Shown here: positions 1 through 64,000 of the stretch, piece by piece | How the letters are laid out: every line of letters starts with the position of its first letter | Position numbering within the stretch: the stretch's first letter is position 1 | NCBI RefSeq assembly: GCF_037042905.1 | Contig: NC_087252.1 | Coordinates: forward strand, 7,006,001 to 7,070,000 | Reading direction: 5' to 3' | Length of the DNA: 64,000 bases | Origin: Lytechinus pictus | Lineage: Eukaryota | Made by a program: the position numbers and the translations under genes | Notes under the pieces: model-generated | What the model was told of the DNA's origin: nothing | The model's input: the letters and a program-made list of their open reading frames with translations, nothing else | The model's database searches: none

Positions 1-300
1 TCTATGGTGCGAGGTCATTTCAACACGCTGCAGCAGAGCTGTGGAACAAGTTACCATTTAACCTGAAACTTGCCGATACAATTGAGAGTTTTAAGAGTCT
101 TTTAAAGACACATTTCTTTCTTTCTTTATAATAATTTTTTTTTGAATTTGTGCCAAGGTATTTTCATTTTTATATGACACTGACCATATATCTATTTCTC
201 TTTTTTTCTCTTTTTCTTTTCTTCTTTCAAGCGCATAGGGACTTAAATTTACTTTTTGTGATATGCGCTATAAAAGAATGGTTCATTATTATTATTATTA
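1..300 (+). mobile_element. 3' end of an L2/CR1-group LINE
   Basis: Encodes YGARSFQHAAAELWNKLPFNLKLADTIESFKSLLKTHF; 3' stem gcgcata...tatgcgc; (ATT)n tail; absent at the paralogous site near 32080. Confidence 0.8.
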
Positions 301-857
301 CTATACATGATAATATCCCTTACCCTTTAGCTTATGTTTAGGAAAGGCCTCTAAATCTAAATCTTAGGTTGTAACTGAAATTAACAAAAATTACATTCGC
401 ATGAACTCACTTCGTAGCTTATTTTTCAGTTTGCATGGCCGGTATCAGATTAACTTTCTTCCTTTCTTTTTTTTTAATTTCCTTTCCTTCTCTCTCTCTC
501 TCTTTTACTCTCCCTCTTGCTTCCTCCTTCTCAATCTTTCATCATTTCTGTTGATCGTTGATTGAAGTAAGTAAATCCAGTGCAATTTTGTGTGCGTGTA
601 TTTATGCTGAAAATGGTATCACTTGAACAGAAAAAAAAACATACAAATTAAACACTGAAAATTTTGTCAAATTCGGACAAGGAATAACAAATTTATTACA
701 TTTATAATTTCCTTATTTCGTCAACGTTCTATACATGTCTTCATGAATATTCAAGGGCAAACTGATGATGTCATATCCGCACCTGTTTTTTTTTCTTTTA
801 CATGAAATTATGTTTTTCAAAGTTTGTCCTACTATAATTATTTGATTTAGTGCATTA

Positions 858-3663
858 GTCAGGCAGCATGTGTCATTTTACTTCGACAAATTGGCTAAGT
901 CTGATTTTTCACTTTTATGTGATTGGTTACATCACAAGGAACAACTTTCAACTTGGTGACAAATTTTAATGGTCATCTTGACCATGTTAGTGGTCAAAAT
1001 GGGTTCAATAGGGGTCATTTTTTTAAATTGCCCCGATTCTGTCGTGTGACACATCAAATTGTTTGTCTTGTTATACTGAACAGAAACATGTACACAATTA
1101 TATACTCTTGACCTCCCGTTAAAAAGTTATAACCGGAAATATCAAATGGTCAACGAACTTTCATTAAATGGCAAATTACACTAAAGGTGAGAAGAAAGCT
1201 AATTTTCCCGTGTTTTTATGCATGTGTGTATTTTTTTTCGAACTTGATAAGTCCATCGTCAGAAGTCCTTATCCAGAAGATATAAAGGGTCAAGACACGG
1301 TCATGGAAAGGTCAAAAGGTCAACAAACTTTCATTGGAAGCCAAAATACACGTCTAAAAGCGGTTAGAAGCTTAAAAGTCTTATTTTTCGTGGGTTCTTT
1401 ATTTTGAAAAGTCTCTATCTAAGAAGACATTATACATAAAGGGGCCAAATGTGCTTATTTAGGAACAAAATAGATAAACAGAGATAGACGTCGAATACAT
1501 TCAGTGTGGTATCATGGCATTGCAGGAATACCTTGAAACGACTTGGCAAACCCTTATGCCCTTAAAATCTTATCATCTTCATGATGTGAAAAGCGCAACC
1601 AGCTCTTTCCGAGTTTTTTTTTAATATTTAGGAATTCAATTCAAGTTCAACTCATTTTCAATTTACTAGTCTTTGATATGTAAAGATACATTTCATCCAT
1701 TTGCTTGCACATAATATTTTAATCAACAGAAAGTATTGTAATGTAATGGGGTTATATATTATGTGCACTATGTTGCACAGACACATCGATTGATCAGTGC
1801 TCCCAGCTCCAGATAAAGATGTCTAACATCTTATTTGGATTAACTTACAAATAAGATAATGAGGTTAAGATTGAGGATGATATGAAAGGTTGGACTCCAT
1901 TGCTCCTTAATTAATTATAATGTGTGACGGTTATATCACTTCTGACAAAGAGGCAACATCGTGTAGGCATGCTCATTGTAGTCATGGTGTCCATTAATGC
2001 TGATGTGATATATTCTGACCATTACTCGATCTCTGGAACCAAGAAGGACTACACATTCCTGATTATGTGCTGCCATTTACACGGCTTGTACTATTTTATC
2101 AAGTGTGTTTTTTCCAGAGCATACAACGTAAAACTAAACTTAATACCAGTTCTCACGATAGTGATGTGCATAGATGCATATTTTTTTTTGGTTCTTTTGT
2201 CGTTCTTGTTTTTTTTTTCGTACTTGCTAAACTACCTGGATGCTACTAAAAAAAATAATCACATAAAACCACGGCCATACCACAGCGGGAAGGGGGGGGC
2301 AGCTGCCCCCAGAAATTGTGAAGACTTGCATTTTTACTGATAAATAAATATAATTGACCAAAAGTATTCACGAAATCCTTGAATTTCACTTTACAAAATG
2401 CAAAAGGGCCCTAATGATAAGCTCAGAACAGCACATGCACCAGAAATGTGTATAGCCCTTCTTGGCTCCAGAGATCGAGTAATGGTCAGAATACATCACA
2501 TCAGCATAATGGACACCCATGACTACAATGAGCATGCCTGCACGATGTTGCCTCTTTGTCAGAAATAGTATAACCGTCATACATTATAATTAATTGAGGA
2601 GCAATTGGAGCCCAACTTATCCTCAATCCTAACCTCATTTTCTTATTCGCACGATAATCCAAATGAAATGTTAGGCATCTTTCTTAGGAGTTGGGAGCAC
2701 TGATCAATCGATGTGTTTACTCTGTTAACATAGTATTATACTTATACCCCAAATACATTTCAATCATTTCTGTTAATTAAATTATTTGTACAAAGAAAAT
2801 GAAGGAAATATACTTCTTTACATATCAAAGACTGGTAAATTGAAAACGAGTTGATTTTGAATTGAATTCCTAAATATAAAAAAACTCGGAAAGAGCTGGT
2901 TGCGCTTATCACATCATGAAGATGATAAGATTTTAAGGGCATAAGGGTTTGCCAAGTAGTTTTAAGGTATTCCTGCAATACCATGATACCACAATGAATG
3001 TATTCGACGCCTATTTCTGTTTATCTATTTTGTTCCTAAATAAGCACATTTGGCCCCTTTATGTATAATGTCTTCTTAGATAGAGACTTTTCAAAATAAA
3101 GAACCCACGAAAAATAAGACTTTTAAGCTTCTAACCGCTTTTAGACGTGTATTTTGGCTTCCAATGAAAGTTTGTTGACCTTTTGACCTTTCCCTAATAC
3201 CTTGTCTTGATTCTTTATATTTTCTTGATAAGGACTTCTGACGATGGACCTATCAAAATAAAAATAAAAAAAGTACACACATGCATATAAACACAGGGAA
3301 AATGAGCTTTCTTAACACCTTCAGTGTAATTTGCCATTTAACGAAAGTTCGTTGACCTTTGACATTTTCTGGTCATAAGTTTTTAACAGAAGGTCAAGAG
3401 TATATGGCTGTGCACACTTCCTTGTTTAGTATTACAAGACAAACAATTTGATGTGACACTCGACAGAATCGGGGCAATTTAAAAAATTGACCCCTGTATA
3501 CATGTAACCCATTTTGACCACTAACATGGTCAAGATAACAATTAGAAATTTGTCACCAAGTTGAAAGTTGTTCCTTATGATGTCACCAATCACATAAAAG
3601 TGAAAAATCAGACTTAGCCAAATTGTCGAAGTAGCCGGTAAATCATGACACATGCTGCCTGAC
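858..3663. mobile_element. Foldback-type non-autonomous DNA element with ~1.2-kb inverted arms
   Basis: 858-~2072 is the reverse complement of ~2428-3663. Ends are GTCAGGCAGCATGTGTCA / TGACACATGCTGCCTGAC, flanked by TA. The empty site is visible at ~32620. Confidence 0.92.
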
Positions 3664-5177
3664 TAATTAATGAGATATTCATCGCTGCAAAGTATTTTAT
3701 CATAAGACATACATTATCATACACACTCTTATTGAGATGTGGAATATTTATGATTACATGTAATAAAATTAAAAAAAGGAAAGTGTGAATGTGACACATG
3801 GTGACGAGGTGTCCCGTATCTTAAGGGAAATTCTTTTATTTCAAACATTGTCCAATGTCCCGTAGGACTCTGTCCGGGACGCCATTTTGTATCGTATTTC
3901 ATGATTTTGAACACATAAAAAAAATATATTATTGCATTTTACTTTGTTCTCATATGCGAAAAGAAAAAAAGGGAAACTCACGATAAAGAGATTTGTAAAT
4001 CTTCATGTATAATTTTTGTGAAAATTTCCGTGACACCTACTAAATAGAGGAAGACTTTGTAATCATCAGTAGTTATGAACGTAGAGTTTGTGGCCATGCT
4101 CCTATTATAGTTTATCCACAAATTTGTATTCCTTAGTGGCCTTCATTCTAATTGGATTAGTGGCATAATGAACTAAACATGTAGAAGGACCACAACATAA
4201 CTTAAGTGGGAAAATTCATGCCTTTTTGAATGGCAATCTAATATTGTGATATATCCAGAATCCTGTATATATTTCACCCCTTTCCCTTCCCTGTTTCCCC
4301 TTCTGTTATTCATTTACTTATTTATTATTGATTTATATGTTTTCTTTGTATTGGATTCCGCCCCCCCCCCCCTTGTGGGAGAACAAAAATCTCCCCATGT
4401 ATACGCCAGCGATTTGGATTTATTAAGTTGTGATATGATGGCACATTCAGCGTCAGCAACTTTTGCTTTTAAGAAAATAGCTAAAAAAATGTGGGCACAG
4501 TCTGTCATTTTTAACATTTGGTTTAGATTTCTTTCCTTTTTTTCAGTACCAATTTTTGTACTGCCATATTTCATATTTCTAAAGTCGGCTTAGGGAAAAG
4601 AGCAATACCAATGAGAGGATTTTTTTTTTGCAAATCCAAACAGAACAAAATTCGTATCCAAATTTCAAAAGTCAAAATCTTACATCATGAACACGGAAAT
4701 TATTATGGAAAGGACAATATTAACAAACATTTATACACAAATGCATTATATTTTATATGACCTGATTGCCCGTCTTTCCATATCCCTTTCCTATATTGTA
4801 AATCGGTACACTAAGACATTATGATGTGGACAGGTAAATTGAAATTAAATTAAATTACATCTGTTCTCTTTGCATTGTTTTTTTAAAGAAACAGATAATG
4901 GATAAATTCATTAAAATTATTGCGGTATCTCTGTAATGAATCAAAGTATGTGTATATTACAGCATGAAACTAATCAAATACTCAACTCATGAAAACGGAC
5001 ATACTAAAACTTCCAAGCCTACACCCGTCCGAGTAAAATTAAGTGAATAAACAGAAAGCTCCAACTGAACCTGATTTTCTTTTCTCAATCAACAAAATCT
5101 AGAGTGTGTGATAATAAAGTAATTTTGTATCATTAAGAAATAAGACGAGGGAATTGATAGATAATTAAATAACTTAC

Positions 5178-5228
5178 TATCAGACCAACTGATATAGATA
5201 GTAAGGGACTTGGTGGATTCCATAGCTT
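5178..5228 (-). CDS. Copy B candidate 51-nt frame-preserving exon (EAMESTKSLTIYISWSD)
   Basis: Strong acceptor TCTCTCTCCTCCAG, donor A|GTAAGT, phase 1-1; the homologue at 34133-34184 is 52 nt. Confidence 0.5.
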
Positions 5229-6548
5229 CTGGAGGAGAGAGACAACAAACGGAAAGGGTAGATTGTATTATAATTTTCTAAAAAAATGTGTCGAAATCTA
5301 GAGCATAAAATTAGTTTTTTGTATAAAATTTCATTGGAGTACCCCTTCAATCATGTAAAGATATATCTTTGTTTCAGTACATTATATTGTTGACCACATT
5401 ATTATAACCATAGATCCTCCGTGTTATAAACTTGCTACTGTTACCTCATATAGATACGAATATGGAATTGCCTTTCTTCTGTTTTGCATACTGCAAAAAA
5501 TATAAATCCTATAAAGACTGTTATATTATTGACTAAACACTTTATTATACTCCTGCTACTGTTACTTTTCTTCTCTATATATTTCATGTGTATGTATGAA
5601 AACGTCTTTATCTTTTAATACAATGCAAAATATATCAATCATGTAAAAAGGTTTGTGCAGTTCTCACTCATTCAAATCACTTTGCTAGAACAATGAACTC
5701 GTAACTGTTAACTTTACGGATAGAATCTCATTCTTGCTAGCATTTTAAAATCATTTTCAGTATACATGGTGTATATGTTGTCTTTGAAACAATAATGTGC
5801 ACATGCAGACATGCAAGAGACGAATCTGTGCTACGTAAACTTTTATAGGCCCTATTTATTCAGGGAGTCTTTTTAGTAGTGTGTGTTTCATAATTAATTT
5901 CTTATTTGGTATTTCGTTACTATTGCTCTAATTTACTTTTCTCAATTGTCTCATTTCTCTTTCTTTTTTTCAATTTTATCTTTATTTCCTCTTCTCATGC
6001 ATTCTTTGATTCATGGATTTTATACATGATTTTATCTCGAGATCCAATTTATATCTTAATTTCAGTTGCTATTTCTAAAATTATTTTATATTTCCATTAA
6101 ATTTGGTTATCAAATCGCTTAGGTTCTTAATGTTGCTGATGTTCATTTGTATAAGGTTGTTGTGACAGTAGTTGAACATTATGAGTTTTTTTTTTCTTAT
6201 ATCATTGTAAATTTAGTTTCTTGGTATTCGGTCAGAATGTATAAAATATCGGAACGGAATATAGGCTTGGGACTTATAAAATAGAATGTTTACTGTTTAC
6301 TAAATCAGACCCAGCCCCCAACACACACACAAATGGATGTGTGTGTGTGTGACACACACACACATCCACTTAGATAACACACACAGGCACGCCAAACCTC
6401 ACACACACACACACATACATGAATTCCTCGTTACGGGCCTGAAATGTCTTTGATAAGAATGTAATATATCCATAAATTTGTTTTATTCACTACTTTTCAT
6501 GTTCCATTAACTGCAAGGATCGCAGTAAGAACAATTTCAAGCACTTAA

Positions 6549-6671
6549 AGGTCAACTCCACCCCAGGAAAATGTTGATTTGAATCAGATTTTGATGAAAT
6601 TGTCAGTGTTATGCTTGTTGAATTTTTCTATTTTTATTCAAATCAATATTTTGTTGGGGTGGACTTGTCCT
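6549..6671. mobile_element. Short, internally deleted TTAA-flanked MITE (Kolobok-like)
   Basis: TTAA-AGGTCAACTCCACCCC...GGGGTGGACTTGTCCT-TTAA; a single TTAA remains at the paralogous empty site near 35490. Confidence 0.85.
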
Positions 6672-6902
6672 TTAATAGATGTGAACATCAAAATTAAATT
6701 CCACTTTCCGGTGTCAGTCAATGGCCAGCCGCGCGGGATACCGTGTTGTCGAAAACTACTTATGATGTCAGGCAGAACACATTATACAGGACTAACTACT
6801 GTAAATTATCTTCAAACATTTGGAGTTTTTTCTTGACATTATAAAATTGAATGGAATTTGATAAGTAGGCCTAATTCACAACATGCTTTGCATTTTACTC
6901 AC

Positions 6903-7856
6903 CTTCCACCACAAAGTCCATACTACCATCAGTGCCCTGAATTTCACATCTATAGATCCCATCATCTGTTACTTCTGCACTAGAAATTGTCATCACTGAT
7001 TGTATATTTGTCAGGGTAGTTACATCAAAGTTTTTGAACTTTTCATCATCAGTGATAGGGACTGTTCCAGCAAAGATATTTTCACCTGTATTGTCATCTA
7101 CCCATAAAATTACAGGTACTGTTCCACCTGTAATATCACATGTGAGTGTGGCATCAGTCCCAGCTGCTGCTAGTGAAGTACCGGTTACAGTTGCTGTTTG
7201 CCCATTTGTTCCTGGAATAAAGTGGGTGAGAAATAAACAAATTAATTAAGATTTTCTGGTACTTGTGGTAAAGTGCCAAAATCGTTTTAAAATACACAAT
7301 CCTCAGCCTCTCACAATGTATTGCTTAAAGCTTTGGTTGCCAAGTATTAACTTGACAACTCGAAAGTCTTTCCCTTGCAAACACTGACCTAACCAAGTAA
7401 TAAAATTGACCGTTGGTTAGATGCAATTGTTCTTAACATTCAAGATTCAAGAAGTTTATTTTCATTTCCATGACAAATCAAATACAGATACAAATCAAAG
7501 TATGAGTACCAGATCAATTTTACCTCAGCATAATTATATGATATATTCGAATTACCGAAACGATTTTTTTTCCCCCAGGTTATATTTCAAAGATTTATAT
7601 GCTAAAGATTATTGTTTAGGAGATAGAGCTGCCTAGCTAAAATCTGAAAATGTTGTGTCTCACAGACCAAATCACAGACATTTTGAACAAATCCCTCATT
7701 TTGATTAGTTGCTGATCAACGACTCAGATGTAAAAATGAAATCTCGTCCTTTCGATCACTCTTAATCAATTAACTAACTTCAAGATAATTACCAATTACA
7801 AGCAGCAGAACAGCAAATCCACGTAATAAAACCAGGCCAGCCATCGTCATGGTCAT
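6903..7856 (-). CDS. Copy B: 5' part of a paralogous Ig-receptor gene (signal exon 7793-7856, V-Ig exon 6903-7211); continues beyond the left edge
   Basis: MTMTMAGLVLLRGFAVLLLVI(G) plus an intact 309-nt exon ATLTCDITGGTVPVILW...DDGIYRCEI. Splice sites match copy A, and the introns are collinear with 32080-36360. Confidence 0.87.
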
Positions 7857-10178
7857 GTCTATGGTAAGCAACATGTGGTTCTCTTCGTATTATGATTTGA
7901 TTCTTGCTAATGGAATGTTTTGACTTGTGACGATCGTCTGCGTTCAAGGAGCAGGGATGATCACACCCTATCGAGAAAACCGGGGGAGTTTTTCCCGGAA
8001 GGCTGTGCTGATCAGTAGTCTCTTGTTCCAATAGTTTATTTGTGTGTCTGTGTAAGTTTGTGTGAGGATATGGAGGCCTATAGGTGAAGTGAGGGTGTGT
8101 GTAGACGTGTGTGTAACTGAGAAAGGAAAGAAAAAAAACATATTTTTGTGCGTTTTCATTTTATGGTTATTTTCAATAATCTGGGCGATGGATGTGCGGC
8201 GACCAGGTTGCAGTACATGGAAATTATTATACTACTACTAGCAGCTTGCGATGGAAAGTAAGTTTTAAAGTAATTTGCTTCAGTTCAAGACAAATAAAAG
8301 AAAAGAGAAAAGAAAAAAAATACAAGCTCAGAAGTTGCTATAAATTTTGTTTAAAATGCAATATTTTCCCCCCTCAAATTTGCAAATGCAAATTAATGAA
8401 GAATAGAATACGCTATAATAATAACAATATGCAACATTTATATAGTGCTCAATAAAATATTGCAATTTATCTTTGTGGAATTGTGGGGGGAGGCAGTTCT
8501 AGAATTACTTCATTATGCAATTTTATTTCACGATAAACTGGAAGCTCTCTCCTTTTCTCCGAATAATCAGTGGCGTAATGGTCCAAAAGTTTAAAGGGAA
8601 TCAGATATGTGATATTGGGCAAAGTTTAGTAAAAAAAATTGTGAGCGGGCAAGCAAAAAATCCGACATTATTATTAAAAAAATACATTTTTTTTTCATAT
8701 TTTGACCTAAAAAAAATGACTACAAAATGATATTATATTTCAATCTTTTTTCTTTTATTTCTTTTTCATTCTATTCTTTCTTTTTTGGGGAGGGGTCTTT
8801 TTTTTGGGGGGGGGGGGCAAGCGCCCCAAACACCCCATCTGTACGCCTCTGCTAATAATCTATGAAAATTATATTGTTGTTAGCATTTGATGAATAATTT
8901 TCATAGAAACGACTGGTTAAGAAAACTTCTAAACACAGCCTTTCGTGAAAATCTCTAGTCCCCGGTTTTCTCGAAAGGGTGCGGCCACCCCCGTTCCGCG
9001 AACGCAGGCGATCATAACTAGCCAAATGTTTTGACTACAGATGGTTAAGACCAAGTCAAGCTCATCTCCAAGATCTAGTTTTTCAAAGGAAGGACATACA
9101 TTATATTGAAAGCATTTACGAGAGATTACCAATGATTACTATTGATTTGTTGAAAATTGCATTGGAATCGTTGAAATATTTTCACGATTAGGTGGCAATT
9201 TTTACGTTTTTGTACACGGTTTGGAAAAAAGGGGGACTGAAGCTCACCCAGCACACCCCCCTCATTTTTGCAGCCCCCTGCATTTTTATATTAACGAAGT
9301 AGTCAAATGGAACACAAACATTATAAAAATGGCTTATACTAAGTGGGCTCTGCCTTTCTTCAAGATTGTCATGGACTATTGATCATCATTATAGGCTCTC
9401 AACTTTTCTACTCCCGAGATGTTAATCCTAATCAACCAGAAATAAAAAGTTATGTACAAGTTTTGTATATTCTAATTAAACTTCTAGGAGGGTTTTGAAG
9501 TAATCGCCATCTCAGCAACCTTGCATGGGCAGCTTATCTGATTAACGTAATAAATAAATTGCATGATACCACTACCGATAACACTGTAGCTCTTGACAAA
9601 AAAAAAATCTTTAAATAAAGCAAAATCTCATGTCATGTATGGCATTTGGGGGTACACGATTTTGTACATCAGCTCGTGTTTCATGTAGCCTTTGTCATCC
9701 CTTTTCAGTGCAGGTTAATCGTGCCAAACACATTAACGTCCCGTTTTTCTCAAAGCGAGCCCTTTGATTGAATATCACTTGGTGAAAGTTCCTTTAGTAC
9801 AGACCAAGATCATTATACCTGAAATCAGTATCCTTTTGCATTGGGAGAGGATTTATTTCCAACAGAAAAAAATAACGTAGTCTCGGCATAACTTCATGTA
9901 ATTTGTTCAGTGCAGTATTTTGTGATATCATCCTAATCAGCTCTGTTGAAGCATGGCCCTGAGAAGCGGTGCCGCACCATTTATAGGCAACAACACATTG
10001 AAATTAGGTTGGTATACTAAAATGTAGAAATTTTACCAAAATTAACGAAATGTTGTTAATTTTCGAGCCTTACAACCCCTTTTTCGCTTGTTATTTTTTT
10101 CTGGGCCAAATTACAATAAACAATAAGTTCATATCATATTTTACCACACACTAAACACAATAGTACATAAAAACTCAC

Positions 10179-10429
10179 CTTATCCAGTTACCAACGATAC
10201 ATTTTGTTTCTATTCGTCTTTACCTATTGGGTATGTTTGGTGAGCACAGTGAAGTTCGACGAGCTCTAAATTCATTTTGTCAATGTAAACAATTTGTTCT
10301 CGTGTTCCTGATTTCAACGTTGAATCTCCAGTCAGTATAAAGGTATATAATACATGTATATTCGTTTGTTATGTTATAAAGAGGGCGTTAAACAGATATA
10401 GTCGGGCTTATAACTGAGCAAGATGCAAC
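10179..10429 (-). other. Candidate non-coding 5' UTR exon of copy B
   Basis: Acceptor TTTTCTTTACTTTCCAG at 10430 and donor AAG|GTGAGT at 10178. The donor is conserved at 40629 and 57341. The ATG-containing exon has a matching acceptor (TTTCCTTTCTCAG) at 8117. Confidence 0.5.
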
Positions 10430-11941
10430 CTGGAAAGTAAAGAAAAAATCATTTGGTTTTTCTAAACAAGTTTTCATACTTCACAATAATATATTAGTGA
10501 ACAGCAAATTCAAATTTTCTTGTGAGGGATCTTAAAATCGCCTTTAACTAAGGGATAATGAGTCAAGCTGAAATTTTACGGTTTCAATAGAAATAATAAA
10601 ATCAGACAAACAGTGAAGAACTAACAAAGTTTTGACATTTCAAAGGTTTGCATTATCTCGGTGTTACAAGATTTCCCCTCTAAAATTTCTCATTATCCGA
10701 AATGTTTTCTCTTCCTTTTTTTATCATCAAAGAACGTAAAATATAGGATTGATGTCTAATTTACTGTGTAAGATCATCATGACTGAAAGTTGTTTCATTT
10801 GTTTCATTCAAAGGGAGACGTGCTATACACATTATGAAAACATGGATTGGTTGTAGTTTTTTTTTTATATAGTGACAAAAGGGAAAGTGGGTATGTAACA
10901 TCACTAGCCAATCTATATTGTCTTTTTTATTAAAGTTTGATGAAACTGTCGGGGTATTGCTTCTACAATTTGACTTTATTTATTTAGACATGATTATTTT
11001 CAGCATTGGGTGTCCCTTTAAATGTGGAATTCCACCCCAAAGAAAAAAGTTGTGTAGATTAAAATGAGTAATAGCGTTTACAAAAGATTATACATAATAA
11101 TAAAAATAATAAAAATCAAATGATCAATTGAATCAAGTGATTTATAAGTAAGCCATCATTTGCTTAATATCAACGAGTCTTTACTAATAACATTAAAAAA
11201 AAACAGAGGGAGAATCCCCCCATGGCAGAATTATGTAGACCTTTGTCTTTTGGCATAAATACATTTATTCACAAGAAAGTGCTTCAGAAAGAAGTGATGA
11301 CATTTATTTCAACATGTCAAAACTGTTGTCCCTCCTCATGAAGTGTGCCCGGTATGCCACAACATTTACATTTGCACGCTCCCATCCATTTGTTGACGAT
11401 CAGCATAGGGTCGTCGAGCGTTTGTCAACTACGTTTCGTCACTGATTTCACGAACCGTTATAAACCCAAAACTTTATTTCAAACGGACCACTTTATGTTT
11501 ATCAAAAGTTACGATGGGAGCCCCACAAGGACCCATTCTTAGGCCATTATTGTTTTTTAAATCTTATTTCAATACAATAGATTAACGAAATGTATTCATG
11601 ACGGTCACCGACGACACGATTCTTAAAGGGATGGTCCGGGCTGGAAATATTTAGATCGAAATAAATATAATAAGATTAAAAGAGCAAAATGCTGAAAATT
11701 TCATTAAAATCGGATAACAAATAACGAAGTAATTGAATTTTTAAGTTTATCAATATTTTGTGAAAACAGTTATATGCATATCATCATGAATATTCATTAG
11801 GTTGGCTGATGATGTCACATCCCCACTTTCCCTTTTCATATGTTATTACTGTACATGAAATCATAATTGTTTCATTTTTCATACATGTGAAAATTACGTG
11901 TTTCCATTTTGATGTAATAATTTAATAATAATAATAATAAT

Positions 11942-13020
11942 ACAGAATTCTGCAGCCCGTATTGTTACCCTTATCAGACGCTCTAGTTCAAGTTCAAATT
12001 CAATTTATTCAAAAAACCAGACATATTATGAGTACAAATCAATGATCAGATGTTACAAAAGAATACATGATACAATATGAACGGTTTTCTAGGACCCCGA
12101 AGAAGCACAGCTGGTGAGTGGGGTCCTATACCTCTAAATAAGATGTAGATCTAAATGTATAAAATGACAAAGGAGAATACATAATAAGCAGATATATCGA
12201 CTACAAATATGTACAAAATGTACATTAAACAAGTGTCAGCATAAACACAAACACACTCACACACACACACCCACACACACACGCAAACACACATGACTAG
12301 GATGGCCAACTACGAGATACATGTAAAACATAATAGACTCTATGGAAGAAAAACTTTCTAAATTAACTAAGATAATAGATTGTCAAAGAGGTATTTTTTA
12401 CATTGCACTTTAAACCGATAAAGAGTTGTACAGTTCCTAATATCAGAAGGTAACATGTTCCACTCCTTGATACAGGTTGTTATGAAAGAATTTAGGGATA
12501 CATTAGTTCTTACATAAGGTCGGTGGATACTACTCACTCACATAACTCCGGTTCTGTCCTCATTGCATTGGTTACCCATCGAGTACCGTATTGTATTTAA
12601 GTTATTATTGTTAGTTTTTCACTGTATCCATGGATCTGCCCCAGAATATAATGTTAATTTGTTGATGCCATACAATCCTCCTCGACGTTTAGGATCTTCC
12701 GATTCAAAATTGCTTACAGTTTCTAAATCTAAGAAATCATGGGGGGATTGGTCATTTGCACATGCGGGACCATCCTTGTGGAATCAGTTGCCATATTCGA
12801 TTCGTAGTATTTCAAATATCGATAATTTCAAAATTGCTCTAAAAACCGATTTGTTTAAAATTGCCTTCCAGTAGTTTCCTTTCATTTTCATGACTGTGCT
12901 TATTTTATCTTTGTCCCTTCCTGCTTCATGTAATTTTTCTCTTATTTCCGTTTCGTAGCGCCTTGAGCACATAATCAATGTGGATTTGGCGCTTAAGAAA
13001 TACTCTGTATTATTATTATT
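11942..13020 (+). mobile_element. 5'-truncated L2/CR1-group LINE, split by a second insertion
   Basis: QNSAARIVTLIRR (11943-) resumes as HITPVLSSLHWLPIEYRIVFK...GPSLWNQLP...FK..LKT.LF (ORF 12563..12874); (TAT)n tail. Confidence 0.85.
11985..12533 (-). mobile_element. 3' end of a CR1-like LINE nested in opposite orientation
   Basis: Minus strand encodes PYVRTNVSLNSFITTCIKEWNMLPSDIRNCTTLYRFKVQCKKYL; GGACCCC/GGGGTCC stem; AATAAA followed by a (TTGAA)-type tail. Confidence 0.78.
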
Positions 13021-15901
13021 TAATTTGCAGCAATGAATAATTAATGCACACAATCAGTCATCTATCCAATTGTTTTATTTCTTGCTAGAAAATTTTTGAA
13101 TGTACCTAATCTCATATTAATAAAAAACAAAGTAACAAGTGGGGATATGACATCGTAAGCCCACCTAATGAATATTCATGAAGATATTCCTAGAACTGTT
13201 TCACCGGAATAATGCAAATCTTTAATTTCAATCACTTCGTTAGTTGTGATCCTATTTTGATCAAATTTTCAGCATTTAGCTCTGTGAATTTTACTTTATT
13301 TAATGAGATATAAATATCTCCAGCTTGGACCATCCTTTTAACGGATGTATATACAGAAGTACAACAAAATCCTACCAAAGTAATGAAAAAAAAATCATGG
13401 ATAACTAACTTCCGTCTAGCTTTTAATCATGTTAATACTGATAATAGACGCATCCGATCAATTCCAAGTGGAGTGAAGGATTTGCTGTCGCACTAAACGG
13501 CAAATGTCAGATAAGATTTAAAAGAGGCCAAGTGCCTTTGTGATATGATGGATAAAACATGTACAGTCAAAGTGTGATAAAGATAACAAAAGTTTATGTT
13601 CAAGTTAAATCTCTGAAACTCCTATTCAGTGTCACCATCCTCCCTCATTTTGATCACGGTTCCTTTGATTAGTCGGTAAGATTTCTAAGACAAACTGTTT
13701 GATAAAAAAGTTCAAAAACTAGATGCACGTATAGTGTTGCTGGAAGAATTTGATGTTTTTAAATATATTTGGTTGGAGCCTCACACACACGTTTACAGTT
13801 AAGACGTGCAGTGATGATGTAAATGTATAAATCAATGCCTGACATGGCACTAACATACCCAAATTATGTTTTACAACATGTCGGCTCAGCTCCTCAATGC
13901 ATCTTACCTATTTCTGAACATCCTCAGGTATATTCGGAAGTCGCTATCTCTCTCATTCTCTCTCTCGAGACTACCTGCTGATAGGTCGATCCTATGACAA
14001 GACGGCATTCACCATAATATTCTCTCTTGCTGTTTCACACCCGCTGACTGTTCTTTGTAATGCATCAATAACTTGTCGTCATATTTTCTTCTCTTTGTTT
14101 GTTTTATATGCAATACTTTGTTGTGTGCGTGTGGGTGTTTTCTGAGCCTAGGTTATGAGTATATTTTTCTTGTCTCCAAATTCATATTCATAAATACGCA
14201 TGCATAAACCCTATTTGTCGCTCAAATAATATCTGTATTTGAGAACTATTGATGGTTAAGTTGTGGGGTATGAATGTTGATGTAAAATGAAAATCCCTAG
14301 AATTAATGATAATGTAGTTATAAAAAACATATACTGTATTTTTATTCATTGAATTTCGTTATTTTCAGACAGTTCTCAATTATGTTGTAAATTTGGAGAC
14401 TCCCTCCTTATGATCCAATGATTATTCACGTCCTCGTTATTTCAATCATGGAAATTTTTAGTTTATGTTTGCCAGTGGTTAATTTGAGGACAATATTGTA
14501 ATTTCTCTTCTTCACATGGTAAAACAATAATATCATTCGATATAAAACGGTATTTGACTAAATGCCACAATTTTCTTATGTCATTATATTGAAATTATTT
14601 TCACCTATCATCACAATAACACTATTTTTTGTACACTTACAAACTCTTTAAACGACATTTACTTTTTCATTTTCCATCCGTTTATTGCATATATAACACG
14701 ATATTTAAAATACAGCACGTAAGACATGTTTTTCTCATGATTTTCTCTGTAAAAGATCAGTATTTGCAAAAACCAATTCAAATCAATTGCAGTTCATCAC
14801 ACTACCTCTATATTTTCATTTATCATTTATATATGTTGGGCCACAGCAATATATCATAACAAAATAATAGCATGATTAGATATTCGTTGCAGATTTTTTA
14901 CCAAACTATACAGCGGTGTTTTATAGATGTTGTCTTTATCTTCGAGTAGTTCAGGGCATTAAGAAAGGTACAAACCAATAACTTGATTACCAACAATATA
15001 TTTGTTCAATTTAGGATGAAAATAGTAGTAAAGTATACATTCAACATAATATTCCTATCAAAAAATGTAGAAAAATGTGAGCAAAATGTAATCAATGAAG
15101 AGCACATTTGACATTCGACATGTTCGAGAAGTCACGTAAAGATGTAGGTCTATAAGGGAGGACTTATAAATGGATAGGCCTATACACTCTCCCTACCCTT
15201 TTCACTTAAAAAACACAAATGTATGTGCTGCATAATCAATGGAAAATCAATGAAAAAAAAAATAAAAATCCAACGCACATACAGTTTTCTGAGAAATTCA
15301 GGTAAAAATAAGTTGATGAAAATGATAATATGAATTTTTCTGTTTCATGCAGCTTGTTCGGCATGTTTCACTTTTTTCACTTTGTTTCACTTTTTAATTG
15401 GTACATCTTCAGCTCAGCTATTACACAGTACTTCACCACCTTATATACACATGCATCTTCATCAACAGCACCAAAAATAATTTCGCACCCCCCCCCAAAA
15501 AAAAAAATCACATACACCATCACTCACCACATTCATCAATGCAATGAGAATCCGATTTATTAACTCAATTTTCATTTGTTTTGGTATAGAACTTACCGTT
15601 CTTACATCCTTTGGAAACAATTATTTACATGAGTGATCTATTTCATATAGTCAGACTAACCTGTTCAGCTTTAATATTTGCTTTAAATAGGTGTCCAACA
15701 TACATTTCACATGGAGATATATCATACATAGCAATAAGGTTACATAACAAACTGCCAACGCCAAGTATTTAGTGTGGATAAACTAAATATTATGTAGACA
15801 TCGACCCTGGCATGAACATGTACAGTTTTCTTAATCCGATGCCATAGTAACACCAACGAAACCTACCCAACAGATTGTATGTAAATTGAAAGAAAGTCAG
15901 T

Positions 15902-16035
15902 CAAGATCCCGTAACACGAAGCCTAGCAATCATCGTAATTTTTTTTCAACGATTGATTGCATTGACTACAATGTACAATCAAGCGTAAAATCAAGAGTAC
16001 GATTAATTGTTTACCTTTATGTTACGGGACCTTGA
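15902..16035. mobile_element. Small MITE in the presumed 3' UTR; also at ~44598-44736 and ~61084-61221
   Basis: CAAGATCCCGTAACACGAAG...CTTTATGTTACGGGACCTTG inverted ends; present in A, C and D, so it predates the duplications. Confidence 0.7.
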
Positions 16036-16579
16036 ATTTGGTTTTGGTGAGGGGTAAAATAAAACGAAACAAAAACAGATTACTACTAGTGTTACGTTTG
16101 CTGGTCCTGACAAGCTCTTATTGTTACCTGTCCTGGACAAACTCCAACGTAAACCTCCTGAATCTCCATTCAGACATGCACTCATGAATAAGCAACAAGC
16201 CACGCCATGTCAAATCGTTTAAAACAGTTTATATACAAACATATATACACATGACGATTCAGATTCACAAGTCCGTTGTTCACCTAGCGATATCCTTTTT
16301 CTACTCTGTACTCCAGACTTAAACGTGTATTATTATCTCGTCACACTAGGAAAATTAAATTACACTTTTATATGCCTTCTGATACTAAATATACCACTGC
16401 ATAGCATAATATATTTGTAAAAGAAATTTAACAACAAATTCAATTTAGATCAAGTCAAGGGACCAATGGTATCCAGAGAAGAATGAAATGCGTGAATTAA
16501 TTACACATGAATCTAACACGTATGTCTTGAGCTTCCGTATAAAACACATATTGTGAGGCATTGTTTTATGCTCTTTGCA

Positions 16580-16639
16580 TCACATCTCCAGAGTAGAAGC
16601 ATACAACCCATCATCCAAGTCATTCAGAGACAAGTAACT
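16580..16639 (-). CDS. Copy A last coding exon, C-terminal tail
   Basis: TTTCACAG| SYLSLNDLDDGLYASTLEM*; conserved in copies C and D. Confidence 0.85.
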   Translation of the reverse strand, partial: SYLSLNDLDDGLYASTLEM

Positions 16640-19600
16640 CTGTGAAATAAGACAAAAATCGTTAAAATTTTAACGTCATCAAAAATTATATTTCAAACCA
16701 GTAATAACTTCAAATTTACTTCGATAATGACGGTACTTCACGGATTTAATTTATTTAGTTAGATATTTATTTATTTCCACAAAAACAATATATAATACAT
16801 GTTATAATGATCAATATGATATCAAATGCATGTCAAGAGAGATTCCTGTTAAAAGAAAAAAACTAGACTCCTTGTAATATAAATGGTACACATAAAAAAT
16901 CATACAAATTATTATACAACAAAAAACGAACAAAGAAGAGCCTTCTGTAAGATATCTGTACGACTTAAACTAGTTTTACGTGCACATCCCCAAACGACAT
17001 TCCAATAAGATAAATGTGTGTATATTCGTAAGTGAGCTCGTAATTAAAAATTTTTGGTTTTTCATATTCATGATAAATAATAATGGAAATAAGTGCAGAT
17101 GTTATTTTTTTATTCTATCTTACATATATATTGTTTTTTAATATATATTATATTATGGCATTAAAGAATTAATTGTATAATAAATCATGAATAAGATAAT
17201 ATGATAAAGAAAAGCGTAGTTGTAAAAGACACCAAGTAGTGTAAGAAAGACAAAATTGTTTTAATCTTACGTGTTTCTTTTCTAAAATCCTATCCATACT
17301 CTTCAGGATGTGATCAAAGTTACTCCGATTTTGGGGTTCCTTGTCCCAGCAACCAGTCATAACCACATACCTTTGAAATAAATTAAAGATGATGTTTATA
17401 TAGAAATATGTATATATTACATAAATGGTTAAGGAAGTATATATAAAATTGATTTAAAACATGGAATTATTAGAGGGGTAGGCCTATACACTACAGGCTG
17501 AAAATTTTATGATCTAAACAGACAGGGCTAATTCATACAAAGAAAACACTGGAAATTCCTTCAAAATCGTACAATAACAAAGGTATAATATCTTAAAGTT
17601 TTGCACTATTTTTTGGTGAAATAGTTGTACGTATGTCCACTCGAGCATACAATGATAAAGCTGATTCTATCTTCCCTTTTGTAGTATATATGAACTAAGA
17701 TTTTTTTCACATTTTGTCCGCCTAAAATAAAAAAAATTAAAATGATTGATAAGGAATGTAATCTGTGAGATATTTATTGCTGTATTTTTTTTTTTTAAAG
17801 GAAGACATATCGTATACACATAACAACAAAAATATGAAATAATTATTATTTCATGCAATTACTGAAGAAAAAAATGGGACAAAACATCATCGGCCCACAT
17901 TTTTGACGGCGTACATGTAGCTGTTTTCATTTAAAAAAATCCAATAATCTCGACATTTGTCAGATCTTGATGAAATAGGCCTTTTGCTAATAAAATGATT
18001 TTTACTATACTTTAGATGAAAATTATTTTCAACCCGGAGTACCCCTTTAGTATAGATCATTCAACTCATGTTCCCCTAGGATTGTGCGTAAAATCTATGA
18101 AGATTGATTTTTGTTAATCTTTGTTGTGAATTTGCAACATATACGGTAAATGAAATTTACGAGAGCAAACAACAAGAGAAATTCTCTATAGGTCAATCTA
18201 CAATCCTAGTAATCCTTGTCAAGCAAGTTTTAGATTTTTTTGATAGAAAATAAGTATTACACTTCTTGTGCACAGTGACGAGGACATGGCATCTGGTAAC
18301 CATTAGCAACCTCCGTCCGAACCGTGCTGAATGTCATATTTGGGTAGGGCCTTGCACCTATCAGAATGTAAAAGCAAAAATTATATTATGAAGCATCTGA
18401 ATATCATATATCTAGAAGTTGACCAAAATAAATATATATTGTTAGAAGTAGAAGTATGAACATGATGTCAAATATTGATTCCTTATAATGAATATCTCGA
18501 CACCGATAAATATATGTGCATAATTATGTGCCCAACTGAAAAAAAGGCATAAATTACAAGTTTTTTTTTGGTCCGTTTATCACAGCTACAATTACTGTGT
18601 CTAATGTTATACAGTATATTATTAATCTGACTGTCAGTCACAGGTTTAACCATACCTAACCTAAATAACTTTATTTGTAACAATCATCAATCCCTTTTAA
18701 AATGTTCAACATCACCCGGCGTTTTATATATCATTATAATGTTGATATCATTATCTTTCGAGCCGAGTAAGGATATCTTTTAAAATGTTGTTTTGATATT
18801 TCCGTCACTGTTCTTGTTGTTGTTGTTGTAGCAGCAGTAGTCATGGTAGTAAAAGTAACGATGTTGCTTTTGTTGTATTTTGCCTTTTATCATAATCATT
18901 TACCATTCTATCATCGATAATTGGTAGAAATTATCATAATCACCACAATCATTAAACCCATCGTTGTTATTTATTGATATATGACTAACATATTATTGCA
19001 TATTAGACATTTACACACAAAACTTCGTGCACATCCTTTCTTACCCAGTGTCACAATTTCCCACAAGACGATACCAAAAGACCATATGTCTCCTTCTGTT
19101 GTTTGGTCACCCGTTGCCATGGTTTCTGGTGAACTCCATCTGGATGGTTTCTATATATGACGGTGTGCAGATGACAAATAATCTTGCTATAACAATAATT
19201 CAAGCGATTGGTAATTATAATATGCAGTTAACCTATAAAATGTCAAAGATGTCTTAATACTGGCCGAAACAAGCAATAATAAAGTGGTATGGTTGCAGGC
19301 TGAGGATCAAAGTCAAGGGTCATGTGAGTTAGGGTTCCAGCCTCGCTTCATTTAGAATCATATATTTTCATTTACATTATCAAGTTATCAAATAGGAGAT
19401 TAATCTCTATGACAAGCCTACACCATAAACATTCATTATTGTAAGGCATAACGAGTCACACTTACAGCTACGTCACCAAGGAGCGATGAAGAAAGTCCGT
19501 AATCTGATATCTTGCATTGCTTTCTTTCTCCTAGCAACACATTGTGAGCGCAGAGAGCCCCGTGGATGATCTGAAGAAAAGAGAAATACACTTGCAACTC

Positions 19601-22600
19601 TGTATAGTGTTTAGTGTATTCATATACATGTATTTTGATCTCTGTGAAAGTCGACAAATTTCCCGTCTTACATCTGTGTTAAAAAAAGGAACGATAAACC
19701 CTTCCTATTCCTATTGTACTATTAGTAATACCTGTAATGTTTCCAAACAAAAATAATTTAGGTTTCTGGAAAGTATTGCTGCCGAAGGTATTTATGAGGA
19801 TATGGTTGTGCAGAGTTGCAACCCTAATTACGAAAACGATTTCTTATCTTGGACCGGTCAAGTTTTCATGTCTGACTAAAAGGGTCCCTTTCAGCTTAAA
19901 AACCGATTTTTATTTCCAAACCCAACTGCCTTCCTTTCTCCTCTTATAACCCTTTTTTGTTAAGGAATCTCATAAAAAATACCTTCTTAGATGCAAGGAA
20001 CTGCATCCCTTTAGCAGCCTGCCAAGCCAAGTTAAGTAGGGTACCCTCATCAATACGAACACCGTTTGGTTTGAGATTGCTGTACGTAGGTTGAGATTGC
20101 ACCCCTGAAGTATGTAGATGGGTAAGGAGTGTACCCCCTGAGATGAACTCATACAGAATACTACCTGCATGCGTGAATACACATAAAAACTGTGGTGTTA
20201 ACCGGTGTACATAGAGGACCACATCAGTTATTTTACACCGGTGTTGAATCGGTGGTGGTGTCATTACAACACCTTTGGTTGTTACATTTACACGCTTTGG
20301 TGTTATTTTTAATCTTTAGGGTGTAATCTTAACACCTCGGGGTGTGGTCCTATATTAACACCAACTGGTGTCAGTTTTAACACCGCAGTTTTTACAGTGT
20401 AATAGATTGTAATAGAAAGGAAAACTCTGTGACGTCATGTTTAATAATTGCATCTTCTTCATTGTAATTTAGGATAAGTATCCTTGAATTATCAAATGGA
20501 ATGGATTGTTATTGTGTCTTCTCCTTTTGTTTTGGTGTAAGAACCCCCAATGAAGAACCCCCTGGATGAGGGAAAGGGGCCAACGAACTCTTTAGCGATT
20601 AAAACAAATATTGATATATTTTTGTGGTTTCCAAGAGAACCAATTATATTCCATATTACACAATTAAGATGGTTTACGTACCTTGTTCTTTACAATATCC
20701 TAGGCATTTTACAATATTTGGTTGATCCGATAGCTCGTAAAGTACCTTGATGGCTTGAAGAACTTGTAATGATTTTGTCACGCGATCTAAGATAGTGTAA
20801 AGTACATAATGATATAATGGTATGACCTTTCATTTTAATATTCCCCTTCCGGATTGTTCACCATTGACCAATTTCTGGACAAGCAGAGAATATACCCAAA
20901 AAATTATATTATTATTATTAAAAAATGGGGCATGTTTCCCCCCTTTCAGTAACCCTGAACCCCCCCCCCCCCCCCTCCTTCTTTGATCCCGGTGAAACTG
21001 AATTCAAGTGAAAGAGAAGCCTGTGGCGTCAAAACTATTTAATTATTTGCATTGGTTTCCAATCTGCTTGTTCAGAATGACATCCTAAAACGATATGGTA
21101 ATAGCATAAATAATGAAATTAAAATTTAATTGAGATGACAAATTAAGAATGACCTTCAAATTTGAACTTCTCTCATTGTTATTAATTATTGTTAACTTTA
21201 CGAGCTACAAACCATCACCTGGTATTTGCCTAATAGCAACGTCGAGATGGTTTTGTTTTGATTGAAGGTCTCCCTTCCATACCTCGCCGAAGTCACCCCG
21301 CCCAATCGAGCCGAGTCTGGTGAAGAATGTCACGTTTTCACGGGCAATGACGAAGGAGTGGGTAGTACCAAGTTTTAACGTTGTGTATGCTGCATTGTTT
21401 TAAAACATATACATTTTCGACTAAGTACATTTAAAATACATGTACTTAAAACACCTAATCCATTATGTCTGATCTTGTGAGATTTGTAGTAAGTGTCTTG
21501 GTCAATAATATATTTCCAGAGAATATAAAGTAACTATGGATTTGAGATTAAAAAATATTTTTTATTGTAGGAGGTGAACATTTTAATGAACATTATTGCA
21601 TATAATAAAATACTAAGTTACAAGTGGAAATAACAAAATCATCAATTAACCCACTGAATATTCATGAAGAAATGCAAAAAAATAATTTATAGTGATATAA
21701 TACAAATCTTTAGAATGTCATAACATTTTTTCCCCTTTATAAAATTTGTAATGCTTTGTTTGATTTTCCTTTATCTATTGGAATAATATTATTTTCCGCC
21801 TGGAGTACCCGTTTAATAGTAGTGGTATACATCTTATAAAGAGTTCCCTCGCACCACTTAGAATAAAGATAAGGTAAACACCTGCTGACGCTTAAATATA
21901 TTTTCACTTATCCTTTTTTGTACTTTTGGCCTATATGCCATAGAGACCTAATTGTGAATTATCAGGATGATAAAGATATAATACGAATGACGTTCTTTTT
22001 TTTTTAACAGAACATTAAATCAAAGTAGTTGTACGAATGCATAATGTTTAATAGAAAAAAAAAGTTGACAATAAAATACACGTTTATTTGAATAAATAAT
22101 ATTTAGATGGAGTTTAAGATTTAATGATACACAGCTAATATGCAGAATCAATAGATAAGTTAGAAAATTTAATTCTTGAGTAATTTCTCACCTCGATTCC
22201 CACTTTGAATCATCTCATAAGCCACGTTATCATTCACTTCCTGTGGTATATTTATTTCATTGCTGTAAAACATATATAAATTGATTAGAGTTTATTTCAT
22301 CTCATGAGAAATGATATTTTTTTTTGTTAACATCCACTTAAAGGCATTTCATGGCACACATATATCAGCAACAATTACAATGAGGGAAGTGTTATATTAT
22401 TCAATGAGTATTACTCATTATTAAAGCGTTCCTAAGAATGAGATTAAGAAAAAAAAGGCTCAAAAAACGCCTTTATTATTTGAAGGATCTGGGTTTTTCC
22501 CCTTTTGGAAATAAAATCAAATATATATCTGTTGAAATGAATTTATCCTTTGTCCTCCTATTTCCGTCAGTTAATGTGTATGTATCTCAGTAAAATTTAC

Positions 22601-25600
22601 GCGTGAACGTTTGAATTTACGTTAATACTAGCTTGTGTGTTGAGGCGAAGTGTGTATGGTTAGAAATGTGAGTGTGTTCCGTTCTTTTCAATGGTATAGG
22701 ATGTTGTAAAGTTTGGTATAAATATGTGTGGTTATTTAGTATGGGCTGTTACAGTATCGGGTTTGAGGGTGTGCGCGAGTGGATGAATGTGTGGTGAGTG
22801 AGTGCGAGGTTGTACGGGCGTATTCGTAAGGTGAGCTAGAAGAGTGTGTGCATGCACGGGATGCGAGTTGTGTGTCAGAGGACGGGAGTGTTAAAGAGGG
22901 AGTGATGTGTTCGAGTGTGAGAGAGCTGTGTGTGTATGATAGGGAGCAAATGTGAAAGTGCAGGCAGTGTCTGTAAAAGTGTGTGTATCTTTAAAGATAA
23001 GTGTGAGTGCGTGGGTGTGTGTGAGATTATCTGAGTAGGTGTATGGGTGAGTGTGCGTGTTTTTTTCATGTGGGGGAGAGAAAATGGTGTGCAAAATTTG
23101 TGGGTTTGGTTTAATGGAGATATGTACATATTATAGATTCATTGTAGTCATGTAAAATGTGAGCGTGGGTGTTGCCTTCTAGGGTGTGTGTGTATGTGTG
23201 TCCGACAAAATATTTTTCCTTCTACTTACCTCTTATTATTCTTTGAATCATGGAACTCTAGTTTAGTGGATAAATATATAAATATACACGTTTACATTAG
23301 AGTGATGAAGAAAAAAAATGTAGCCATATGTAAACTGAGATGGCAAAATAAATTCAAGAGAGCACTCGAGGTCAAGATGCTCAAGATTTTATATACCTTT
23401 GCTATCAATTTTCGGTTTTATATCCCCTTGATAAAACATTAACGTATCGATGATCATTTAATATCCCACCTACTTGAATTATGGTATAGTAATTCTAACA
23501 CGATCTTACTAAGCGGAAATATGCTCAGATCTAGTTAACAAACCTTCTTTAGATAAACGACAAGACACGATATGTGTAGTGAGGGAATAATAATGTTGCT
23601 TTAATGTGTATTTTTATGATCATCAGAAAAAATACATTCCAACTTTGCACCTTTACAAATATTAGACGAGGAACACCTTTGAAGTTGCACCTTTGAACAT
23701 GTTCCTCTTGTGTTGGAGTTATACTTTTTTAAATTGGTATGACTTTAGGTAACATGTCCATTGTTTTACCTCGTCTATGTAGTTAAGTTAAACAAGGGTT
23801 ATTACATTACATTACTTCTTCTTTTACATTCACATTTACTCTATGTGAATATAACTACTCAGTAATCACCTGGTTTGGTTTTTCCCCTAAGAAGAATGAA
23901 CTGAACAATGTTGACGATGATAGAAGCTACTAAGAGGATGGCTAAAATAGCTATTCCAGCAGATGCTCCAGAACTCAAAGGACATGGTGTAGGCTCGGGT
24001 GTAGTCTCTGGTTGGTGAGAGAGTTTTATATCAGATGTTAATATAGATTGTGGAATTTAATTCATATGAATTAATTCGTAAACCTGTAAAATCCGATTGA
24101 TCATAGATTATAGTTCAACCATAATCATAGATTACACTACAAACATACAGCAAGAGGTAGAAGGTCCATGCTGCAACCCAGTTTTCGGGACGACATTCTA
24201 TAATAAAACCCGTGCAGTATGTCAGCCATCTATGGTCTCATTTCTAAATCTAATTATATGTCCATAATTATTTTCAATCTTCAAATTTGCCGCAAAACAT
24301 ATCACAAAATAGTAAAATAAATCACTGTCCTAAACTGAATTTCCTTTAAAAGACAAGAAGAAAAACGTCTGGGCCCGGATTCACAAGGAGGAATGACTAA
24401 GTTCTATAGAGCTATAATAACTTAGGGCTGAGCTAAATTCTAGGGGGTTAGAATTTGTATTTCACGAAGAAGGGTAAGGTTAACCCAATAGTTAAAATAG
24501 TAGTCAATTAAATATAATCAAATATAATAATACATGGGTTTACAACTCATCAGTTGCATAAGTAGTCGACAACTGTTAGGATGCACCATATACGGGTAAT
24601 GGGCTACATTTTTATTTTACAAAGTTTCAAAGTGGCGAAGATGAAAGTCTAATTTTGAAGAATGTGATATCATATCTACAATAATTTCCTACTAAATCTG
24701 CATCTCTCCCACTTGGGTTTTGCGCCACCCCCATTATTACATATATTTCACAGTATTTTATTCATTCATTGTTCATGTTCAAACATTAAATGAATGTGTT
24801 TGTGCTGGTGATGTGGTGTACTAAAGAGGTGCCTCGGCCTTTTGTCGGTATGTTTGAGGAAGAGTGTCTTTGAAGATATTCCTTTTAACGAAAAAGTATT
24901 TCACTAACTTATGGCAGGTATGATTGGTATGATAGACCTGCAGTATAATGACTTACTGAAACCATTTATGATAAATATAAATGAAATTATAATGATGATA
25001 ACATTAAAAATGATAATAGAGATAGCATTTATAATTATTGTTATAATACGAACAATAGAAATAATGATCACAATGATAATAACGGTGATAATAAAAATAA
25101 CATTAAATGATAATAAAACTAACAATGATCAGAATAATAATTATAATAATGACAATAGTATCATATAATGTAAATACCATTAATAATAATTGGTATTTCG
25201 TAGCACCATCAACCTAGAAATATTCTATTCGGCTGCGCACTGTTTTTTTTTTTGTCATTGTAAGATGGAAAAGGGACTTCCTAAAAAATATCCACCACCG
25301 AAAGAGGAACCTTGTAAATAAAATTTTGAAAGAAATGAATTTACACTTCGTCTGGAGCCCAGGAAAACAATAGTAAACGGACTTTGGACCCTATTATATC
25401 TTGAATACCAAAGCGAATTCGCATGATGTGTGCAAATAAATATCATATTGACATTGATCCTTCCATATACACTGCCATGCACAGTTTATCTATAGAGAAA
25501 TGTGAGATTCTGTTACGGATACAAGTTTAAACCTGAATTTGAGGCATTTTCAAGCATTAAGTTTCGTGCAGAATTGCATGTCGATTAATGTTTTCATTCT

Positions 25601-28600
25601 ATCGTCGTTAAGAGATAGTACATAACAATATTGAAGAATGCACAGGCACAGTGACTACTTCCTGATATAAACTCGTCAAAAAAAGTTTGGAAATCTGACT
25701 TTGATCGATAATTGTTCCTCGGTTTTAGTTTATATTAATGTGTAATATATACTAATCAATAGATCATTTAATTCTCTTTAAAATTATACCCTACATGATG
25801 TGATTGTGGTTCACACGGAGGTACAGTGCCTTGAAATGTGGGGGCAAGGTCAAAATTCAAAAGTTGCAAAATTACACAATATTGAAACTCACTGTTCTTT
25901 TTATCCGTGATGATGAGTGAGTTATTCAGCGTTTTTTTTTTCATGCACCTTAACATCAACATTAATATGGAATCAAACACACATCTGCACAAGCAAACAC
26001 ATAACAAACAAGCATACATGCATGGGTATTTCAAAACACGACTCAAACTATGTTATCTCACAGAACCATGCATGACTACATAAACCAAAACAAAACATCA
26101 ATAATGAAGAAATAGGGGCTTGATTTGAATGGATTTTCATCTCTTTTGACACATAAAAAAAGAATAATGTTCTTTAATGACCCTTCGTGATTATTTCTGC
26201 TCCTTTTGCAGCTTTTCAATTCAGACCTCATCCAAAACTTTTGATTAATGTTCTTTTCGTTATGGCATGATCATAACAAGCATGGTATCAATTTAAATGA
26301 TCTTTTGAATGATATCAAATATACATTGTGTGAAATTGGGATAAATTAATGGCCAAACTCAAATTTCCTAACTTTTTGAAGGGTATATTTAGAAATGTAA
26401 TCATGCTTACTATATATCAATCACTATGGCTTTTGTAGTGCACAATCTTTTCGCCAAATATCTATGCTCCAGGCTTGATGACAATCCCCTCGTTTGATTT
26501 GCCCCATGCAGTGAGTAACTTGTCTGCCTTCACACAAACCATATGTATAATATGAAATTTTAACAAAAGGCGTAACCTTAACTTTCTTTGATTGTATATA
26601 CAAAGACAAGGGAGAAGCAAGTAATTCTTAAAATAATAGGAGCATTTTGGGGGTATCACCCGCCCACCCCCTCTAAATCTAAAATTTTATATATTCAATT
26701 CTATATCAAGGTAATGAACCAAATTTCGACAACTAACGTCCACATATGGGGTACATTCTGATGGTTTCATTATTTTTCATTATTTGTTGATAAATTTTCA
26801 GCTCGTGCACTTTGCTTTCTCAAATAACATCAAGTGGGGAAGTGACTTTTGGTGCTCAATAGCCCACACTTATTCAATTCAGCATTTATTTCGAATTCAT
26901 TAAAAATACAAGTTGATATCATGATCATGTACACACAAAATCAGTGCCACTACTTTTTGGACATACTGGACCACTGTCATTTTTACTTGTCCCAATGTAT
27001 TACTTGACCTTTCAAACCTTAGTTTAAATACCACAATCTTATCTCTCAGGTGGATTTTTAACGAAGTATGTCAATTTTCTTAGTATCAGCAGTAAATTTA
27101 GACTACATTTTTGAAGCCATCTTGGATTTTTGGACACACTGGACCACTGACTGTCTTTTTTAACTTGTCCTCATGTATTATTTTACCCTTCAAACCAACA
27201 GCAAAATCATATTTTCCCAGGTAGATATCAAATGGACGATGTCTATTTGCGGTCATTCATTTTAGAATCCATTTTTGAAGCCATCTTTTTGGACATACTT
27301 GACCGCTGGAATTGAGGTAATAGTTGAATTGTGGATTATAGGGCTTTGTCAGCCATTTTGGACGCCATTTTTTTATTTTTTAGGTACCAGCTGGTCTACA
27401 TGTTTTTGCTCAATTGTCTTTTTTTTTCTTTTACCCCTGTTACCCATTTAAACCATGAAATATGCACCGAAATTTGGAAGTTTAGTGTGCAAAGTGTGTT
27501 ACATCTTGTAACCGGAAATTTCCGTTTCTTAAACTTATTTTGGCTTAACGCTCTTTTCCTATTTATCATTATTCATCACAAATATAGGAAGGTCGCAATA
27601 TGTAGCTGGATACGTTATGAGGGCAACATCTATTGTTTCGATTATATTCTTATTCAATTGTTTATTACATTTTTAACTAACACATGAAGAAATAAATAGT
27701 CAGTAATTTCCATATGAAAACTTTTGGGGACTATAGCGCACGAGACCTTTTTTTTTTCACATTCGTAATTTCTAACCCCCATCCCCCCCCCCCTACTCAC
27801 ACGCACTAGGCAGAATATTAGTGTACACCACAGAACACTTGACTGGTCAATACCGAATATGTACCTGAATTCGTCTTTTTGAATAGCCACACCACCCCCA
27901 CCCCTTGAATTGAAAAAAAAATTGATGTAATAAATAGGGACATGAATAAACTTTTTATTTAGTATTATTTCGTATTTACGACTGGTGTTATTCGTTAAGG
28001 TGTATTAGGTGCATATTAATAAAATGATATTACCAAAAATGTGTTTAGAAAATCAAACTGACATTGTCACCAAGAATAAACAATAAATAACCCAAAACAG
28101 ATGAAAGAATGATACAAGTACAAAATTGGGTGAAGGAAAAGAAGATTATCAAAGGTCAACATACCCTCCGTTGGATTCGAGGTTTGATCGTCTATTTCAG
28201 TTGGCGTTCCTTTCAAATAAGTTCGATCAAAGAAAACAAATATTGGAAAGTGTTACATGTATGTCTGAAAATTGATAAATTTCATCAACTAATATCAAAC
28301 TAAACAGTTTTTTTCCCTGATGAGTTCATGATTAGTTTATGATATTGTAAGTTTTTCATCATATTGTTTTGTTGACCCCCCAAAAAATAAAATGCAAAAC
28401 CAAATCTAAATAAAGTTGAAAAATATAATGAGTTCGATCAAAGAAAAAGAAATATTTGAAAGTGTTACAGGTAAGTCTGCTAAACTTGGGTGAAAATTGA
28501 TAAAGTTCATCAACTAATATCAAACTAAACAGTTTTCCCCTAAGTTCATGATAAATTTATGATATTGTAAGTTTTTCATTATATTGTTTTTATATTTGGT

Positions 28601-31600
28601 CTTTGTTGACCCAATAAAACAAATAAATACAAAAATAGATATAAATAAAGTTGAAAAATATAACCCTGGTTTACATCAGTAATTACATTTCCAATGTAGT
28701 GTCTAAAACAAAGCATAATACACCATAGTGTTTTACGGTGATTAACTGACGACGTTATCATGATTATGATACATAGTCAATGGCATATTGTACACGTTTC
28801 TTTCACCTCAATCCCAAATAAAGACATGGCTTCTCCTTGATACCATTTTGAAGTTCATGTGTATAATATCAATTGAGTAATTATTTTGAGGAGGTGAAAA
28901 AGAGGATATGACCATCTGCACAATGTAATTTGAACTGAATGATGATTCTACGCACTGTTTGAAGACATTGAAATTTGTGAGATACTTCCTATTTTTGTGC
29001 AAGCGCCGTGAGCGTCTAGTTGTGGCGGATACCGGCGCTATTTTAATACAAGAACTCATCATCATCATCTATAACAACAAATAAAATGTTGCTTATAATT
29101 CACAATTTCGCGCAAATTTGTTATAAAAGGATTAAAGTAGGCCTACATACCAGTTGTCGGGGAAGGATTGGTGGTTCCTGATATTGAAAACAACAATAAT
29201 GTATTTAAAAAAAAATAAAGAGTTATAATTAGAATAATAATTTTTACATGAAAAAAAAAATAAATCTCCATCGTCTCCCAGTGAATGTAAGATATTTGAC
29301 AAGAAATTAGCACACCTCACAACCTTTCTGTATGCCGCCATCGGGTCTTTGTGGTTACATTGCTCACTGAGTTTGGGGAAGGTGTGAAATGGTTTGTAGA
29401 AAACCACAATCAAAATTTCCATGTTGATATTTGAAATGGCAATTTCTCATTTTTATTAGAAAATAGATAACAAATGGAAAAAATGGGATAGGGTTAATTT
29501 GATTGCTCTTTCTTCGCATTGTATATATGTACTAGCTTTCAAACAAAATGAGCCTCATGAATGCTTGTTATTGTCATCATTTTGTTTATCTCTTTTGTCT
29601 CTTTTGTATTTTTTTGGGGGGGGGCGAGGGGTCTATACAAAGGCAATTTCATCTACATACATGACATACACATACAAGTCACTTATACACTTTAATGCAC
29701 AGCCAAAAACACAAGCGTGACCCACCCCCGCAAACCCTCACACACACTCATGTGCGCGCACACATCCTTGAACTAAAGGCTGGTTTCTGGATATATAAAA
29801 CAATCGGCAACAAATTACATCCTGCATCTCCTGACCGACAGAAGGAAGGGGCTTCGGGGCTATAAGAAAATATGAAACCTGCGGGGTCACAAGAAGAAAA
29901 TCCTTAAAGGACAAGTCCACCCCAAGAATAAGTTGATTTGAATAAAAAGATAAAAATCCAACAAGCATAGCACTGAAAATTTCATCAAAATCAGATGTAA
30001 AATAAGAAAGTTATGACATTTCAAAGTTTCGCTTAATTTCACAAAACAGTAATATGCACATCCTGGCTGGTATGCAAATGTAGGAACTGATGACATCACT
30101 CACTCACTATTTCTTTTGTATTTTATTTTATGAAATATGAAATATTCTAATTTTCTCCTCATTGTCAAGTGATACAACGATTGATTCCTCCCTGAACATG
30201 TGGAATTAGCATTGTTTAATACTATATGGTTTAGTCAAGTTGGTCCTTATTGTCAAATCTATATACAAAATGAAAAATTGTATAATTCAAACAATAACAA
30301 AACAAAAGAAATAGTGAGTGATGGACATCATCGACTGACTCACATAGTTGTGCATATCACTGTTTTGTGAAAAATAAGCGAAACTTTACAAATGTCATAA
30401 CTTTCTTATTTTACATCCGATTTTGATGAAATTTTCAGCACTATCCTAGATTGATTTTTCTTTATTTTTCAGGTCAACATTTTCCTGGGGTGGACTTGAC
30501 CTTTAACAAGAACAAGCTTATCACATGGAAAGGTTGATATCGTGAGCTTTATAAAAGCGACAACAAAGACAGATTTTTAGGGTAATGACAAGAATAAGAA
30601 TTTTGAAGGTATATTTTCTTACTTATTGGGTCATATGTAACTGCTGCACTAAGTGATGTATTTCCAAGGTAATTACCAGCCATACACGTGTACGTTATTC
30701 CAACTTCAGGATTTGAAGTAGTGATATCATTCACACTATTAATTGATTCATGTATCAGGGTACCATTAGAGAATATATAGTAGTTTCTCATTATTGGAGT
30801 AGGTTCATTATGTGCGGTACATGTTACTCTGATGTCTGTTCTATCGGTTATATAATCAACAGTGACAGTAGTACCAGCAGTAGATGGAGAGGCTATAGGT
30901 TGGAAAAGAAAAACAATCACAATGAAATAATAAATAACAGAAAGCTGCCTTCCAATTAATATATCATTGTATGATACCAACTCTCAATTAAATCAGGAGA
31001 AATTCCAATACACGATCAAATAGGTTACCATATTGTTTAAAGTGGCATCCATTCCATAAAAAGTAGTTAAAGAGGAAAGAAAAAAAATCAGACGAGTAGA
31101 TAGTTGAACGTTTGGAGAAATGACGAACAATAAGGACGTTATGGGTTTTTAAAAGATTGGTTATCACTGTCCCCATGGATACTACGAATTGGCCGCAGTT
31201 GTGATTTCATATTTATATAAGGCAATGGCAACTTTCCATTCACTCCAATAAATGAAATTACTTTTTCTTTCAAAAGTTTTACTTCACATTATAATTTATT
31301 TTAAGGACATAACACAATATGCAACCTTTAATTCAGTATGACTACTGCCCCAGGTTGCATGTAAACGACTTTAAAAATTACTCTTCCTACTTACTATGAA
31401 TGTCTAAATCTCTTGATTCCTGACTTTCGAGCTCTGTAAGCTGATATCCAGTAGCGCGACATTCCAAAGTCTGTAAATGATTTTCTTGAGTTGCTGGGAA
31501 AGTGAACGTACTCATTGTATTAGATAATGGTGGATTAGATGGTGTTGGTGGGTGTGTTTGCACTATCGTCTTGCCATTGCCATTAGTCTGTTCAACACCA

Positions 31601-34600
31601 TTCAGATACCATGTGATGTTAACTTGTGGTTTGCTTCCAACAACTTCACATGTTGCTTCATACATATCCTCTTCACTGCTACTTACAAAACTTCTTACAG
31701 TTGGTCCAGTTAAAGTTCCTGGAGCTAAAATCAGAGAAAAATATTTACAAGTGACGATTTAGTAATACCCATTACTTTGGTTTATACCAACTTTTATATG
31801 GGACCCTGCAGAAAACAAGTGGAATACTAGTCTTAAAAATAACTAAATAATTATAGGAATAAAGAAAATTTTGACAGAATTAAAAGGTGATTTGTCGATT
31901 TTGAAAGACCACCGAATTATGATTTCATGTAAAATTAAGAAATGGGAAAATGGGGTCATAATATTATCAACAGCATCACATGTTGCTTCATACATATCCT
32001 CATGATTTACCAAGGTACTTATCAGTCAATGTCACACTTGGTGCAGCTAGAGAAAGAATAATGCAGGTTAATCCATTTACCATACATGATAATATCACTT
32101 ACCCTTTAGCTTATGTTTAGGAAAGGCCTCTAAATCTAAATCGTAGGTCCTAACTGAAATCAATAAAAATTACATTCGCATGAACTCACTTCGTAGCTTA
32201 TTTTTCAGTTTGCATGACTGGTATCAGATTAAATTTCTTCCTCTCTTTTTATAATTTCCTTTTCTTCTCTCTCTTTTTATACTCTCCCTCTTGCTCCCTC
32301 CCTTGATGTAAATAGCTACTGTAGATCCAGCGCAATTTTCAATTGTCTCTTATTTCATGTGTGTGTATTTATGCTGAGGTAGTATGAACTACCGATAAAA
32401 AAACATAGAATTTAAAAACTTAGAAATTTCGTCAAAATCGGACAAGGAATAACAAATGTATTAAATTTATAATTTCCCTATTTCGTCAACGTTCTATACA
32501 TGTCTTCATGAATATTCAAGGAGCAAACTGATGATGTCATATCCGCACCTGTTTTTTTTCTTTTACATGAAATTATGTTTTTCAAAGTTTGTCCTACGAT
32601 AACTAAAATTGATTTAGTGCATTAATTAGATATTCATCGCTGCAAATTATTTTATCATAAGGGATACATATCATATACACTCGTATCGAAATATGGAATA
32701 ATATACGATTATTTGTAATAAAATTAGAAAAAGGAAAGTGTGAATGTGACAAGGGTGACGAGACGTCCCGTACTTTAAGGGGCATTCTTTCATATCACAT
32801 ATTGTCCAGTGTCCCGTACGACGATGCCCGTGACGCCGTTTTGTCTCGTATTTCATGATTTTGAACACATTCAAGAGAGAATATTCTTGCATTTTACTTT
32901 GTTCTCTAAAGGGAAACTCACGATAAACAGATTTGTAAATCTTTTATGTATTATTTTTTTGAAAATTTCCGTGATACCTACTAAGTAGAGAAAGACTATG
33001 TAATCAGCAATAGATATGAACGAAGAGTGTGCGTTCATGCTCATATTATAGCCTTTCAAAAATGTGTATTCAATAATGGCCTTCATTCTAATTGGATTAG
33101 TGGCATAATGAACCGAACATGTAGAGGGACCACAACATAACTTAAGTGGGAAAATTCGGGCCTTTTTTGAAGGGCAATCTAATTTTGTGATATATCCAGA
33201 ATCATGTATATATTTCACCCCTTTCCCTTCCCTGTTTCCCCTTATGTTATTCATTTATTTATTTATTATTAATTTGTTCGTTTTCTTTGTATTGGATTCC
33301 CCCTCCCCTTCTGGGAGCACAAAATTCTCCCCATGTATACACCGGCAATTTCGATTTATTAAGTTGTGATATGATGGCATATTCAGCATCATCAACTTTT
33401 GCTTTTAAGAAAATAGCTAGGAAATATGGGAACACCTGTCTATCATTTTGAACATTTGTTTATATTTCTTTCCTTTTTTTCAGTACCAAATTTTGTACTG
33501 CCATATTTCATATTCCTAAAGTGGACTTAGCGAAACGAGCAAAACCAATGAGAGAAGGATTTTTTTTTGCAAATCCGAACAGAACAAAATTTGTATCCAA
33601 ATTTCAAAAGTCAAAATTTAATATTATGAACACGGAAACTCTCACGGAAAGGACAATACTAACAAACATTTATACACACATGCCTTATATTTTATATGAC
33701 CTGATTGCTTGTCTTTCCATACTCCTTTCCTATATTGTAATTCGGCAAAATTTAGACCAAAAGATGTGGTAGACAGGTAAATTGAAATTAAATCACATCT
33801 ATTCTCTTTGCGTTGTTTTTAAAGAAGCAGATAATGGATAAATTCATCAGAATTATTTGCGGTATCTCTGTAAATGAATCAAATCATGTGTCGATTACAG
33901 CATAAAACTAATCAACTACTCAACTCAAGACACCGGACATACTGAAACTTCCCGTCCTACACCAGTCCAAGTAAAATTAAATGAATGAACAGAGAGGTCC
34001 AACGGAACCATATTTTTTTCTCATTCCAAAAAAAAAAATCTTGAGAACATATTAATGAGGTTATTTTGTATAATTTAGAAATAGGGGCGACAGCCCGGCG
34101 AGGGAATTGGTATTTAATAATTAATAATTTACTATCGGACCAACTAATGTAGATAGTGAAGGGGCTTGGTGGATTCCGTATATTCTGAGGACTAGGGAGG
34201 AAATGGGAAAAGGAGAGAAAACTAAAGGAAAGGGTGAATTATATTATAGTTTTCTAAATTAAGGTGTCGAAATCTAGAACACAAAATTAGTTTTTTAATA
34301 AAATTTCATTGCAGTACCACTTCAATCATGTAAAGATATAACTTTGTTGCAGTACATTATATTGTTGACCACTTTATTATAAACATTGATCCTCCATGTT
34401 ATAACCTTGCTACTGTTACCACATATAGATATGAATATGGCATTGTCATTCCTCTGTCTTTGCATACTGCAAAATATTAATCCTATAAAGACTGTTATAA
34501 TATTGACTAAACACTTTATTATAATCATGCTACTGTAACCTTTATAATCTATTTGCATGTGTATGTATAAAAATTTCTTTATTTTTTAATACCAATGCAA

Positions 34601-36425
34601 AATACATCAATCATGTTAAGAGGTTTGTGCAGTTCTCACTCATTCAAATCACTTTGCTAGAACAATTTCATTGTTAAATTTACAGATATTATTTCATACT
34701 TACTAGCATTTTAAAATGCCAAATCATTTCAAATCATTTTCAATGTATTTGTTGTCTTTGTAACAATATGTTCACATGCAGACATGCAAGAGACGACTCT
34801 TTTTTACTTAAACTTGTACAGGCCCTTTCTATTCACACGAGTATTTTTAAAGTGTAATTCACAAGTAATTTCTTATCTGTTAATTCTTACTATAGCTCTA
34901 ATTTACTTTTCTCAATTGTCTTATTTCTCTTTCTTTCTTCACTTTTCTCCTTTTTTTCTCTTCTCATGCATTCTTTGATTCATGGATCTTATACATGATT
35001 TTATCTCGAGATCTAATCTATATCTTAATTTCAGTTGCTATTTTTTAATTTGTTTAATTTCCTCAATAAATTTGGTTATCAAATCGCTTAGGTTCTTAAT
35101 GTTGCTGATGTTCATTTGTATAAGGTTGTTGTGACAGTAGTTGAACATTATGTTGTTTTTTTTTCTTATGTCATCGTAAATTGAGTTTCCTTCAGTTGGT
35201 ATTTGGTCAGAATGTATGAAATATCGGAACCGAATATAGGCATGGGACTTATCATAAAATAAAAGGTTTACTCACTGTGTACTATATCAGACCCCTCCCC
35301 GCACAAACACTTACACAACACACACAGACACGCCCACCCTCACACACACACACACACACATACAAACAAATATGAATTCCTCGTTACGGGCCTGAAATGT
35401 GTTTGAATATATCCTTTTAAAATGTGGTTATTCACTACGTTTAATGCTGCATTAACTGCAAGGATTACAGTAAGAACAATTCCAAGCACTTAATAGCTTG
35501 TCCAGTTTCACACAAGATATGAACATCAAGTGTCATATAAAATTTGAACTCAAAACATGCTGTGCATTTTACTCACCTTCCACCACAAAGTCCAAACTGC
35601 CATCAGTACCCTGAATTTGACATATATAGACCCCATCATCTGTTACTTCTGCACTAGAAATTGTCATCACTGATTGTGTATTTGTCAGGGTAGTTACATC
35701 AAAGTTTCTGAACTTTTCATCATCAGTGATAGGGACTGTTCCAGCAAAGATACTTTCACCTGTACTATCATCTACCCATATAATTGCAGCTGCTGTTCCA
35801 CCTGTAATATCACATGTGAGTGTGACATCAGTCCCAGCTGCTGCAGGCGATAAACCGGTTACAGTTGCCGTTTGCCCATTGGTTCCTGGAATAAATCGGG
35901 TGAGAAGTAAACAAATTAATTAAGATTGTCTGGTATTTGTGGTAAAGTACCAAAATCGTTTTAGAAAACACAACATGTAGCCTCTCACAATGTATTGCTT
36001 TAAGGCTTTGGTTGCCAAATATTAACTTGTCAGCTCGAAAGTCTTTCCTAACTGACCTAACCAAGTAATAAAATTGACCGTTAGTTTAATGCAATTGTTC
36101 TTATAAATTCGAATTACTAAAAAGATTTTTTTTTTTCAGGTTATATTTTAAAGATTTATATGCCAAAGATTATTGTTTTAGGAGATAGGGCTGCCCAGCT
36201 AAAACTGAAAATGTTGAATATCACATTTGTAATCACAGACATTTTGAACTAATCTCTCATTTTGATTAGTGGCTGATCATTTAATCAACGACTCAGATAT
36301 AAGAATGAAATCACCTCATTTCGATTACTACTAATCTTTTAACTAATTTCAAGACAATTACCCATTACAAGCAGCAGAATAGCAATTCCACGTAATGAAT
36401 CCAGGCCAGCCATCGCCTTGGTCAT
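16580..36425 (-). CDS. Copy A: complete spliced gene for an Ig-domain receptor tyrosine pseudokinase (SP-IgV-Ig-Ig-stalk-TM-ITAM-like-pseudokinase), ~720-730 aa
   Basis: Hand-assembled exons, all GT-AG and phase-compatible, no internal stop: 36362-36425, 35577-35885, 31395-31724, 30623-30892, 29151-29177, (28165-28191), 23870-24007, 23230-23257, 22192-22262, 21219-21389, 20682-20786, 19983-20164, 19466-19570, 19045-19150, 18261-18357, 17271-17370, 16580-16639. Kinase motifs [46 protein letters not shown] and CW..EP..R..F. Confidence 0.88.
17271..17370 (-). CDS. Copy A kinase exon, subdomain XI
   Basis: YVVMTGCWDKEPQNRSNFDHILKSMDRILEKKH; GTAAGA donor. Confidence 0.92.
18261..18357 (-). CDS. 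Copy A kinase exon, subdomain X
   Basis: GARPYPNMTFSTVRTEVANGYQMPCPRHCAQEV, phase 1->2. Confidence 0.9.
19045..19150 (-). CDS. Copy A kinase exon, subdomains VIII-IX
   Basis: [35 protein letters not shown](G). Confidence 0.93.
19466..19570 (-). CDS. Copy A kinase exon, subdomains VIb-VII (degenerate catalytic loop)
   Basis: IIHGALCAHNVLLGERKQCKISDYGLSSSLLGDVA; TTCAG acceptor, GTAAGT donor. Confidence 0.92.
19983..20164 (-). CDS. Copy A kinase exon, subdomain V, kinase insert and VIa
   Basis: GSILYEFISGGTLLTHL...PTYSNL...LLNLAWQAAKGMQFLASKK; inside ORF 19944..20264. Confidence 0.92.
20180..20399. mobile_element. TA-flanked MITE with CAC...GTG ends and ACACC/GGTGT internal repeats
   Basis: CACATAAAAACTGTGGTGTTAA...TTAACACCGCAGTTTTTACAGTG; lies 15 nt from the start of exon 19983-20164. 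Confidence 0.75.
20682..20786 (-). CDS. Copy A kinase exon, subdomains III-IV
   Basis: DRVTKSLQVLQAIKVLYELSDQPNIVKCLGYCKEQ, matching the RTK HPNIV.LLG.C segment; 105 nt. Confidence 0.88.
21219..21389 (-). CDS. Copy A kinase exon, subdomains I-II
   Basis: AYTTLKLG...IARENVTF...[14 protein letters not shown]...LDVAIRQIP; 171 nt, phase 1-1. Confidence 0.9.
22192..22262 (-). CDS. Copy A juxtamembrane exon (SNEINIPQEVNDNVAYEMIQSGNR)
   Basis: TTTTACAG acceptor, G|GTGAGA donor, phase 2->1. Confidence 0.75.
22640..23200. repeat. Degenerate (GT)n-rich tract
   Basis: GT/GA-rich low complexity; explains the His/Thr-rich ORFs. Confidence 0.8.
23230..23257 (-). CDS. Copy A juxtamembrane microexon (EFHDSKNNK)
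   Basis: CTAG acceptor, AG|GTAAGT donor; its phase 1->2 is needed to put the next exon in frame. Confidence 0.7.
23870..24007 (-). CDS. Copy A transmembrane exon
   Basis: ETTPEPTPCPLSSGASAGIAILAILLVASIIVNIVQFILLRGKTKP: hydrophobic helix followed by basic stop-transfer residues; 138 nt, phase 1-1. Confidence 0.88.
24960..25190. repeat. Degenerate (AAT)n microsatellite
   Basis: ATA/ATG/AAC triplet run; explains the Ile-rich ORFs at 24904 and 24911. Confidence 0.85.
28165..28191 (-). CDS. Copy A candidate second 27-nt stalk microexon (DDQTSNPTE)
   Basis: ATAG acceptor with weak pyrimidine tract, G|GTATGT donor; same length and phase as 29151-29177. Confidence 0.45.
28219..28660 (+). repeat. 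Local tandem duplication, 2 x ~215-230 bp
   Basis: agttcgatcaaagaaaa...taaagttgaaaaatataa occurs at 28220 and again at 28431. Confidence 0.85.
28925..29070 (+). mobile_element. 3' tip of the same LINE family as 49948-51300
   Basis: ttgaactgaatgatgat...gcaagcgcc..gagcg...ggataccggcgcta...(CAT)n. Confidence 0.85.
29151..29177 (-). CDS. Copy A 27-nt stalk microexon (RTTNPSPTT)
   Basis: Pyrimidine-rich tract, TCAG acceptor, G|GTATGT donor, phase 1-1, Thr/Pro-rich. Confidence 0.7.
29908..30502. mobile_element. Full-length TTAA-flanked MITE (Kolobok-like)
   Basis: TTAA-AGGACAAGTCCACCCCA...TGGGGTGGACTTGACCT-TTAA with ~200-bp imperfect inverted arms. Confidence 0.9.
30623..30892 (-). CDS. Copy A exon, third Ig domain (I/C2-like, no core Trp)
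   Basis: 270 nt, phase 1-1. IRVTCTAHNEPTP...YYIFSNG...TYTCMAGNYLG; inside ORF 30549..30980. Confidence 0.88.
31395..31724 (-). CDS. Copy A exon, second Ig domain (C2-like, nectin/nephrin type)
   Basis: 330 nt, phase 1-1. ATCEVVGSKPQVNITWYLNG...STFTFPATQENHLQTLECRA; overlaps ORF 31387..31665. Confidence 0.9.
31965..32046 (-). pseudogene. Relic of a duplicated Ig2-type exon start
   Basis: TTCTTTCTCTAG acceptor, then AAPSVTLTD / frameshift / TLVNHEDMYEATCDAVD. GAGGATATGTATGAAGCAACATGTGA is identical to the live exon near 31647-31672. Confidence 0.65.
35577..35885 (-). CDS. Copy A exon, V-type Ig domain
   Basis: 309 nt, phase 1-1, CCAG|...|GTGAGT. VTLTCDITGGTAAAIIW...MTISSAEVTDDGVYICQ carries the Ig Cys, Trp and D-x-G-x-Y-x-C motif. 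Confidence 0.9.
36362..36425 (-). CDS. Copy A coding exon 1, signal peptide
   Basis: MTKAMAGLDSLRGIAILLLVM(G), phase-1 donor GTAATT; second in-frame ATG at 36413; conserved in copy B. Confidence 0.8.
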
Positions 36426-36498
36426 ATCTATGGTAAACAACATAAGGTTCTCTTCGTAAAAAGATTTGATTCTTGCTCATGGAATGTTTTGGCTTGTA

Positions 36499-36738
36499 CA
36501 CTGCAAAAACTCCGGTATTGATTTAACACCAACCCGGAAAAATTATGTCCACACCAGAGAAGTATTGAAACAACACCAGTTTGGAATCAAACAGATGCTG
36601 TTTCATTACTAATTGGTGTTGTATAAACACCTATTTGGTGTTAGACCAAAACGACACTGGTGTTGTTTAACACTTCTCTGGTGTCAACATATATAGATTA
36701 TGGGCTGGTGTTAAATCAACACCAGAGTTTTTGCAGTG
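36499..36738. mobile_element. CACTG-ended MITE in the 5' UTR of copy A
   Basis: CACTGCAAAAACTCCGGTATTGATTTAACACCA / TGGTGTTAAATCAACACCAGAGTTTTTGCAGTG; absent from copy B near 7930. Confidence 0.88.
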
Positions 36739-37228
36739 TTTCGACCGTCTGCGTTCATGGAGCGGGGATGATCACATTCTCCTGAGAAAACCGGCCGAGC
36801 TTTTCATGGAATGCTGTACTGAGTAGTCTCTTGTACCAATAGTTTATTTGTGTGTCCGTGTAAGTTTGAGTGAGGGTATTGAGGCCTACAGGTAAAGTGA
36901 GGGTGTGTGTAGACGCGTGTGTGTAATTGAGAAAGGAAAGAAGAAAAACATAATTATTTTTGAGCATTTTCATTTTATGGTTTAATTTATTTTCAATAGT
37001 CTCGGCGATGCATGTGCGGCGACCGGGTTGCGTTCCATGGAAACTATTATACTACTACTAGCAGTTTGCGATGGAAAGTCAGTTTTAAAGTAATTTGCTT
37101 CAGTTCACGTCAAATAAAAGACAAGAGAAAAGTAAAATATTGCTAGCTCACAACTTATTATAAAGTTTGCCCGATACGCCATATCTTGCCCCCTCAAAGT
37201 TGTTGAATCATTATGCCATCTCGCACAT

Positions 37229-38915
37229 GATCTGGCAGAACTACGTATCTATATTTATGCGATTCCGAGATATTCGAGCTTAAAAATTCAAAATTGCTTC
37301 TTTGGCTTTCTTTGAAAAAATTGAGAAGGTGTATCGGACTTTTTAGTTTTCCTTTGTCATGTGGAACATATATAAGGAATTGGGATAAAAAAATATTTGA
37401 CTTCCTCATTAAATCTTGTAATTTTCTTCAATTTTTTAAACTTACGAGCTTTTACCTGATTAAATCGACGTCTACTATCCTAGCTTTTGATCAGGCAAAA
37501 CTACGTATGTCCTGCGCATCGCAAAGTTTTATCAGGCAAAACTACGTATGTCCTGCGCATTGCAAAGTTTTATCGGGCAAAACTACATAATGGATCGTAT
37601 TACCAGGGAGTCCATGGTATTAGCAAACACTTATGAATTCAATATTAAACAAAATTCATCAAACTTCCACCAAAAATACACATATAACTACAAAATATAA
37701 ACATGCAAAAGAAATTGCAAAAATTGCCGAATTCGCTTGTCTTTTTTTTTTTTACAATATCAGCTTCCAATCGCATCCCCTTCGCATAGCGCATGTGAAA
37801 TATTTTGGTCACTTGAAAATGATATCATATAATCGTACGCATGTTTTCTTTGGAAAAATTGAGAGTGAAATAACAAAATCAGTGATTCAGTCTATAAGTA
37901 GATCTACCATGTTTAGATCTAGATCTAACAGTAAAACTATAGCTAAGTTGGATTGCTATCATGTCGTTTTTTTATGAAGACTTTGTGTAAAGTTAAGTTT
38001 AAGCTTGTAATGTTTTAGATCGCTAATTCTAAAAGTTAATTCTTAACGTACCGGTTTCTAGTCAAACTTATATAGTCTTGACGCTTATTAATTTTTAGCA
38101 GAAGTTTCCTTTTGAAAGATATGGCACAATGGCGACTAATTCTACTTACAGTGTAGATCTAGAGTCTAGATTAACTCAAAAGTTAGATCAAAATTCATAT
38201 GCATAGATCTATAAAAAAATAGTTTATAAACCCTTACTTACTCTAGGCCTACCTTAAAGTTTAGAGATGATGAGCGGACGGTGTTAGACCTCTAACGTAT
38301 GATCTAACGTAGATTTAGTCTTTGATAAAATCTCATATTTATCATCTGAACAATAAAGTATACCAGATAGTCTAGCTTACCTTGTTTTAGTTGGGAAATT
38401 TTGATTTTCTCTAAAGCTAAATTCAAACTCCGTTTCCCTCTCCAGCCTCTCGAATTTAAAGCAATGGCTCCACAGTAACTGTGAGAAGTTTAAATGGCAG
38501 TTCCTTATCGCGCTAAGCAACATGCAGGAAACTAGCTAACTGCACGTGATGCGGTTCTCACGACTGTTACAATGCAGAAATGTGGGAGATACGTAGTTTT
38601 GCCTGATTAATCAACTTCTACTTTCGAATATATTGTTCTAATAAAACTATGTAAGTACACTTACGTAGTTTTGCCTTTTCATGATCGTCAAAAACAATTT
38701 AAAAACTACTTTTGTACGTCGACTTTAATACGTAGTTCTGCTTTTTAAATTTTCTGATTTTTGAGACAATTTTACAAAAACTGGTTTTCGAATCTCAAAA
38801 AATGGTTAGAGTTAGAACTTGAAATTTTGCCAGATGAAAGAGCATGTTCAAAACTAGAATCAATTCTAAGAAACAGATAAACACCAAAAAATGATTTACA
38901 CGGTTTTGCCAGATC
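37229..38915. mobile_element. 1.7-kb non-autonomous TIR element upstream of copy A (superfamily uncertain)
   Basis: GATCTGGCAGAAC...GTTTTGCCAGATC ends, flanked by ACAT/ACAC. The motif GGCAAAACTACGTA repeats at 37494-37590 and inverted at 38590-38740. Absent from copy B. Confidence 0.8.
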
Positions 38916-41900
38916 ACACTTCTACGCAAATGCATATTTATTCAGAATAAATCAGCTATAATAATAACAATATGCAACATTTATATACCGCTAAATAAAT
39001 GTTGCAATTTCTCTTTGTGGAATTGTGGGGGGGTGGGTTCTAGAATTACTTTATTATGCAATTTTATTTAAAATCAAGAAAAAATGGAAGCTCTCTCTTC
39101 TTCTACTAGTAATCAGTGGCGTAATGATCCAAAAATGTAATAGTAGTTGTTAGCGGGCAAGCACAAAATCCAAAATTTTTATTACAAAAATCAAATTTTG
39201 TATCATATTTTGACCTAAAAAATGTTGACCACACAATGATATCATATTTCAACCTTTCTTTTGTTTCCTTTTCGTTCTTTTTCTTTCCTTTTTTTTTGGG
39301 GGGGTGTCTTTTTTGGGGAGGCAAGCGCCCCAAACACGGAATCTATACGCCTCTGCTATAATCTATTAAAATTATATTGTTGTTAGCCTTTGATGAATAA
39401 TTGTCGTAGTACGACTGGTTCAGAAAACTTCTAAACACTTGCAGCCTTTCGTGAAAATCTTCCCGGTTTTCTCGAAAGGGTGCGGCCACCCCTGTTCCGC
39501 GAACGCAGACGATCGTAACTAGCCAAATGTTTTGACTTCAGATGGTTACCAAGTCAAGTTCATCTCCAAGATCTAGTTTTTCAAGATAAGGATATACAGT
39601 ATATTAAAAGCATTTGTGATAGATTACCAATGATTACTAATTCATTTGTTGTAAAGTGCATTGGAATCGTTGAAATATTTTCACGATTAGGTGGCAATTT
39701 TTACGGTTTTGGAAAATAAAGGGCGCTGAAGCCCACCCAGACTCCCCCCCCCCCCTCATTTCCTCAGCCCCTGTATTTTAAAACAAAGTAGTCAAATGGA
39801 ACAAACAAAAAAATTATGTCTAATACTAAGTGGCCTCTACCTTTCTTCAATATTGTCATGCACTAAAATTGATCATCATTATAGGTTCTCAGCTTTTCTA
39901 CTCCCGAGATGTTAATCCTAATCAACCAGAAATAGAAAGCTGTTATGAACAAGTTCTGTATATTCTGATTCAAATTCTAGGAGAATAATTGAAATAATCG
40001 CCTTGTCAACAACCTTCGGAAACTTTTCTGATTAATGTAATTAGCACTTAATAGCATGGTGATACTATCCATAACGCTTTCACTCTTGACTAAAAAAAAT
40101 CTTAAAATAAAGCAAAATATCATGTCATTTTGCATATATGGCATTGGGGGTACACGATATAGTACGTCAGCCTTTGTTTACTGTAGTCTTTGACAGCCTT
40201 TTTAGTTCAGGTAAATGGTGACAAACACACTAATGTCCGTGTACCTTTGCGATTTTTTGTTCTTAGAACGGTGATATACAGTAGGTCCCTTTTTTAGTAC
40301 AGATAAAGATCATAACCTGAAATTGGTATCCCACTACTTTTGAAGAGGATTTATATCCAACAAAAAAATTAATATAGTCTGGGCATAACTTCACAAAATT
40401 TATTCATGGCCCTGGCAAGCGATGCTACACCATACAAATGATATATGCAACAACACATGGAAATCAGGTTGGTATACTAAAATGAAGAAATTTTACCCAA
40501 ATCACCTAAATGTTGTTAACTGTGGGGCATTAAACTCGTTTTTTCGCTAGTCATTTTTTATCTTGACCCAATCACAAAAGATCAGTAAGTTCATATCACA
40601 TTTTAGCACAATAGTACTTAAAGACTCACCTTATACAGCTATCAACAATACATTTTGTTTGTATCCGTCTTTACCTATTTGGTATGTTTGGCGAGCACAG
40701 TGAATTCGACGAGCTCTGAATTAATTTCGTCCATGAAAACCACATAATTAATGTTAATGCTTTAAAAGTTGAATTTCCAGAATATTACATATACGTTTGT
40801 ATGAAGAGGGCGTTACAACATATATAGTCGGGGTTATAATTAAGCGAGATGCCGTTTCAATTTTTGTCATCCAAGAATGTAAAATATAGGATTGATTTAT
40901 AATTCACTGTGTAAGATCGTTTTGATTGAAACTTGTTTCATTACAAGGGAGGCATGCTAATACACACACATATGGAAACATAGATTGATTATAATTTATT
41001 ATAAAAGTAACAAACGGGAAAGTAGGGTTATAGCAAACCTATTACGAATTTATGACCGCATGCATACAAAAAATTGCCGAATTTTGAAATTTGATAACTT
41101 TCTTATGTCTTATCAAGTTCGATTAAACTGGTAGGGTATTGCTCGTAGAATTATACTCTGTAGATACAATTTTTCAGCCTGGGGTATCACTTTAAAGAGC
41201 CAATTCCACCCAACTATAAGTAAATTTGATTAAAATGAGTAAATGGCGCAAGTATCAGGTTGTTATAATTATGTATTCTTGAGGAGCGTAAATGTTTATA
41301 TAATAATGAAAGAATAGAAATAATAATCTTATTATAGCCGTATATTTTGTTTTGTCTCACTTCATCATTTATTTCTATATCTGAAGAACTAAAATGAAAA
41401 TTATTCCAGTGGAATTGTCGAGCTTTATTGAGTTCTTTAATTTGTATAGTTAGCTTTTATCCGCATTGGAGGCCATATTGCATTATTTTGTGTTTTAACA
41501 TGATATACGGCACCATTTCCACAGGTACACACGTGGTTCAGGCATATCACTAGACAGGAACACACTCTTATCTCTTTTTATTGATCGAAATGTAAGCCAT
41601 CATTTGCTTTAAATTAACGAGTCTTTCAAACCGAGGGTAAGAATTTATTTTCCTTGTCTCAAAATTCATAAACACGCATACATGCACTCTTAATTTGGTC
41701 AGTCGAATGATCCATGCATGCAAGAAGTATTGATGATCAGATAGCTGGGGTATGGATGTGGAGGAAATCCAAATTTGTGTACAACATTTTAGGTCAAGAA
41801 AACCCATTTTATATATTAATTAATGAAACATTGTAATTTTCACAGAGTTATCAACTATCTCTTAAGTTTAATGACCCGCCTTTTAATGCCATAATCAGGG

Positions 41901-42939
41901 TAGATCTTGTTTCTAGGACCTTTCGACTGCAGTGTATGTTCCAAGTACCGACATATTTTTTAAACTTGTTATCAGAATACCAATCACACAAATAAATATG
42001 TTTTAAAAACCTTTTTATTTACTACCACTTTCACCGGAAGGAGTGGAAAACAAGATTCTATTCTCTCTGAGAAATGTCTGACGTCTTGGCTGGGTCAATG
42101 TTTACAATTCTATCCCCTGGTTCTTCTCCTTTTATAGGCATAAGGCTTCTCTTTCAGGGATATTCCCAAGAAATCTAACTGACCGGTAGTTTGAACCATT
42201 GTCATATTTACTTGGAAAACTTTCACCGGAAATTATCTTCTTCCTTCAGTTGAATTTCATCCATACCTTAGGAATGTTTTACTTCTATTTTATATTGTAT
42301 AGAACTTACATTGATGATACATATAGGAATTACCGATACATAATATGAATTAAAGGAAATCAGTAATTTCAGTAATTTTAAACGGCAATGACATATATTT
42401 GCAAGAACAAAATTTCATGGAGCATACAATATAACAATCTCATTATTACATAACAGTTGCACAATAATTAATTCACACTTACAATTATGCAATTATAAAC
42501 TTAATATCACATGATACATACAACAAATACACCTTCTCGCTATTTCAATCATGAAAGTTTATAAAGAGTAAGGACAGTTTATGGTTGCCAGCACTTGCTA
42601 GTATTTAATTTGAGTAGGATGATTCTCTGACTTCTGCACGTGGTAAAATAATAATGTCATTATATAGCAAATATTCTTTGACCGAATGCCTTTACTGTTA
42701 TCGTGTCTATATATTAAAATCAATTTCGACATTCATCGCATATTTTCTCGTACACTTGTAAATTTTATAACCAACATTTATTTCTTTCCTTCCATTTGTT
42801 GCATAACATAATACTTACAATACAACATGTAATATTTTTTCTCATAATCTTCTTTGTAGAAGATCAGTAACCACGTAAAACAAATTCAAATCAGTTGCAG
42901 TTCATCACACTACCTCTATATTTTCATTTATCATATGAA

Positions 42940-43166
42940 GAGCTCAGTTGCAAAAGGGGTTAGGTCCATTTTTCATCAAATTTGATTTTTTTTTTTGTCT
43001 CAATGTATACATTTTTAGTAGCTCTATAAGATGATACCAAAGAAAGGTTGAAATTCCCATTAAAAAGTAAACAAAAATGGCAAAGAAAAATCATCTTTTT
43101 TTCAAAAGGGGTTAGGTCCAATTCAGTTTGGTTGCAAAAGGGGTAAGGTCCACAATGATAATTTTT

Positions 43167-43230
<64 letters not shown>

Positions 43231-43390
43231 GAAGACAGGTAGATTACTTTTATACCCAATTGTATGTTCGCATGATGGGGTAGTACATCGTGACAATTAA
43301 GTTTTTCATAGGAATATTGCATTAAGTGAGAATGAAAAACATGATTTTTCTCGAAATGGTCCAAAGTAGACCTAACCCCTTATGCATTTG
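42940..43390. mobile_element. TIR element with an internal (TA)n; also at ~59465-59885
   Basis: TGCAAAAGGGGTTAGGTC...GACCTAACCCCTTATGCA; missing at the copy-A site near 14830. Confidence 0.75.
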
Positions 43391-45017
43391 ACATGTTGGG
43401 CCACAAGCATAAGAAACGTATAAGCATTATATATTCGCTACCGAATACCAGACTATAAATAGGTGTTATTATAGATAAGGTCTTGATCCTCGGGTAGTTC
43501 AAGGCATTAAGATTGGTACAAATTAATATTTTGGTTACCAACCATAAATTTGGTAAATTTTCGATGAAGAAAAGGGAGCGACGTATATTTGCAACATAAC
43601 ATTCCTCTTTAAAAAAGGGGGGAATTGATCAAAATGTAATCATCGAGATAAAAAAAAATCAGCTTCCACATTCGCGAAGTCACGTCAAGATGTACATGCA
43701 TATTACGTATAAGGGAATGAAATATGAGGGGGAAAATGGCCCTTACAAGGAAGGGATTATTGATGGATAGGCCTATACACTCTCCCTTCCCTTTTCACTT
43801 GGAAAAAAAAAATTGTATTAGTCGCATAATCAATGGGGAAAAAAATAAGATCCAAGGCACATACAGTTTTTACCAATATTCAGGTAAAACCAGTTGACAG
43901 AAATTATAATATGAATTTCTCTGTTTCATGAAGCATCTTCACCTCGGCTATTACACATTACTTCACGACCTTAAAGCCCCTCTTACAATTGGTGGTGCGA
44001 CTGCCTACAATCATTACGATTCTGTGCAACATATATATTGTGACCAAATATTCGCAAACGATTGCACGAGCAATTGTGAAAGCCCCTTTATACATACATG
44101 AATGTTCATCAACATCACCTACACATACTACGCACACACACCCTGTACCCCCCCCCCCTCCTCCTCCTAACACAAACGCACACAGACGCGCACACATCAA
44201 CACTCGCTGCATTCTTTAATGCAATGGGTATCTGATTTGTTAATTCCATTTTTTTTTGTATGGCGCGTACTATTCTTACATCCTTGGGAGACAATTATTT
44301 ACATATATGTATTTATTTCATTTAGTTAGACTAACCTGTTCAGAATTATAATCTGATTTACATAGGTATCCGATATGCCTTCCCTATGAAGATACACCTT
44401 ACATTATAACAATAAGGTAACATTATAAACTGCCACCGCCAGACAATTAGTGTAGATAAATGGTAAAGTAAATATGTAGACACGAACCACTGTATGACGA
44501 TGTAAGCCTTAGTACATTTTTCTTTAATAATCTGATACTACAGTAACATTAACGAAATCTACCTGACCGATAATATGTAAATTGAAATAAAGTCAATCAA
44601 GGTCCGTAACACGAAGCTTAGCATTCATCGTAGAACTTTTTTTTTATATAAACGATTGGTTGCATTGACTACCATGTGCAGTCAAGCTTAAATATCAGCG
44701 TAGGATTAATCGTTAACCTTCGTGTTACGGGACCTTGGAGAGGGTTTCGCTGAGGGGTAAAATAAAAAGAAACAAGAGCAGATTACTACTAGGAAAATTA
44801 AATTGCATCTTTTTATATGCCTTCTTAAAGTACATATACCACTTTCTAAGCATGGTACAGTTTCAAAAGAAATTGAACTACAATTTCACTCTAAATCAGG
44901 GGACCAATGAAATCCAGAGAAAAATGAAATGTGTGAATTAATTACAGTAGAATGTAGCACGTATCCATTGAACTTTTGTATAAAACACATATTGCGAGGC
45001 ATATTTATGTTATCTTA

Positions 45018-45246
45018 CATACATACAGTCGTTCTTTGGTGAACTGACATTTGCTCCTGTGACAATTGCTCCGGGATTAATTTCGTTTAAGATGCAGAAT
45101 TGGGGTTGTAATAAGGTTTAATTTTAGGCTTAATGTGTGGTTTGGGGTAGGGTATAATGTTAAACCCAGGGTTTGAATTTGGTCATTCGATTAGTGTGTG
45201 GAATTTAGGGCCCAGTAATTGTCACCGAAGCAAATGTCATGTAACC
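45018..45246. mobile_element. Small GG...CC MITE; also at ~61523-61731
   Basis: GGTGAACTGACATTTGCT...AGCAAATGTCATGTAACC with a TAGGGT-like interior; absent from copy A. Confidence 0.7.
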
Positions 45247-45399
45247 AAAAACAATTGTATATTTGACATGTTCAGAGTAGACGCATACAGTCCTTCATCC
45301 AAGTCATTCAAAGACAAGTAACTCTGTGAAATAAGACAAAAAATATCACAGTTTTAAGATCAATAAATGTTGATTTCGCATTGACTTCAATATGTTGAC

Positions 45400-45840
45400 T
45401 TCGAAACCTTCATCTCACCAACCCCAGGTTATAAATAACTCATAAACAATTCGACTTTATGGTCCTGATCTTTGGAACAACTTTCCAGACAATAGTCATG
45501 TTCAACAATATTTAAGACCAGTTGTTAGTTGCACCTGTGGGTGACATGTTTTGAGTGTGAATGTGTGTGTTAGGGTGTGTTTGTGTGCGTATGCTTGCGT
45601 GTGGGTAATGATCCTGTTGTGATATTTAAATACCTATACATTTTTATTATTTTTTTCTTATAGTTGTTCCATGTTTAAGTAAAATATCATACGCAGGGGC
45701 CCCTGATTACAAGTTGTGCTTCCTTGGGGTCCCAAACCCGTCATTTTTCTCAGTTCTTTATGATGTAACCATTTATTTTCTTCGTACTTTGTTCTCCTTT
45801 TTAGACTGGTTTGAATAAATTCAATTCAATTCAATTCAAA
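45400..45840 (+). mobile_element. Degraded CR1-like LINE 3' end; also at ~61885-62325
   Basis: YGPDLWNNFPDN remnant, GGGGCCCC...GGGGTCCC stem, AATAAA followed by (TTCAA)n. Confidence 0.7.
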
Positions 45841-45939
45841 TAATTTTTAAGTAAAAAAAAGTAAGTTCATATACTAATTGAAAGCTACTATTAAAAGAAA
45901 AAACATCGAATAATATGAATCCCCTCTTTAAGTTAATAC

Positions 45940-46245
45940 TTCAACTGCGCTCTACTTCACCCGCACCAGCACCTGCATTGCACCCACTTGATCAATGAAG
46001 AAAGACATTACGAGCCCGCCATCATATTCAAGCTTAACCGCTCACGATGGCGGTCTCCTGCATTCGTTTAAACTGATATTTTCTTTTAATTCAATAATGC
46101 TTCTTGTTGATGTTTATTTTTCATTGCTTTATTATGACTATTGTTTTATTGTTTTGTAAAACTGAAATATGTATCACCTTTGTAGATGTTATGTTGTATA
46201 GTTATCCTGAATGCAGAAATATGATAAAATCAATCAATTAATCAA
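45940..46245 (+). mobile_element. Non-LTR element 3' end with (TCAA)n tail; also at ~62425-62730
   Basis: CCGCCATC...GATGGCGG stem, AT-rich UTR, ATCAATCAATTAATCAA tail. Confidence 0.55.
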
Positions 46246-46562
46246 GGTACTATGAAAATGAAATATGAGTGAACGCAGAGGTGAGCTCCTTTTTCAAACT
46301 ATTTAGCTTTACATAATCATGATAATGGCAATAGGTCATTGAGGTAGCAGCGATCATCTTTCTGTTTCGTACAGTATTACTGATCCCATCATTTTATGGA
46401 ATTGAAAAAAAAAATTGTGAATATATCACTTATAACACACAACAAGTGGTATAAGAAAATGATATGATATTTTCAATCTTACATGTGTTTTTTCTAAAAT
46501 CATTTTCATACTCTTCAAGGATGTGATCAAAGTTACTCCGATCTTGGGGTTCCTTGTCCCAG

Positions 46563-48425
46563 AGTAGTTAATGGATAGACCTCATACCAACTTGACCTTT
46601 GACCCGGTCATGACCTTTGAACCGGACAACCATGCCCTTTGACCACGTGACCTTTAGTCCGGTCAGCCTTTGACCACATGACCTTTGACCCGGTCAACCA
46701 TGCCCTTTGACCACATGACCTTTGACCCGGTCAACCATGCCCTTTGACCACATGACCTTTGACCCAGTCATGACCTTTGAACCGGACAACCATGCCCTTT
46801 GACCACGTGACCTTTAGTCCGGTCAGCCTTTGACCACATGACCTTTGACCCGGTCAACCATGCCCTTTGACCCCATGACCTTTGACCCGGTCAGCCATGA
46901 CCTCATACCAACTTGACCTTTGACCCGGTCATGCCCTTTAGCCTGATCAGCCTTTGACCTTTGACCCGACCAGCCATGCCCTTTGACCACATGACCCAAT
47001 GGGTTGACCCAGACTTCCGGTCAGCCATGTCACCATGAAATGGTATTACGACACAGTTATGCAACCACCGTGATGTCATCCCAGGGAATTACCCTTATTG
47101 CACCGTCGGTATTGCACCACCGTTGCGTCATCGCTGCGTATGGGTGACTTTCGGTCGACCTTATCACACGATGCAGCGACGTTGCACGGGTATTTTTAGC
47201 ATACGATACGATGCACAAAAACAAGACATCTATACAGTTTCCTATTTAAAAAGCGATCTTTCTCTGCCTACCGGCGGATATGTCAAGCGCCTCGCATGAC
47301 GTCACCAGCTACGCAAGCATCGTGATGTCATCCCAGGGAATTACCCTTTACCCGGTATTGCACCACCGTGGCGCAATCGTCATCGCCACGTTTAGGATAC
47401 GATGCACAAAACAGACGTATGATCTCTACACAGTTTCCTATTTAAAAGTTATCTTTCTCCTCCTACCAGCAGATATGTCAAGTGCCTAGCGGTTCGCGAA
47501 TCGATCACCCCATGCACGGCCAACGCGCGTCATTGAACTTGGGATATCCTATTGGAAAGGTGAAAGCCGACTCTCTCTGCCTCTTATTACAACAAGTATT
47601 GGTAATCCAACATGTGATTATAATCATGATAATATTAGTGACATCTCAGGCACTACTCATTCCAGACTTTTACCCATCAAAACTCTCTGACTTTTTCATA
47701 CTGTTTTGTCCATACTTTTCATTTTAACTCACATGACCTGCCCCGCTCTCTGACTCGCAAAAAGTATACTATATTGAGACCAGTAGATGACTTCTTTAAA
47801 TCAACTTCATTCATACGCAGTACAGATGGTGATAACATGAAACACTATACAGTCAAGGATGATTCTTTATTATTATCATCATTTATTCTATTCCATTTCA
47901 ATGTAGATAGGTTCAGATATTGTATAAACAGCAGATTTTTAAACGAAGGTAAAAATAAGTTATGTTATCAAATTATGTTGTAATAACAAACTAATTGTTA
48001 ACTGTCCATTGTTAATATTAAAGTGAAGTTCTCGTTTTTCTATTTCTTCGCTTAACTTAATGGTTTGTAACACATGTCTATGGATGGCATTCAGAAAATA
48101 TGAACACAATGAAGTTCAAACTGTCATTTATGTTGACGGCGTTTTCTTGGATTATTATTATTTGATAAGCTGATGTCTGTGCCATTAGTTGTAGACTCCA
48201 TCTTCACCCTCCGTTTCTTCTCCACCATCATCATTATCGTTATCGTCATCTTGATACTGGAATAAGCATCGAATTGTGAACCATGCCTGGCTAACACTCT
48301 CTGTACGGCTTTCCGGAATTCCATGCCATTCTCTAATCTTTCCGTGAGATCGGACACGATTTCACGATTGATGTCAGCGTCTTCGAGGTACACGTTCTGC
48401 TGCAAGAAAAATGTAACATCGCTCG
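46563..48425 (+). mobile_element. One-ended Polinton/Maverick-like fragment inserted in a kinase exon
   Basis: Starts AGTAGT exactly where exon homology stops. Followed by a TGACCTTTGACC tandem array (46590-47000), a ~250-bp-period direct repeat (47069 / 47321) and a degraded ORF (48124..48405, -). Host homology resumes at ~48425. Confidence 0.65.
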
Positions 48426-49096
48426 TAAAATCACATGTTCTTTGTTCAGTTTAACATAGCTAAACTACTGCGTCTATTCTTATACAGTTTATCATTCTTC
48501 CGATCAGTCACAGGCTTGACTATACCTAACCTTTATTTGTAGCAAGTATCAATCCCTTTAAAATGTTCAACATCACCCGGCGTGTTATATAGGCCTATCA
48601 TTGTAATGTTGATATCATTATCATTCGAGTCAGATAAAGATATAATTTAAAATGTTATTTTAATATTTCCGTCACTGTTGTTGATGCTGCTGTAGCAGCA
48701 GTAGTCATGGTAGTTAAAATAAATATGTTGATTTTGTTGTATTTTGCCTTTTATCATAATTATTTACCAGTTTGTAATCGACAACTGGTAGAAATTATCA
48801 TCGTCACAACCATCATCATCAAACCTATCATTTTTATTTTCTAATATATGACTAAGATGTTAGACATTTACACACATAAACTTCATGCACCTCCTTGCTT
48901 ACCCAGTGTCACTATTTCCCACAATACGATTCCAAAAGACCAGATGTCTCCTTCTGTTATTTGGTCACCCGTTGCCATGGTTTCTGGTGAACTCCATCTG
49001 GTTGGTTTCTATATAGGACAGTGTGCAGATTATAAAGAATCTTGCTTTAACAATAATTCAAGCGATTGGAAATTATAATCTGCAGTGACCATATAA

Positions 49097-49747
49097 TGTT
49101 CATGCCTTTGTAACAACCCGACTGGACATTTGCAACTCAATTTTGACTGGTTTGACTCAACATCAACTGCACAGACTTCAGCGTCTGCAGAACATGGCCG
49201 CACGTCTTGTATCCCTTCAAAGAAAGAGAGTCCACATTACTCCAATTCTGCGTGACCTACATTGGCTGCCTGTCAACCAGAGAATATCCTATAAACTTGG
49301 GGTCCTCGTATTTAAAGCGCTTAACGATAAATCTCCACCCTACATATCAGAGCTCTTATCTCAGCATAGACCAACACGCAGTCTCAGATCAGCAGATCAA
49401 GCATTGCTGACAGAATCTCTCAGCCACACAACTTGGGGTGACAGAGCCTTCTACATCTCTGGACCAAAGCTGTGGAATAGCCTTCCTCAATTTATCAGGA
49501 GAGCAAAGACCCAATCAACTTTTGAGTCTTACCTGAAGACTTTTCTGTTCCCCACTCTAACATTATTGCAAGAATAACTCAATTGTAGCATTACTAGGAC
49601 AGTACTTGAACTGAATGATGATCCTAAGCACTGTTTAAAGACATTGAAATTTGTGAGATATTTCCTATTTTTGAGCAAGCGCCATGAGCGCCCAGCTGAG
49701 GCGGATACCGGCGCTATACAAGAACCCATCATCATCATCATCATCAT
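49097..49747 (+). mobile_element. 5'-truncated L2/CR1-group LINE (ORF 49143..49577)
   Basis: [13 protein letters not shown]...[14 protein letters not shown]...LWNSLP; (CAT)n tail; nearly identical to 50654-51300; empty site near 19235. Confidence 0.92.
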
Positions 49748-49947
49748 AAAATGTCAAAGATGTCTTAATACTGGCCGAAATAAGCAATAGTAGTCTGGTA
49801 TAGTTGCAGGTTGGGAATCAAAGTCAAGGTTCACGTGAATTAGGGTTTTCAGCCTCGCTTCATTTAGTACCATATATTTTCATCTAAATTGTTAAATAGG
49901 AGATAAATCTCTATAACAAGCCTACAGCATAAACATTCATTATTGTA

Positions 49948-51300
49948 TTACAATAATTTTACTTTCCGGCATGGATCAAAAGAAGATATCGCTTCTAGTC
50001 CTACTGGACCTTTCAGCAGCGTTCGACACTGTCGACCATGATATTCTTCTCCATCGACTTAGTGACCTATATGGAATCAGCGGAGTCGCACTACAGTGGT
50101 TTCGATCGTACCTGACAGGAAGGACGACCTATGTTTCCGTTGACTGTGCCAGATCCGACTCATCAACGCTGAAGTATGGCGTTCCTCAAGGCTCTGTCCT
50201 CGGCCCGCAGTTGTTCAGCATGTACACTTCGCCCATATCTCACATCATCAAGAGGCACGGACTCCAGTATCACCGATACGCAGATGATACACAGATTTAC
50301 TGTACCGTCAACTCATCTCAAACTGAGGTCAATTTAGGACTTCAGCGCATTGAATCCTGTGTAGCTGACTTCCAGGAATGGCTGTCTAATAACTATCTTA
50401 AGATGAATAAGAACAAGACGGAATTCCTTGTTGTGGGATCTCGTCAACAACGAGCCAAAGTTACAATAAACCATCTAAGAATTGGCAACTCTTTAATCAA
50501 GCCTTCTGATCAAGTGAGAAACCTTGGAGTAGTGTTTGATTCCTCACTTACAATGGAGCAGCATGTCACAGGCACTTCCAAGGCTGCCTGTATCTCTATC
50601 CGTAATCTTGGAAGGATCCGCAAGCATGTAACTAAGAAAGTTGCTGAACTCCTTGTTCATGCCTTTGTAACAACCCGACTGGACATTTGCAACTCAATTT
50701 TGACTGATTTGACTCAACATCAACTGCACAGACTTCAGCGTCTGCAGAACATGGCCGCACGTCTTGTGTCCCTTCAAAGAAAGAGAGTCCACATTACTCC
50801 AATTCTGCGTGACCTACATTGGCTGCCTGTCAACCAGAGAATAGCCAATAAACTTGGGGTCCTCGTATTTAAAGCGCTTAACGATAAATCTCCACCCTAC
50901 ATATCAGAGCTCTTATCTCAGCATAGACCAACACGCAGTCTCAGATCAGCAGATCAAGCATTGCTGACAGAATATCTCAGCCACACAACTTGGGGTGACA
51001 GAGCCTTCTACATCTCTGGACCAAAGCTGTGGAATAGCCTTCCTCAATTTATCAGGAGAGCAGAGACCCAATCAACTTTTGAGTCTTACCTGAAGACTTT
51101 TCTGTTCCCCACTCCAACATTATTGCAAGAATAACTAAATTGTAGCATTACTAGGACAGTACTTGAACTGAATGATGATCCTAAGCACTGTGTAAAGACA
51201 TTGAAATTTGTGAGATATTTCCTATTTTTGAGCAAGCGCCATGAGCGCCCAGCTTAGGCGGATACCGGCGCTATACAAGAACCCATCATCATCATCATCA
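49948..51300 (+). mobile_element. 5'-truncated L2/CR1-group LINE with intact RT C-terminal half
   Basis: Contains ORF 49971..51134, a 3' stem-loop and a (CAT)n tail. Confidence 0.95.
49971..51134 (+). CDS. Non-LTR retrotransposon reverse transcriptase (partial ORF2)
   Basis: [48 protein letters not shown] and LHWLP motifs. Confidence 0.95.
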
Positions 51301-51767
51301 GTGCTCATCGAGATCATCAACATCATCAACCTGTTCAATGAACGCTTTTCAACCCATGGATTGCTGAAATTGAATGTTAATCATCATCAACATCGTCTTC
51401 ACGGACATTTCAACTCGTTACAGTGACTCTTGTTATTCATCATGCTTCAACATCAGTTTCATCATCGCCATCATTGTGGACTTTTATCTGGATACTATCA
51501 TTTGGATTATTACTTGGATAAAGTATCATCACTTCGGAATATTACCTCTAGCACTTCAAGAAATGTACATGTAAGATATTTTGTTTTAATTTTGTTTAAG
51601 TACATGATTTATTTCCTGTAATAAAAAAAAAGGAAATTCAACTTCAACACTCAAAAATATTTCATTGTTATTTGTTGCAGTATCGTAACAACTAAAATGC
51701 ATATTATTAAAATTAAACGCGTGGAATACTCACTAAAAACATAATTGTTAACGAACTATATTATTAA

Positions 51768-52351
51768 AGGAGAATGAAACTCTTGGAGCAAGTTAGCTTT
51801 TGTGAAAGCAGAAAAATCAAAGAATAAGATCAACAAAAGTTTGAGTAAAATAGGACTAGCAATAGAAGAGTTATGAGCATTTGAATGTCGAGATCACTAA
51901 TGCTATGGAGATCATCCCATTGGCAATGCGACCAAGATCTATGATGTCACAGATGAACAACTCTCCCCTTTTGGACACTGAAAATATACCCCAAAACATC
52001 TCTTTTTGCTCATTCTAATCATATGACAAACGATTCATCAATGATATGATGTCGTGAAACCTCTGTACTTGTCCTCTCATAAAGAGAACACCTCACCTCG
52101 TGATAGACTCTATAAAAGCGAGAATATAAGTGAAATAAGTACTAAAGTAATGAGGGAGTTGTACGTGTGTGACATCACATATCTTGGTCGCATTGCCAAT
52201 GGGAGGAACTACATGGCATTAGTGATCGCAATATTCAAATGCTCATAACTTTCTTATTATTCATTCAATCTTCCTCAAACTTTTAACAATATGTTTCTTT
52301 GATTTTTCTCTTTGATATGGATTCAGCTGGTTTCAAGGGTTTCATTCTCCT
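51768..52351. mobile_element. TTAA-type MITE (Kolobok-like)
   Basis: TTAA-AGGAGAATGAAAC...GTTTCATTCTCCT-TTGA; inverted arms such as CCCATTGGCAATGCGACCAAGAT / ATCTTGGTCGCATTGCCAATGGG. Confidence 0.85.
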
Positions 52352-52389
52352 TTGATATGCCATGTATGTGATGATTGTTTTATTTTGAT

Positions 52390-55260
52390 ATTCAAAATGG
52401 CTGCCAAAGGCCCTAAAAGTATTATGCACAATGGGAAAGAGGAGCACAGAAATCACAAGAGTGAGCACCAAAATGCATACATATATGTGATAAATTAATG
52501 GGATACTGTCTAAATACGTATTTTCTAATGAAATATATCATTCAGGTTTCAAGTTTGTGTTAAATACTGTATTTTCAATTTCAAAATGGCCGCCATATAC
52601 ATTAACAGTATTATGTACAATGCAAAGTGGGAAACCAATATTCACAGGAGTGAGCACCATAAATGCAGTCAGTAGGCAGGTCCCAAAAAATGGCTTCTTT
52701 CATCCAAGTGATATTCATGACTTGAGAAGTTTTGCATATTTAATGAGCTTGATGCGAACCAAAACACCTCTTTTCATTCTGTCATTGCTGCTCTAATTGT
52801 GCATCGAATTTCATGATTCTGGTATCATTGTAAAGAAGAAGAATCATTCTTTCAGGTCATGTGTTTGAATTTATTCAAATATTTTGTAATATACGTTAAA
52901 ATTGTGATCTAAAATATGCTTCAAATAATTATTTTCACCTGACAAAAACTGCTATTTTCACACTTTATTTTTGTTTGAGCCCAAATGATTTTTATATCAT
53001 GATAAAGCTGAATATGTATGCTTTAAAATGGTATAGGTTTCAAAATAAGAATTGGTTTAATCGGGTCAAGATCACACTTTTCATTATCCAAGTACATAAA
53101 GCAGCTTGAAAACAAGAATACTGCACTCTGATTGGTCAAAGGGACCACACACTGGCAAATTCCAACGGTTCCACTGCCTGGGCTCATGGGAAGGTCACAC
53201 TTCCCATGTGGTAATCTCCTCAAACTACCCGCGCCTGTTGTTCTGTGAACCTTATCCAGCCAATCAGAACTCTGGATTTCATGCAAGTACAAAATTTCAG
53301 AAATCTCGTCTTGTACCTTGGTGGGAAAAGTGTGATCTTGACCCGATTAAAAGGTGCCGCATATCAAGAGTGGCATTGTGAGAAAGTACAGAAGTTCAGC
53401 TTTATGGTGATATATATATCATTGAGGCTCAAAATAAAAAGTTTTGCACAATTTGCAGAAGAAAACAGAGGAAGAAAATTCAGTTTTGAGGCACATTTTC
53501 AGGCCAGAAATTCACTTTTTCTCAAACTATTGTATGCAAAATAAATGACCAATGTGAAAGAATAACATTTTCTCTATCTGATGGTGCAATGATATTTCAT
53601 TTAACTAGAGGTTAAAACAGGTAAATTATTAGAGAAAAAAATCTCACGAATCACGAGATTTTGCAAGGAGGAGGATTCAGCCACGAGATGATTTGGATGA
53701 ATCTGGCCTTTTTGCTCATTAGCATAGGGACCTGCGGTCTGACTGAATGCACGTAATAGTGATCTATGAGTAAAATATTGTATGAAAGCATAATTTCTTT
53801 TAAGATATATCATTTATTCTGCCAGTTAGGTGATAAATACTGTTATTGGAAAGTCAAAATGGCCGCTACAGGCCCTTGCGGTATTATGCACAATGTGAAT
53901 GAAAACAAAATTATTTCAACAACAGAATTTGGCTTTGCTTGGCCAGATGGTGATGTATGAGTGAAATATTGTCTGAAAACATGATTTACAACAAAATATA
54001 TATCTTATTTAATTTAGGTGATAAATACTGTATTTCAACATTCAAAATAGCTGCCATATGCCCATTTTGTGAACATTATTTGTCTCCACTCAAATTGTAT
54101 AGTATACGATAAGGGCCTATGGTGGCCATTTTCAATTTAAAAATGCTGCATTTATCACCTTAATTAGACAACATTATGATATATATCGTTGGAAACCATG
54201 GTTTTAGACAATATTTCATCCTTACATCACAATTCACAATTATATGCAGTATTTGTCCAATATGTTACAATGTACACAATACTTTTAGTACCTATGGCAG
54301 CCATTTTGGATTTCAAAGTACAGCATTTGTTACCTCCACGACCAATATGTGATGTATTTGGTTAGAAATCATGTTTAAGACAATATTTTTACTCGTACAT
54401 CACAGTTATATGCATTTTATGATTCTCACTCTTGTGAAAATTAGTTTCCCTATTTGCATGTTACATAATTTAGTTAGGGCTTGTAGAGGTTATTTTGAAT
54501 GTCAGAATTCGGTATTTATCACCTATATGGCAAAATAAATGCTATAATTAAAAAGAATATTTTTTTTCAAATAACATTTTACTCATACAACAGGATTATA
54601 TGGATGTCATAGTCAAGCAAATCAAAATTCTTACAAAATTATATGTCCCCATTCACATTGTAGATAATACTGTTAGGACCCATAGGGACCATTTTGAAGT
54701 TCATATTACAGCATTTATCTCATGCATGACAAAAAAATGATATGTCTTGCTATAAAACATGTTGTCAGACAATATTTTACTCGTAGATCACAATTTTATG
54801 CAGTTTATGTTTCTTACTCGTGTGAAAATTAGTTTCTCCATTCTCATTGTACATGATATAGGGCCTATGGCAGCCATTTTGAATTTCAAAATACAGCATT
54901 TATTACATAAATGGCATATTAACAATGATGTTTTTAGTCAGTATTCCACTCGTTTTCTTAATAATATGTATTTTAGTGCTCACTCTTGTCATTTTTTGGA
55001 CCGGCCTTTGCCATTGTACATGAGCCAGTCATGCCAGTGGCGGCTATTTCAGATATCAAAATACAGCAATGTTCCCATAATGACATAATAAATTATATAT
55101 CTCGTTAGTAATGATGATTAGCATAATTGTATTACTTCTTTCATACATCGCGTTTTTTAGCGGTTTATAGTGCTCATTTTTGTGAAAATTAGTTTTCCCT
55201 ATTCATATTGTACATAATAGAGTATACAATGGCCTACGGCGGCCATTTTGAATATCAGGA
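52390..55260. repeat. Degenerate array of CAAAATGGC(C/T)GCC-containing units arranged as a large inverted structure, with a nested TIR element at ~52675-53735
   Basis: Motif forward at 52394, 52582, 53855 and 54043, reversed at 54123, 54298, 54870 and 55238. GCAGGTCCC/GGGACCTGC ends and a 24-bp inner inverted repeat at 53057/53327. Confidence 0.6.
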
Positions 55261-55371
55261 AAATAAATAATTTGTCAAAAATTATTTTTTTCAGAGAGTA
55301 TTTCAATCCTGCCACACGATCATGCATTGCATAGCCAATGTGCGGACAATTTTAGGATTTTCATGGGTAAT

Positions 55372-55759
55372 TTTTCGGCATTACTCCTATTTGTTTGAGA
55401 TCATTATGCTCGATCTGTAATGAAAATCATAAGATCAGTATGCTCGATGTGTAATGAAAACCATGAGATCATAAGTCAGAAAAAAATGGAACCAGTGGGA
55501 TTCGAACCTGCCATCTACTGCTTTCCGGGCAGCGACTCAACCACCAGGCTATTCTGGTTCACGGCTAAGCCACGATGAACTGGAATTCAAATACCCTCGA
55601 TCCTCTTCTTTCTGACTCATTAATATTCAAATGCCGTCCGCCGTGGACAATAGACAGTAAATTAAGAGGCTTTTTATAGGAGGAAATTATAATTTGTAAA
55701 CAAATTTTCATTACAGATCGAGCAAAATGATCTTAAACAAATAGGAGTAATGCCGAAAA
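55372..55759. mobile_element. ~390-bp TIR element enclosing a tRNA-like sequence
   Basis: ~55-bp inverted repeats TTTTCGGCATTACTCCTATTTGTTTGAGATCAT...ATGATCTTAAACAAATAGGAGTAATGCCGAAAA. Confidence 0.8.
55487..55560 (-). ncRNA. tRNA-like (pseudo-tRNA or SINE head) Pol III unit
   Basis: GAACCAGAATAGCCTGGTGGTTGAGTCGCTGCCCGGAAAGCAGTAGATGGCAGGTTCGAATCCCACTGGTTCCA followed by T7. A box, B box, pairing acceptor-like ends and an anticodon-like arm with GGA; D and T stems are mismatched. Confidence 0.6.
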
Positions 55760-58700
55760 TTTGTTAACAAATTAAAAAACTGGAAGCTCTTTTCTCCTAA
55801 TAATCAGTGGCGTAATGAGCCCCAAAATTGAGGGAGTCGAATATGTCATATGTGTCAAAACTTAATGAAAGTTGTTAGCGGGCTATAGAAAAAATTCTGA
55901 CATTTTTATCTCAGAAATCCAATTTTGTATCAGATTTTGAGCTCGAGAATATTTAGAAAATGATTTTGTTTTTCTCCCTTCTCTCTTTTTTTTCTTACCT
56001 TTTCATTCCTTTTCTCTTGTTTGCCCCCCCCCCCCATCTGTACGCTACCGGCCACTGATATTAATCTATAAAAAAATAGTTTGTTGCTATTATTGGATGA
56101 ATAATTTTCATTGAATCTATTGGTTCAGAAAACTTCTAAACACAGCCTTTCTTGAAAATCTACCACCGGTTGTCCCGAAGAGGTGCGTTAATTTGAATCC
56201 CCTCCTTAAACCCACAAAAGTTCCCCAGCTTTTCTCGAAAGGGTACGGCCATCATAGCTCCGCGAACGCAGCCAATCGTAACAAGCCGAATGTTTCGACT
56301 TCAGATGGTTACGAAGTCAAGTTCATCTCCAAGATCTAGTTTTTCAAAGTAAAGATATACAGTGTATTAAAATCATTTATGATAGATAACTAATGATAAT
56401 TGATTGATTCGTTTTAAATTGCATTGAAATCATTGAATATCAATAAATAAATTTTCATAACGAATTAATCAAATGGAACACAAAATTATAAATGGTTTAT
56501 ACTAATTGGGTTCTACCTTTCTTCAAGATTGTCTTGCACTCTCATCATTATGGGCCCTCAACTTTTCTACTCCCGATACGTTCATCCTTATAGAAAGTTG
56601 TTAAGTACCAGTTTGAATATTCTGATTCAACTTCTAGGAGAGTACTTGAAAGTAATCGCCTTGTTAACAACCTTGGGAAATTTTTTCTGATTAACGTAAG
56701 CAATTAATAGCATGGTGATATTATCAATAACGCTGTCACTCTTGACTGATAAAAAAATCTTAAAATAAAGCAAAATATATTCTCAATTGACGTATATGGC
56801 ATTGGGGGTACACGATAGTGTAGGGCAGTCTTTGTTTAATGTAGTCTTTGGCAGCCTTTTTAGTTCATGTAAATGGTGACAAACACACTAATGTCCTTGT
56901 CCCTTTGCGATTTTTCTTCTTAGAACGGGCCCTTTGCGCACTAAATAAATTGAGTGATTGGAAATCAGTAGGTGATATAGGTCCCTTAGTACAGATAAAG
57001 ATCCTAACCTGAAATTGGTATCCCATTTATATCCAACAGAAAATAATGTAAAGTCAGGGCATAACTTCACAAAATTTGTTCAGTGCAGTGATATCATTCA
57101 TATCATCTACGTTGAAGCATGGCTCTGGGAAGCAGTGCCACAACCATATATAGGCAACAACACATGGAAATCAGGTTGTATACTAAAATGAAAAAAAAAT
57201 CTACCCAAATCACTTTAGTGTTGTTAACTGTGGAGCTTTAAACCCCCTTTTTTTCGCTTGTCATATTTTTCATCTTGACCCAATCACAAAAGATCAATAA
57301 GTTCACATCATATTTTAACACAATAGTACATAAAAACTCACCTTATACAGCTATCAACAATACACTTGCTTGTATCCGTCTTTTTCCCATTTGGTATGTT
57401 TGGCGAGCAAAGTGAAGTTTCGACGAGCTCTAAATTCATTTCAACGTAAACCAAGTTTTTAATGTTCTTGGTTTAAAAGTTAAATATCTAGAATATTACA
57501 TATACGTTTCTTATGAAGAGGGTGTTAAACAAAATATAGTTGGGGTTATAATTGAGCGAGATGCAGTCTTCCTTTGGTTTTTCTAGAGGAGTTTTTCATC
57601 TTCATGCTGAGCAATAATGGATTAGTGAACAGTGCGTATTTATGACCGCATGCACTACAAAAAAATTGCCGAATTTCGAAATTTGATAACTTTCTTATGT
57701 TTATCAAGTTCGATTAAACTGGTTGGGTATTACTCGTAGAATTTTACTCTATAAATACCATTTTCTTCAGCCAGGGGTATCACTTTAAAGAGCCAATTCC
57801 ACCCAACAATAAGTAAATCTGATTAAAATGAGTAAAGTGTAATTATCTTATGATAGTCGTCTATTGCGTTTTTTTTTCTCACTTCATCATTTATTTCAAC
57901 ATCTGAAGAACTAAAAGGAAAATAGTTACAGTGGAATTGTCGAGCTTTTTTGACCTATTTAAAATTTGTATAGTTAGCTACTATCCACATTGGAGGCAAT
58001 ATGGCATTATTTTGTGTTTTAACATGATATACCGCACCCTTTCCGCAGGTAAACACGGGGTTCAGGCATAGCACTAGACACGAACATCCTCTCATCTCTT
58101 TGTTATTGATCGAAAAGTAAGCCATCATTTGATTTAAATTAACAAAGTCTTTCAAACCGAGGGTAAGAATTTATTTTCCTTGTCTCAAAATTCATAGACA
58201 CGCATACATGCACTCTTAATTTGGTCAGTCGAATGATCAATGTATGCAAGAAGTATTGATGAACAGATAGCTGGGGTATGGATGTGGAGGAAATCCAAAT
58301 TTGTGTACAACATTTTAGGTCAAGAAAACACATTTTATATATTAATTAATGAAACATTGTAATTTTCACAGAGTTATCAACTATCTCTGAAGTTTAATGA
58401 CCCGCCTTTTAATGCCATAATCAGGGTAGATCTTGTTTCTAGGACCTTTCGACTGCAGTGTATGTTCCAAGTACCGACATATTTGTTTAACTTGTTATCA
58501 GAATACCAATCACACAAATAAATATGTTTTAAAAACCTTTTTATTTACTACCACTTTCACCGGAAGGAGTGGAAAACAAGATTCTATTCTCTCTGAGAAA
58601 TGTCTGACGTCTTGGCTGGGTCAATGTTTACAATTCTATCCCCTGGTTCTTCTCCTTTTATAGGCATAAGGCTTCTCTTTCAGGGATATTCCCAAGAAAT

Positions 58701-59690
58701 CTAACTGACCGGTAGTTTGAACCATTGTCATATTTACTTGGAAAACTTTCACCGGAAATTATATTCTTCCTTCAGTTGAATTTCATCCATACCTTAGGAA
58801 TGTTTTACTTCTATTTTATATTGTATAGAACTTACATTGATGATACATATAGGAATTACCGATACATAATATGAATTAAAGGAAATCAGTAATTTCAGTA
58901 ATTTTAAACGGCAATGACATATATTTGCAAGAACAAAATTTCATGGAGCATACAATATAACAATCTCATTATTACATAACAGTTGCACAATAATTAATTC
59001 ACACTTACAATTATGCAATTATAAACTTAATATCACATGATACATACAACAAATACACCTTCTCGCTATTTCAATCATGAAAGTTTATAAAGAGTAAGGA
59101 CAGTTTATGGTTGCCAGCACTTGCTAGTATTTAATTTGAGTAGGATGATTCTCTGACTTCTGCACGTGGTAAAATAATAATGTCATTATATAGCAAATAT
59201 TCTTTGACCGAATGCCTCTACTGTTATCGTGTCAATATATTAAAATCAATTTCGACATTCATCGCATATTTTCTCGTACACTTGTAAATTTTATAACCAA
59301 CATTTATTTCTTTCCTTCCATTTGTTGCATAACATAATACTTACAATACAACATGTAATATTTTTTCTCATAATCTTCTTTGTAGAAGATCAGTAACCAC
59401 GTAAAACAAATTCAAATCAGTTGCAGTTCATCACACTACCTCTATATTTTCATTTATCATATGAAGAGCTCAGTTGCAAAAGGGGTTAGGTCCATTTTTC
59501 ATCAAATTTGATTTTTTTTTTGTCTCAATGTATATATTTTTAGTAGCTCTATAAGATGATACCAAAGAAAGGTTGAAATTCCCATTAAAAAGTAAACAAA
59601 AATGGCAAATAAAAATCATCTTTTTTTCAAAAGGGGTTAGGTCCAATTCAGTTTGGTTGCAAAAGGGGTAAGGTCCACAATGATAATTTT

Positions 59691-59725
<35 letters not shown>

Positions 59726-61721
59726 GAAGACAGGTAGATTTCTTTTATACCCAATTGTATGTTCGCATGATGGGGTAGTACATCGTGACAATTAAGTTTT
59801 TCATAAGAATATTGCATTAAGTGAGAATGAAAAACATGATTTTTCTCGAAATGGTCCAAAGTAGACCTAACCCCTTATGCATTTGACATGTTGGGCCACA
59901 AGCATAAGAAACGTATAAGCATTATATATTCGCTACCGAATACCAGACTATAAATAGGTGTTATTATAGATAAGGTCTTGATCCTCGGGTAGTTCAAGGC
60001 ATTAAGATTGGTACAAATTAATATTTTGGTTACCAACCATAAATTTGGTAAATTTTCGATGAAGAAAAGGGAGCGACGTATATTTTCAACATAACATTCC
60101 TCTTTAAAAAAGGGGGGAATTGATCAAAATGTAATCATCGAGATAAAAAAAAAATCAGCTTCCACATTCGCGAAGTCACGTCAAGATGTACATGCATATT
60201 ACGTATAAGGGAATGAAATATGAGGGGGAAAATGGCCCTTACAAGGAAGGGATTATTGATGGATAGGCCTATGCACTCTCCCTTCCCTTTTCACTTGGAA
60301 AAAAAAAATTGTATTAGTCGCATAATCAATGGAAAAAAAAAATAAGATCCAAGGCACATACAGTTTTTACCAATATTCAGGTAAAACCAGTTGACAGAAA
60401 TTATAATATGAATTTCTCTGTTTCATGAAGCATCTTCGCCTCGGCTATTACACATTACTTCACGACCTTAAAGCCCCTCTTACAATTGGTGGTGCGACTG
60501 CCTACAATCATTGCGATTCTGTGCAACATATATATTGTGACCAAATATTCGCAAACGATTGCACGAGCAATTGTGAAAGCCCCTTTATACATACATGAAT
60601 GTTTATCAACATCACCTACACATACTACGCACACACACCCTGTACCCCCCCCCCCTCCTCCTCCTAACACAAACACACACAGACGCGCACACATCAACAC
60701 TCGCTGCAATGGGTATCTGATTTGTTAATTCCATTTTTTTTTTTTATGGCGCGTACTATTCTTACATCCTTGGGAGACAATTATTTACATATATGTATTT
60801 ATTTCATTTAGTTAGACTAACCTGTTCAGAATTATAATCTGATTTACATAGGTATCCGATATGCCTTCCCTATGAAGATACACCTTACATTATAACAATA
60901 AGGTAACATTATAAACTGCCACCGCCAGACAATTAGTGTAGATAAATGGTAAAGTAAATATGTAGACACGAACCACTGTATGACGATGTAAGCCTTAGTA
61001 CATTTTTCTTTAATAATCTGATACTACAGTAACATTAACGAAATCTACCTGACCGATAATATGTAAATTGAAATAAAGTCAATCAAGGTCCGTAACACGA
61101 AGCTTAGCATTCATCGTAGAACTTTTTTATATATAAACGATTGGTTGCATTGACTACCATGTGCAGTCAAGCTTAAATGTCAGCGTAGGATTAATCGTTA
61201 ACCTTCGTGTTACGGGACCTTGGAGAGGGTTTCGCTGAGGGGTAAAATAAAAAGAAACAAGAGCAGATTACTACTAGGAAAATTGAATTGCATCTTTTTA
61301 TATGCCTTCTTAAAGTACATATACCACTTTCTAAGCATGGTACAGTTTCAAAAGAAATTGAACTACAATTTCACTCTAAATCAGGGGACCAATGAAATCC
61401 AGAGAAAAATGAAATGTGTGAATTAATTACAGCAGAATGTAGCACGTATCCATTGAACTTTTGTATAAAACACATATTGCGAGGCATCTTTATGTTATCT
61501 TACATACATACAGTCGTTCTTTGGTGAACTGACATTTGCTCCTGTGACAATTGATCCGGGATTAATTTCGTTTAAGATGCAGAATTGGGGTTGTAATAAG
61601 GTTTAATTTTAGGCTTAATGTGTGGTTTGGGGTAGGGTATAATGTTAAACCCAGGGTTTGAATTTGGTCATTCGATTAGTGTGTGGAATTTAGGGCCCAG
61701 TAATTGACACCGAAGCAAATG

Positions 61722-63046
61722 TCATGTAACCAAAAACAATTGTATATTTGACATGTTCAGAGTAGACGCATACAGTCCTTCATCCAAGTCATTCAAAGAC
61801 AAGTAACTCTGTGAAATAAGACAAAAAATATCACAGTTTTAAGATCAATAAATGTTGATTTCGCATTGACTTCAATATGTTGACTTCGAAACCTTCATCT
61901 CACCAACCCCAGGTTATAAATAACTCATAAACAATTCGACTTTATGGTCCTGATCTTTGGAACAACTTTCCAGACAATAGTCATGTTCAACAATATTTAA
62001 GACCAGTTGTTAGTTGCACCTGTGGGTGACATGTTTTGAGTGTGAATGTATGTGTTAGGGTGTGTTTGTGTGCGTATGCTTGCGTGTGGGTAATGATCCT
62101 GTTGTGATATTTAAATACCTATACATTTTTATTATTTTTTTCTTATAGTTGTTCCATGTTTAAGTAAAATATCATACGCAGGGGCCCCTGATTACAAGTT
62201 GTGCTTCCTTGGGGTCCCAAACCCGTCATTTTCCTCAGTTCTTTATGATGTAACCATTTATTTTCTTCGTACTTTGTTCTCCTTTTTAGACTGGTTTGAA
62301 TAAATTCAATTCAATTCAATTCAAATAATTTTTAAGTAATAAAAAGTAAGTTCATATACTAATTGAAAGCTACTATTAAAAGAAAAAACATCGAATAATA
62401 TGAATCCCCTCTTTAAGTTAATACTTCAACTGCGCTCTACTTCACCCGCACCAGCACCTGCATTGCACCCACTTGATCAATAAAGAAAGACATGACGAGC
62501 CCGCCATCATATTCAAGCTTAACCGCTCACGATGGCGGTCTCCTGCATTCGTTTAAACTGATATTTTCTTTTAATTCAATAATGCTTCTTGTTGATGTTT
62601 ATTTTTCATTGCTTTATTATGACTATTGTTTTATTGTTTTGTAAAACTGAAATATGTATCACCTTTGTAGATGTTATGTTGTATAGTTATCCTGAATGCA
62701 GAAATATGATAAAATCAATCAATTAATCAAGGTACTATGAAAATGAAATATGAGTGAACGCAGAGGTGAGCTCCTTTTTCAAACTATTTAGCTTTACATA
62801 ATCATGATAATGGCAATAGGTCATTGAGGTAGCAGCGATCATCTTTCTGTTTCGTACAGTATTACTGATCCCATCATTTTATGGAATTGAAAAAAAAAAT
62901 TGTGAATATATCACTTATAACACACAACAAGTGGTATAGGAAAATGATATGATATTTTCAATCTTACATGTGTTTTTTCTAAAATCATTTCCATACTCTT
63001 CAGGATGTGATCAAAGTTACTCCGATCTTGGGGTTCCTTGTCCCAG
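61722..63046 (-). pseudogene. Copy D: 3' remnant, duplicate of copy C
   Basis: Last exon 61722-61808 and truncated subdomain XI exon 62968-63046, cut at the same base by the same insertion as copy C. Confidence 0.88.
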
Positions 63047-64000
63047 AGTAGTTAATGGATAGACCTCATACCAACTTGACCTTTGACCCGGTCATGACCT
63101 TTGAACCGGACAACCATGCCCTTTGACCACGTGACCTTTAGTCCGGTCAGCCTTTGACCACATGACCTTTGACCCGGTCAACCATGCCCTTTGACCACAT
63201 GACCTTTGACCCGGTCAACCATGCCCTTTGACCACATGACCTTTGACCCAGTCATGACCTTTGAACCGGACAACCATGCCCTTTGACCACGTGACCTTTA
63301 GTCCGGTCAGCCTTTGACCACATGACCTTTGACCCGGTCAACCATGCCCTTTGACCCCATGACCTTTGACCCGGTCAGCCATGACCTCATACCAACTTGA
63401 CCTTTGACCCGGTCATGCCCTTTAGCCTGATCAGCCTTTGACCTTTGACCCGACCAGCCATGCCCTTTGACCACATGACCTTTAGCCGGTCAGCCGTGAC
63501 CTTTAGCCCGGTCAGCCTTTGACCACATGACCCAATGGGTTGACCAAGACTTCCGGTCAGCCATGTCACCATGAAATGGTATTACGACACAGTTATGCAA
63601 CCACCGTGATGTCATCCCAGGGAATTACCCTTATTGCACCGTCGGTATTGCACCACCGTTGCGTCATCGCTGCGTATGGGTGACTTTCGGTCGACCTTAT
63701 CACACGATGCAGCGACGTTGCACGGGTATTTTTAGCATACGATACGATGCACAAAAACAAGACATCTATACAGTTTCCTATTTAAAAAGCGATCTTTCTC
63801 TGCCTACCGGCGGATATGTCAAGCGCCTCGCATGACGTCACCAGCTACGCAAGCATCGTGATGTCATCCCAGGGAATTACCCTTTACCCGGTATTGCACC
63901 ACCGTGGCGCAATCGTCATCGCCACGTTTAGGATACGATGCACAAAACAGACGTATGATCTCTACACAGTTTCCTATTTAAAAGTTATCTTTCTCCGCCT
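63047..64000 (+). mobile_element. Duplicate of the Polinton-like terminus, running off the window edge
   Basis: Same junction TCCCAG|AGTAGTTAATGG and the same array with one extra block. Confidence 0.65.

Follow-up and report, generated by a model that had tools for sequence, protein, structure and literature searches.

A tandem sea-urchin receptor family with a nectin-like ectodomain and a predicted tyrosine pseudokinase

Pseudokinases among the receptor tyrosine kinases (RTKs) are few, old, single-copy and much studied. A 64,000-nucleotide stretch of the Lytechinus pictus genome (the window) appears to hold parts of a different kind of family, which a first-pass annotation of the letters alone had proposed to be a tandemly amplified Ig receptor with a dead kinase. 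What kind of receptor is encoded there, where did it come from and how could it signal?

One gene in the window, here called gene B, is complete (Table 1). It runs on the minus strand from 36425 to 16580 in 16 exons, and every intron is GT-AG. The coding sequence of 2181 nt gives an unbroken translation of 726 aa, identical to the L. pictus RefSeq protein P0021, which was independently retrieved from a public protein collection. The public annotation thus already includes the gene, under the misleading automatic name "FGFR2-like". The 28-nt exon 7 restores the reading phase from the transmembrane exon to exon 8. The complete, in-frame spliced gene of the first-pass annotation is confirmed by this chain, and mapping of P0021 and Pfam matches bear out its domain order of signal peptide, IgV, Ig, Ig, Thr/Pro stalk, transmembrane helix, YEMI-x6-YTTL, kinase fold and Tyr-containing tail. 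The annotation had also named RNA reads as the check on splicing. In run X1, spliced contigs cross seven of the eight junctions from exon 8 to exon 16 at the predicted boundaries, with CT..AC ends (GT..AG on the minus strand). Read support for the remaining junction, exon 13 to exon 14, is a loose end that reads into the start of exon 14. Except at one intronic repeat, X1 has no intron depth at the spliced joints. The reads cover exon 8 to exon 16, and the junctions of exons 1-8 are taken from the RefSeq model and the presence of the exons in X1. Words of the IgV exon were present at 0.92 in X1 and at 0.84 in X7, a run from a second study; the exon is expressed in one of three samples in each of the two studies. 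The deep RNA-seq runs X4-X6 contain almost no reads on gene B exons, suggesting that expression is narrow or low. Gene B is intact, spliced and transcribed.

Table 1. Features of the receptor family and an associated retroelement in the window (coordinates are those of the window)
Feature	Position	Strand	Basis or remark
Gene B exon 1: start codon and signal peptide, hydrophobic core AILLLVM	36362..36425	-	Exact mapping of P0021; GT donor
Gene B exon 2: V-set/I-set Ig domain, Cys46-Cys110	35577..35885	-	P0021 mapping, Pfam; in RNA-type runs X1 and X7
Gene B exon 3: CD80-like C2-set Ig domain, Cys150-Cys213	31395..31724	-	Pfam PF08205, E=4.9e-11
Gene B exon 4: third Ig domain, Cys259-Cys304	30623..30892	-	Pfam Ig_2
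Gene B exon 5: 45-nt stalk, Thr/Pro/acidic	28165..28209	-	P0021 mapping
Gene B exon 6: stalk with unpaired Cys348 (TPCP), transmembrane helix, basic stop-transfer	23870..24007	-	
Gene B exon 7: 28-nt mini-exon	23230..23257	-	P0021 mapping
Gene B exon 8: juxtamembrane, first tyrosine motif VAYEMI	22192..22262	-	Joint of 22192 to 21389 in spliced contig
Gene B exon 9: second tyrosine motif YTTL, Gly-rich loop GRGDFG, β3 VAIR (Lys to Arg)	21219..21389	-	
Gene B exon 10: αC helix, Ala in place of conserved Glu	20682..20786	-	
Gene B exon 11: hinge, kinase insert, αE	19983..20164	-	Array holds nine copies, 90-100% identity
Gene B exon 12: catalytic loop HGALCAHN (HRD lost), DYG, shortened Tyr-less activation loop	19466..19570	-	
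Gene B exon 13: P+1 loop SRWSSPE, αF	19045..19150	-	
Gene B exon 14: C-lobe	18261..18357	-	Joint to exon 15; loose end from exon 13
Gene B exon 15: end of kinase domain	17271..17370	-	
Gene B exon 16: C-tail SYLSL...LYAST and stop codon	16580..16639	-	
Paralogue A (P0020) exon 1	7793..7874	-	
Paralogue A exon 2: IgV	6903..7211	-	85% aa identity to B
Remnant C: K5-like exon	48904..49008	-	94% aa identity; lies between retroelement (reverse-transcriptase) insertions
Remnant C: K7-like exon fragment	46490..46564	-	60% aa identity
Remnant D: K7-like exon fragment	62968..63048	-	Within 97% copy of 41321-47709 (3' part of C)
Reverse-transcriptase ORF, non-LTR-type retroelement, interrupting remnant C	49917..51131	+	Pfam RVT_1, E=8.6e-25

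The cytoplasmic part of the protein contains a tyrosine kinase domain (residues 446-698; Pfam PK_Tyr_Ser-Thr, PF07714, E=2.2e-65). Its predicted model (pLDDT 83.5, pTM 0.84) matches the folds of Fes, FGFR, RET and Tie2 at TM scores of 0.7-0.77, and a PDB sequence search gave Tie2 at 1e-47, the best solved relatives being Tie2, Fes, PDGFR, RET, KIT, VEGFR and FGFR. With a signal peptide, an ectodomain, one transmembrane helix and a cytoplasmic kinase domain, the protein is built like an RTK. It lacks the catalytic residues of one: the β3 Lys is lost (VAIR), the αC Glu is Ala, HGA stands for HRD and DYG for DFG, and the activation loop is 8 residues shorter and contains no Tyr. By the standard sequence definition, a pseudokinase has a kinase fold but lacks one or more of the VAIK Lys, HRD Asp and DFG Asp; here the fold is kept and the Lys and HRD Asp are gone. 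The fold and the lost motifs support the earlier proposal that the receptor derives from an RTK and is catalytically dead, as far as sequence can tell. The same dead motifs are found in every sea-urchin member examined (Lytechinus, Strongylocentrotus and Diadema); none occurs in the starfish, hemichordate, amphioxus, mollusc and arthropod relatives, save for two members whose HRD triplet has one change each (HCD and HGD). The comparison indicates that the β3 Lys, αC Glu, HRD Asp, DFG Phe and activation-loop tyrosines were lost once, before Diadema and Lytechinus split.

In the kinase tree, the sea-urchin pseudokinases form one clade (100/100), which a 100/100 branch separates from true FGFR, RET-like and Tie-like kinases. 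The clade has a long stem branch (0.88) and lies on the Cad96Ca-like RTK side of the split, where the inner nodes have supports of 66-84. The public name suggests an FGFR orthologue, and the protein shares with FGFRs three Ig domains, a transmembrane helix and a split tyrosine-kinase fold; FGFR structures are among the best fold matches, and its Y-L-x-L just past the kinase domain is at the position equivalent to the FGFR1 'EYLDL' tyrosine. However, true FGFRs form their own clade (100/96) across the 100/100 branch. They have three I-set Ig domains with an acid box and paired activation-loop tyrosines, whereas gene B has V-set, C2-set_2 and Ig_2 domains. The tree and the lost catalytic and activation-loop residues rule out FGFR orthology.

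The Cad96Ca-like RTKs of arthropods, starfish, brittle stars, hemichordates and amphioxus, whose kinases lie on the same side of the split, share with the family the C-tail pattern Y-[IL]-x-L...L-D-E-x-x-Y. Apart from the two exceptions above, they retain VAIK, HRD, DFG and the activation-loop tyrosines and look active. In starfish, this kinase type is joined to a V-C2-Ig ectodomain (for example, Asterias P0055). Arthropod Cad96Ca differs in having a cadherin repeat (PF00028) outside, of which gene B, with its Ig domains, shows no match. The chromosome that carries the array also encodes an active relative, P0143 (VAIK, HRD, DFG and a similar tail). The known RTK pseudokinases PTK7/CCK4/Otk, ErbB3, ROR, RYK and EphA10/EphB6 are likewise single-pass proteins with the fold but without catalysis, and signal via partners. 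PTK7 has an ectodomain of seven Ig domains and a kinase of the insulin-receptor-like subgroup; gene B has three Ig domains and is not a PTK7/CCK4 (the kinase tree contains no PTK7 sequence). Each of these known pseudokinases is a conserved single gene and belongs to another branch of the RTKs; no fast-evolving tandem array is known among them, nor any member derived from the Cad96Ca/FGFR/RET neighbourhood. The first-pass annotation had considered that the protein could be a one-to-one orthologue of a characterised receptor, and no such orthologue was found, the family having its own clade in the kinase tree. It is apparently undescribed and, among the hits, confined to sea urchins (Lytechinus, Strongylocentrotus and Diadema).

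The ectodomain consists of a V-set Ig, a C2-set Ig and a further Ig domain (Pfam V-set/I-set, C2-set_2 and Ig_2), followed by a Thr/Pro stalk with a free Cys and a single transmembrane helix (about residues 358-378). Its predicted model (pLDDT 85) has its best PDB matches in Necl-4 (E=4.5e-16), nectin-1 (TM 0.57-0.60) and Necl-5. The model thus points to nectins and Necls, with which it shares a V-C2-C2 arrangement and C2-set_2, as the closest structural match; sequence identity is only 17-20%. The two groups differ inside the cell: nectins have short tails with PDZ/afadin or 4.1-binding motifs, whereas in gene B the tail is a pseudokinase of 345 aa that ends in STLEM. S. purpuratus also has kinase-less relatives with a short tail and the same ectodomain (P0053), one of them automatically named 'cell adhesion molecule 3-like'.

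Gene B belongs to an array of nine kinase-bearing copies over 470 kb (C8, 6.67-7.14 Mb), two of which have in-frame stops, with remnants besides. The first-pass annotation had counted four copies or remnants in the window; four were found, although B alone is complete, two exons belong to paralogue A, and C and D are fragments. Paralogue A is intact, its exons past the second lying left of the window. The introns of A and B are 83-90% identical and each gene has its own RefSeq protein, so they are true paralogues. In remnant C, only the K5-like and K7-like exons are left; K1-K4 and the Ig exons are absent. C and D are 97-99% alike; the likeness may come from a genuine duplication of recent date or be a haplotype artefact. 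The concern that the copies are assembly duplicates therefore falls away for A and B and could still apply to C and D. The dS values among array copies are mosaic, which points to recombination between them. Together with the stops and remnants, this agrees with the birth and death first proposed: the array gains, loses and recombines copies.

The divergence of these copies is uneven. The dN/dS of the kinase domain is 0.14-0.41, and 0.20 against a paralogue on chromosome 17 at a dS of about 1, indicating that purifying selection maintains the domain (dN/dS about 0.2). For the Ig domains dN/dS is 0.6-1.2, with bootstrap confidence intervals that include 1 and hence not significantly above it; at the protein level they change about three times faster than the kinase domain. 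For exon 4 (Ig3, about 90 codons), pairwise values range from 0.35 to 3.5 and exceed 1 in half of the pairs. The diverging Ig ectodomain of the first-pass annotation is thus supported; the raised values may stem from a relaxation of constraint and not from selection for diversity. It is very unlikely that the copies are functionless decaying relics or assembly duplicates. The stops in two members, the fragments C and D with their close likeness and the very low read depth in X4-X6 would fit such a reading. However, B and A both have an uninterrupted reading frame through 16 exons, kinase constraint persists even at a dS of about 1, three genera keep the same dead motifs and spliced transcripts are present. 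For A and B, whose introns differ by 10-17%, the reading is contradicted.

How might a dead receptor signal? The motif YEMI-x6-YTTL (residues 410-423) spans the exon 8/9 junction, which is confirmed by reads, and fits the ITAM consensus YxxL/I-x6-8-YxxL/I. The tyrosine motifs are conserved across paralogues and genera. The x6 spacing occurs in all Lytechinus and Strongylocentrotus members with this segment, probably including the chromosome-17 paralogue, in which one junction residue is unread. The ITAM-like motif noticed at first therefore stands in these genera but not in Diadema, whose members have a spacing of x9, outside the ITAM rule. Active relatives (Asterias, amphioxus and FGFR1) have tyrosines aligned with those of the C-tail and with the second juxtamembrane one, so these sites are inherited RTK docking positions and not new ones. 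The idea that the family replaced its own catalysis with docking was overstated in this respect.

We consider it fairly probable that the family acts as non-catalytic receptors. Unable to phosphorylate by itself, the gene B protein would be clustered when its fast-evolving ectodomain meets a partner on another cell, or a ligand, perhaps starting from a dimer held together by the stalk cysteine. The conserved tyrosines, namely those of VAYEMI and YT[AST]L in the juxtamembrane region and, in the tail, of YLSL and LYAST, would be phosphorylated in trans by another kinase, which could be of the Src family or the active Cad96Ca-like RTK still encoded by sea urchins. SH2 proteins could then dock at the phosphorylated sites, and the preserved kinase fold may serve as a scaffold or dimerisation module.

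Two more specific readings were weighed. In one, which we regard as possible but unlikely, the pseudokinase is a co-receptor like HER3 or PTK7 that pairs with an active Cad96Ca-like RTK, as an allosteric activator or a damping decoy, and its nectin-like ectodomain couples it to cell-cell adhesion in development or wound repair. The strongly conserved kinase fold and C-lobe, the resemblance to nectins and Necls, and P0143, with its similar tail, on the same chromosome are consistent with this, and Drosophila Cad96Ca/Stitcher acts in epidermal wound repair. However, nine or more fast-diverging tandem copies would be unusual for a developmental co-receptor, and the ectodomains of the active relative and the family differ.

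The other reading, which we find rather doubtful, is an immune or self/non-self receptor system in which YEMI-x6-YTTL is a true ITAM, phosphorylated by Src-family kinases and recruiting a Syk-type tandem-SH2 kinase. The fit to the consensus and the x6 spacing kept in two genera argue for it, and when the cytoplasmic part is shuffled with its composition preserved, an ITAM-like motif turns up in only 2.6% of the shuffles. The family resembles KIR, LILR, NITR and Hydractinia Alr in its tandem array, birth and death, domain-level recombination, an ectodomain that changes faster than the signalling region, and a tail with tyrosine motifs. The free Cys ahead of the transmembrane helix is hinge-like, the kinase-less S. 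purpuratus relatives recall paired receptors, and expression in one of three samples of each study also fits. However, KIR, LILR, NITR and Alr have short tails or adaptor chains, and none has a kinase fold. The Diadema spacing speaks against a true ITAM, as does the second tyrosine, which has an aligned juxtamembrane counterpart in active relatives and FGFR1. An Ig dN/dS not significantly above 1 also counts against the immune reading. VAYEMI can be read just as well as an ITIM (V-x-Y-x-x-I) or as a Src SH2 site, and a signal of either sign is possible.

Whatever the signal, the non-catalytic receptors described here combine one loss of catalysis with a fold kept since before the Diadema-Lytechinus split, in at least nine copies per genome. 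A dead fold joined to a fast-changing nectin-like ectodomain is a natural experiment on why a kinase fold persists without catalysis. The analysis also corrects misleading public names (FGFR-like, Tie-1-like, Cad96Ca-like and Fer-like). On a speculative view, to which we give little credence, the family would be a recognition system on an RTK chassis: a polymorphic, recombining nectin-like array in which the dead kinase domain has been a scaffold since before that split, and in which Syk, Src or SHP-type SH2 proteins read the paired juxtamembrane tyrosines as an ITAM/ITIM-type switch. If true, immunoreceptor-style signalling would have arisen independently here, serving immune, allorecognition or gamete/cell-contact discrimination. 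The family is a concrete candidate for a receptor of cell-contact or immune recognition in sea urchins, and the array is open to deletion and testing, since laboratory breeding and editing of L. pictus are possible.

The minus-strand stop-to-stop open reading frames between 16.5 and 36.5 kb of the AT-rich window (33% GC) encode a signal peptide, three Ig-like pieces plus a transmembrane segment, and collinear tyrosine-kinase pieces. Single exons matched V-set/I-set, CD80-like C2-set and Ig_2 families in Pfam, and the kinase exons gave PK_Tyr_Ser-Thr matches that are collinear over profile positions 6 to 257. A phmmer search with one exon against 1.84 billion representatives returned 16 matches, which were the source of the full-length relatives. 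The RefSeq protein P0021 (726 residues), publicly named 'fibroblast growth factor receptor 2-like isoform X2 [Lytechinus pictus]', could be placed on 16 exons of this gene, gene B, with zero mismatches and GT-AG ends in all introns. Since the mapping is exact, the coordinates and domain order that the first-pass annotation had proposed are right, and gene B is already in the public annotation under a wrong name. P0021 also revealed two exons invisible to ORF scanning, one of 45 nt in the stalk and a mini-exon of 28 nt. The exon chain derived from ORFs lacked the mini-exon and had a phase mismatch at the step from the transmembrane exon to exon 8, and was discarded. Intron 7 carries a long CA/ACAC-rich low-complexity tract with Thr-His repeats in several frames, and this tract is the source of the spike in GC skew at 22-24 kb.

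Gene B is transcribed. In contigs of the public sequencing run X1 over 16500-22400, seven joints with CT..AC ends fall exactly on predicted exon boundaries (exons 8/9, 9/10, 10/11, 11/12, 12/13, 14/15 and 15/16), and a loose end at exon 13 runs into the start of exon 14. Depth over this region is exonic, and the introns are empty except for a repeat in intron 10. X1 therefore contains spliced gene B mRNA. The junctions between Ig exons are those of the RefSeq model alone, all read-supported joints lying from exon 8 onward. The IgV exon is present in X1 (0.92) and in X7 from another study (0.84), yet it was found in none of the sibling samples of these two runs, and the deep RNA runs X4-X6, of which ~6% each was sampled, have almost zero reads on gene B exons. 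Together these data suggest that expression is narrow; on their own, the X4-X6 raw reads neither confirm nor refute gene B. The intron 10 repeat reaches a depth of 4,500-7,500 in X1 contigs and accounts for the only real coverage in X4-X6. Reads there have loose ends at positions 20185 and 20399, and the stretch resembles a dispersed repeat with high expression rather than a part of gene B.

The four copies or remnants noticed at first in the window belong to a larger set. Searches of the 812-Mb L. pictus genome gave nine array copies of kinase exons K3 and K4, one copy at ~69-76% on chromosome C17, and three distant sites on C8, the chromosome on which the window occupies 7006001-7070000. Array members g2 and g6 contain in-frame stops. 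Only six copies in the genome are of the gene B IgV type; the others have more divergent ectodomains. Remnant C retains only K5-like and K7-like exons and is broken by retroelement insertions with a reverse-transcriptase ORF. Remnant D is a K7-like piece within a 97% copy of the 3' part of remnant C. Either a tandem duplication of recent date or a haplotype artefact would account for the repeat, whose two units differ by a 7-kb versus a 2-kb segment. The distant genes represent sister subfamilies with catalytic loops such as HGNLRASN with DYG, or HGSLCAHN with DFG retained, and with other ectodomains, e.g. a single IgV or Sushi repeats, so the pseudokinase radiation extends beyond the gene B array. 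The plus-strand Ig trio has no transmembrane or kinase exon within 20 kb downstream, and could be a remnant or a member of the family that lacks the kinase. The S. purpuratus relative P0053 has a short tail and lacks the kinase.

Positions of gene B, its relatives and neighbouring repeats (window positions unless C8 is given)
Feature	Position	Strand	Remarks
Gene B	36425-16580	minus	P0021
Exon 6 of gene B	23870-24007	minus	contains Cys348
Low-complexity tract	22620-23140		gene B intron 7
Dispersed repeat	20046-20439		gene B intron 10
Paralogue A, exons 1-2	7874-6903		own RefSeq protein P0020; remaining exons left of window
Inverted repeat	854-2072 and 2429-3667		paralogue A intron; 1.2 kb, 88% identity
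Retroelement fragment (second)	12518-12871		similar C-terminal ORF
Retroelement	49097-51300		reverse-transcriptase ORF (RVT_1, E=8.6e-25)
Duplicated 3' part of retroelement	49097-49743 and 50654-51300		98.5%
K3 and K4 copies	C8 6.67-7.14 Mb	minus (all)	90-100% amino acid identity
Distant dead-kinase genes (L024-L026)	C8:37969400-37969700; 28792400-28792700; 4228750-4229050
IgV, C2 and Ig exon trio (L023, L027, L028)	C8:7237154-7241664	plus	78-82% identity to gene B

The P0021 kinase domain aligns over its full length to solved tyrosine kinases, with Tie2 ranking first (1e-47) and Fes, PDGFR-alpha, RET, KIT, VEGFR2 and FGFR1 next. Its model has a normal bilobal fold (pLDDT 83.5, pTM 0.84; TM 0.70-0.77 to solved kinases). 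Compared with active relatives, VAIK in beta3 is changed to VAIR, the alphaC Glu to Ala, HRDLAARN in the catalytic loop to HGALCAHN, DFG to DYG and APE to SPE, and the activation loop, shortened by eight residues, contains no tyrosine. The Gly-rich loop, catalytic-loop Asn, DFG Asp and C-lobe core are retained. By the usual definition, these substitutions make it a pseudokinase. With catalytic base, beta3 Lys and alphaC Glu all missing, residual catalysis was considered and dropped.

All family members from Lytechinus, Strongylocentrotus and Diadema share the change of the beta3 Lys to Arg, HG-x in place of HRD, and DYG. Relatives from starfish, brittle star, crinoid, hemichordate, amphioxus, mollusc and arthropod have active motifs, with two exceptions that carry single changes in the HRD triplet (HCD in Patiria and HGD in another). 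An RTK-derived family had been suggested at the outset. In the maximum-likelihood tree, the sea-urchin pseudokinases form a single, long-stemmed clade (100/100), and the true FGFRs form a separate clade (100/96). A 100/100 branch parts the FGFR, RET-like and Tie-like sequences from the pseudokinases, Cad96Ca, an amphioxus pair and active echinoderm and hemichordate RTKs; the tree singles out no one group as sister to the pseudokinases. Because the dead motifs are shared and the sea-urchin sequences form one clade, the loss of catalysis happened a single time, prior to the Diadema-Lytechinus split. The names given to family proteins in public databases have no phylogenetic meaning. A search with the active Asterias protein revealed that this kinase type has expanded greatly in echinoderms, where it is joined to many different ectodomains; the nearest families outside are arthropod Cad96Ca (~49% identity) and true FGFRs (~47%). 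Starfish and brittle stars have dozens of active-type RTKs of this kind, with unreliable automatic names and Ig, FN3, Sushi+WSC, LDLa, SRCR or EGF ectodomains. This is an expansion by domain shuffling across the echinoderms.

The P0021 ectodomain begins with a signal peptide, followed by three Ig domains with disulphide pairs 46-110, 150-213 and 259-304 and three N-glycosylation sequons. Its model (pLDDT 85) is structurally closest to Necl-4, nectin-1 and Necl-5. The Thr/Pro/acidic stalk contains an unpaired Cys348, about ten residues N-terminal to the transmembrane helix, that is reminiscent of the cysteines in the hinges of disulphide-linked immune receptors. In paralogues the stalk has one or two cysteines (TPCPC, PCDC, LCTC).

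Nei-Gojobori estimates with bootstrap intervals were used to compare the two halves of the gene. For the kinase domain, dN/dS is 0.14-0.41 among intact copies (dN 0.004-0.04) and 0.20 against the C17 paralogue (dN 0.20, dS about 1). For the three Ig domains combined it is 0.6-1.2, with intervals that include 1 (dN 0.07-0.12). In the bootstrap, hardly any replicate put the Ig value below the kinase value for four of the ten gene pairs that have both halves (P ≤ 0.01). For the Ig and kinase parts respectively, dS is 0.136 and 0.020 between array members gA and g5, and 0.088 and 0.176 between gene B and g4. Such a several-fold gap between halves of one pair points to swapping of halves among array members (L012-L020), by gene conversion or unequal crossing-over.

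The juxtamembrane motif VAYEMI-x6-YT[AST]L is found in the array copies that span this segment, in S. purpuratus and in L. variegatus, and probably also in the C17 paralogue, where one junction residue is unread. The Diadema counterpart is YEMI-x9-Y[QE]PL. An ITAM-like match arises in just 2.6% of shuffles of the P0021 cytoplasmic part. VAYEMI is compatible with the ITIM V-x-Y-x-x-I and is similar to a Src SH2 site; PI3K p85 docking at YEMI was dropped, since the Met is at +2, not +3. The second juxtamembrane tyrosine has an aligned juxtamembrane counterpart in FGFR1 and in the active proteins from Asterias and amphioxus. In the tail, Y-L-S-L...L-Y-A-S-T lines up with D-Y-I-x-L...L-D-E-N-x-Y in active relatives, its YLSL tyrosine falling on the FGFR1 'EYLDL' position. 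The FGFR1 and RET positions aligned to these tyrosines are SH2 docking sites. That the family are immune receptors signalling through a juxtamembrane ITAM is, in our judgement, unlikely. On this alignment, the second juxtamembrane and tail tyrosines look like inherited RTK docking sites that have outlived catalysis, with one upstream tyrosine added.

The analysis confirms the initial observation of a spliced gene with this domain order in an array, and its descriptive part is strong. Searches of the full-text literature turned up no account of the family, and a prior mention in a sea-urchin kinome paper or a pseudokinase survey is possible; Epith-2 (PMC3757445), followed as a lead, is irrelevant. 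Sea urchins have kept one or more active relatives whose tail is similar, including P0143 on the same chromosome, and this protein or a Src-family kinase could phosphorylate the receptor tyrosines. The best-supported reading is a non-catalytic receptor. Its nectin-like ectodomain would cluster the receptor, the conserved tyrosines would be phosphorylated in trans by one of these kinases, SH2 proteins would read the phosphorylated sites, and the receptor's own kinase fold would serve as a scaffold.

What the first reader, a model, noticed from the sequence alone, without database searches (positions are those of the whole stretch)
19045..21389. Catalytic residues are lost while the kinase fold and reading frame are kept
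Seen: beta3 Lys->Arg (VAIR, codon 21229-21231); no Glu at the alphaC position (LQAIKVL); HRDLAARN->HGALCAHN, removing the catalytic Asp; DFG->DYG; only 16 residues and no Tyr between DYG and SPE. The Gly loop, catalytic-loop Asn, DYG Asp and C-lobe are intact. Hand comparison of A vs C gives 4 silent and 2 replacement codons in exon 19045-19150, and again 4 and 2 in the shared part of the last exon. Inference: a maintained pseudokinase that may still bind nucleotide, rather than a decaying gene.
Basis: partly seen in the sequence, partly recalled or inferred. Interest (0 to 1): 0.8.

Follow-up and report, generated by a model that had tools for sequence, protein, structure and literature searches.

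The report
Conserved dead-kinase Ig receptor, sea urchin
This is the kinase-like domain of an expressed sea-urchin (Lytechinus pictus) Ig-domain membrane receptor that lost its catalytic residues in an ancestor of sea urchins and has been kept under purifying selection since, so it is a maintained pseudokinase and not a decaying gene.

Summary
On the minus strand, exons 21389-21219, 20786-20682, 20164-19983, 19570-19466 and 19150-19045, plus 18357-18261, 17370-17271 and 16639-16580, encode an intact tyrosine-kinase-fold domain. It has VAIR (Arg codon 21229-21231), no alphaC Glu, HGALCAHN for HRDLAARN, DYG for DFG, and a 16-residue, Tyr-free activation segment.

The spliced product is 100% identical to residues 420-726 of a RefSeq protein called 'fibroblast growth factor receptor 2-like' of Lytechinus pictus. 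That protein has a signal peptide, three Ig domains, a transmembrane segment, the pseudokinase and a Tyr-bearing tail. RNA contigs confirm seven of the eight splice joints directly; E5-E6 rests on loose contig ends.

- The same substitutions occur in all echinoid relatives examined, across five species.
- These relatives form one clade (support 100/99) with three subfamilies, each holding Diadema and camarodont members.
- The nearest sea-star, amphioxus and insect relatives keep K/E/HRD/DFG.
- Kinase-domain dN/dS is 0.18 to 0.41, against about 0.9 for the V-Ig and third Ig domains of adjacent paralogues.

Nucleotide binding remains untested. The scan noted a similar array 309 kb away.

The parts
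16580..36425 (-). Whole gene A. It encodes a 726-aa type I receptor: signal peptide, V-set Ig, C2-set Ig, third Ig, TM, juxtamembrane, pseudokinase, C-tail.
   Evidence: tblastn of P0023 onto the window. Pfam domains of P0023. The spliced kinase-tail model is 100% identical to P0023 residues 420-726.
21219..21389 (-). Kinase exon E1: Gly loop GRGDFG and beta3 V-A-I-R (Arg codon AGG at 21229-21231).
   Evidence: Sequence and translation. RNA joints 21389/22192 and 20786/21219.
20682..20786 (-). Kinase exon E2: alphaC helix with Ala at the position of the conserved Glu.
   Evidence: Helix at model residues 63-74. RNA joint.
19983..20164 (-). Kinase exon E3: hinge, alphaD-alphaE and a short insert.
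   Evidence: Used as the query that found the family.
19466..19570 (-). Kinase exon E4: catalytic loop H-G-A-L-C-A-H-N (19564-19541) and D-Y-G (19504-19496).
   Evidence: One RNA contig matches this exon with no difference and bridges both neighbouring joints.
19045..19150 (-). Kinase exon E5: end of the short activation segment, SPE, alphaF.
18261..18357 (-). Kinase exon E6 (alphaF-alphaH region).
   Evidence: Frame-consistent splice, confirmed by RNA joint 17367/18258 read with the cut +3.
17271..17370 (-). Kinase exon E7: CW motif and the end of the kinase domain.
16580..16639 (-). Last coding exon E8: tail S-Y-L-S-L-N-D-L-D-D-G-L-Y-A-S-T-L-E-M, then the stop codon.
   Evidence: RNA joint 16639/17271. 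Translation. The tail motif is conserved across the family and in active relatives.
22192..22264 (-). Juxtamembrane exon. Together with the start of E1 it forms the motif YEMI-x6-YTTL.
23871..24008 (-). Transmembrane exon.
45264..49008 (-). Relic 'copy C': E5-like exon 48903-49008, E7 fragment 46484-46562 (frameshifted), E8-like 45264-45323 (stop lost). It has no E1-E4 and no E6.
61749..63046 (-). Second relic, 97% identical to relic C: E7 fragment 62969-63046 and E8-like 61749-61808.
49971..51134 (+). Retroelement ORF with a reverse-transcriptase domain. It lies next to the point (49096/49097) where the homology of relic C to gene A stops.
6904..7874 (-). First two coding exons of the next tandem paralogue (P0021). 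Its pseudokinase lies beyond the window start and is read in locus L001.

Best explanation
The region encodes the cytoplasmic pseudokinase domain of an expressed, three-Ig-domain transmembrane receptor of Lytechinus pictus.

Shown here:
- An ancestor of the sampled sea urchins (Diadema plus camarodonts) lost the beta3 Lys (to Arg), the alphaC Glu and the HRD Arg-Asp (to Gly-x).
- In this subfamily the DFG Phe became Tyr and the activation loop shortened to 16 residues and lost its Tyr.
- The fold and the derived residues have since been kept by purifying selection.

Inferred: the domain does not transfer phosphate. It acts as a rigid scaffold or allosteric module. The signal would be carried by conserved tyrosine motifs on either side of it. 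These are an ITAM-spaced YEMI-x6-YTTL motif before the domain and a Y-L-S-L-x7-Y tail after it. They would be phosphorylated in trans by another kinase when the Ig ectodomain engages a ligand.

The retained Gly loop, catalytic-loop Asn and DYG Asp make nucleotide and metal binding plausible but unproven.
For: Gene integrity and expression.
- Intact frame and AG/GT borders at all eight kinase and tail exons.
- Spliced RNA contigs cover seven of the eight joints. One contig matches the HGALCAHN exon exactly.
- The spliced model is 100% identical to the annotated protein P0023.

Fold.
- Pfam kinase-domain match of 221 bits over 6-257 of 258.
- AlphaFold model with pLDDT 81.5 and pTM 0.82 and a canonical kinase topology. 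Foldseek top hits are FGFR, PDGFR, Tie2 and Fes kinases at E about 1e-23.

Conservation of the dead state.
- The same motif changes occur in every echinoid member. Sea-star, amphioxus, insect and mollusc relatives keep VAxK, Glu, HRD, DFG and an activation segment of 21-24 residues, most with a Tyr in it.
- The dead kinases form one clade (100/99) with three subfamilies, each holding Diadema and camarodont members.
- The subfamily of P0144 and P0092 has K->R and HGN. P0144 still has DFG, P0092 has DVG, and both keep a longer loop. This looks like an intermediate state.

Selection.
- dN/dS of the kinase domain is 0.18 (p=6e-11), 0.41 (p=0.03) and 0.27 (p=0.016) in three comparisons.
- V-Ig and Ig3 between adjacent paralogues give 0.91 and 0.89.
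- Exons are 96% identical between adjacent paralogues and introns 87%.
- The derived His, Gly, Asp and Tyr codons differ synonymously between copies.
- The residue replacing the catalytic Asp varies (A/T/S/N/L/H), while the neighbouring HG and LCAHN do not vary within this subfamily.
- The JM and tail tyrosine motifs are conserved. Tail dN/dS is 0.05 between adjacent paralogues.
Against: - There is no biochemical evidence. Loss of activity is inferred from residues only, and some kinases that lack canonical residues still catalyse.
- A dN/dS of 0.18-0.41 indicates constraint but, to my knowledge, is looser than usual for active kinase domains.
- Gene conversion among tandem copies may blur orthology. 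The ectodomain of the L. variegatus comparator is far more diverged than its kinase part (dS above 1 against 0.24).
- Three 2026 RNA-seq runs showed no exon coverage in the 6% of reads sampled, so expression may be low or tissue-specific.
- The partner kinase and the role of the tyrosine motifs are conjecture.
- Subfamily II has a degenerate Gly loop. Nucleotide binding is therefore not a family-wide necessity.
Confidence: 0.85

Rival explanations
1. Copy-specific decay: the gene is a young pseudogene whose kinase domain is drifting, and the open frame is a matter of time.
For: The locus lies in a tandem array that does hold decayed fragments. Relic C and its near-copy lack exons and carry frameshifts. 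Family annotations in S. purpuratus include chimeric or truncated models.
Against: - Open frame, canonical splice sites and spliced RNA.
- The same substitutions are fixed in five species and three subfamilies.
- dN/dS is significantly below 1 in three independent comparisons.
- Exons are much better conserved than introns.
Confidence: 0.03
2. Atypical but active kinase: catalysis persists through non-canonical residues, for example Arg replacing the beta3 Lys and the conserved His or Cys of L-C-A-H-N acting in place of the HRD Asp. This would resemble the weak activity reported for HER3 or the displaced lysine of WNK kinases (both from general knowledge).
For: - The Gly loop, the catalytic-loop Asn and the DYG Asp (the metal- and nucleotide-binding residues) are kept in all members of this subfamily.
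- L-C-A-H-N is invariant in subfamilies I and III.
Against: - Three catalytic positions are lost together.
- The position of the catalytic base varies freely (A/T/S/N/L/H).
- The His and Cys are replaced (L-R-A-S-N) in subfamily II, which is equally conserved.
- The activation loop is shortened and lacks Tyr.
Confidence: 0.08
3. Nucleotide-independent scaffold: the domain is a pure protein-interaction module that no longer binds ATP. The conserved pocket residues serve only fold stability.
For: The beta3 Lys-alphaC Glu pair is missing. Subfamily II has lost the Gly-loop glycines (G-V-T-P-F-G) yet is conserved from Diadema to Lytechinus.
Against: GxGxFG, Asn and the DYG Asp are retained throughout subfamily I across Diadema and camarodonts. 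That is hard to explain by fold stability alone.
Confidence: 0.3

Closest known systems
HER3/ErbB3 (vertebrate receptor pseudokinase)
   Same: It is a membrane receptor whose kinase domain lacks the catalytic Asp and the alphaC Glu but keeps the fold, the Gly loop, Asn and the DFG Asp. HER3 signals through tail tyrosines phosphorylated by a partner kinase (general knowledge). The present protein has the same pattern of retained and lost residues, and conserved flanking tyrosines.
   Different: HER3 keeps the beta3 Lys and DFG and has an EGFR-type ectodomain. This protein has Arg at beta3, DYG, a shortened Tyr-free activation loop and Ig ectodomains. No active paralogue exists inside the echinoid clade to serve as an obvious partner. 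It is not a relative of ErbB beyond the tyrosine-kinase fold.
PTK7/CCK4/Off-track (Ig-domain receptor pseudokinase)
   Same: The architecture is the same: Ig ectodomain, single TM and a catalytically defective tyrosine-kinase domain conserved over long times. CCK4 is listed as a pseudokinase family in PMC8662651.
   Different: PTK7 is a single-copy, pan-metazoan gene with seven Ig domains and, from memory, a different motif pattern with an altered DFG. The present family is echinoid-restricted as far as sampled, tandemly expanded, has three Ig domains and arose independently. Orthology to PTK7 was not tested directly.
Cad96Ca/RET-like and sea-star or amphioxus Ig(-FN3) receptor tyrosine kinases (nearest active relatives)
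   Same: These are the best non-echinoid sequence matches, at 33-40% identity. They share the C-terminal D-Y-[IL]-x-L-x7-Y tail motif. They are joined to the dead clade in an unresolved fork of the tree.
   Different: All keep VAxK, the alphaC Glu, HRD, DFG and an activation segment of 21-24 residues, most of them with a Tyr in it. They are separated from the dead clade by a stem of 0.68 changes per site.
Fibroblast growth factor receptor 2 (the RefSeq product name of this gene)
   Same: Three Ig-like domains, a TM and a tyrosine-kinase-fold domain. FGFR kinases are among the top structural matches.
   Different: Only 28-30% identity to FGFR kinase structures, no better than to PDGFR, Tie2, Fes or Met. 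The catalytic residues are absent. The name comes from automatic annotation, and relatives in the same clade are variously called Tie-1-like, Cad96Ca-like, Fer-like or angiopoietin-1 receptor-like.

Membership tests
Protein tyrosine kinase fold (Pfam PF07714) | Full-length match to the profile above the gathering score | tested here: met
   221 bits against a cut-off of 23.1, covering profile positions 6-257 of 258 in P0023. The AlphaFold model has a kinase topology, with Foldseek E about 1e-23 to solved tyrosine kinases.
Catalytically competent tyrosine kinase | Beta3 Lys (VAIK) that pairs with the alphaC Glu | tested here: not met
   Arg at beta3 (codon 21229-21231) and Ala at the alphaC Glu position.
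Catalytically competent tyrosine kinase | HRD catalytic Asp and the tyrosine-kinase signature HRDLAARN | tested here: not met
   H-G-A-L-C-A-H-N, aligned by HMMER to HRDLAARN of EGFR, ZAP-70 and EphB2.
Catalytically competent tyrosine kinase | DFG Asp and catalytic-loop Asn (metal ligands) | tested here: met
   D-Y-G and the Asn of C-A-H-N are present. They are invariant in subfamily I.
Catalytically competent tyrosine kinase | Measurable phosphotransfer | not testable with these tools
   This needs a recombinant-protein assay.
[quoted passage not shown] | Absence of the VAIK Lys and/or the HRD Asp and/or the DFG Asp in an otherwise kinase-like domain | tested here: met
   Two of the three are absent (Lys and the HRD Asp), and the alphaC Glu is absent too.
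Pseudokinase maintained by selection, as opposed to a pseudogene | Open frame, expression, cross-species conservation of the degraded state, dN/dS below 1 | tested here: met
Nucleotide-binding pseudokinase | ATP or ATP/cation binding by thermal shift or structure | not testable with these tools
   Only indirect evidence: the Gly loop, Asn and DYG Asp are conserved in subfamily I, while the Gly loop is degenerate in subfamily II.
FGFR family (RefSeq name) | Orthology to FGFRs and FGFR-specific kinase similarity | tested here: inconclusive
   There is no preferential similarity. FGFR, PDGFR, Tie2, Fes, Met and RET structures all match at 26-34% identity. The nearest sequences are Cad96Ca-like and other Ig-RTKs. 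Bona fide FGFRs were not placed in the tree.
ITAM-bearing immune-type receptor | YxxL/I-x6-8-YxxL/I in the cytoplasmic part, phosphorylated and bound by a tandem-SH2 kinase | tested here: inconclusive
   The motif Y-E-M-I-x6-Y-T-T-L is present in the juxtamembrane region and conserved in camarodont subfamily I. Diadema has spacing 9. Phosphorylation and Syk-type binding cannot be tested here.

The most novel reading that the evidence does not exclude
Sea urchins carry an undescribed class of germline-diversified recognition receptors. They are tandem arrays of genes in which fast-evolving V-set and other Ig ectodomains (dN/dS about 0.9 between neighbours) are wired to an ancient, strongly conserved dead tyrosine-kinase domain, flanked by ITAM-like and tail tyrosine motifs. 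On this reading the pseudokinase is the fixed signalling scaffold that recruits Src- or Syk-type kinases. That would make it an invertebrate counterpart of ITAM-coupled immune receptors, built from a former receptor tyrosine kinase.
Probability: 0.3. Interest if true: 0.75.

Novelty: new member of a known kind. Interest (0 to 1): 0.5.

Why it matters
Receptor pseudokinases such as HER3, PTK7, RYK and ROR are few, and each has taught something about kinase-independent signalling.

This is an independently evolved family. It is restricted, as far as sampled, to sea urchins. It has many members per genome and a graded series of degeneration across three subfamilies. It therefore offers a natural experiment on which kinase features remain under selection after catalysis is lost.

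It also flags a systematic mis-naming in RefSeq, where members are called 'FGFR2-like', 'Tie-1-like' or 'Cad96Ca-like'. Anyone counting active RTKs in echinoderm kinomes would be misled.

The contrast between a conserved dead kinase and diversifying Ig ectodomains in tandem arrays makes the family a candidate for the large innate recognition repertoire for which sea urchins are known.

Tried and rejected
- Searching the family with single exons against Pfam gave only marginal hits. It became useful once the full-length protein P0023 was available.
- Rfam found nothing in 16-37 kb.
- The three 2026 RNA-seq runs gave no exon coverage at 6% sampling, so all expression evidence rests on run X1's contigs.
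- Seven literature searches found no description of this family (reads 30, 31). The terms covered sea urchin and pseudokinase, sea urchin kinome, Cad96Ca and urchin, ITAM, IgSF and lineage-specific expansion.
- The sea-urchin kinome paper (PubMed 17027740) and the pseudokinase survey PMC6997932 are not held in the library. Prior mention there cannot be excluded.
- I considered relic C as a second functional paralogue. I rejected this because exons are missing, it is frameshifted and it has lost its stop codon.
- I considered L. variegatus P0030 a simple orthologue and rejected that too. Its ectodomain dS exceeds 1 while its kinase dS is 0.24, so the comparison is valid only for the kinase and tail exons.
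- No member of the family was found in sea stars, a brittle star or other phyla. The hits there are active kinases. Cidaroid urchins, sea cucumbers and crinoids were not represented among the hits, so the age of the loss is bounded only by the split between Diadema and camarodonts.


Full report
**What is in the sequence**

The window is AT-rich, intron-bearing animal DNA. On the minus strand, eight exons with AG/GT borders join into one open frame of 307 codons:

| Exon | Coordinates |
|---|---|
| E1 | 21389-21219 |
| E2 | 20786-20682 |
| E3 | 20164-19983 |
| E4 | 19570-19466 |
| E5 | 19150-19045 |
| E6 | 18357-18261 |
| E7 | 17370-17271 |
| E8 | 16639-16580 |

RNA-derived contigs of run X1 show seven joints directly. 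These are the joint to the upstream juxtamembrane exon (21389/22192) and E1-E2, E2-E3, E3-E4, E4-E5, E6-E7 and E7-E8. The E5-E6 joint is seen only as loose contig ends at 19043 that match the start of E6 with one mismatch. One contig matches exon E4 without a single difference and bridges both of its joints.

The spliced product is 100% identical to residues 420-726 of P0023. NCBI calls this 726-aa protein 'fibroblast growth factor receptor 2-like isoform X2 [Lytechinus pictus]'. Mapping P0023 back onto the window shows that the gene runs from 36425 to 16580. Its parts in order are a signal-peptide exon, a V-set Ig exon, a C2-set Ig exon, a third Ig exon, a mini-exon, a transmembrane exon, a juxtamembrane exon and the eight kinase and tail exons.

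**Check of the observation**

Each motif statement is correct.
- Beta3 is V-A-I-R, with the Arg codon AGG at 21231-21229.
- The alphaC helix has Ala where active relatives have Glu, and no acidic residue within the helix until its last turn.
- The catalytic loop is H-G-A-L-C-A-H-N. HMMER aligns it residue for residue with HRDLAARN of EGFR, ZAP-70 and EphB2.
- DFG is D-Y-G.
- Sixteen residues without Tyr separate DYG from SPE. Active relatives have 21-24, and most of them carry a Tyr there.
- The Gly loop, the catalytic-loop Asn, the DYG Asp and the C-lobe are intact.
- Pfam's tyrosine-kinase profile is matched from position 6 to 257 of 258 at 221 bits.
- An AlphaFold model built on a 52-sequence alignment has pLDDT 81.5 and pTM 0.82. 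Its nearest solved structures are FGFR, PDGFR, Tie2, Fes and Met kinases.

There are 4 silent and 2 replacement codons in exon E5. In the last exon there are 4 silent and 2 replacement codons, plus loss of the stop codon.

**What copy C is**

The window holds a segmental duplication. The stretch 298-19238 is repeated at about 32077-49096 at 68-90% identity in blocks. Part of that copy is repeated again at 56-64 kb at 97%.

Copy C has an E5-like exon (48903-49008), a fragment of E7 and an E8-like exon. It lacks any equivalent of E1-E4 and of E6.
- The 5' part of its E7 is replaced next to a 160-bp tandem repeat, with a net +4 nt.
- It carries a further +1 nt insertion.
- Its stop codon has been lost.
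- Its homology to gene A ends at 49096/49097, next to a retroelement with a reverse-transcriptase ORF at 49971-51134.

Twelve changed codons could not carry the inference.

**Better tests of the inference**

*Family and phylogeny.* A search of 1.84 billion representative proteins with exon E3 found 16 proteins. The nearest were all sea-urchin proteins. Three word-indexed searches then collected the family.

In an alignment of kinase domains, every echinoid member has Arg at beta3, no alphaC Glu and HG-x for HRD. The species are L. pictus, L. variegatus, S. purpuratus, Diadema antillarum and D. setosum. The nearest sea-star, brittle-star, amphioxus, insect, mollusc and coral relatives have VAxK, Glu, HRD and DFG.

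A maximum-likelihood tree puts 27 representative dead kinases in one clade (ultrafast bootstrap 100, SH-aLRT 99) on a stem of 0.68 changes per site. The clade splits into three subfamilies, each holding both Diadema and camarodont sequences. The loss of Lys and of HRD therefore predates that split, which to my knowledge is of the order of 200 million years or more.

| Subfamily | Example proteins | Beta3 | Catalytic loop | DFG position | Other |
|---|---|---|---|---|---|
| III | P0144, P0092 | Arg | H-G-N-L-C-A-H-N | DFG (P0144), DVG (P0092) | longer activation segment |
| II | P0013, P0091, P0048 | Arg | H-G-N-L-R-A-S/N-N | DYG | degenerate Gly loop |
| I | this gene (P0023) | Arg | H-G-x-L-C-A-H-N | DYG | invariant 15-16-residue, Tyr-free loop |

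This reads as a stepwise series.

*Selection.* I fetched the loci of the adjacent paralogue P0021 (L001, which overlaps the window), of the L. variegatus relative P0030 (L002) and of a Diadema species pair (L003, L004).

| Comparison | Region | dN/dS | Fisher p |
|---|---|---|---|
| Gene A vs L. variegatus P0030 | kinase domain | 0.18 | 6e-11 |
| Gene A vs adjacent paralogue P0021 | kinase domain | 0.41 | 0.03 |
| D. setosum P0042 vs D. antillarum P0046 | kinase domain | 0.27 | 0.016 |
| Gene A vs adjacent paralogue P0021 | V-Ig | 0.91 | 0.68 |
| Gene A vs adjacent paralogue P0021 | third Ig | 0.89 | 0.82 |
| Gene A vs adjacent paralogue P0021 | C-tail | 0.05 | 0.0056 |

Kinase exons are 96% identical between the two adjacent genes, and the introns between them are 87% identical. 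The derived His, Gly, Asp and Tyr are encoded by different synonymous codons in different copies. The residues, not just the DNA, are being kept. The position that once held the catalytic Asp varies freely (A, T, S, N, L, H). That is what one expects if no catalytic base is needed.

**How it most likely works**

*Shown.* The domain is a conserved, transcribed kinase fold that lacks three residues needed for phosphotransfer. It sits between conserved tyrosine motifs.
- The juxtamembrane motif Y-E-M-I-x6-Y-T-T-L is formed across the JM/E1 exon joint. It is present in camarodont subfamily I members with a complete N-terminus, and Diadema has a spacing of 9.
- The tail motif Y-L-S-L-x7-Y is shared even with active amphioxus and insect relatives.

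*Inferred.* The domain acts as a scaffold or allosteric module. The receptor's signal depends on another kinase that phosphorylates these tyrosines, much as HER3 depends on its partners. No active paralogue exists inside the echinoid clade, so a cytoplasmic Src- or Syk-type kinase is the more likely partner.

Conservation of GxGxFG, Asn and the DYG Asp across subfamily I suggests that nucleotide and metal binding persist. The degenerate Gly loop of subfamily II shows that this is not required family-wide. I put about 0.85 on 'maintained, catalytically impaired pseudokinase'. I put roughly even odds on nucleotide binding and on the trans-phosphorylation model.

**Rivals**

- Copy-specific decay is contradicted by all of the above.
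- An atypical active kinase cannot be excluded without an assay. It is unlikely given the triple loss and the variable base position.

**Comparison with what is known, and novelty**

The protein works like the receptor pseudokinases HER3 and PTK7/CCK4 but is not a member of either family. Its nearest active kin are Cad96Ca-like and other Ig-RTKs, which share its tail motif.

The gene is annotated in RefSeq, but under names that imply an active FGFR, Tie or Cad96Ca receptor. I found no paper describing the family as pseudokinases.

I class it as a new member, in fact a new lineage-specific family, of a known kind. Earlier notes of this scan describe the same gene as an Ig-V receptor with a dead kinase and an ITAM-like motif. 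They also note a similar tandem family 309 kb before the window. I tested the gene extent, the motif and the ectodomain replacement bias, and they hold.

Noticed in passing
window 20185-20400 (intron between E2 and E3): A repeat of about 215 bp inside the intron is covered at very high depth in all four RNA data sets. The reads run off into unrelated sequence on both sides, so it behaves as an abundant, transcribed dispersed repeat (SINE-like). Rfam gave no hit.
   Followed up: partly
window 49097-51300: A retroelement. Direct repeats of 647 bp at 98% identity (49097-49743 and 50654-51300) overlap a 387-aa ORF with a reverse-transcriptase domain (49971-51134, + strand). It sits exactly where the homology of relic C to gene A ends.
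   Followed up: partly
window 46518-46996 and 63002-63524: A minisatellite with a 160-bp unit replaces the 5' part of the E7-like exon in both relic copies.
   Followed up: partly
window 48903-49008 and flanks: The E5-like exon of relic C is 94% identical to gene A and keeps its frame and AG/GT borders. The whole block that contains it (18564-19238 vs 48438-49096) is only 83% identical. Either the relic was disabled late or a conversion patch refreshed this exon.
   Followed up: no
window 6904-7874 and locus L001: The next gene downstream (P0021, 732 aa) is a full-length tandem paralogue with an intact pseudokinase. Its V-Ig and third Ig domains differ from gene A mostly by replacements (dN/dS about 0.9).
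   Followed up: yes
locus L002 (L. variegatus P0030): The kinase exons of P0030 are close to gene A (dS 0.24) but its ectodomain exons are very distant (dS above 1). This suggests exon-block shuffling or conversion that homogenises the kinase part while ectodomains stay diverse.
   Followed up: partly
window 22600-23140 (intron between the TM and JM exons): A long low-complexity stretch whose minus strand is rich in C and A. Its translated frames are rich in His, Thr, Pro and Ser, and there is a marked GC-skew peak in 22001-24000.
   Followed up: no
proteins P0001 and P0018 (S. purpuratus models): Some public gene models of the family are chimeras. P0001 strings two partial kinase N-lobes around Ig domains. 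P0018 carries a reverse-transcriptase domain. This shows that the arrays are hard to annotate.
   Followed up: no

Follow-up and report, generated by a model that had tools for sequence, protein, structure and literature searches.

The receptor gene described here lies on the minus strand of a 64,000-nucleotide stretch of Lytechinus pictus DNA (the window), and its product carries two tyrosines that are brought together, next to the membrane, across an exon junction. On balance, we consider it probable that these tyrosines form a real, selected docking module of a scaffold-type pseudokinase receptor, and that this module is read in its phosphorylated state. The evidence comes from the splicing of the gene, from the conservation of the module among paralogues and other sea urchins, and from the loss of catalytic residues in the adjoining kinase-like domain.

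The start codon of the gene is at 36425, and coding ends in the exon at 16639-16583. Its product is P0016 (XP_063959544), annotated as "fibroblast growth factor receptor 2-like isoform X2" of L. pictus, which matches the window exons with 96-100% identity in tblastn (five of the nine pieces at 100%; exons A and B fell below the listing threshold). The protein begins with a signal peptide, followed by three domains of Ig type, a stalk and a single transmembrane helix; after the helix come a juxtamembrane segment (about 65 residues), a tyrosine-kinase-like domain and a short tail. In Pfam searches, four exon pieces match PF07714 and three match Ig domains. The juxtamembrane sequence of our spliced model is identical to that of P0016 and is common to all four RefSeq isoforms, the other three of which differ only in the ectodomain. 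The features of the gene are as follows.

30624..36425, minus strand: signal peptide and three Ig-domain exons (Pfam Ig matches, P0016 mapping).
23870..24007, minus strand: exon for the end of the stalk and the transmembrane helix (..GASAGIAILAILLVASIIVNIVQFILLRGKTKP); 3′ end from a junction in run X1, 5′ end predicted from an AG and P0016 mapping.
23230..23257, minus strand: 28-nt micro-exon (..EFHDSKNNK..), after the transmembrane exon and before exon A (X1 junction 23870>23257, GT donor at 23229; frame and P0016 agree).
22192..22262, minus strand: exon A, 71 nt, encoding (S)NEINIPQEVNDNVAYEMIQSGNR (AG/GT borders, X1 contig junction to exon B).
22208..22219, minus strand: first tyrosine module YEMI (TAT GAG ATG ATT), with Tyr410 of P0016, within N-D-N-x-A-Y-E-M-I (from the sequence).
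21390..22191, minus strand: 802-nt intron between the tyrosine modules (GT..AG ends, skipped by the spliced contig).
21219..21389, minus strand: exon B, 171 nt, encoding (A)YTTL.. and the start of the kinase-like domain, with Gly loop GRGDFGEV and VAIR for VAIK (AG/GT borders, PF07714, 100% self-match in the genome beside eight paralogous copies).
21376..21387, minus strand: second tyrosine module YTTL (TAC ACA ACG TTA), with Tyr420 of P0016 (from the sequence).
17271..20786, minus strand: remaining kinase-like exons at 20786-20682, 20164-19983, 19570-19466, 19150-19043, one near 18360-18263, and 17369-17271, which include HGALCAHN and DYG (X1 junctions, translation, PF07714, P0016 mapping).
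16583..16639, minus strand: last coding exon, encoding the C-terminal tail SYLSLNDLDDGLYASTLEM with a second conserved tyrosine pair (P0016 mapping).

An earlier reading, made from the sequence alone, had proposed that joining 22192 to 21389 creates an ITAM-spaced tyrosine pair. A spliced contig from X1 makes exactly this join and skips 802 bases, with a depth of 36, 37 letters on the shorter side of the junction and CT..AC ends on the plus strand; X1 coverage within the intron is essentially nil. The junction is a phase-1 split in an Ala codon directly before the second tyrosine. The reading had placed both the junction and the coordinates of the two modules exactly, and the RefSeq isoforms share the junction. 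The same reading had named an additional exon between the modules as the case that would count against it. Given the X1 junction and the identical juxtamembrane sequence of P0016 and the four isoforms, no exon lies between the two tyrosines. The 28-nt micro-exon, absent from that reading, precedes both tyrosines and preserves the reading frame.

Expression support consists of spliced contigs from one small run, X1, which also contains the junctions 23870>23257, 21219>20786, 20682>20164, 19983>19570 and 19466>19150. When about 6% of the reads of three deep L. pictus RNA-seq runs (X5-X7) were sampled, no exon reads were found, and the reads present were confined to an intronic repeat at 20168-20515. 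This result is neutral on the junction between exons A and B; the lack of exon reads at this sampling suggests that expression of the gene is probably restricted by tissue or stage.

The spliced product reads ..NDNVA-YEMI-QSGNRA-YTTL.., on the cytoplasmic side of the transmembrane helix, with the two modules at residues 410-423 of P0016. With a spacer of 6 it matches Yxx[L/I]-x(6-8)-Yxx[L/I], and it has N at −3 and D at −4 of the first tyrosine (Y1). VAYEMI fits the ITIM pattern. The fit to an ITAM consensus and the ITIM-like match claimed for the window gene are therefore both correct as patterns. The bare ITAM pattern, Yxx[LI]-x(6-8)-Yxx[LI], arises in 2.6% of shuffles of the cytoplasmic domain, and occurs in the six frames of the window at 0.55 matches per 1000 residues. 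The bare pattern is not rare; it is the conservation that exceeds chance.

Within L. pictus, exon B is present in the 811 Mb genome as a tandem array of eight copies on contig 8 (6.67-7.03 Mb), with one further copy on contig 17. In a genome-wide pattern search, the exact block AAY GAN AAY NNN NNN TAY GAR ATG RTN was found in seven of the eight contig-8 genes and nowhere else. The eighth gene (exon B at contig 8:6820770) has neither the block nor the acceptor AG of exon B, and probably represents a pseudogene. For two paralogues, this one included, a search of the 8 kb upstream revealed no exon A; for the other, the genome-wide search located it 10.6 kb upstream. Between distant paralogues, the last 41 nt of exon A (NDNVAYEMIQSGxR) are 88-95% identical, whereas its first 30 nt are 67-83% identical and thus no better conserved than the intron flanks (62-74%). 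This difference (88-95% against 62-83%) indicates purifying selection on the motif-bearing half of exon A. In the contig-17 paralogue, as in its orthologue from L. variegatus, the sequence is TYETI-DSGAA-YTAL, with a spacer of 5.

Homologues with the same losses of catalytic residues are found in Strongylocentrotus purpuratus, Lytechinus variegatus, Diadema antillarum and D. setosum. A 56-residue exon-B query returned 11 representatives, and a second homologue search added no further urchin genera; the sample includes no cidaroid or irregular urchins. In the databases searched, members of this receptor family occur in sea urchins only. Eighteen intact homologues (Lytechinus, Strongylocentrotus and Diadema) were aligned with the kinase-domain strand ENVTFF as anchor. 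In this alignment Y1 is present in 18/18, and 16-18 of the 18 sequences keep each of N(−31), N(−29), A(−27), Y(−26), E, M and I. Conservation around Y1 extends to N−5, D/E−4, N−3, E+1 and M+2, beyond what an ITAM needs. The membrane-proximal residues of the juxtamembrane segment are poorly conserved in the same set. The second tyrosine (Y2) is located at −16 in 11/12 camarodont sequences, the twelfth (P0023) having Phe, and at −13 in 6/6 Diadema sequences, three residues nearer the kinase domain with the total length unchanged. Y1 is thus kept in 18/18 and Y2 in 17/18 at two offsets, with a spacer of 6 in camarodonts and 9 in Diadema. Since these spacers occur at equal length, the second tyrosines stand in different alignment columns. 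A Sushi-domain relative from S. purpuratus (P0009) has the second module only and is missing Y1. In starfish and amphioxus relatives with the VAIK lysine (judged by the lysine alone), juxtamembrane tyrosines occupy the same columns, with spacers of 6 to 16.

Conservation of both tyrosines and of their spacing had been proposed as a check on the ITAM-spaced pair. Paralogues and urchins of other genera do carry both tyrosines, with exceptions in the single Phe at Y2 and the Sushi-type relative that lacks Y1, but their spacing varies between 6, 9 and 5. This counts in part against the earlier reading, which had named unconserved spacing as grounds for its rejection. The variable spacing across lineages, together with the 2.6% of shuffled cytoplasmic domains that contain the pattern, is what might be expected if the two tyrosines were neutral, or useful each on its own, and stood at ITAM-like spacing by coincidence, without joint function. 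Such a coincidence is scarcely probable in view of the purifying selection on exon A, the invariance of Y1 and the recurrence of Y2 in nearly all camarodont and all Diadema sequences.

The kinase-like domain retains an intact glycine loop, and has VAIR for VAIK, HGALCAHN for HRDLAARN and DYG for DFG; the same catalytic changes are seen in the S. purpuratus and Diadema homologues. As the Lys, the HRD Asp and DFG are all replaced, the domain should be catalytically inactive, judging by these residues. The earlier suggestion that intrinsic kinase activity would be dispensable agrees with this loss. Among solved structures, Tie2, Ret, FGFR and Kit are the closest, and the protein has the fold, transmembrane helix and ectodomain of a receptor tyrosine kinase (RTK) together with the loss of catalytic residues expected of an RTK-derived pseudokinase. 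The first tyrosine of the C-terminal tail (Y334 of the alignment) is conserved in at least 90% of 41 aligned relatives, and the tail tyrosines align with the Tie2 tail sites.

An AlphaFold2 model of residues 376-726, built on a 41-sequence alignment, shows a confident kinase fold, and pLDDT falls below 50 for model residues 1-52, which include both tyrosines. Low pLDDT at the tyrosines beside a confident fold is what would be expected of a linear docking motif. The model fits an exposed, disordered linear motif, and provides no evidence that this segment is packed in a structural role. It bears on the proposal that the tyrosines act without being phosphorylated, either as YxxPhi endocytic sorting signals recognised by adaptor complexes or by packing of the segment on the pseudokinase domain or on a partner. 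Both modules do fit Yxx(hydrophobic), and the conserved E+1, M+2 and N-D-N prefix would suit a fixed peptide-protein contact. We nevertheless regard a non-phosphorylated role as quite unlikely: sorting signals need neither an invariant E+1 and M+2 nor an N-D-N prefix, and residues 1-52 are not confidently packed on the domain in the model.

A docking module that is phosphorylated would need readers, and the L. pictus genome was searched with SH2, tyrosine-phosphatase and tyrosine-kinase profiles. Contig 11 carries, at about 2.018-2.047 Mb, two SH2 matches followed by a kinase exon on the same strand, for which the best solved matches are ZAP-70 and Syk; a second SH2-SH2-kinase candidate is present on contig 16, and an SH2-SH2-phosphatase (SHP2-like) gene on contig 14, at about 28.33-28.36 Mb. 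A locus on contig 17 was dropped as a tandem-SH2 Syk candidate, its kinase exon being closest to Abl, Src and Btk, with probably one SH2 only; one weak kinase-profile match (L023) had no counterpart among solved structures. Transcripts for Syk and HTK16 have been reported in a sea star (PMC11593052). The presence of candidate SH2 readers is necessary for a tandem-SH2 hypothesis, and is not discriminating.

One form of that hypothesis is a working ITAM, in which Src-family kinases would act on the two tyrosines and a Syk- or Shark-type kinase would then bind the doubly phosphorylated motif through its tandem SH2 domains, supplying the missing kinase activity. A classical ITAM is defined as D/E/N-x-x-Y-x-x-L/I-(x)7-Y-x-x-L/I, and its exon boundary lies inside the first tyrosine module (PMC4536121). 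The pair in the window gene, Yxx[IL]-x6-Yxx[IL], has the N at −3 of this prefix (PMC4536121), but spacers in the urchin family are 6, 9 or 5, and never 7. It is also encoded by two exons whose border lies in the Ala codon before Y2, so that the first module is wholly in exon A. With a spacer that is never 7 and an exon border before the second module rather than inside the first, the urchin pair is not a homologue of the vertebrate ITAM. The definition applied to Hydractinia Alr receptors (PMC9546547), with a spacer of 6-9, covers both the camarodont and the Diadema forms, and leaves out the contig-17 form.

Several observations would suit an ITAM nonetheless. The strict match in the window gene and the retention of a second YxxL at another offset in Diadema, still within the 6-9 spacer definition (PMC9546547), argue that a pair, not a single site, has been selected. 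The segment is predicted to be disordered in a receptor without catalytic residues, the genes encode Ig receptors and are arranged in tandem, and contigs 11 and 16 offer the ZAP-70/Syk-like exon behind two SH2 matches and the further SH2-SH2-kinase candidate. Against this stand the lineage-dependent spacer, the Phe at Y2 of P0023, the missing Y1 of the Sushi-type P0009, the position of the exon boundary, the conservation of positions well beyond Y and L/I, and the frequency with which the bare pattern occurs by chance. Taken together, these points make a working ITAM possible but unlikely. We are similarly doubtful of its evolutionary counterpart, that a true ITAM, independent of the vertebrate one, arose in the juxtamembrane segment of an RTK before catalysis was lost.

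An inhibitory site of the ITIM/ITSM type would instead require phosphorylated [V/T/S]-x-Y-E-M-I to recruit an SHP2-like phosphatase. VAYEMI in Lytechinus, TAYEMI in Strongylocentrotus and SAYEMI in Diadema all fit [I/L/V/S/T]xYxx[I/V/L], and the gene on contig 14 could provide the phosphatase. At −2 of Y1, most members carry V, T or S, but four intact homologues have one of M, P, E and N, which argues that the position is not selected. Furthermore, a Tyr-to-Tyr distance of 10 residues would be too short for both SH2 domains of SHP-2 to bind at once. An ITIM-type site is accordingly very unlikely. The sequence-only reading of the pair as an ITAM or ITIM thus stands in part: the patterns fit and candidate Syk/ZAP-70-like and SHP2-like genes exist, but −2 varies and the exon boundary is unlike that of a classical ITAM.

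We therefore return to the phosphotyrosine-read docking module of a scaffold-type receptor. The protein would be an echinoid-specific Ig-domain receptor that descended from a Tie/Ret/FGFR-like receptor tyrosine kinase and lost catalysis. Clustering driven by a ligand would allow another kinase, possibly a Src-family kinase or an active receptor partner acting in trans, to phosphorylate Tyr410 and probably Tyr420. The phosphorylated sites may then recruit SH2 or PTB proteins, and the receptor would act in signalling as a scaffold of the ErbB3 kind. Tyr410 within NDNxAYEMI would be the main, sequence-specific site, and the downstream YxxL an auxiliary one at a distance that is not fixed. The conservation of E+1, M+2 and N-D-N exceeds the needs of an ITAM or ITIM and, at the level of sequence, points to a specific reader of Y1. 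Two features of the block offer leads, and no more than leads: SH2 domains of the Src or Fes type would be suited by pY-E-x-I, and N-x-x-Y is reminiscent of PTB sites in the juxtamembrane segments of receptor kinases.

Sea urchins possess very large innate immune gene repertoires, and signalling by their Ig-type receptors is poorly known. In the literature on ITAM/Syk, pseudokinases and ITIM in sea urchins, we found no description of this receptor family or motif. Clustered Ig receptors that combine a kinase fold lacking catalysis with a selected tyrosine block provide a testable handle on receptor output. Should the pair work as an ITAM, then ITAM-type signalling can evolve inside a receptor kinase; an expanded urchin Ig-receptor family would signal via Syk/Shark-type kinases and represent a natural intermediate between receptor-kinase and immunoreceptor signalling. 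Should it not, the family would add another pseudokinase receptor acting as a phosphotyrosine scaffold.

The urchin receptors can be compared with several known systems. With the vertebrate ITAM of CD3, FcR-gamma, DAP12 and CD79 they share two Yxx[L/I] modules about ten residues apart in a disordered cytoplasmic segment of a single-pass protein, N at −3 of the first tyrosine, and a motif divided over two exons. They differ in a spacer of 6 rather than 7, which is not fixed in the family, and in that the motif adjoins a kinase-like domain in the ligand-binding chain, whereas the ITAM belongs to a short separate signalling subunit; nor is a charged residue evident in the urchin transmembrane helix as read. 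Receptors of the Tie/Ret/FGFR/Kit type have the most similar kinase domains, and likewise carry tyrosines between membrane and kinase domain and in the C-terminal tail. The urchin family departs from these in its three Ig domains and in the tandem arrangement of at least eight genes, and its NDNxAYEMI block is without an identifiable counterpart in the solved kinases. ErbB3 is a catalytically impaired, scaffold-type receptor that depends on another kinase, and by analogy the urchin receptor, also catalytically impaired, would need one too. The ITAM spacer of Draper is longer than that of the urchin pair. Draper/CED-1, read by Shark in Drosophila, and the Hydractinia Alr receptors (PMC9546547) are nevertheless invertebrate membrane receptors with ITAM-like pairs, as is the urchin family. 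Alr, which also bears ITIMs, is itself a clustered, expanded family of Ig receptors with ITAMs inferred from sequence, in a genome that contains Syk/Shark homologues (PMC9546547). Unlike the urchin receptors, Draper and Alr are without a kinase-like domain, and they bear no sequence relationship to the urchin family.

Two small exons, both on the strand of the window gene, add to its structure: one lies in the stalk of the ectodomain, and the other follows the exon of the transmembrane helix and precedes exon A, which carries the first tyrosine module (YEMI).

Window about 29146-29200, (-) strand: 27-nt alternative exon (TTNPSPTTG), ectodomain stalk
Window 23230-23257, (-) strand: 28-nt micro-exon, backed by a spliced RNA contig and by the RefSeq protein

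Inclusion or omission of the TTNPSPTTG exon separates RefSeq isoforms X1 and X3 from X2 and X4. Many RNA reads and very deep contigs also cover an intronic repeat (window 20168-20515). Because these contigs continue on both sides into unrelated sequence, the repeat is a dispersed, transcribed element and not part of the window gene.

The next downstream paralogue of the array enters the window with a single exon, the remainder of the gene lying outside.

Window 6898-7245, (-) strand: V-type Ig exon of this paralogue, closely similar to the exon at 35572-35919

Another paralogue (loci L007 and L013; exon B, the exon of the second tyrosine module YTTL, at contig 8:6820770-6820937) has TG in place of the AG of the exon-B acceptor, and its NDNVAYEMI exon was found neither within 8 kb upstream nor anywhere by pattern search. 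On these two features, it is probably a pseudogene inside the array. Irregular starts or joins occur in automatic database models of the family (P0014, P0020, P0021 and P0024-P0028). Many such models begin at a methionine within or directly after the YEMI block (MAYEMI.., MIQSG..); in others, an Ig exon is fused directly to exon B. They are probably truncated or mis-joined predictions, and they inflate the apparent count of members without the first tyrosine.

Exon-level profile matches identify three candidate genes for SH2-domain readers in the L. pictus genome.

Contig 11, 2018395-2046730, (-) strand: Syk/ZAP-70-like candidate
Contig 14, 28332621-28359624, (-) strand: SHP2-like candidate
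Contig 16, 2408632-2449605, (+) strand: second tandem-SH2 kinase candidate

A second tyrosine pair is present in the C-terminal tail of the window gene product.

Window 16583-16639, (-) strand: tail SYLSLNDLDDGLYASTLEM

This pair, YLSL-x7-YAST, misses an ITAM by one residue; it is kept in S. purpuratus and more loosely conserved in Diadema. Its first tyrosine is at least 90% conserved in a set of 41 relatives, among them kinases of starfish and molluscs, and is aligned with the tail tyrosines of Tie2.
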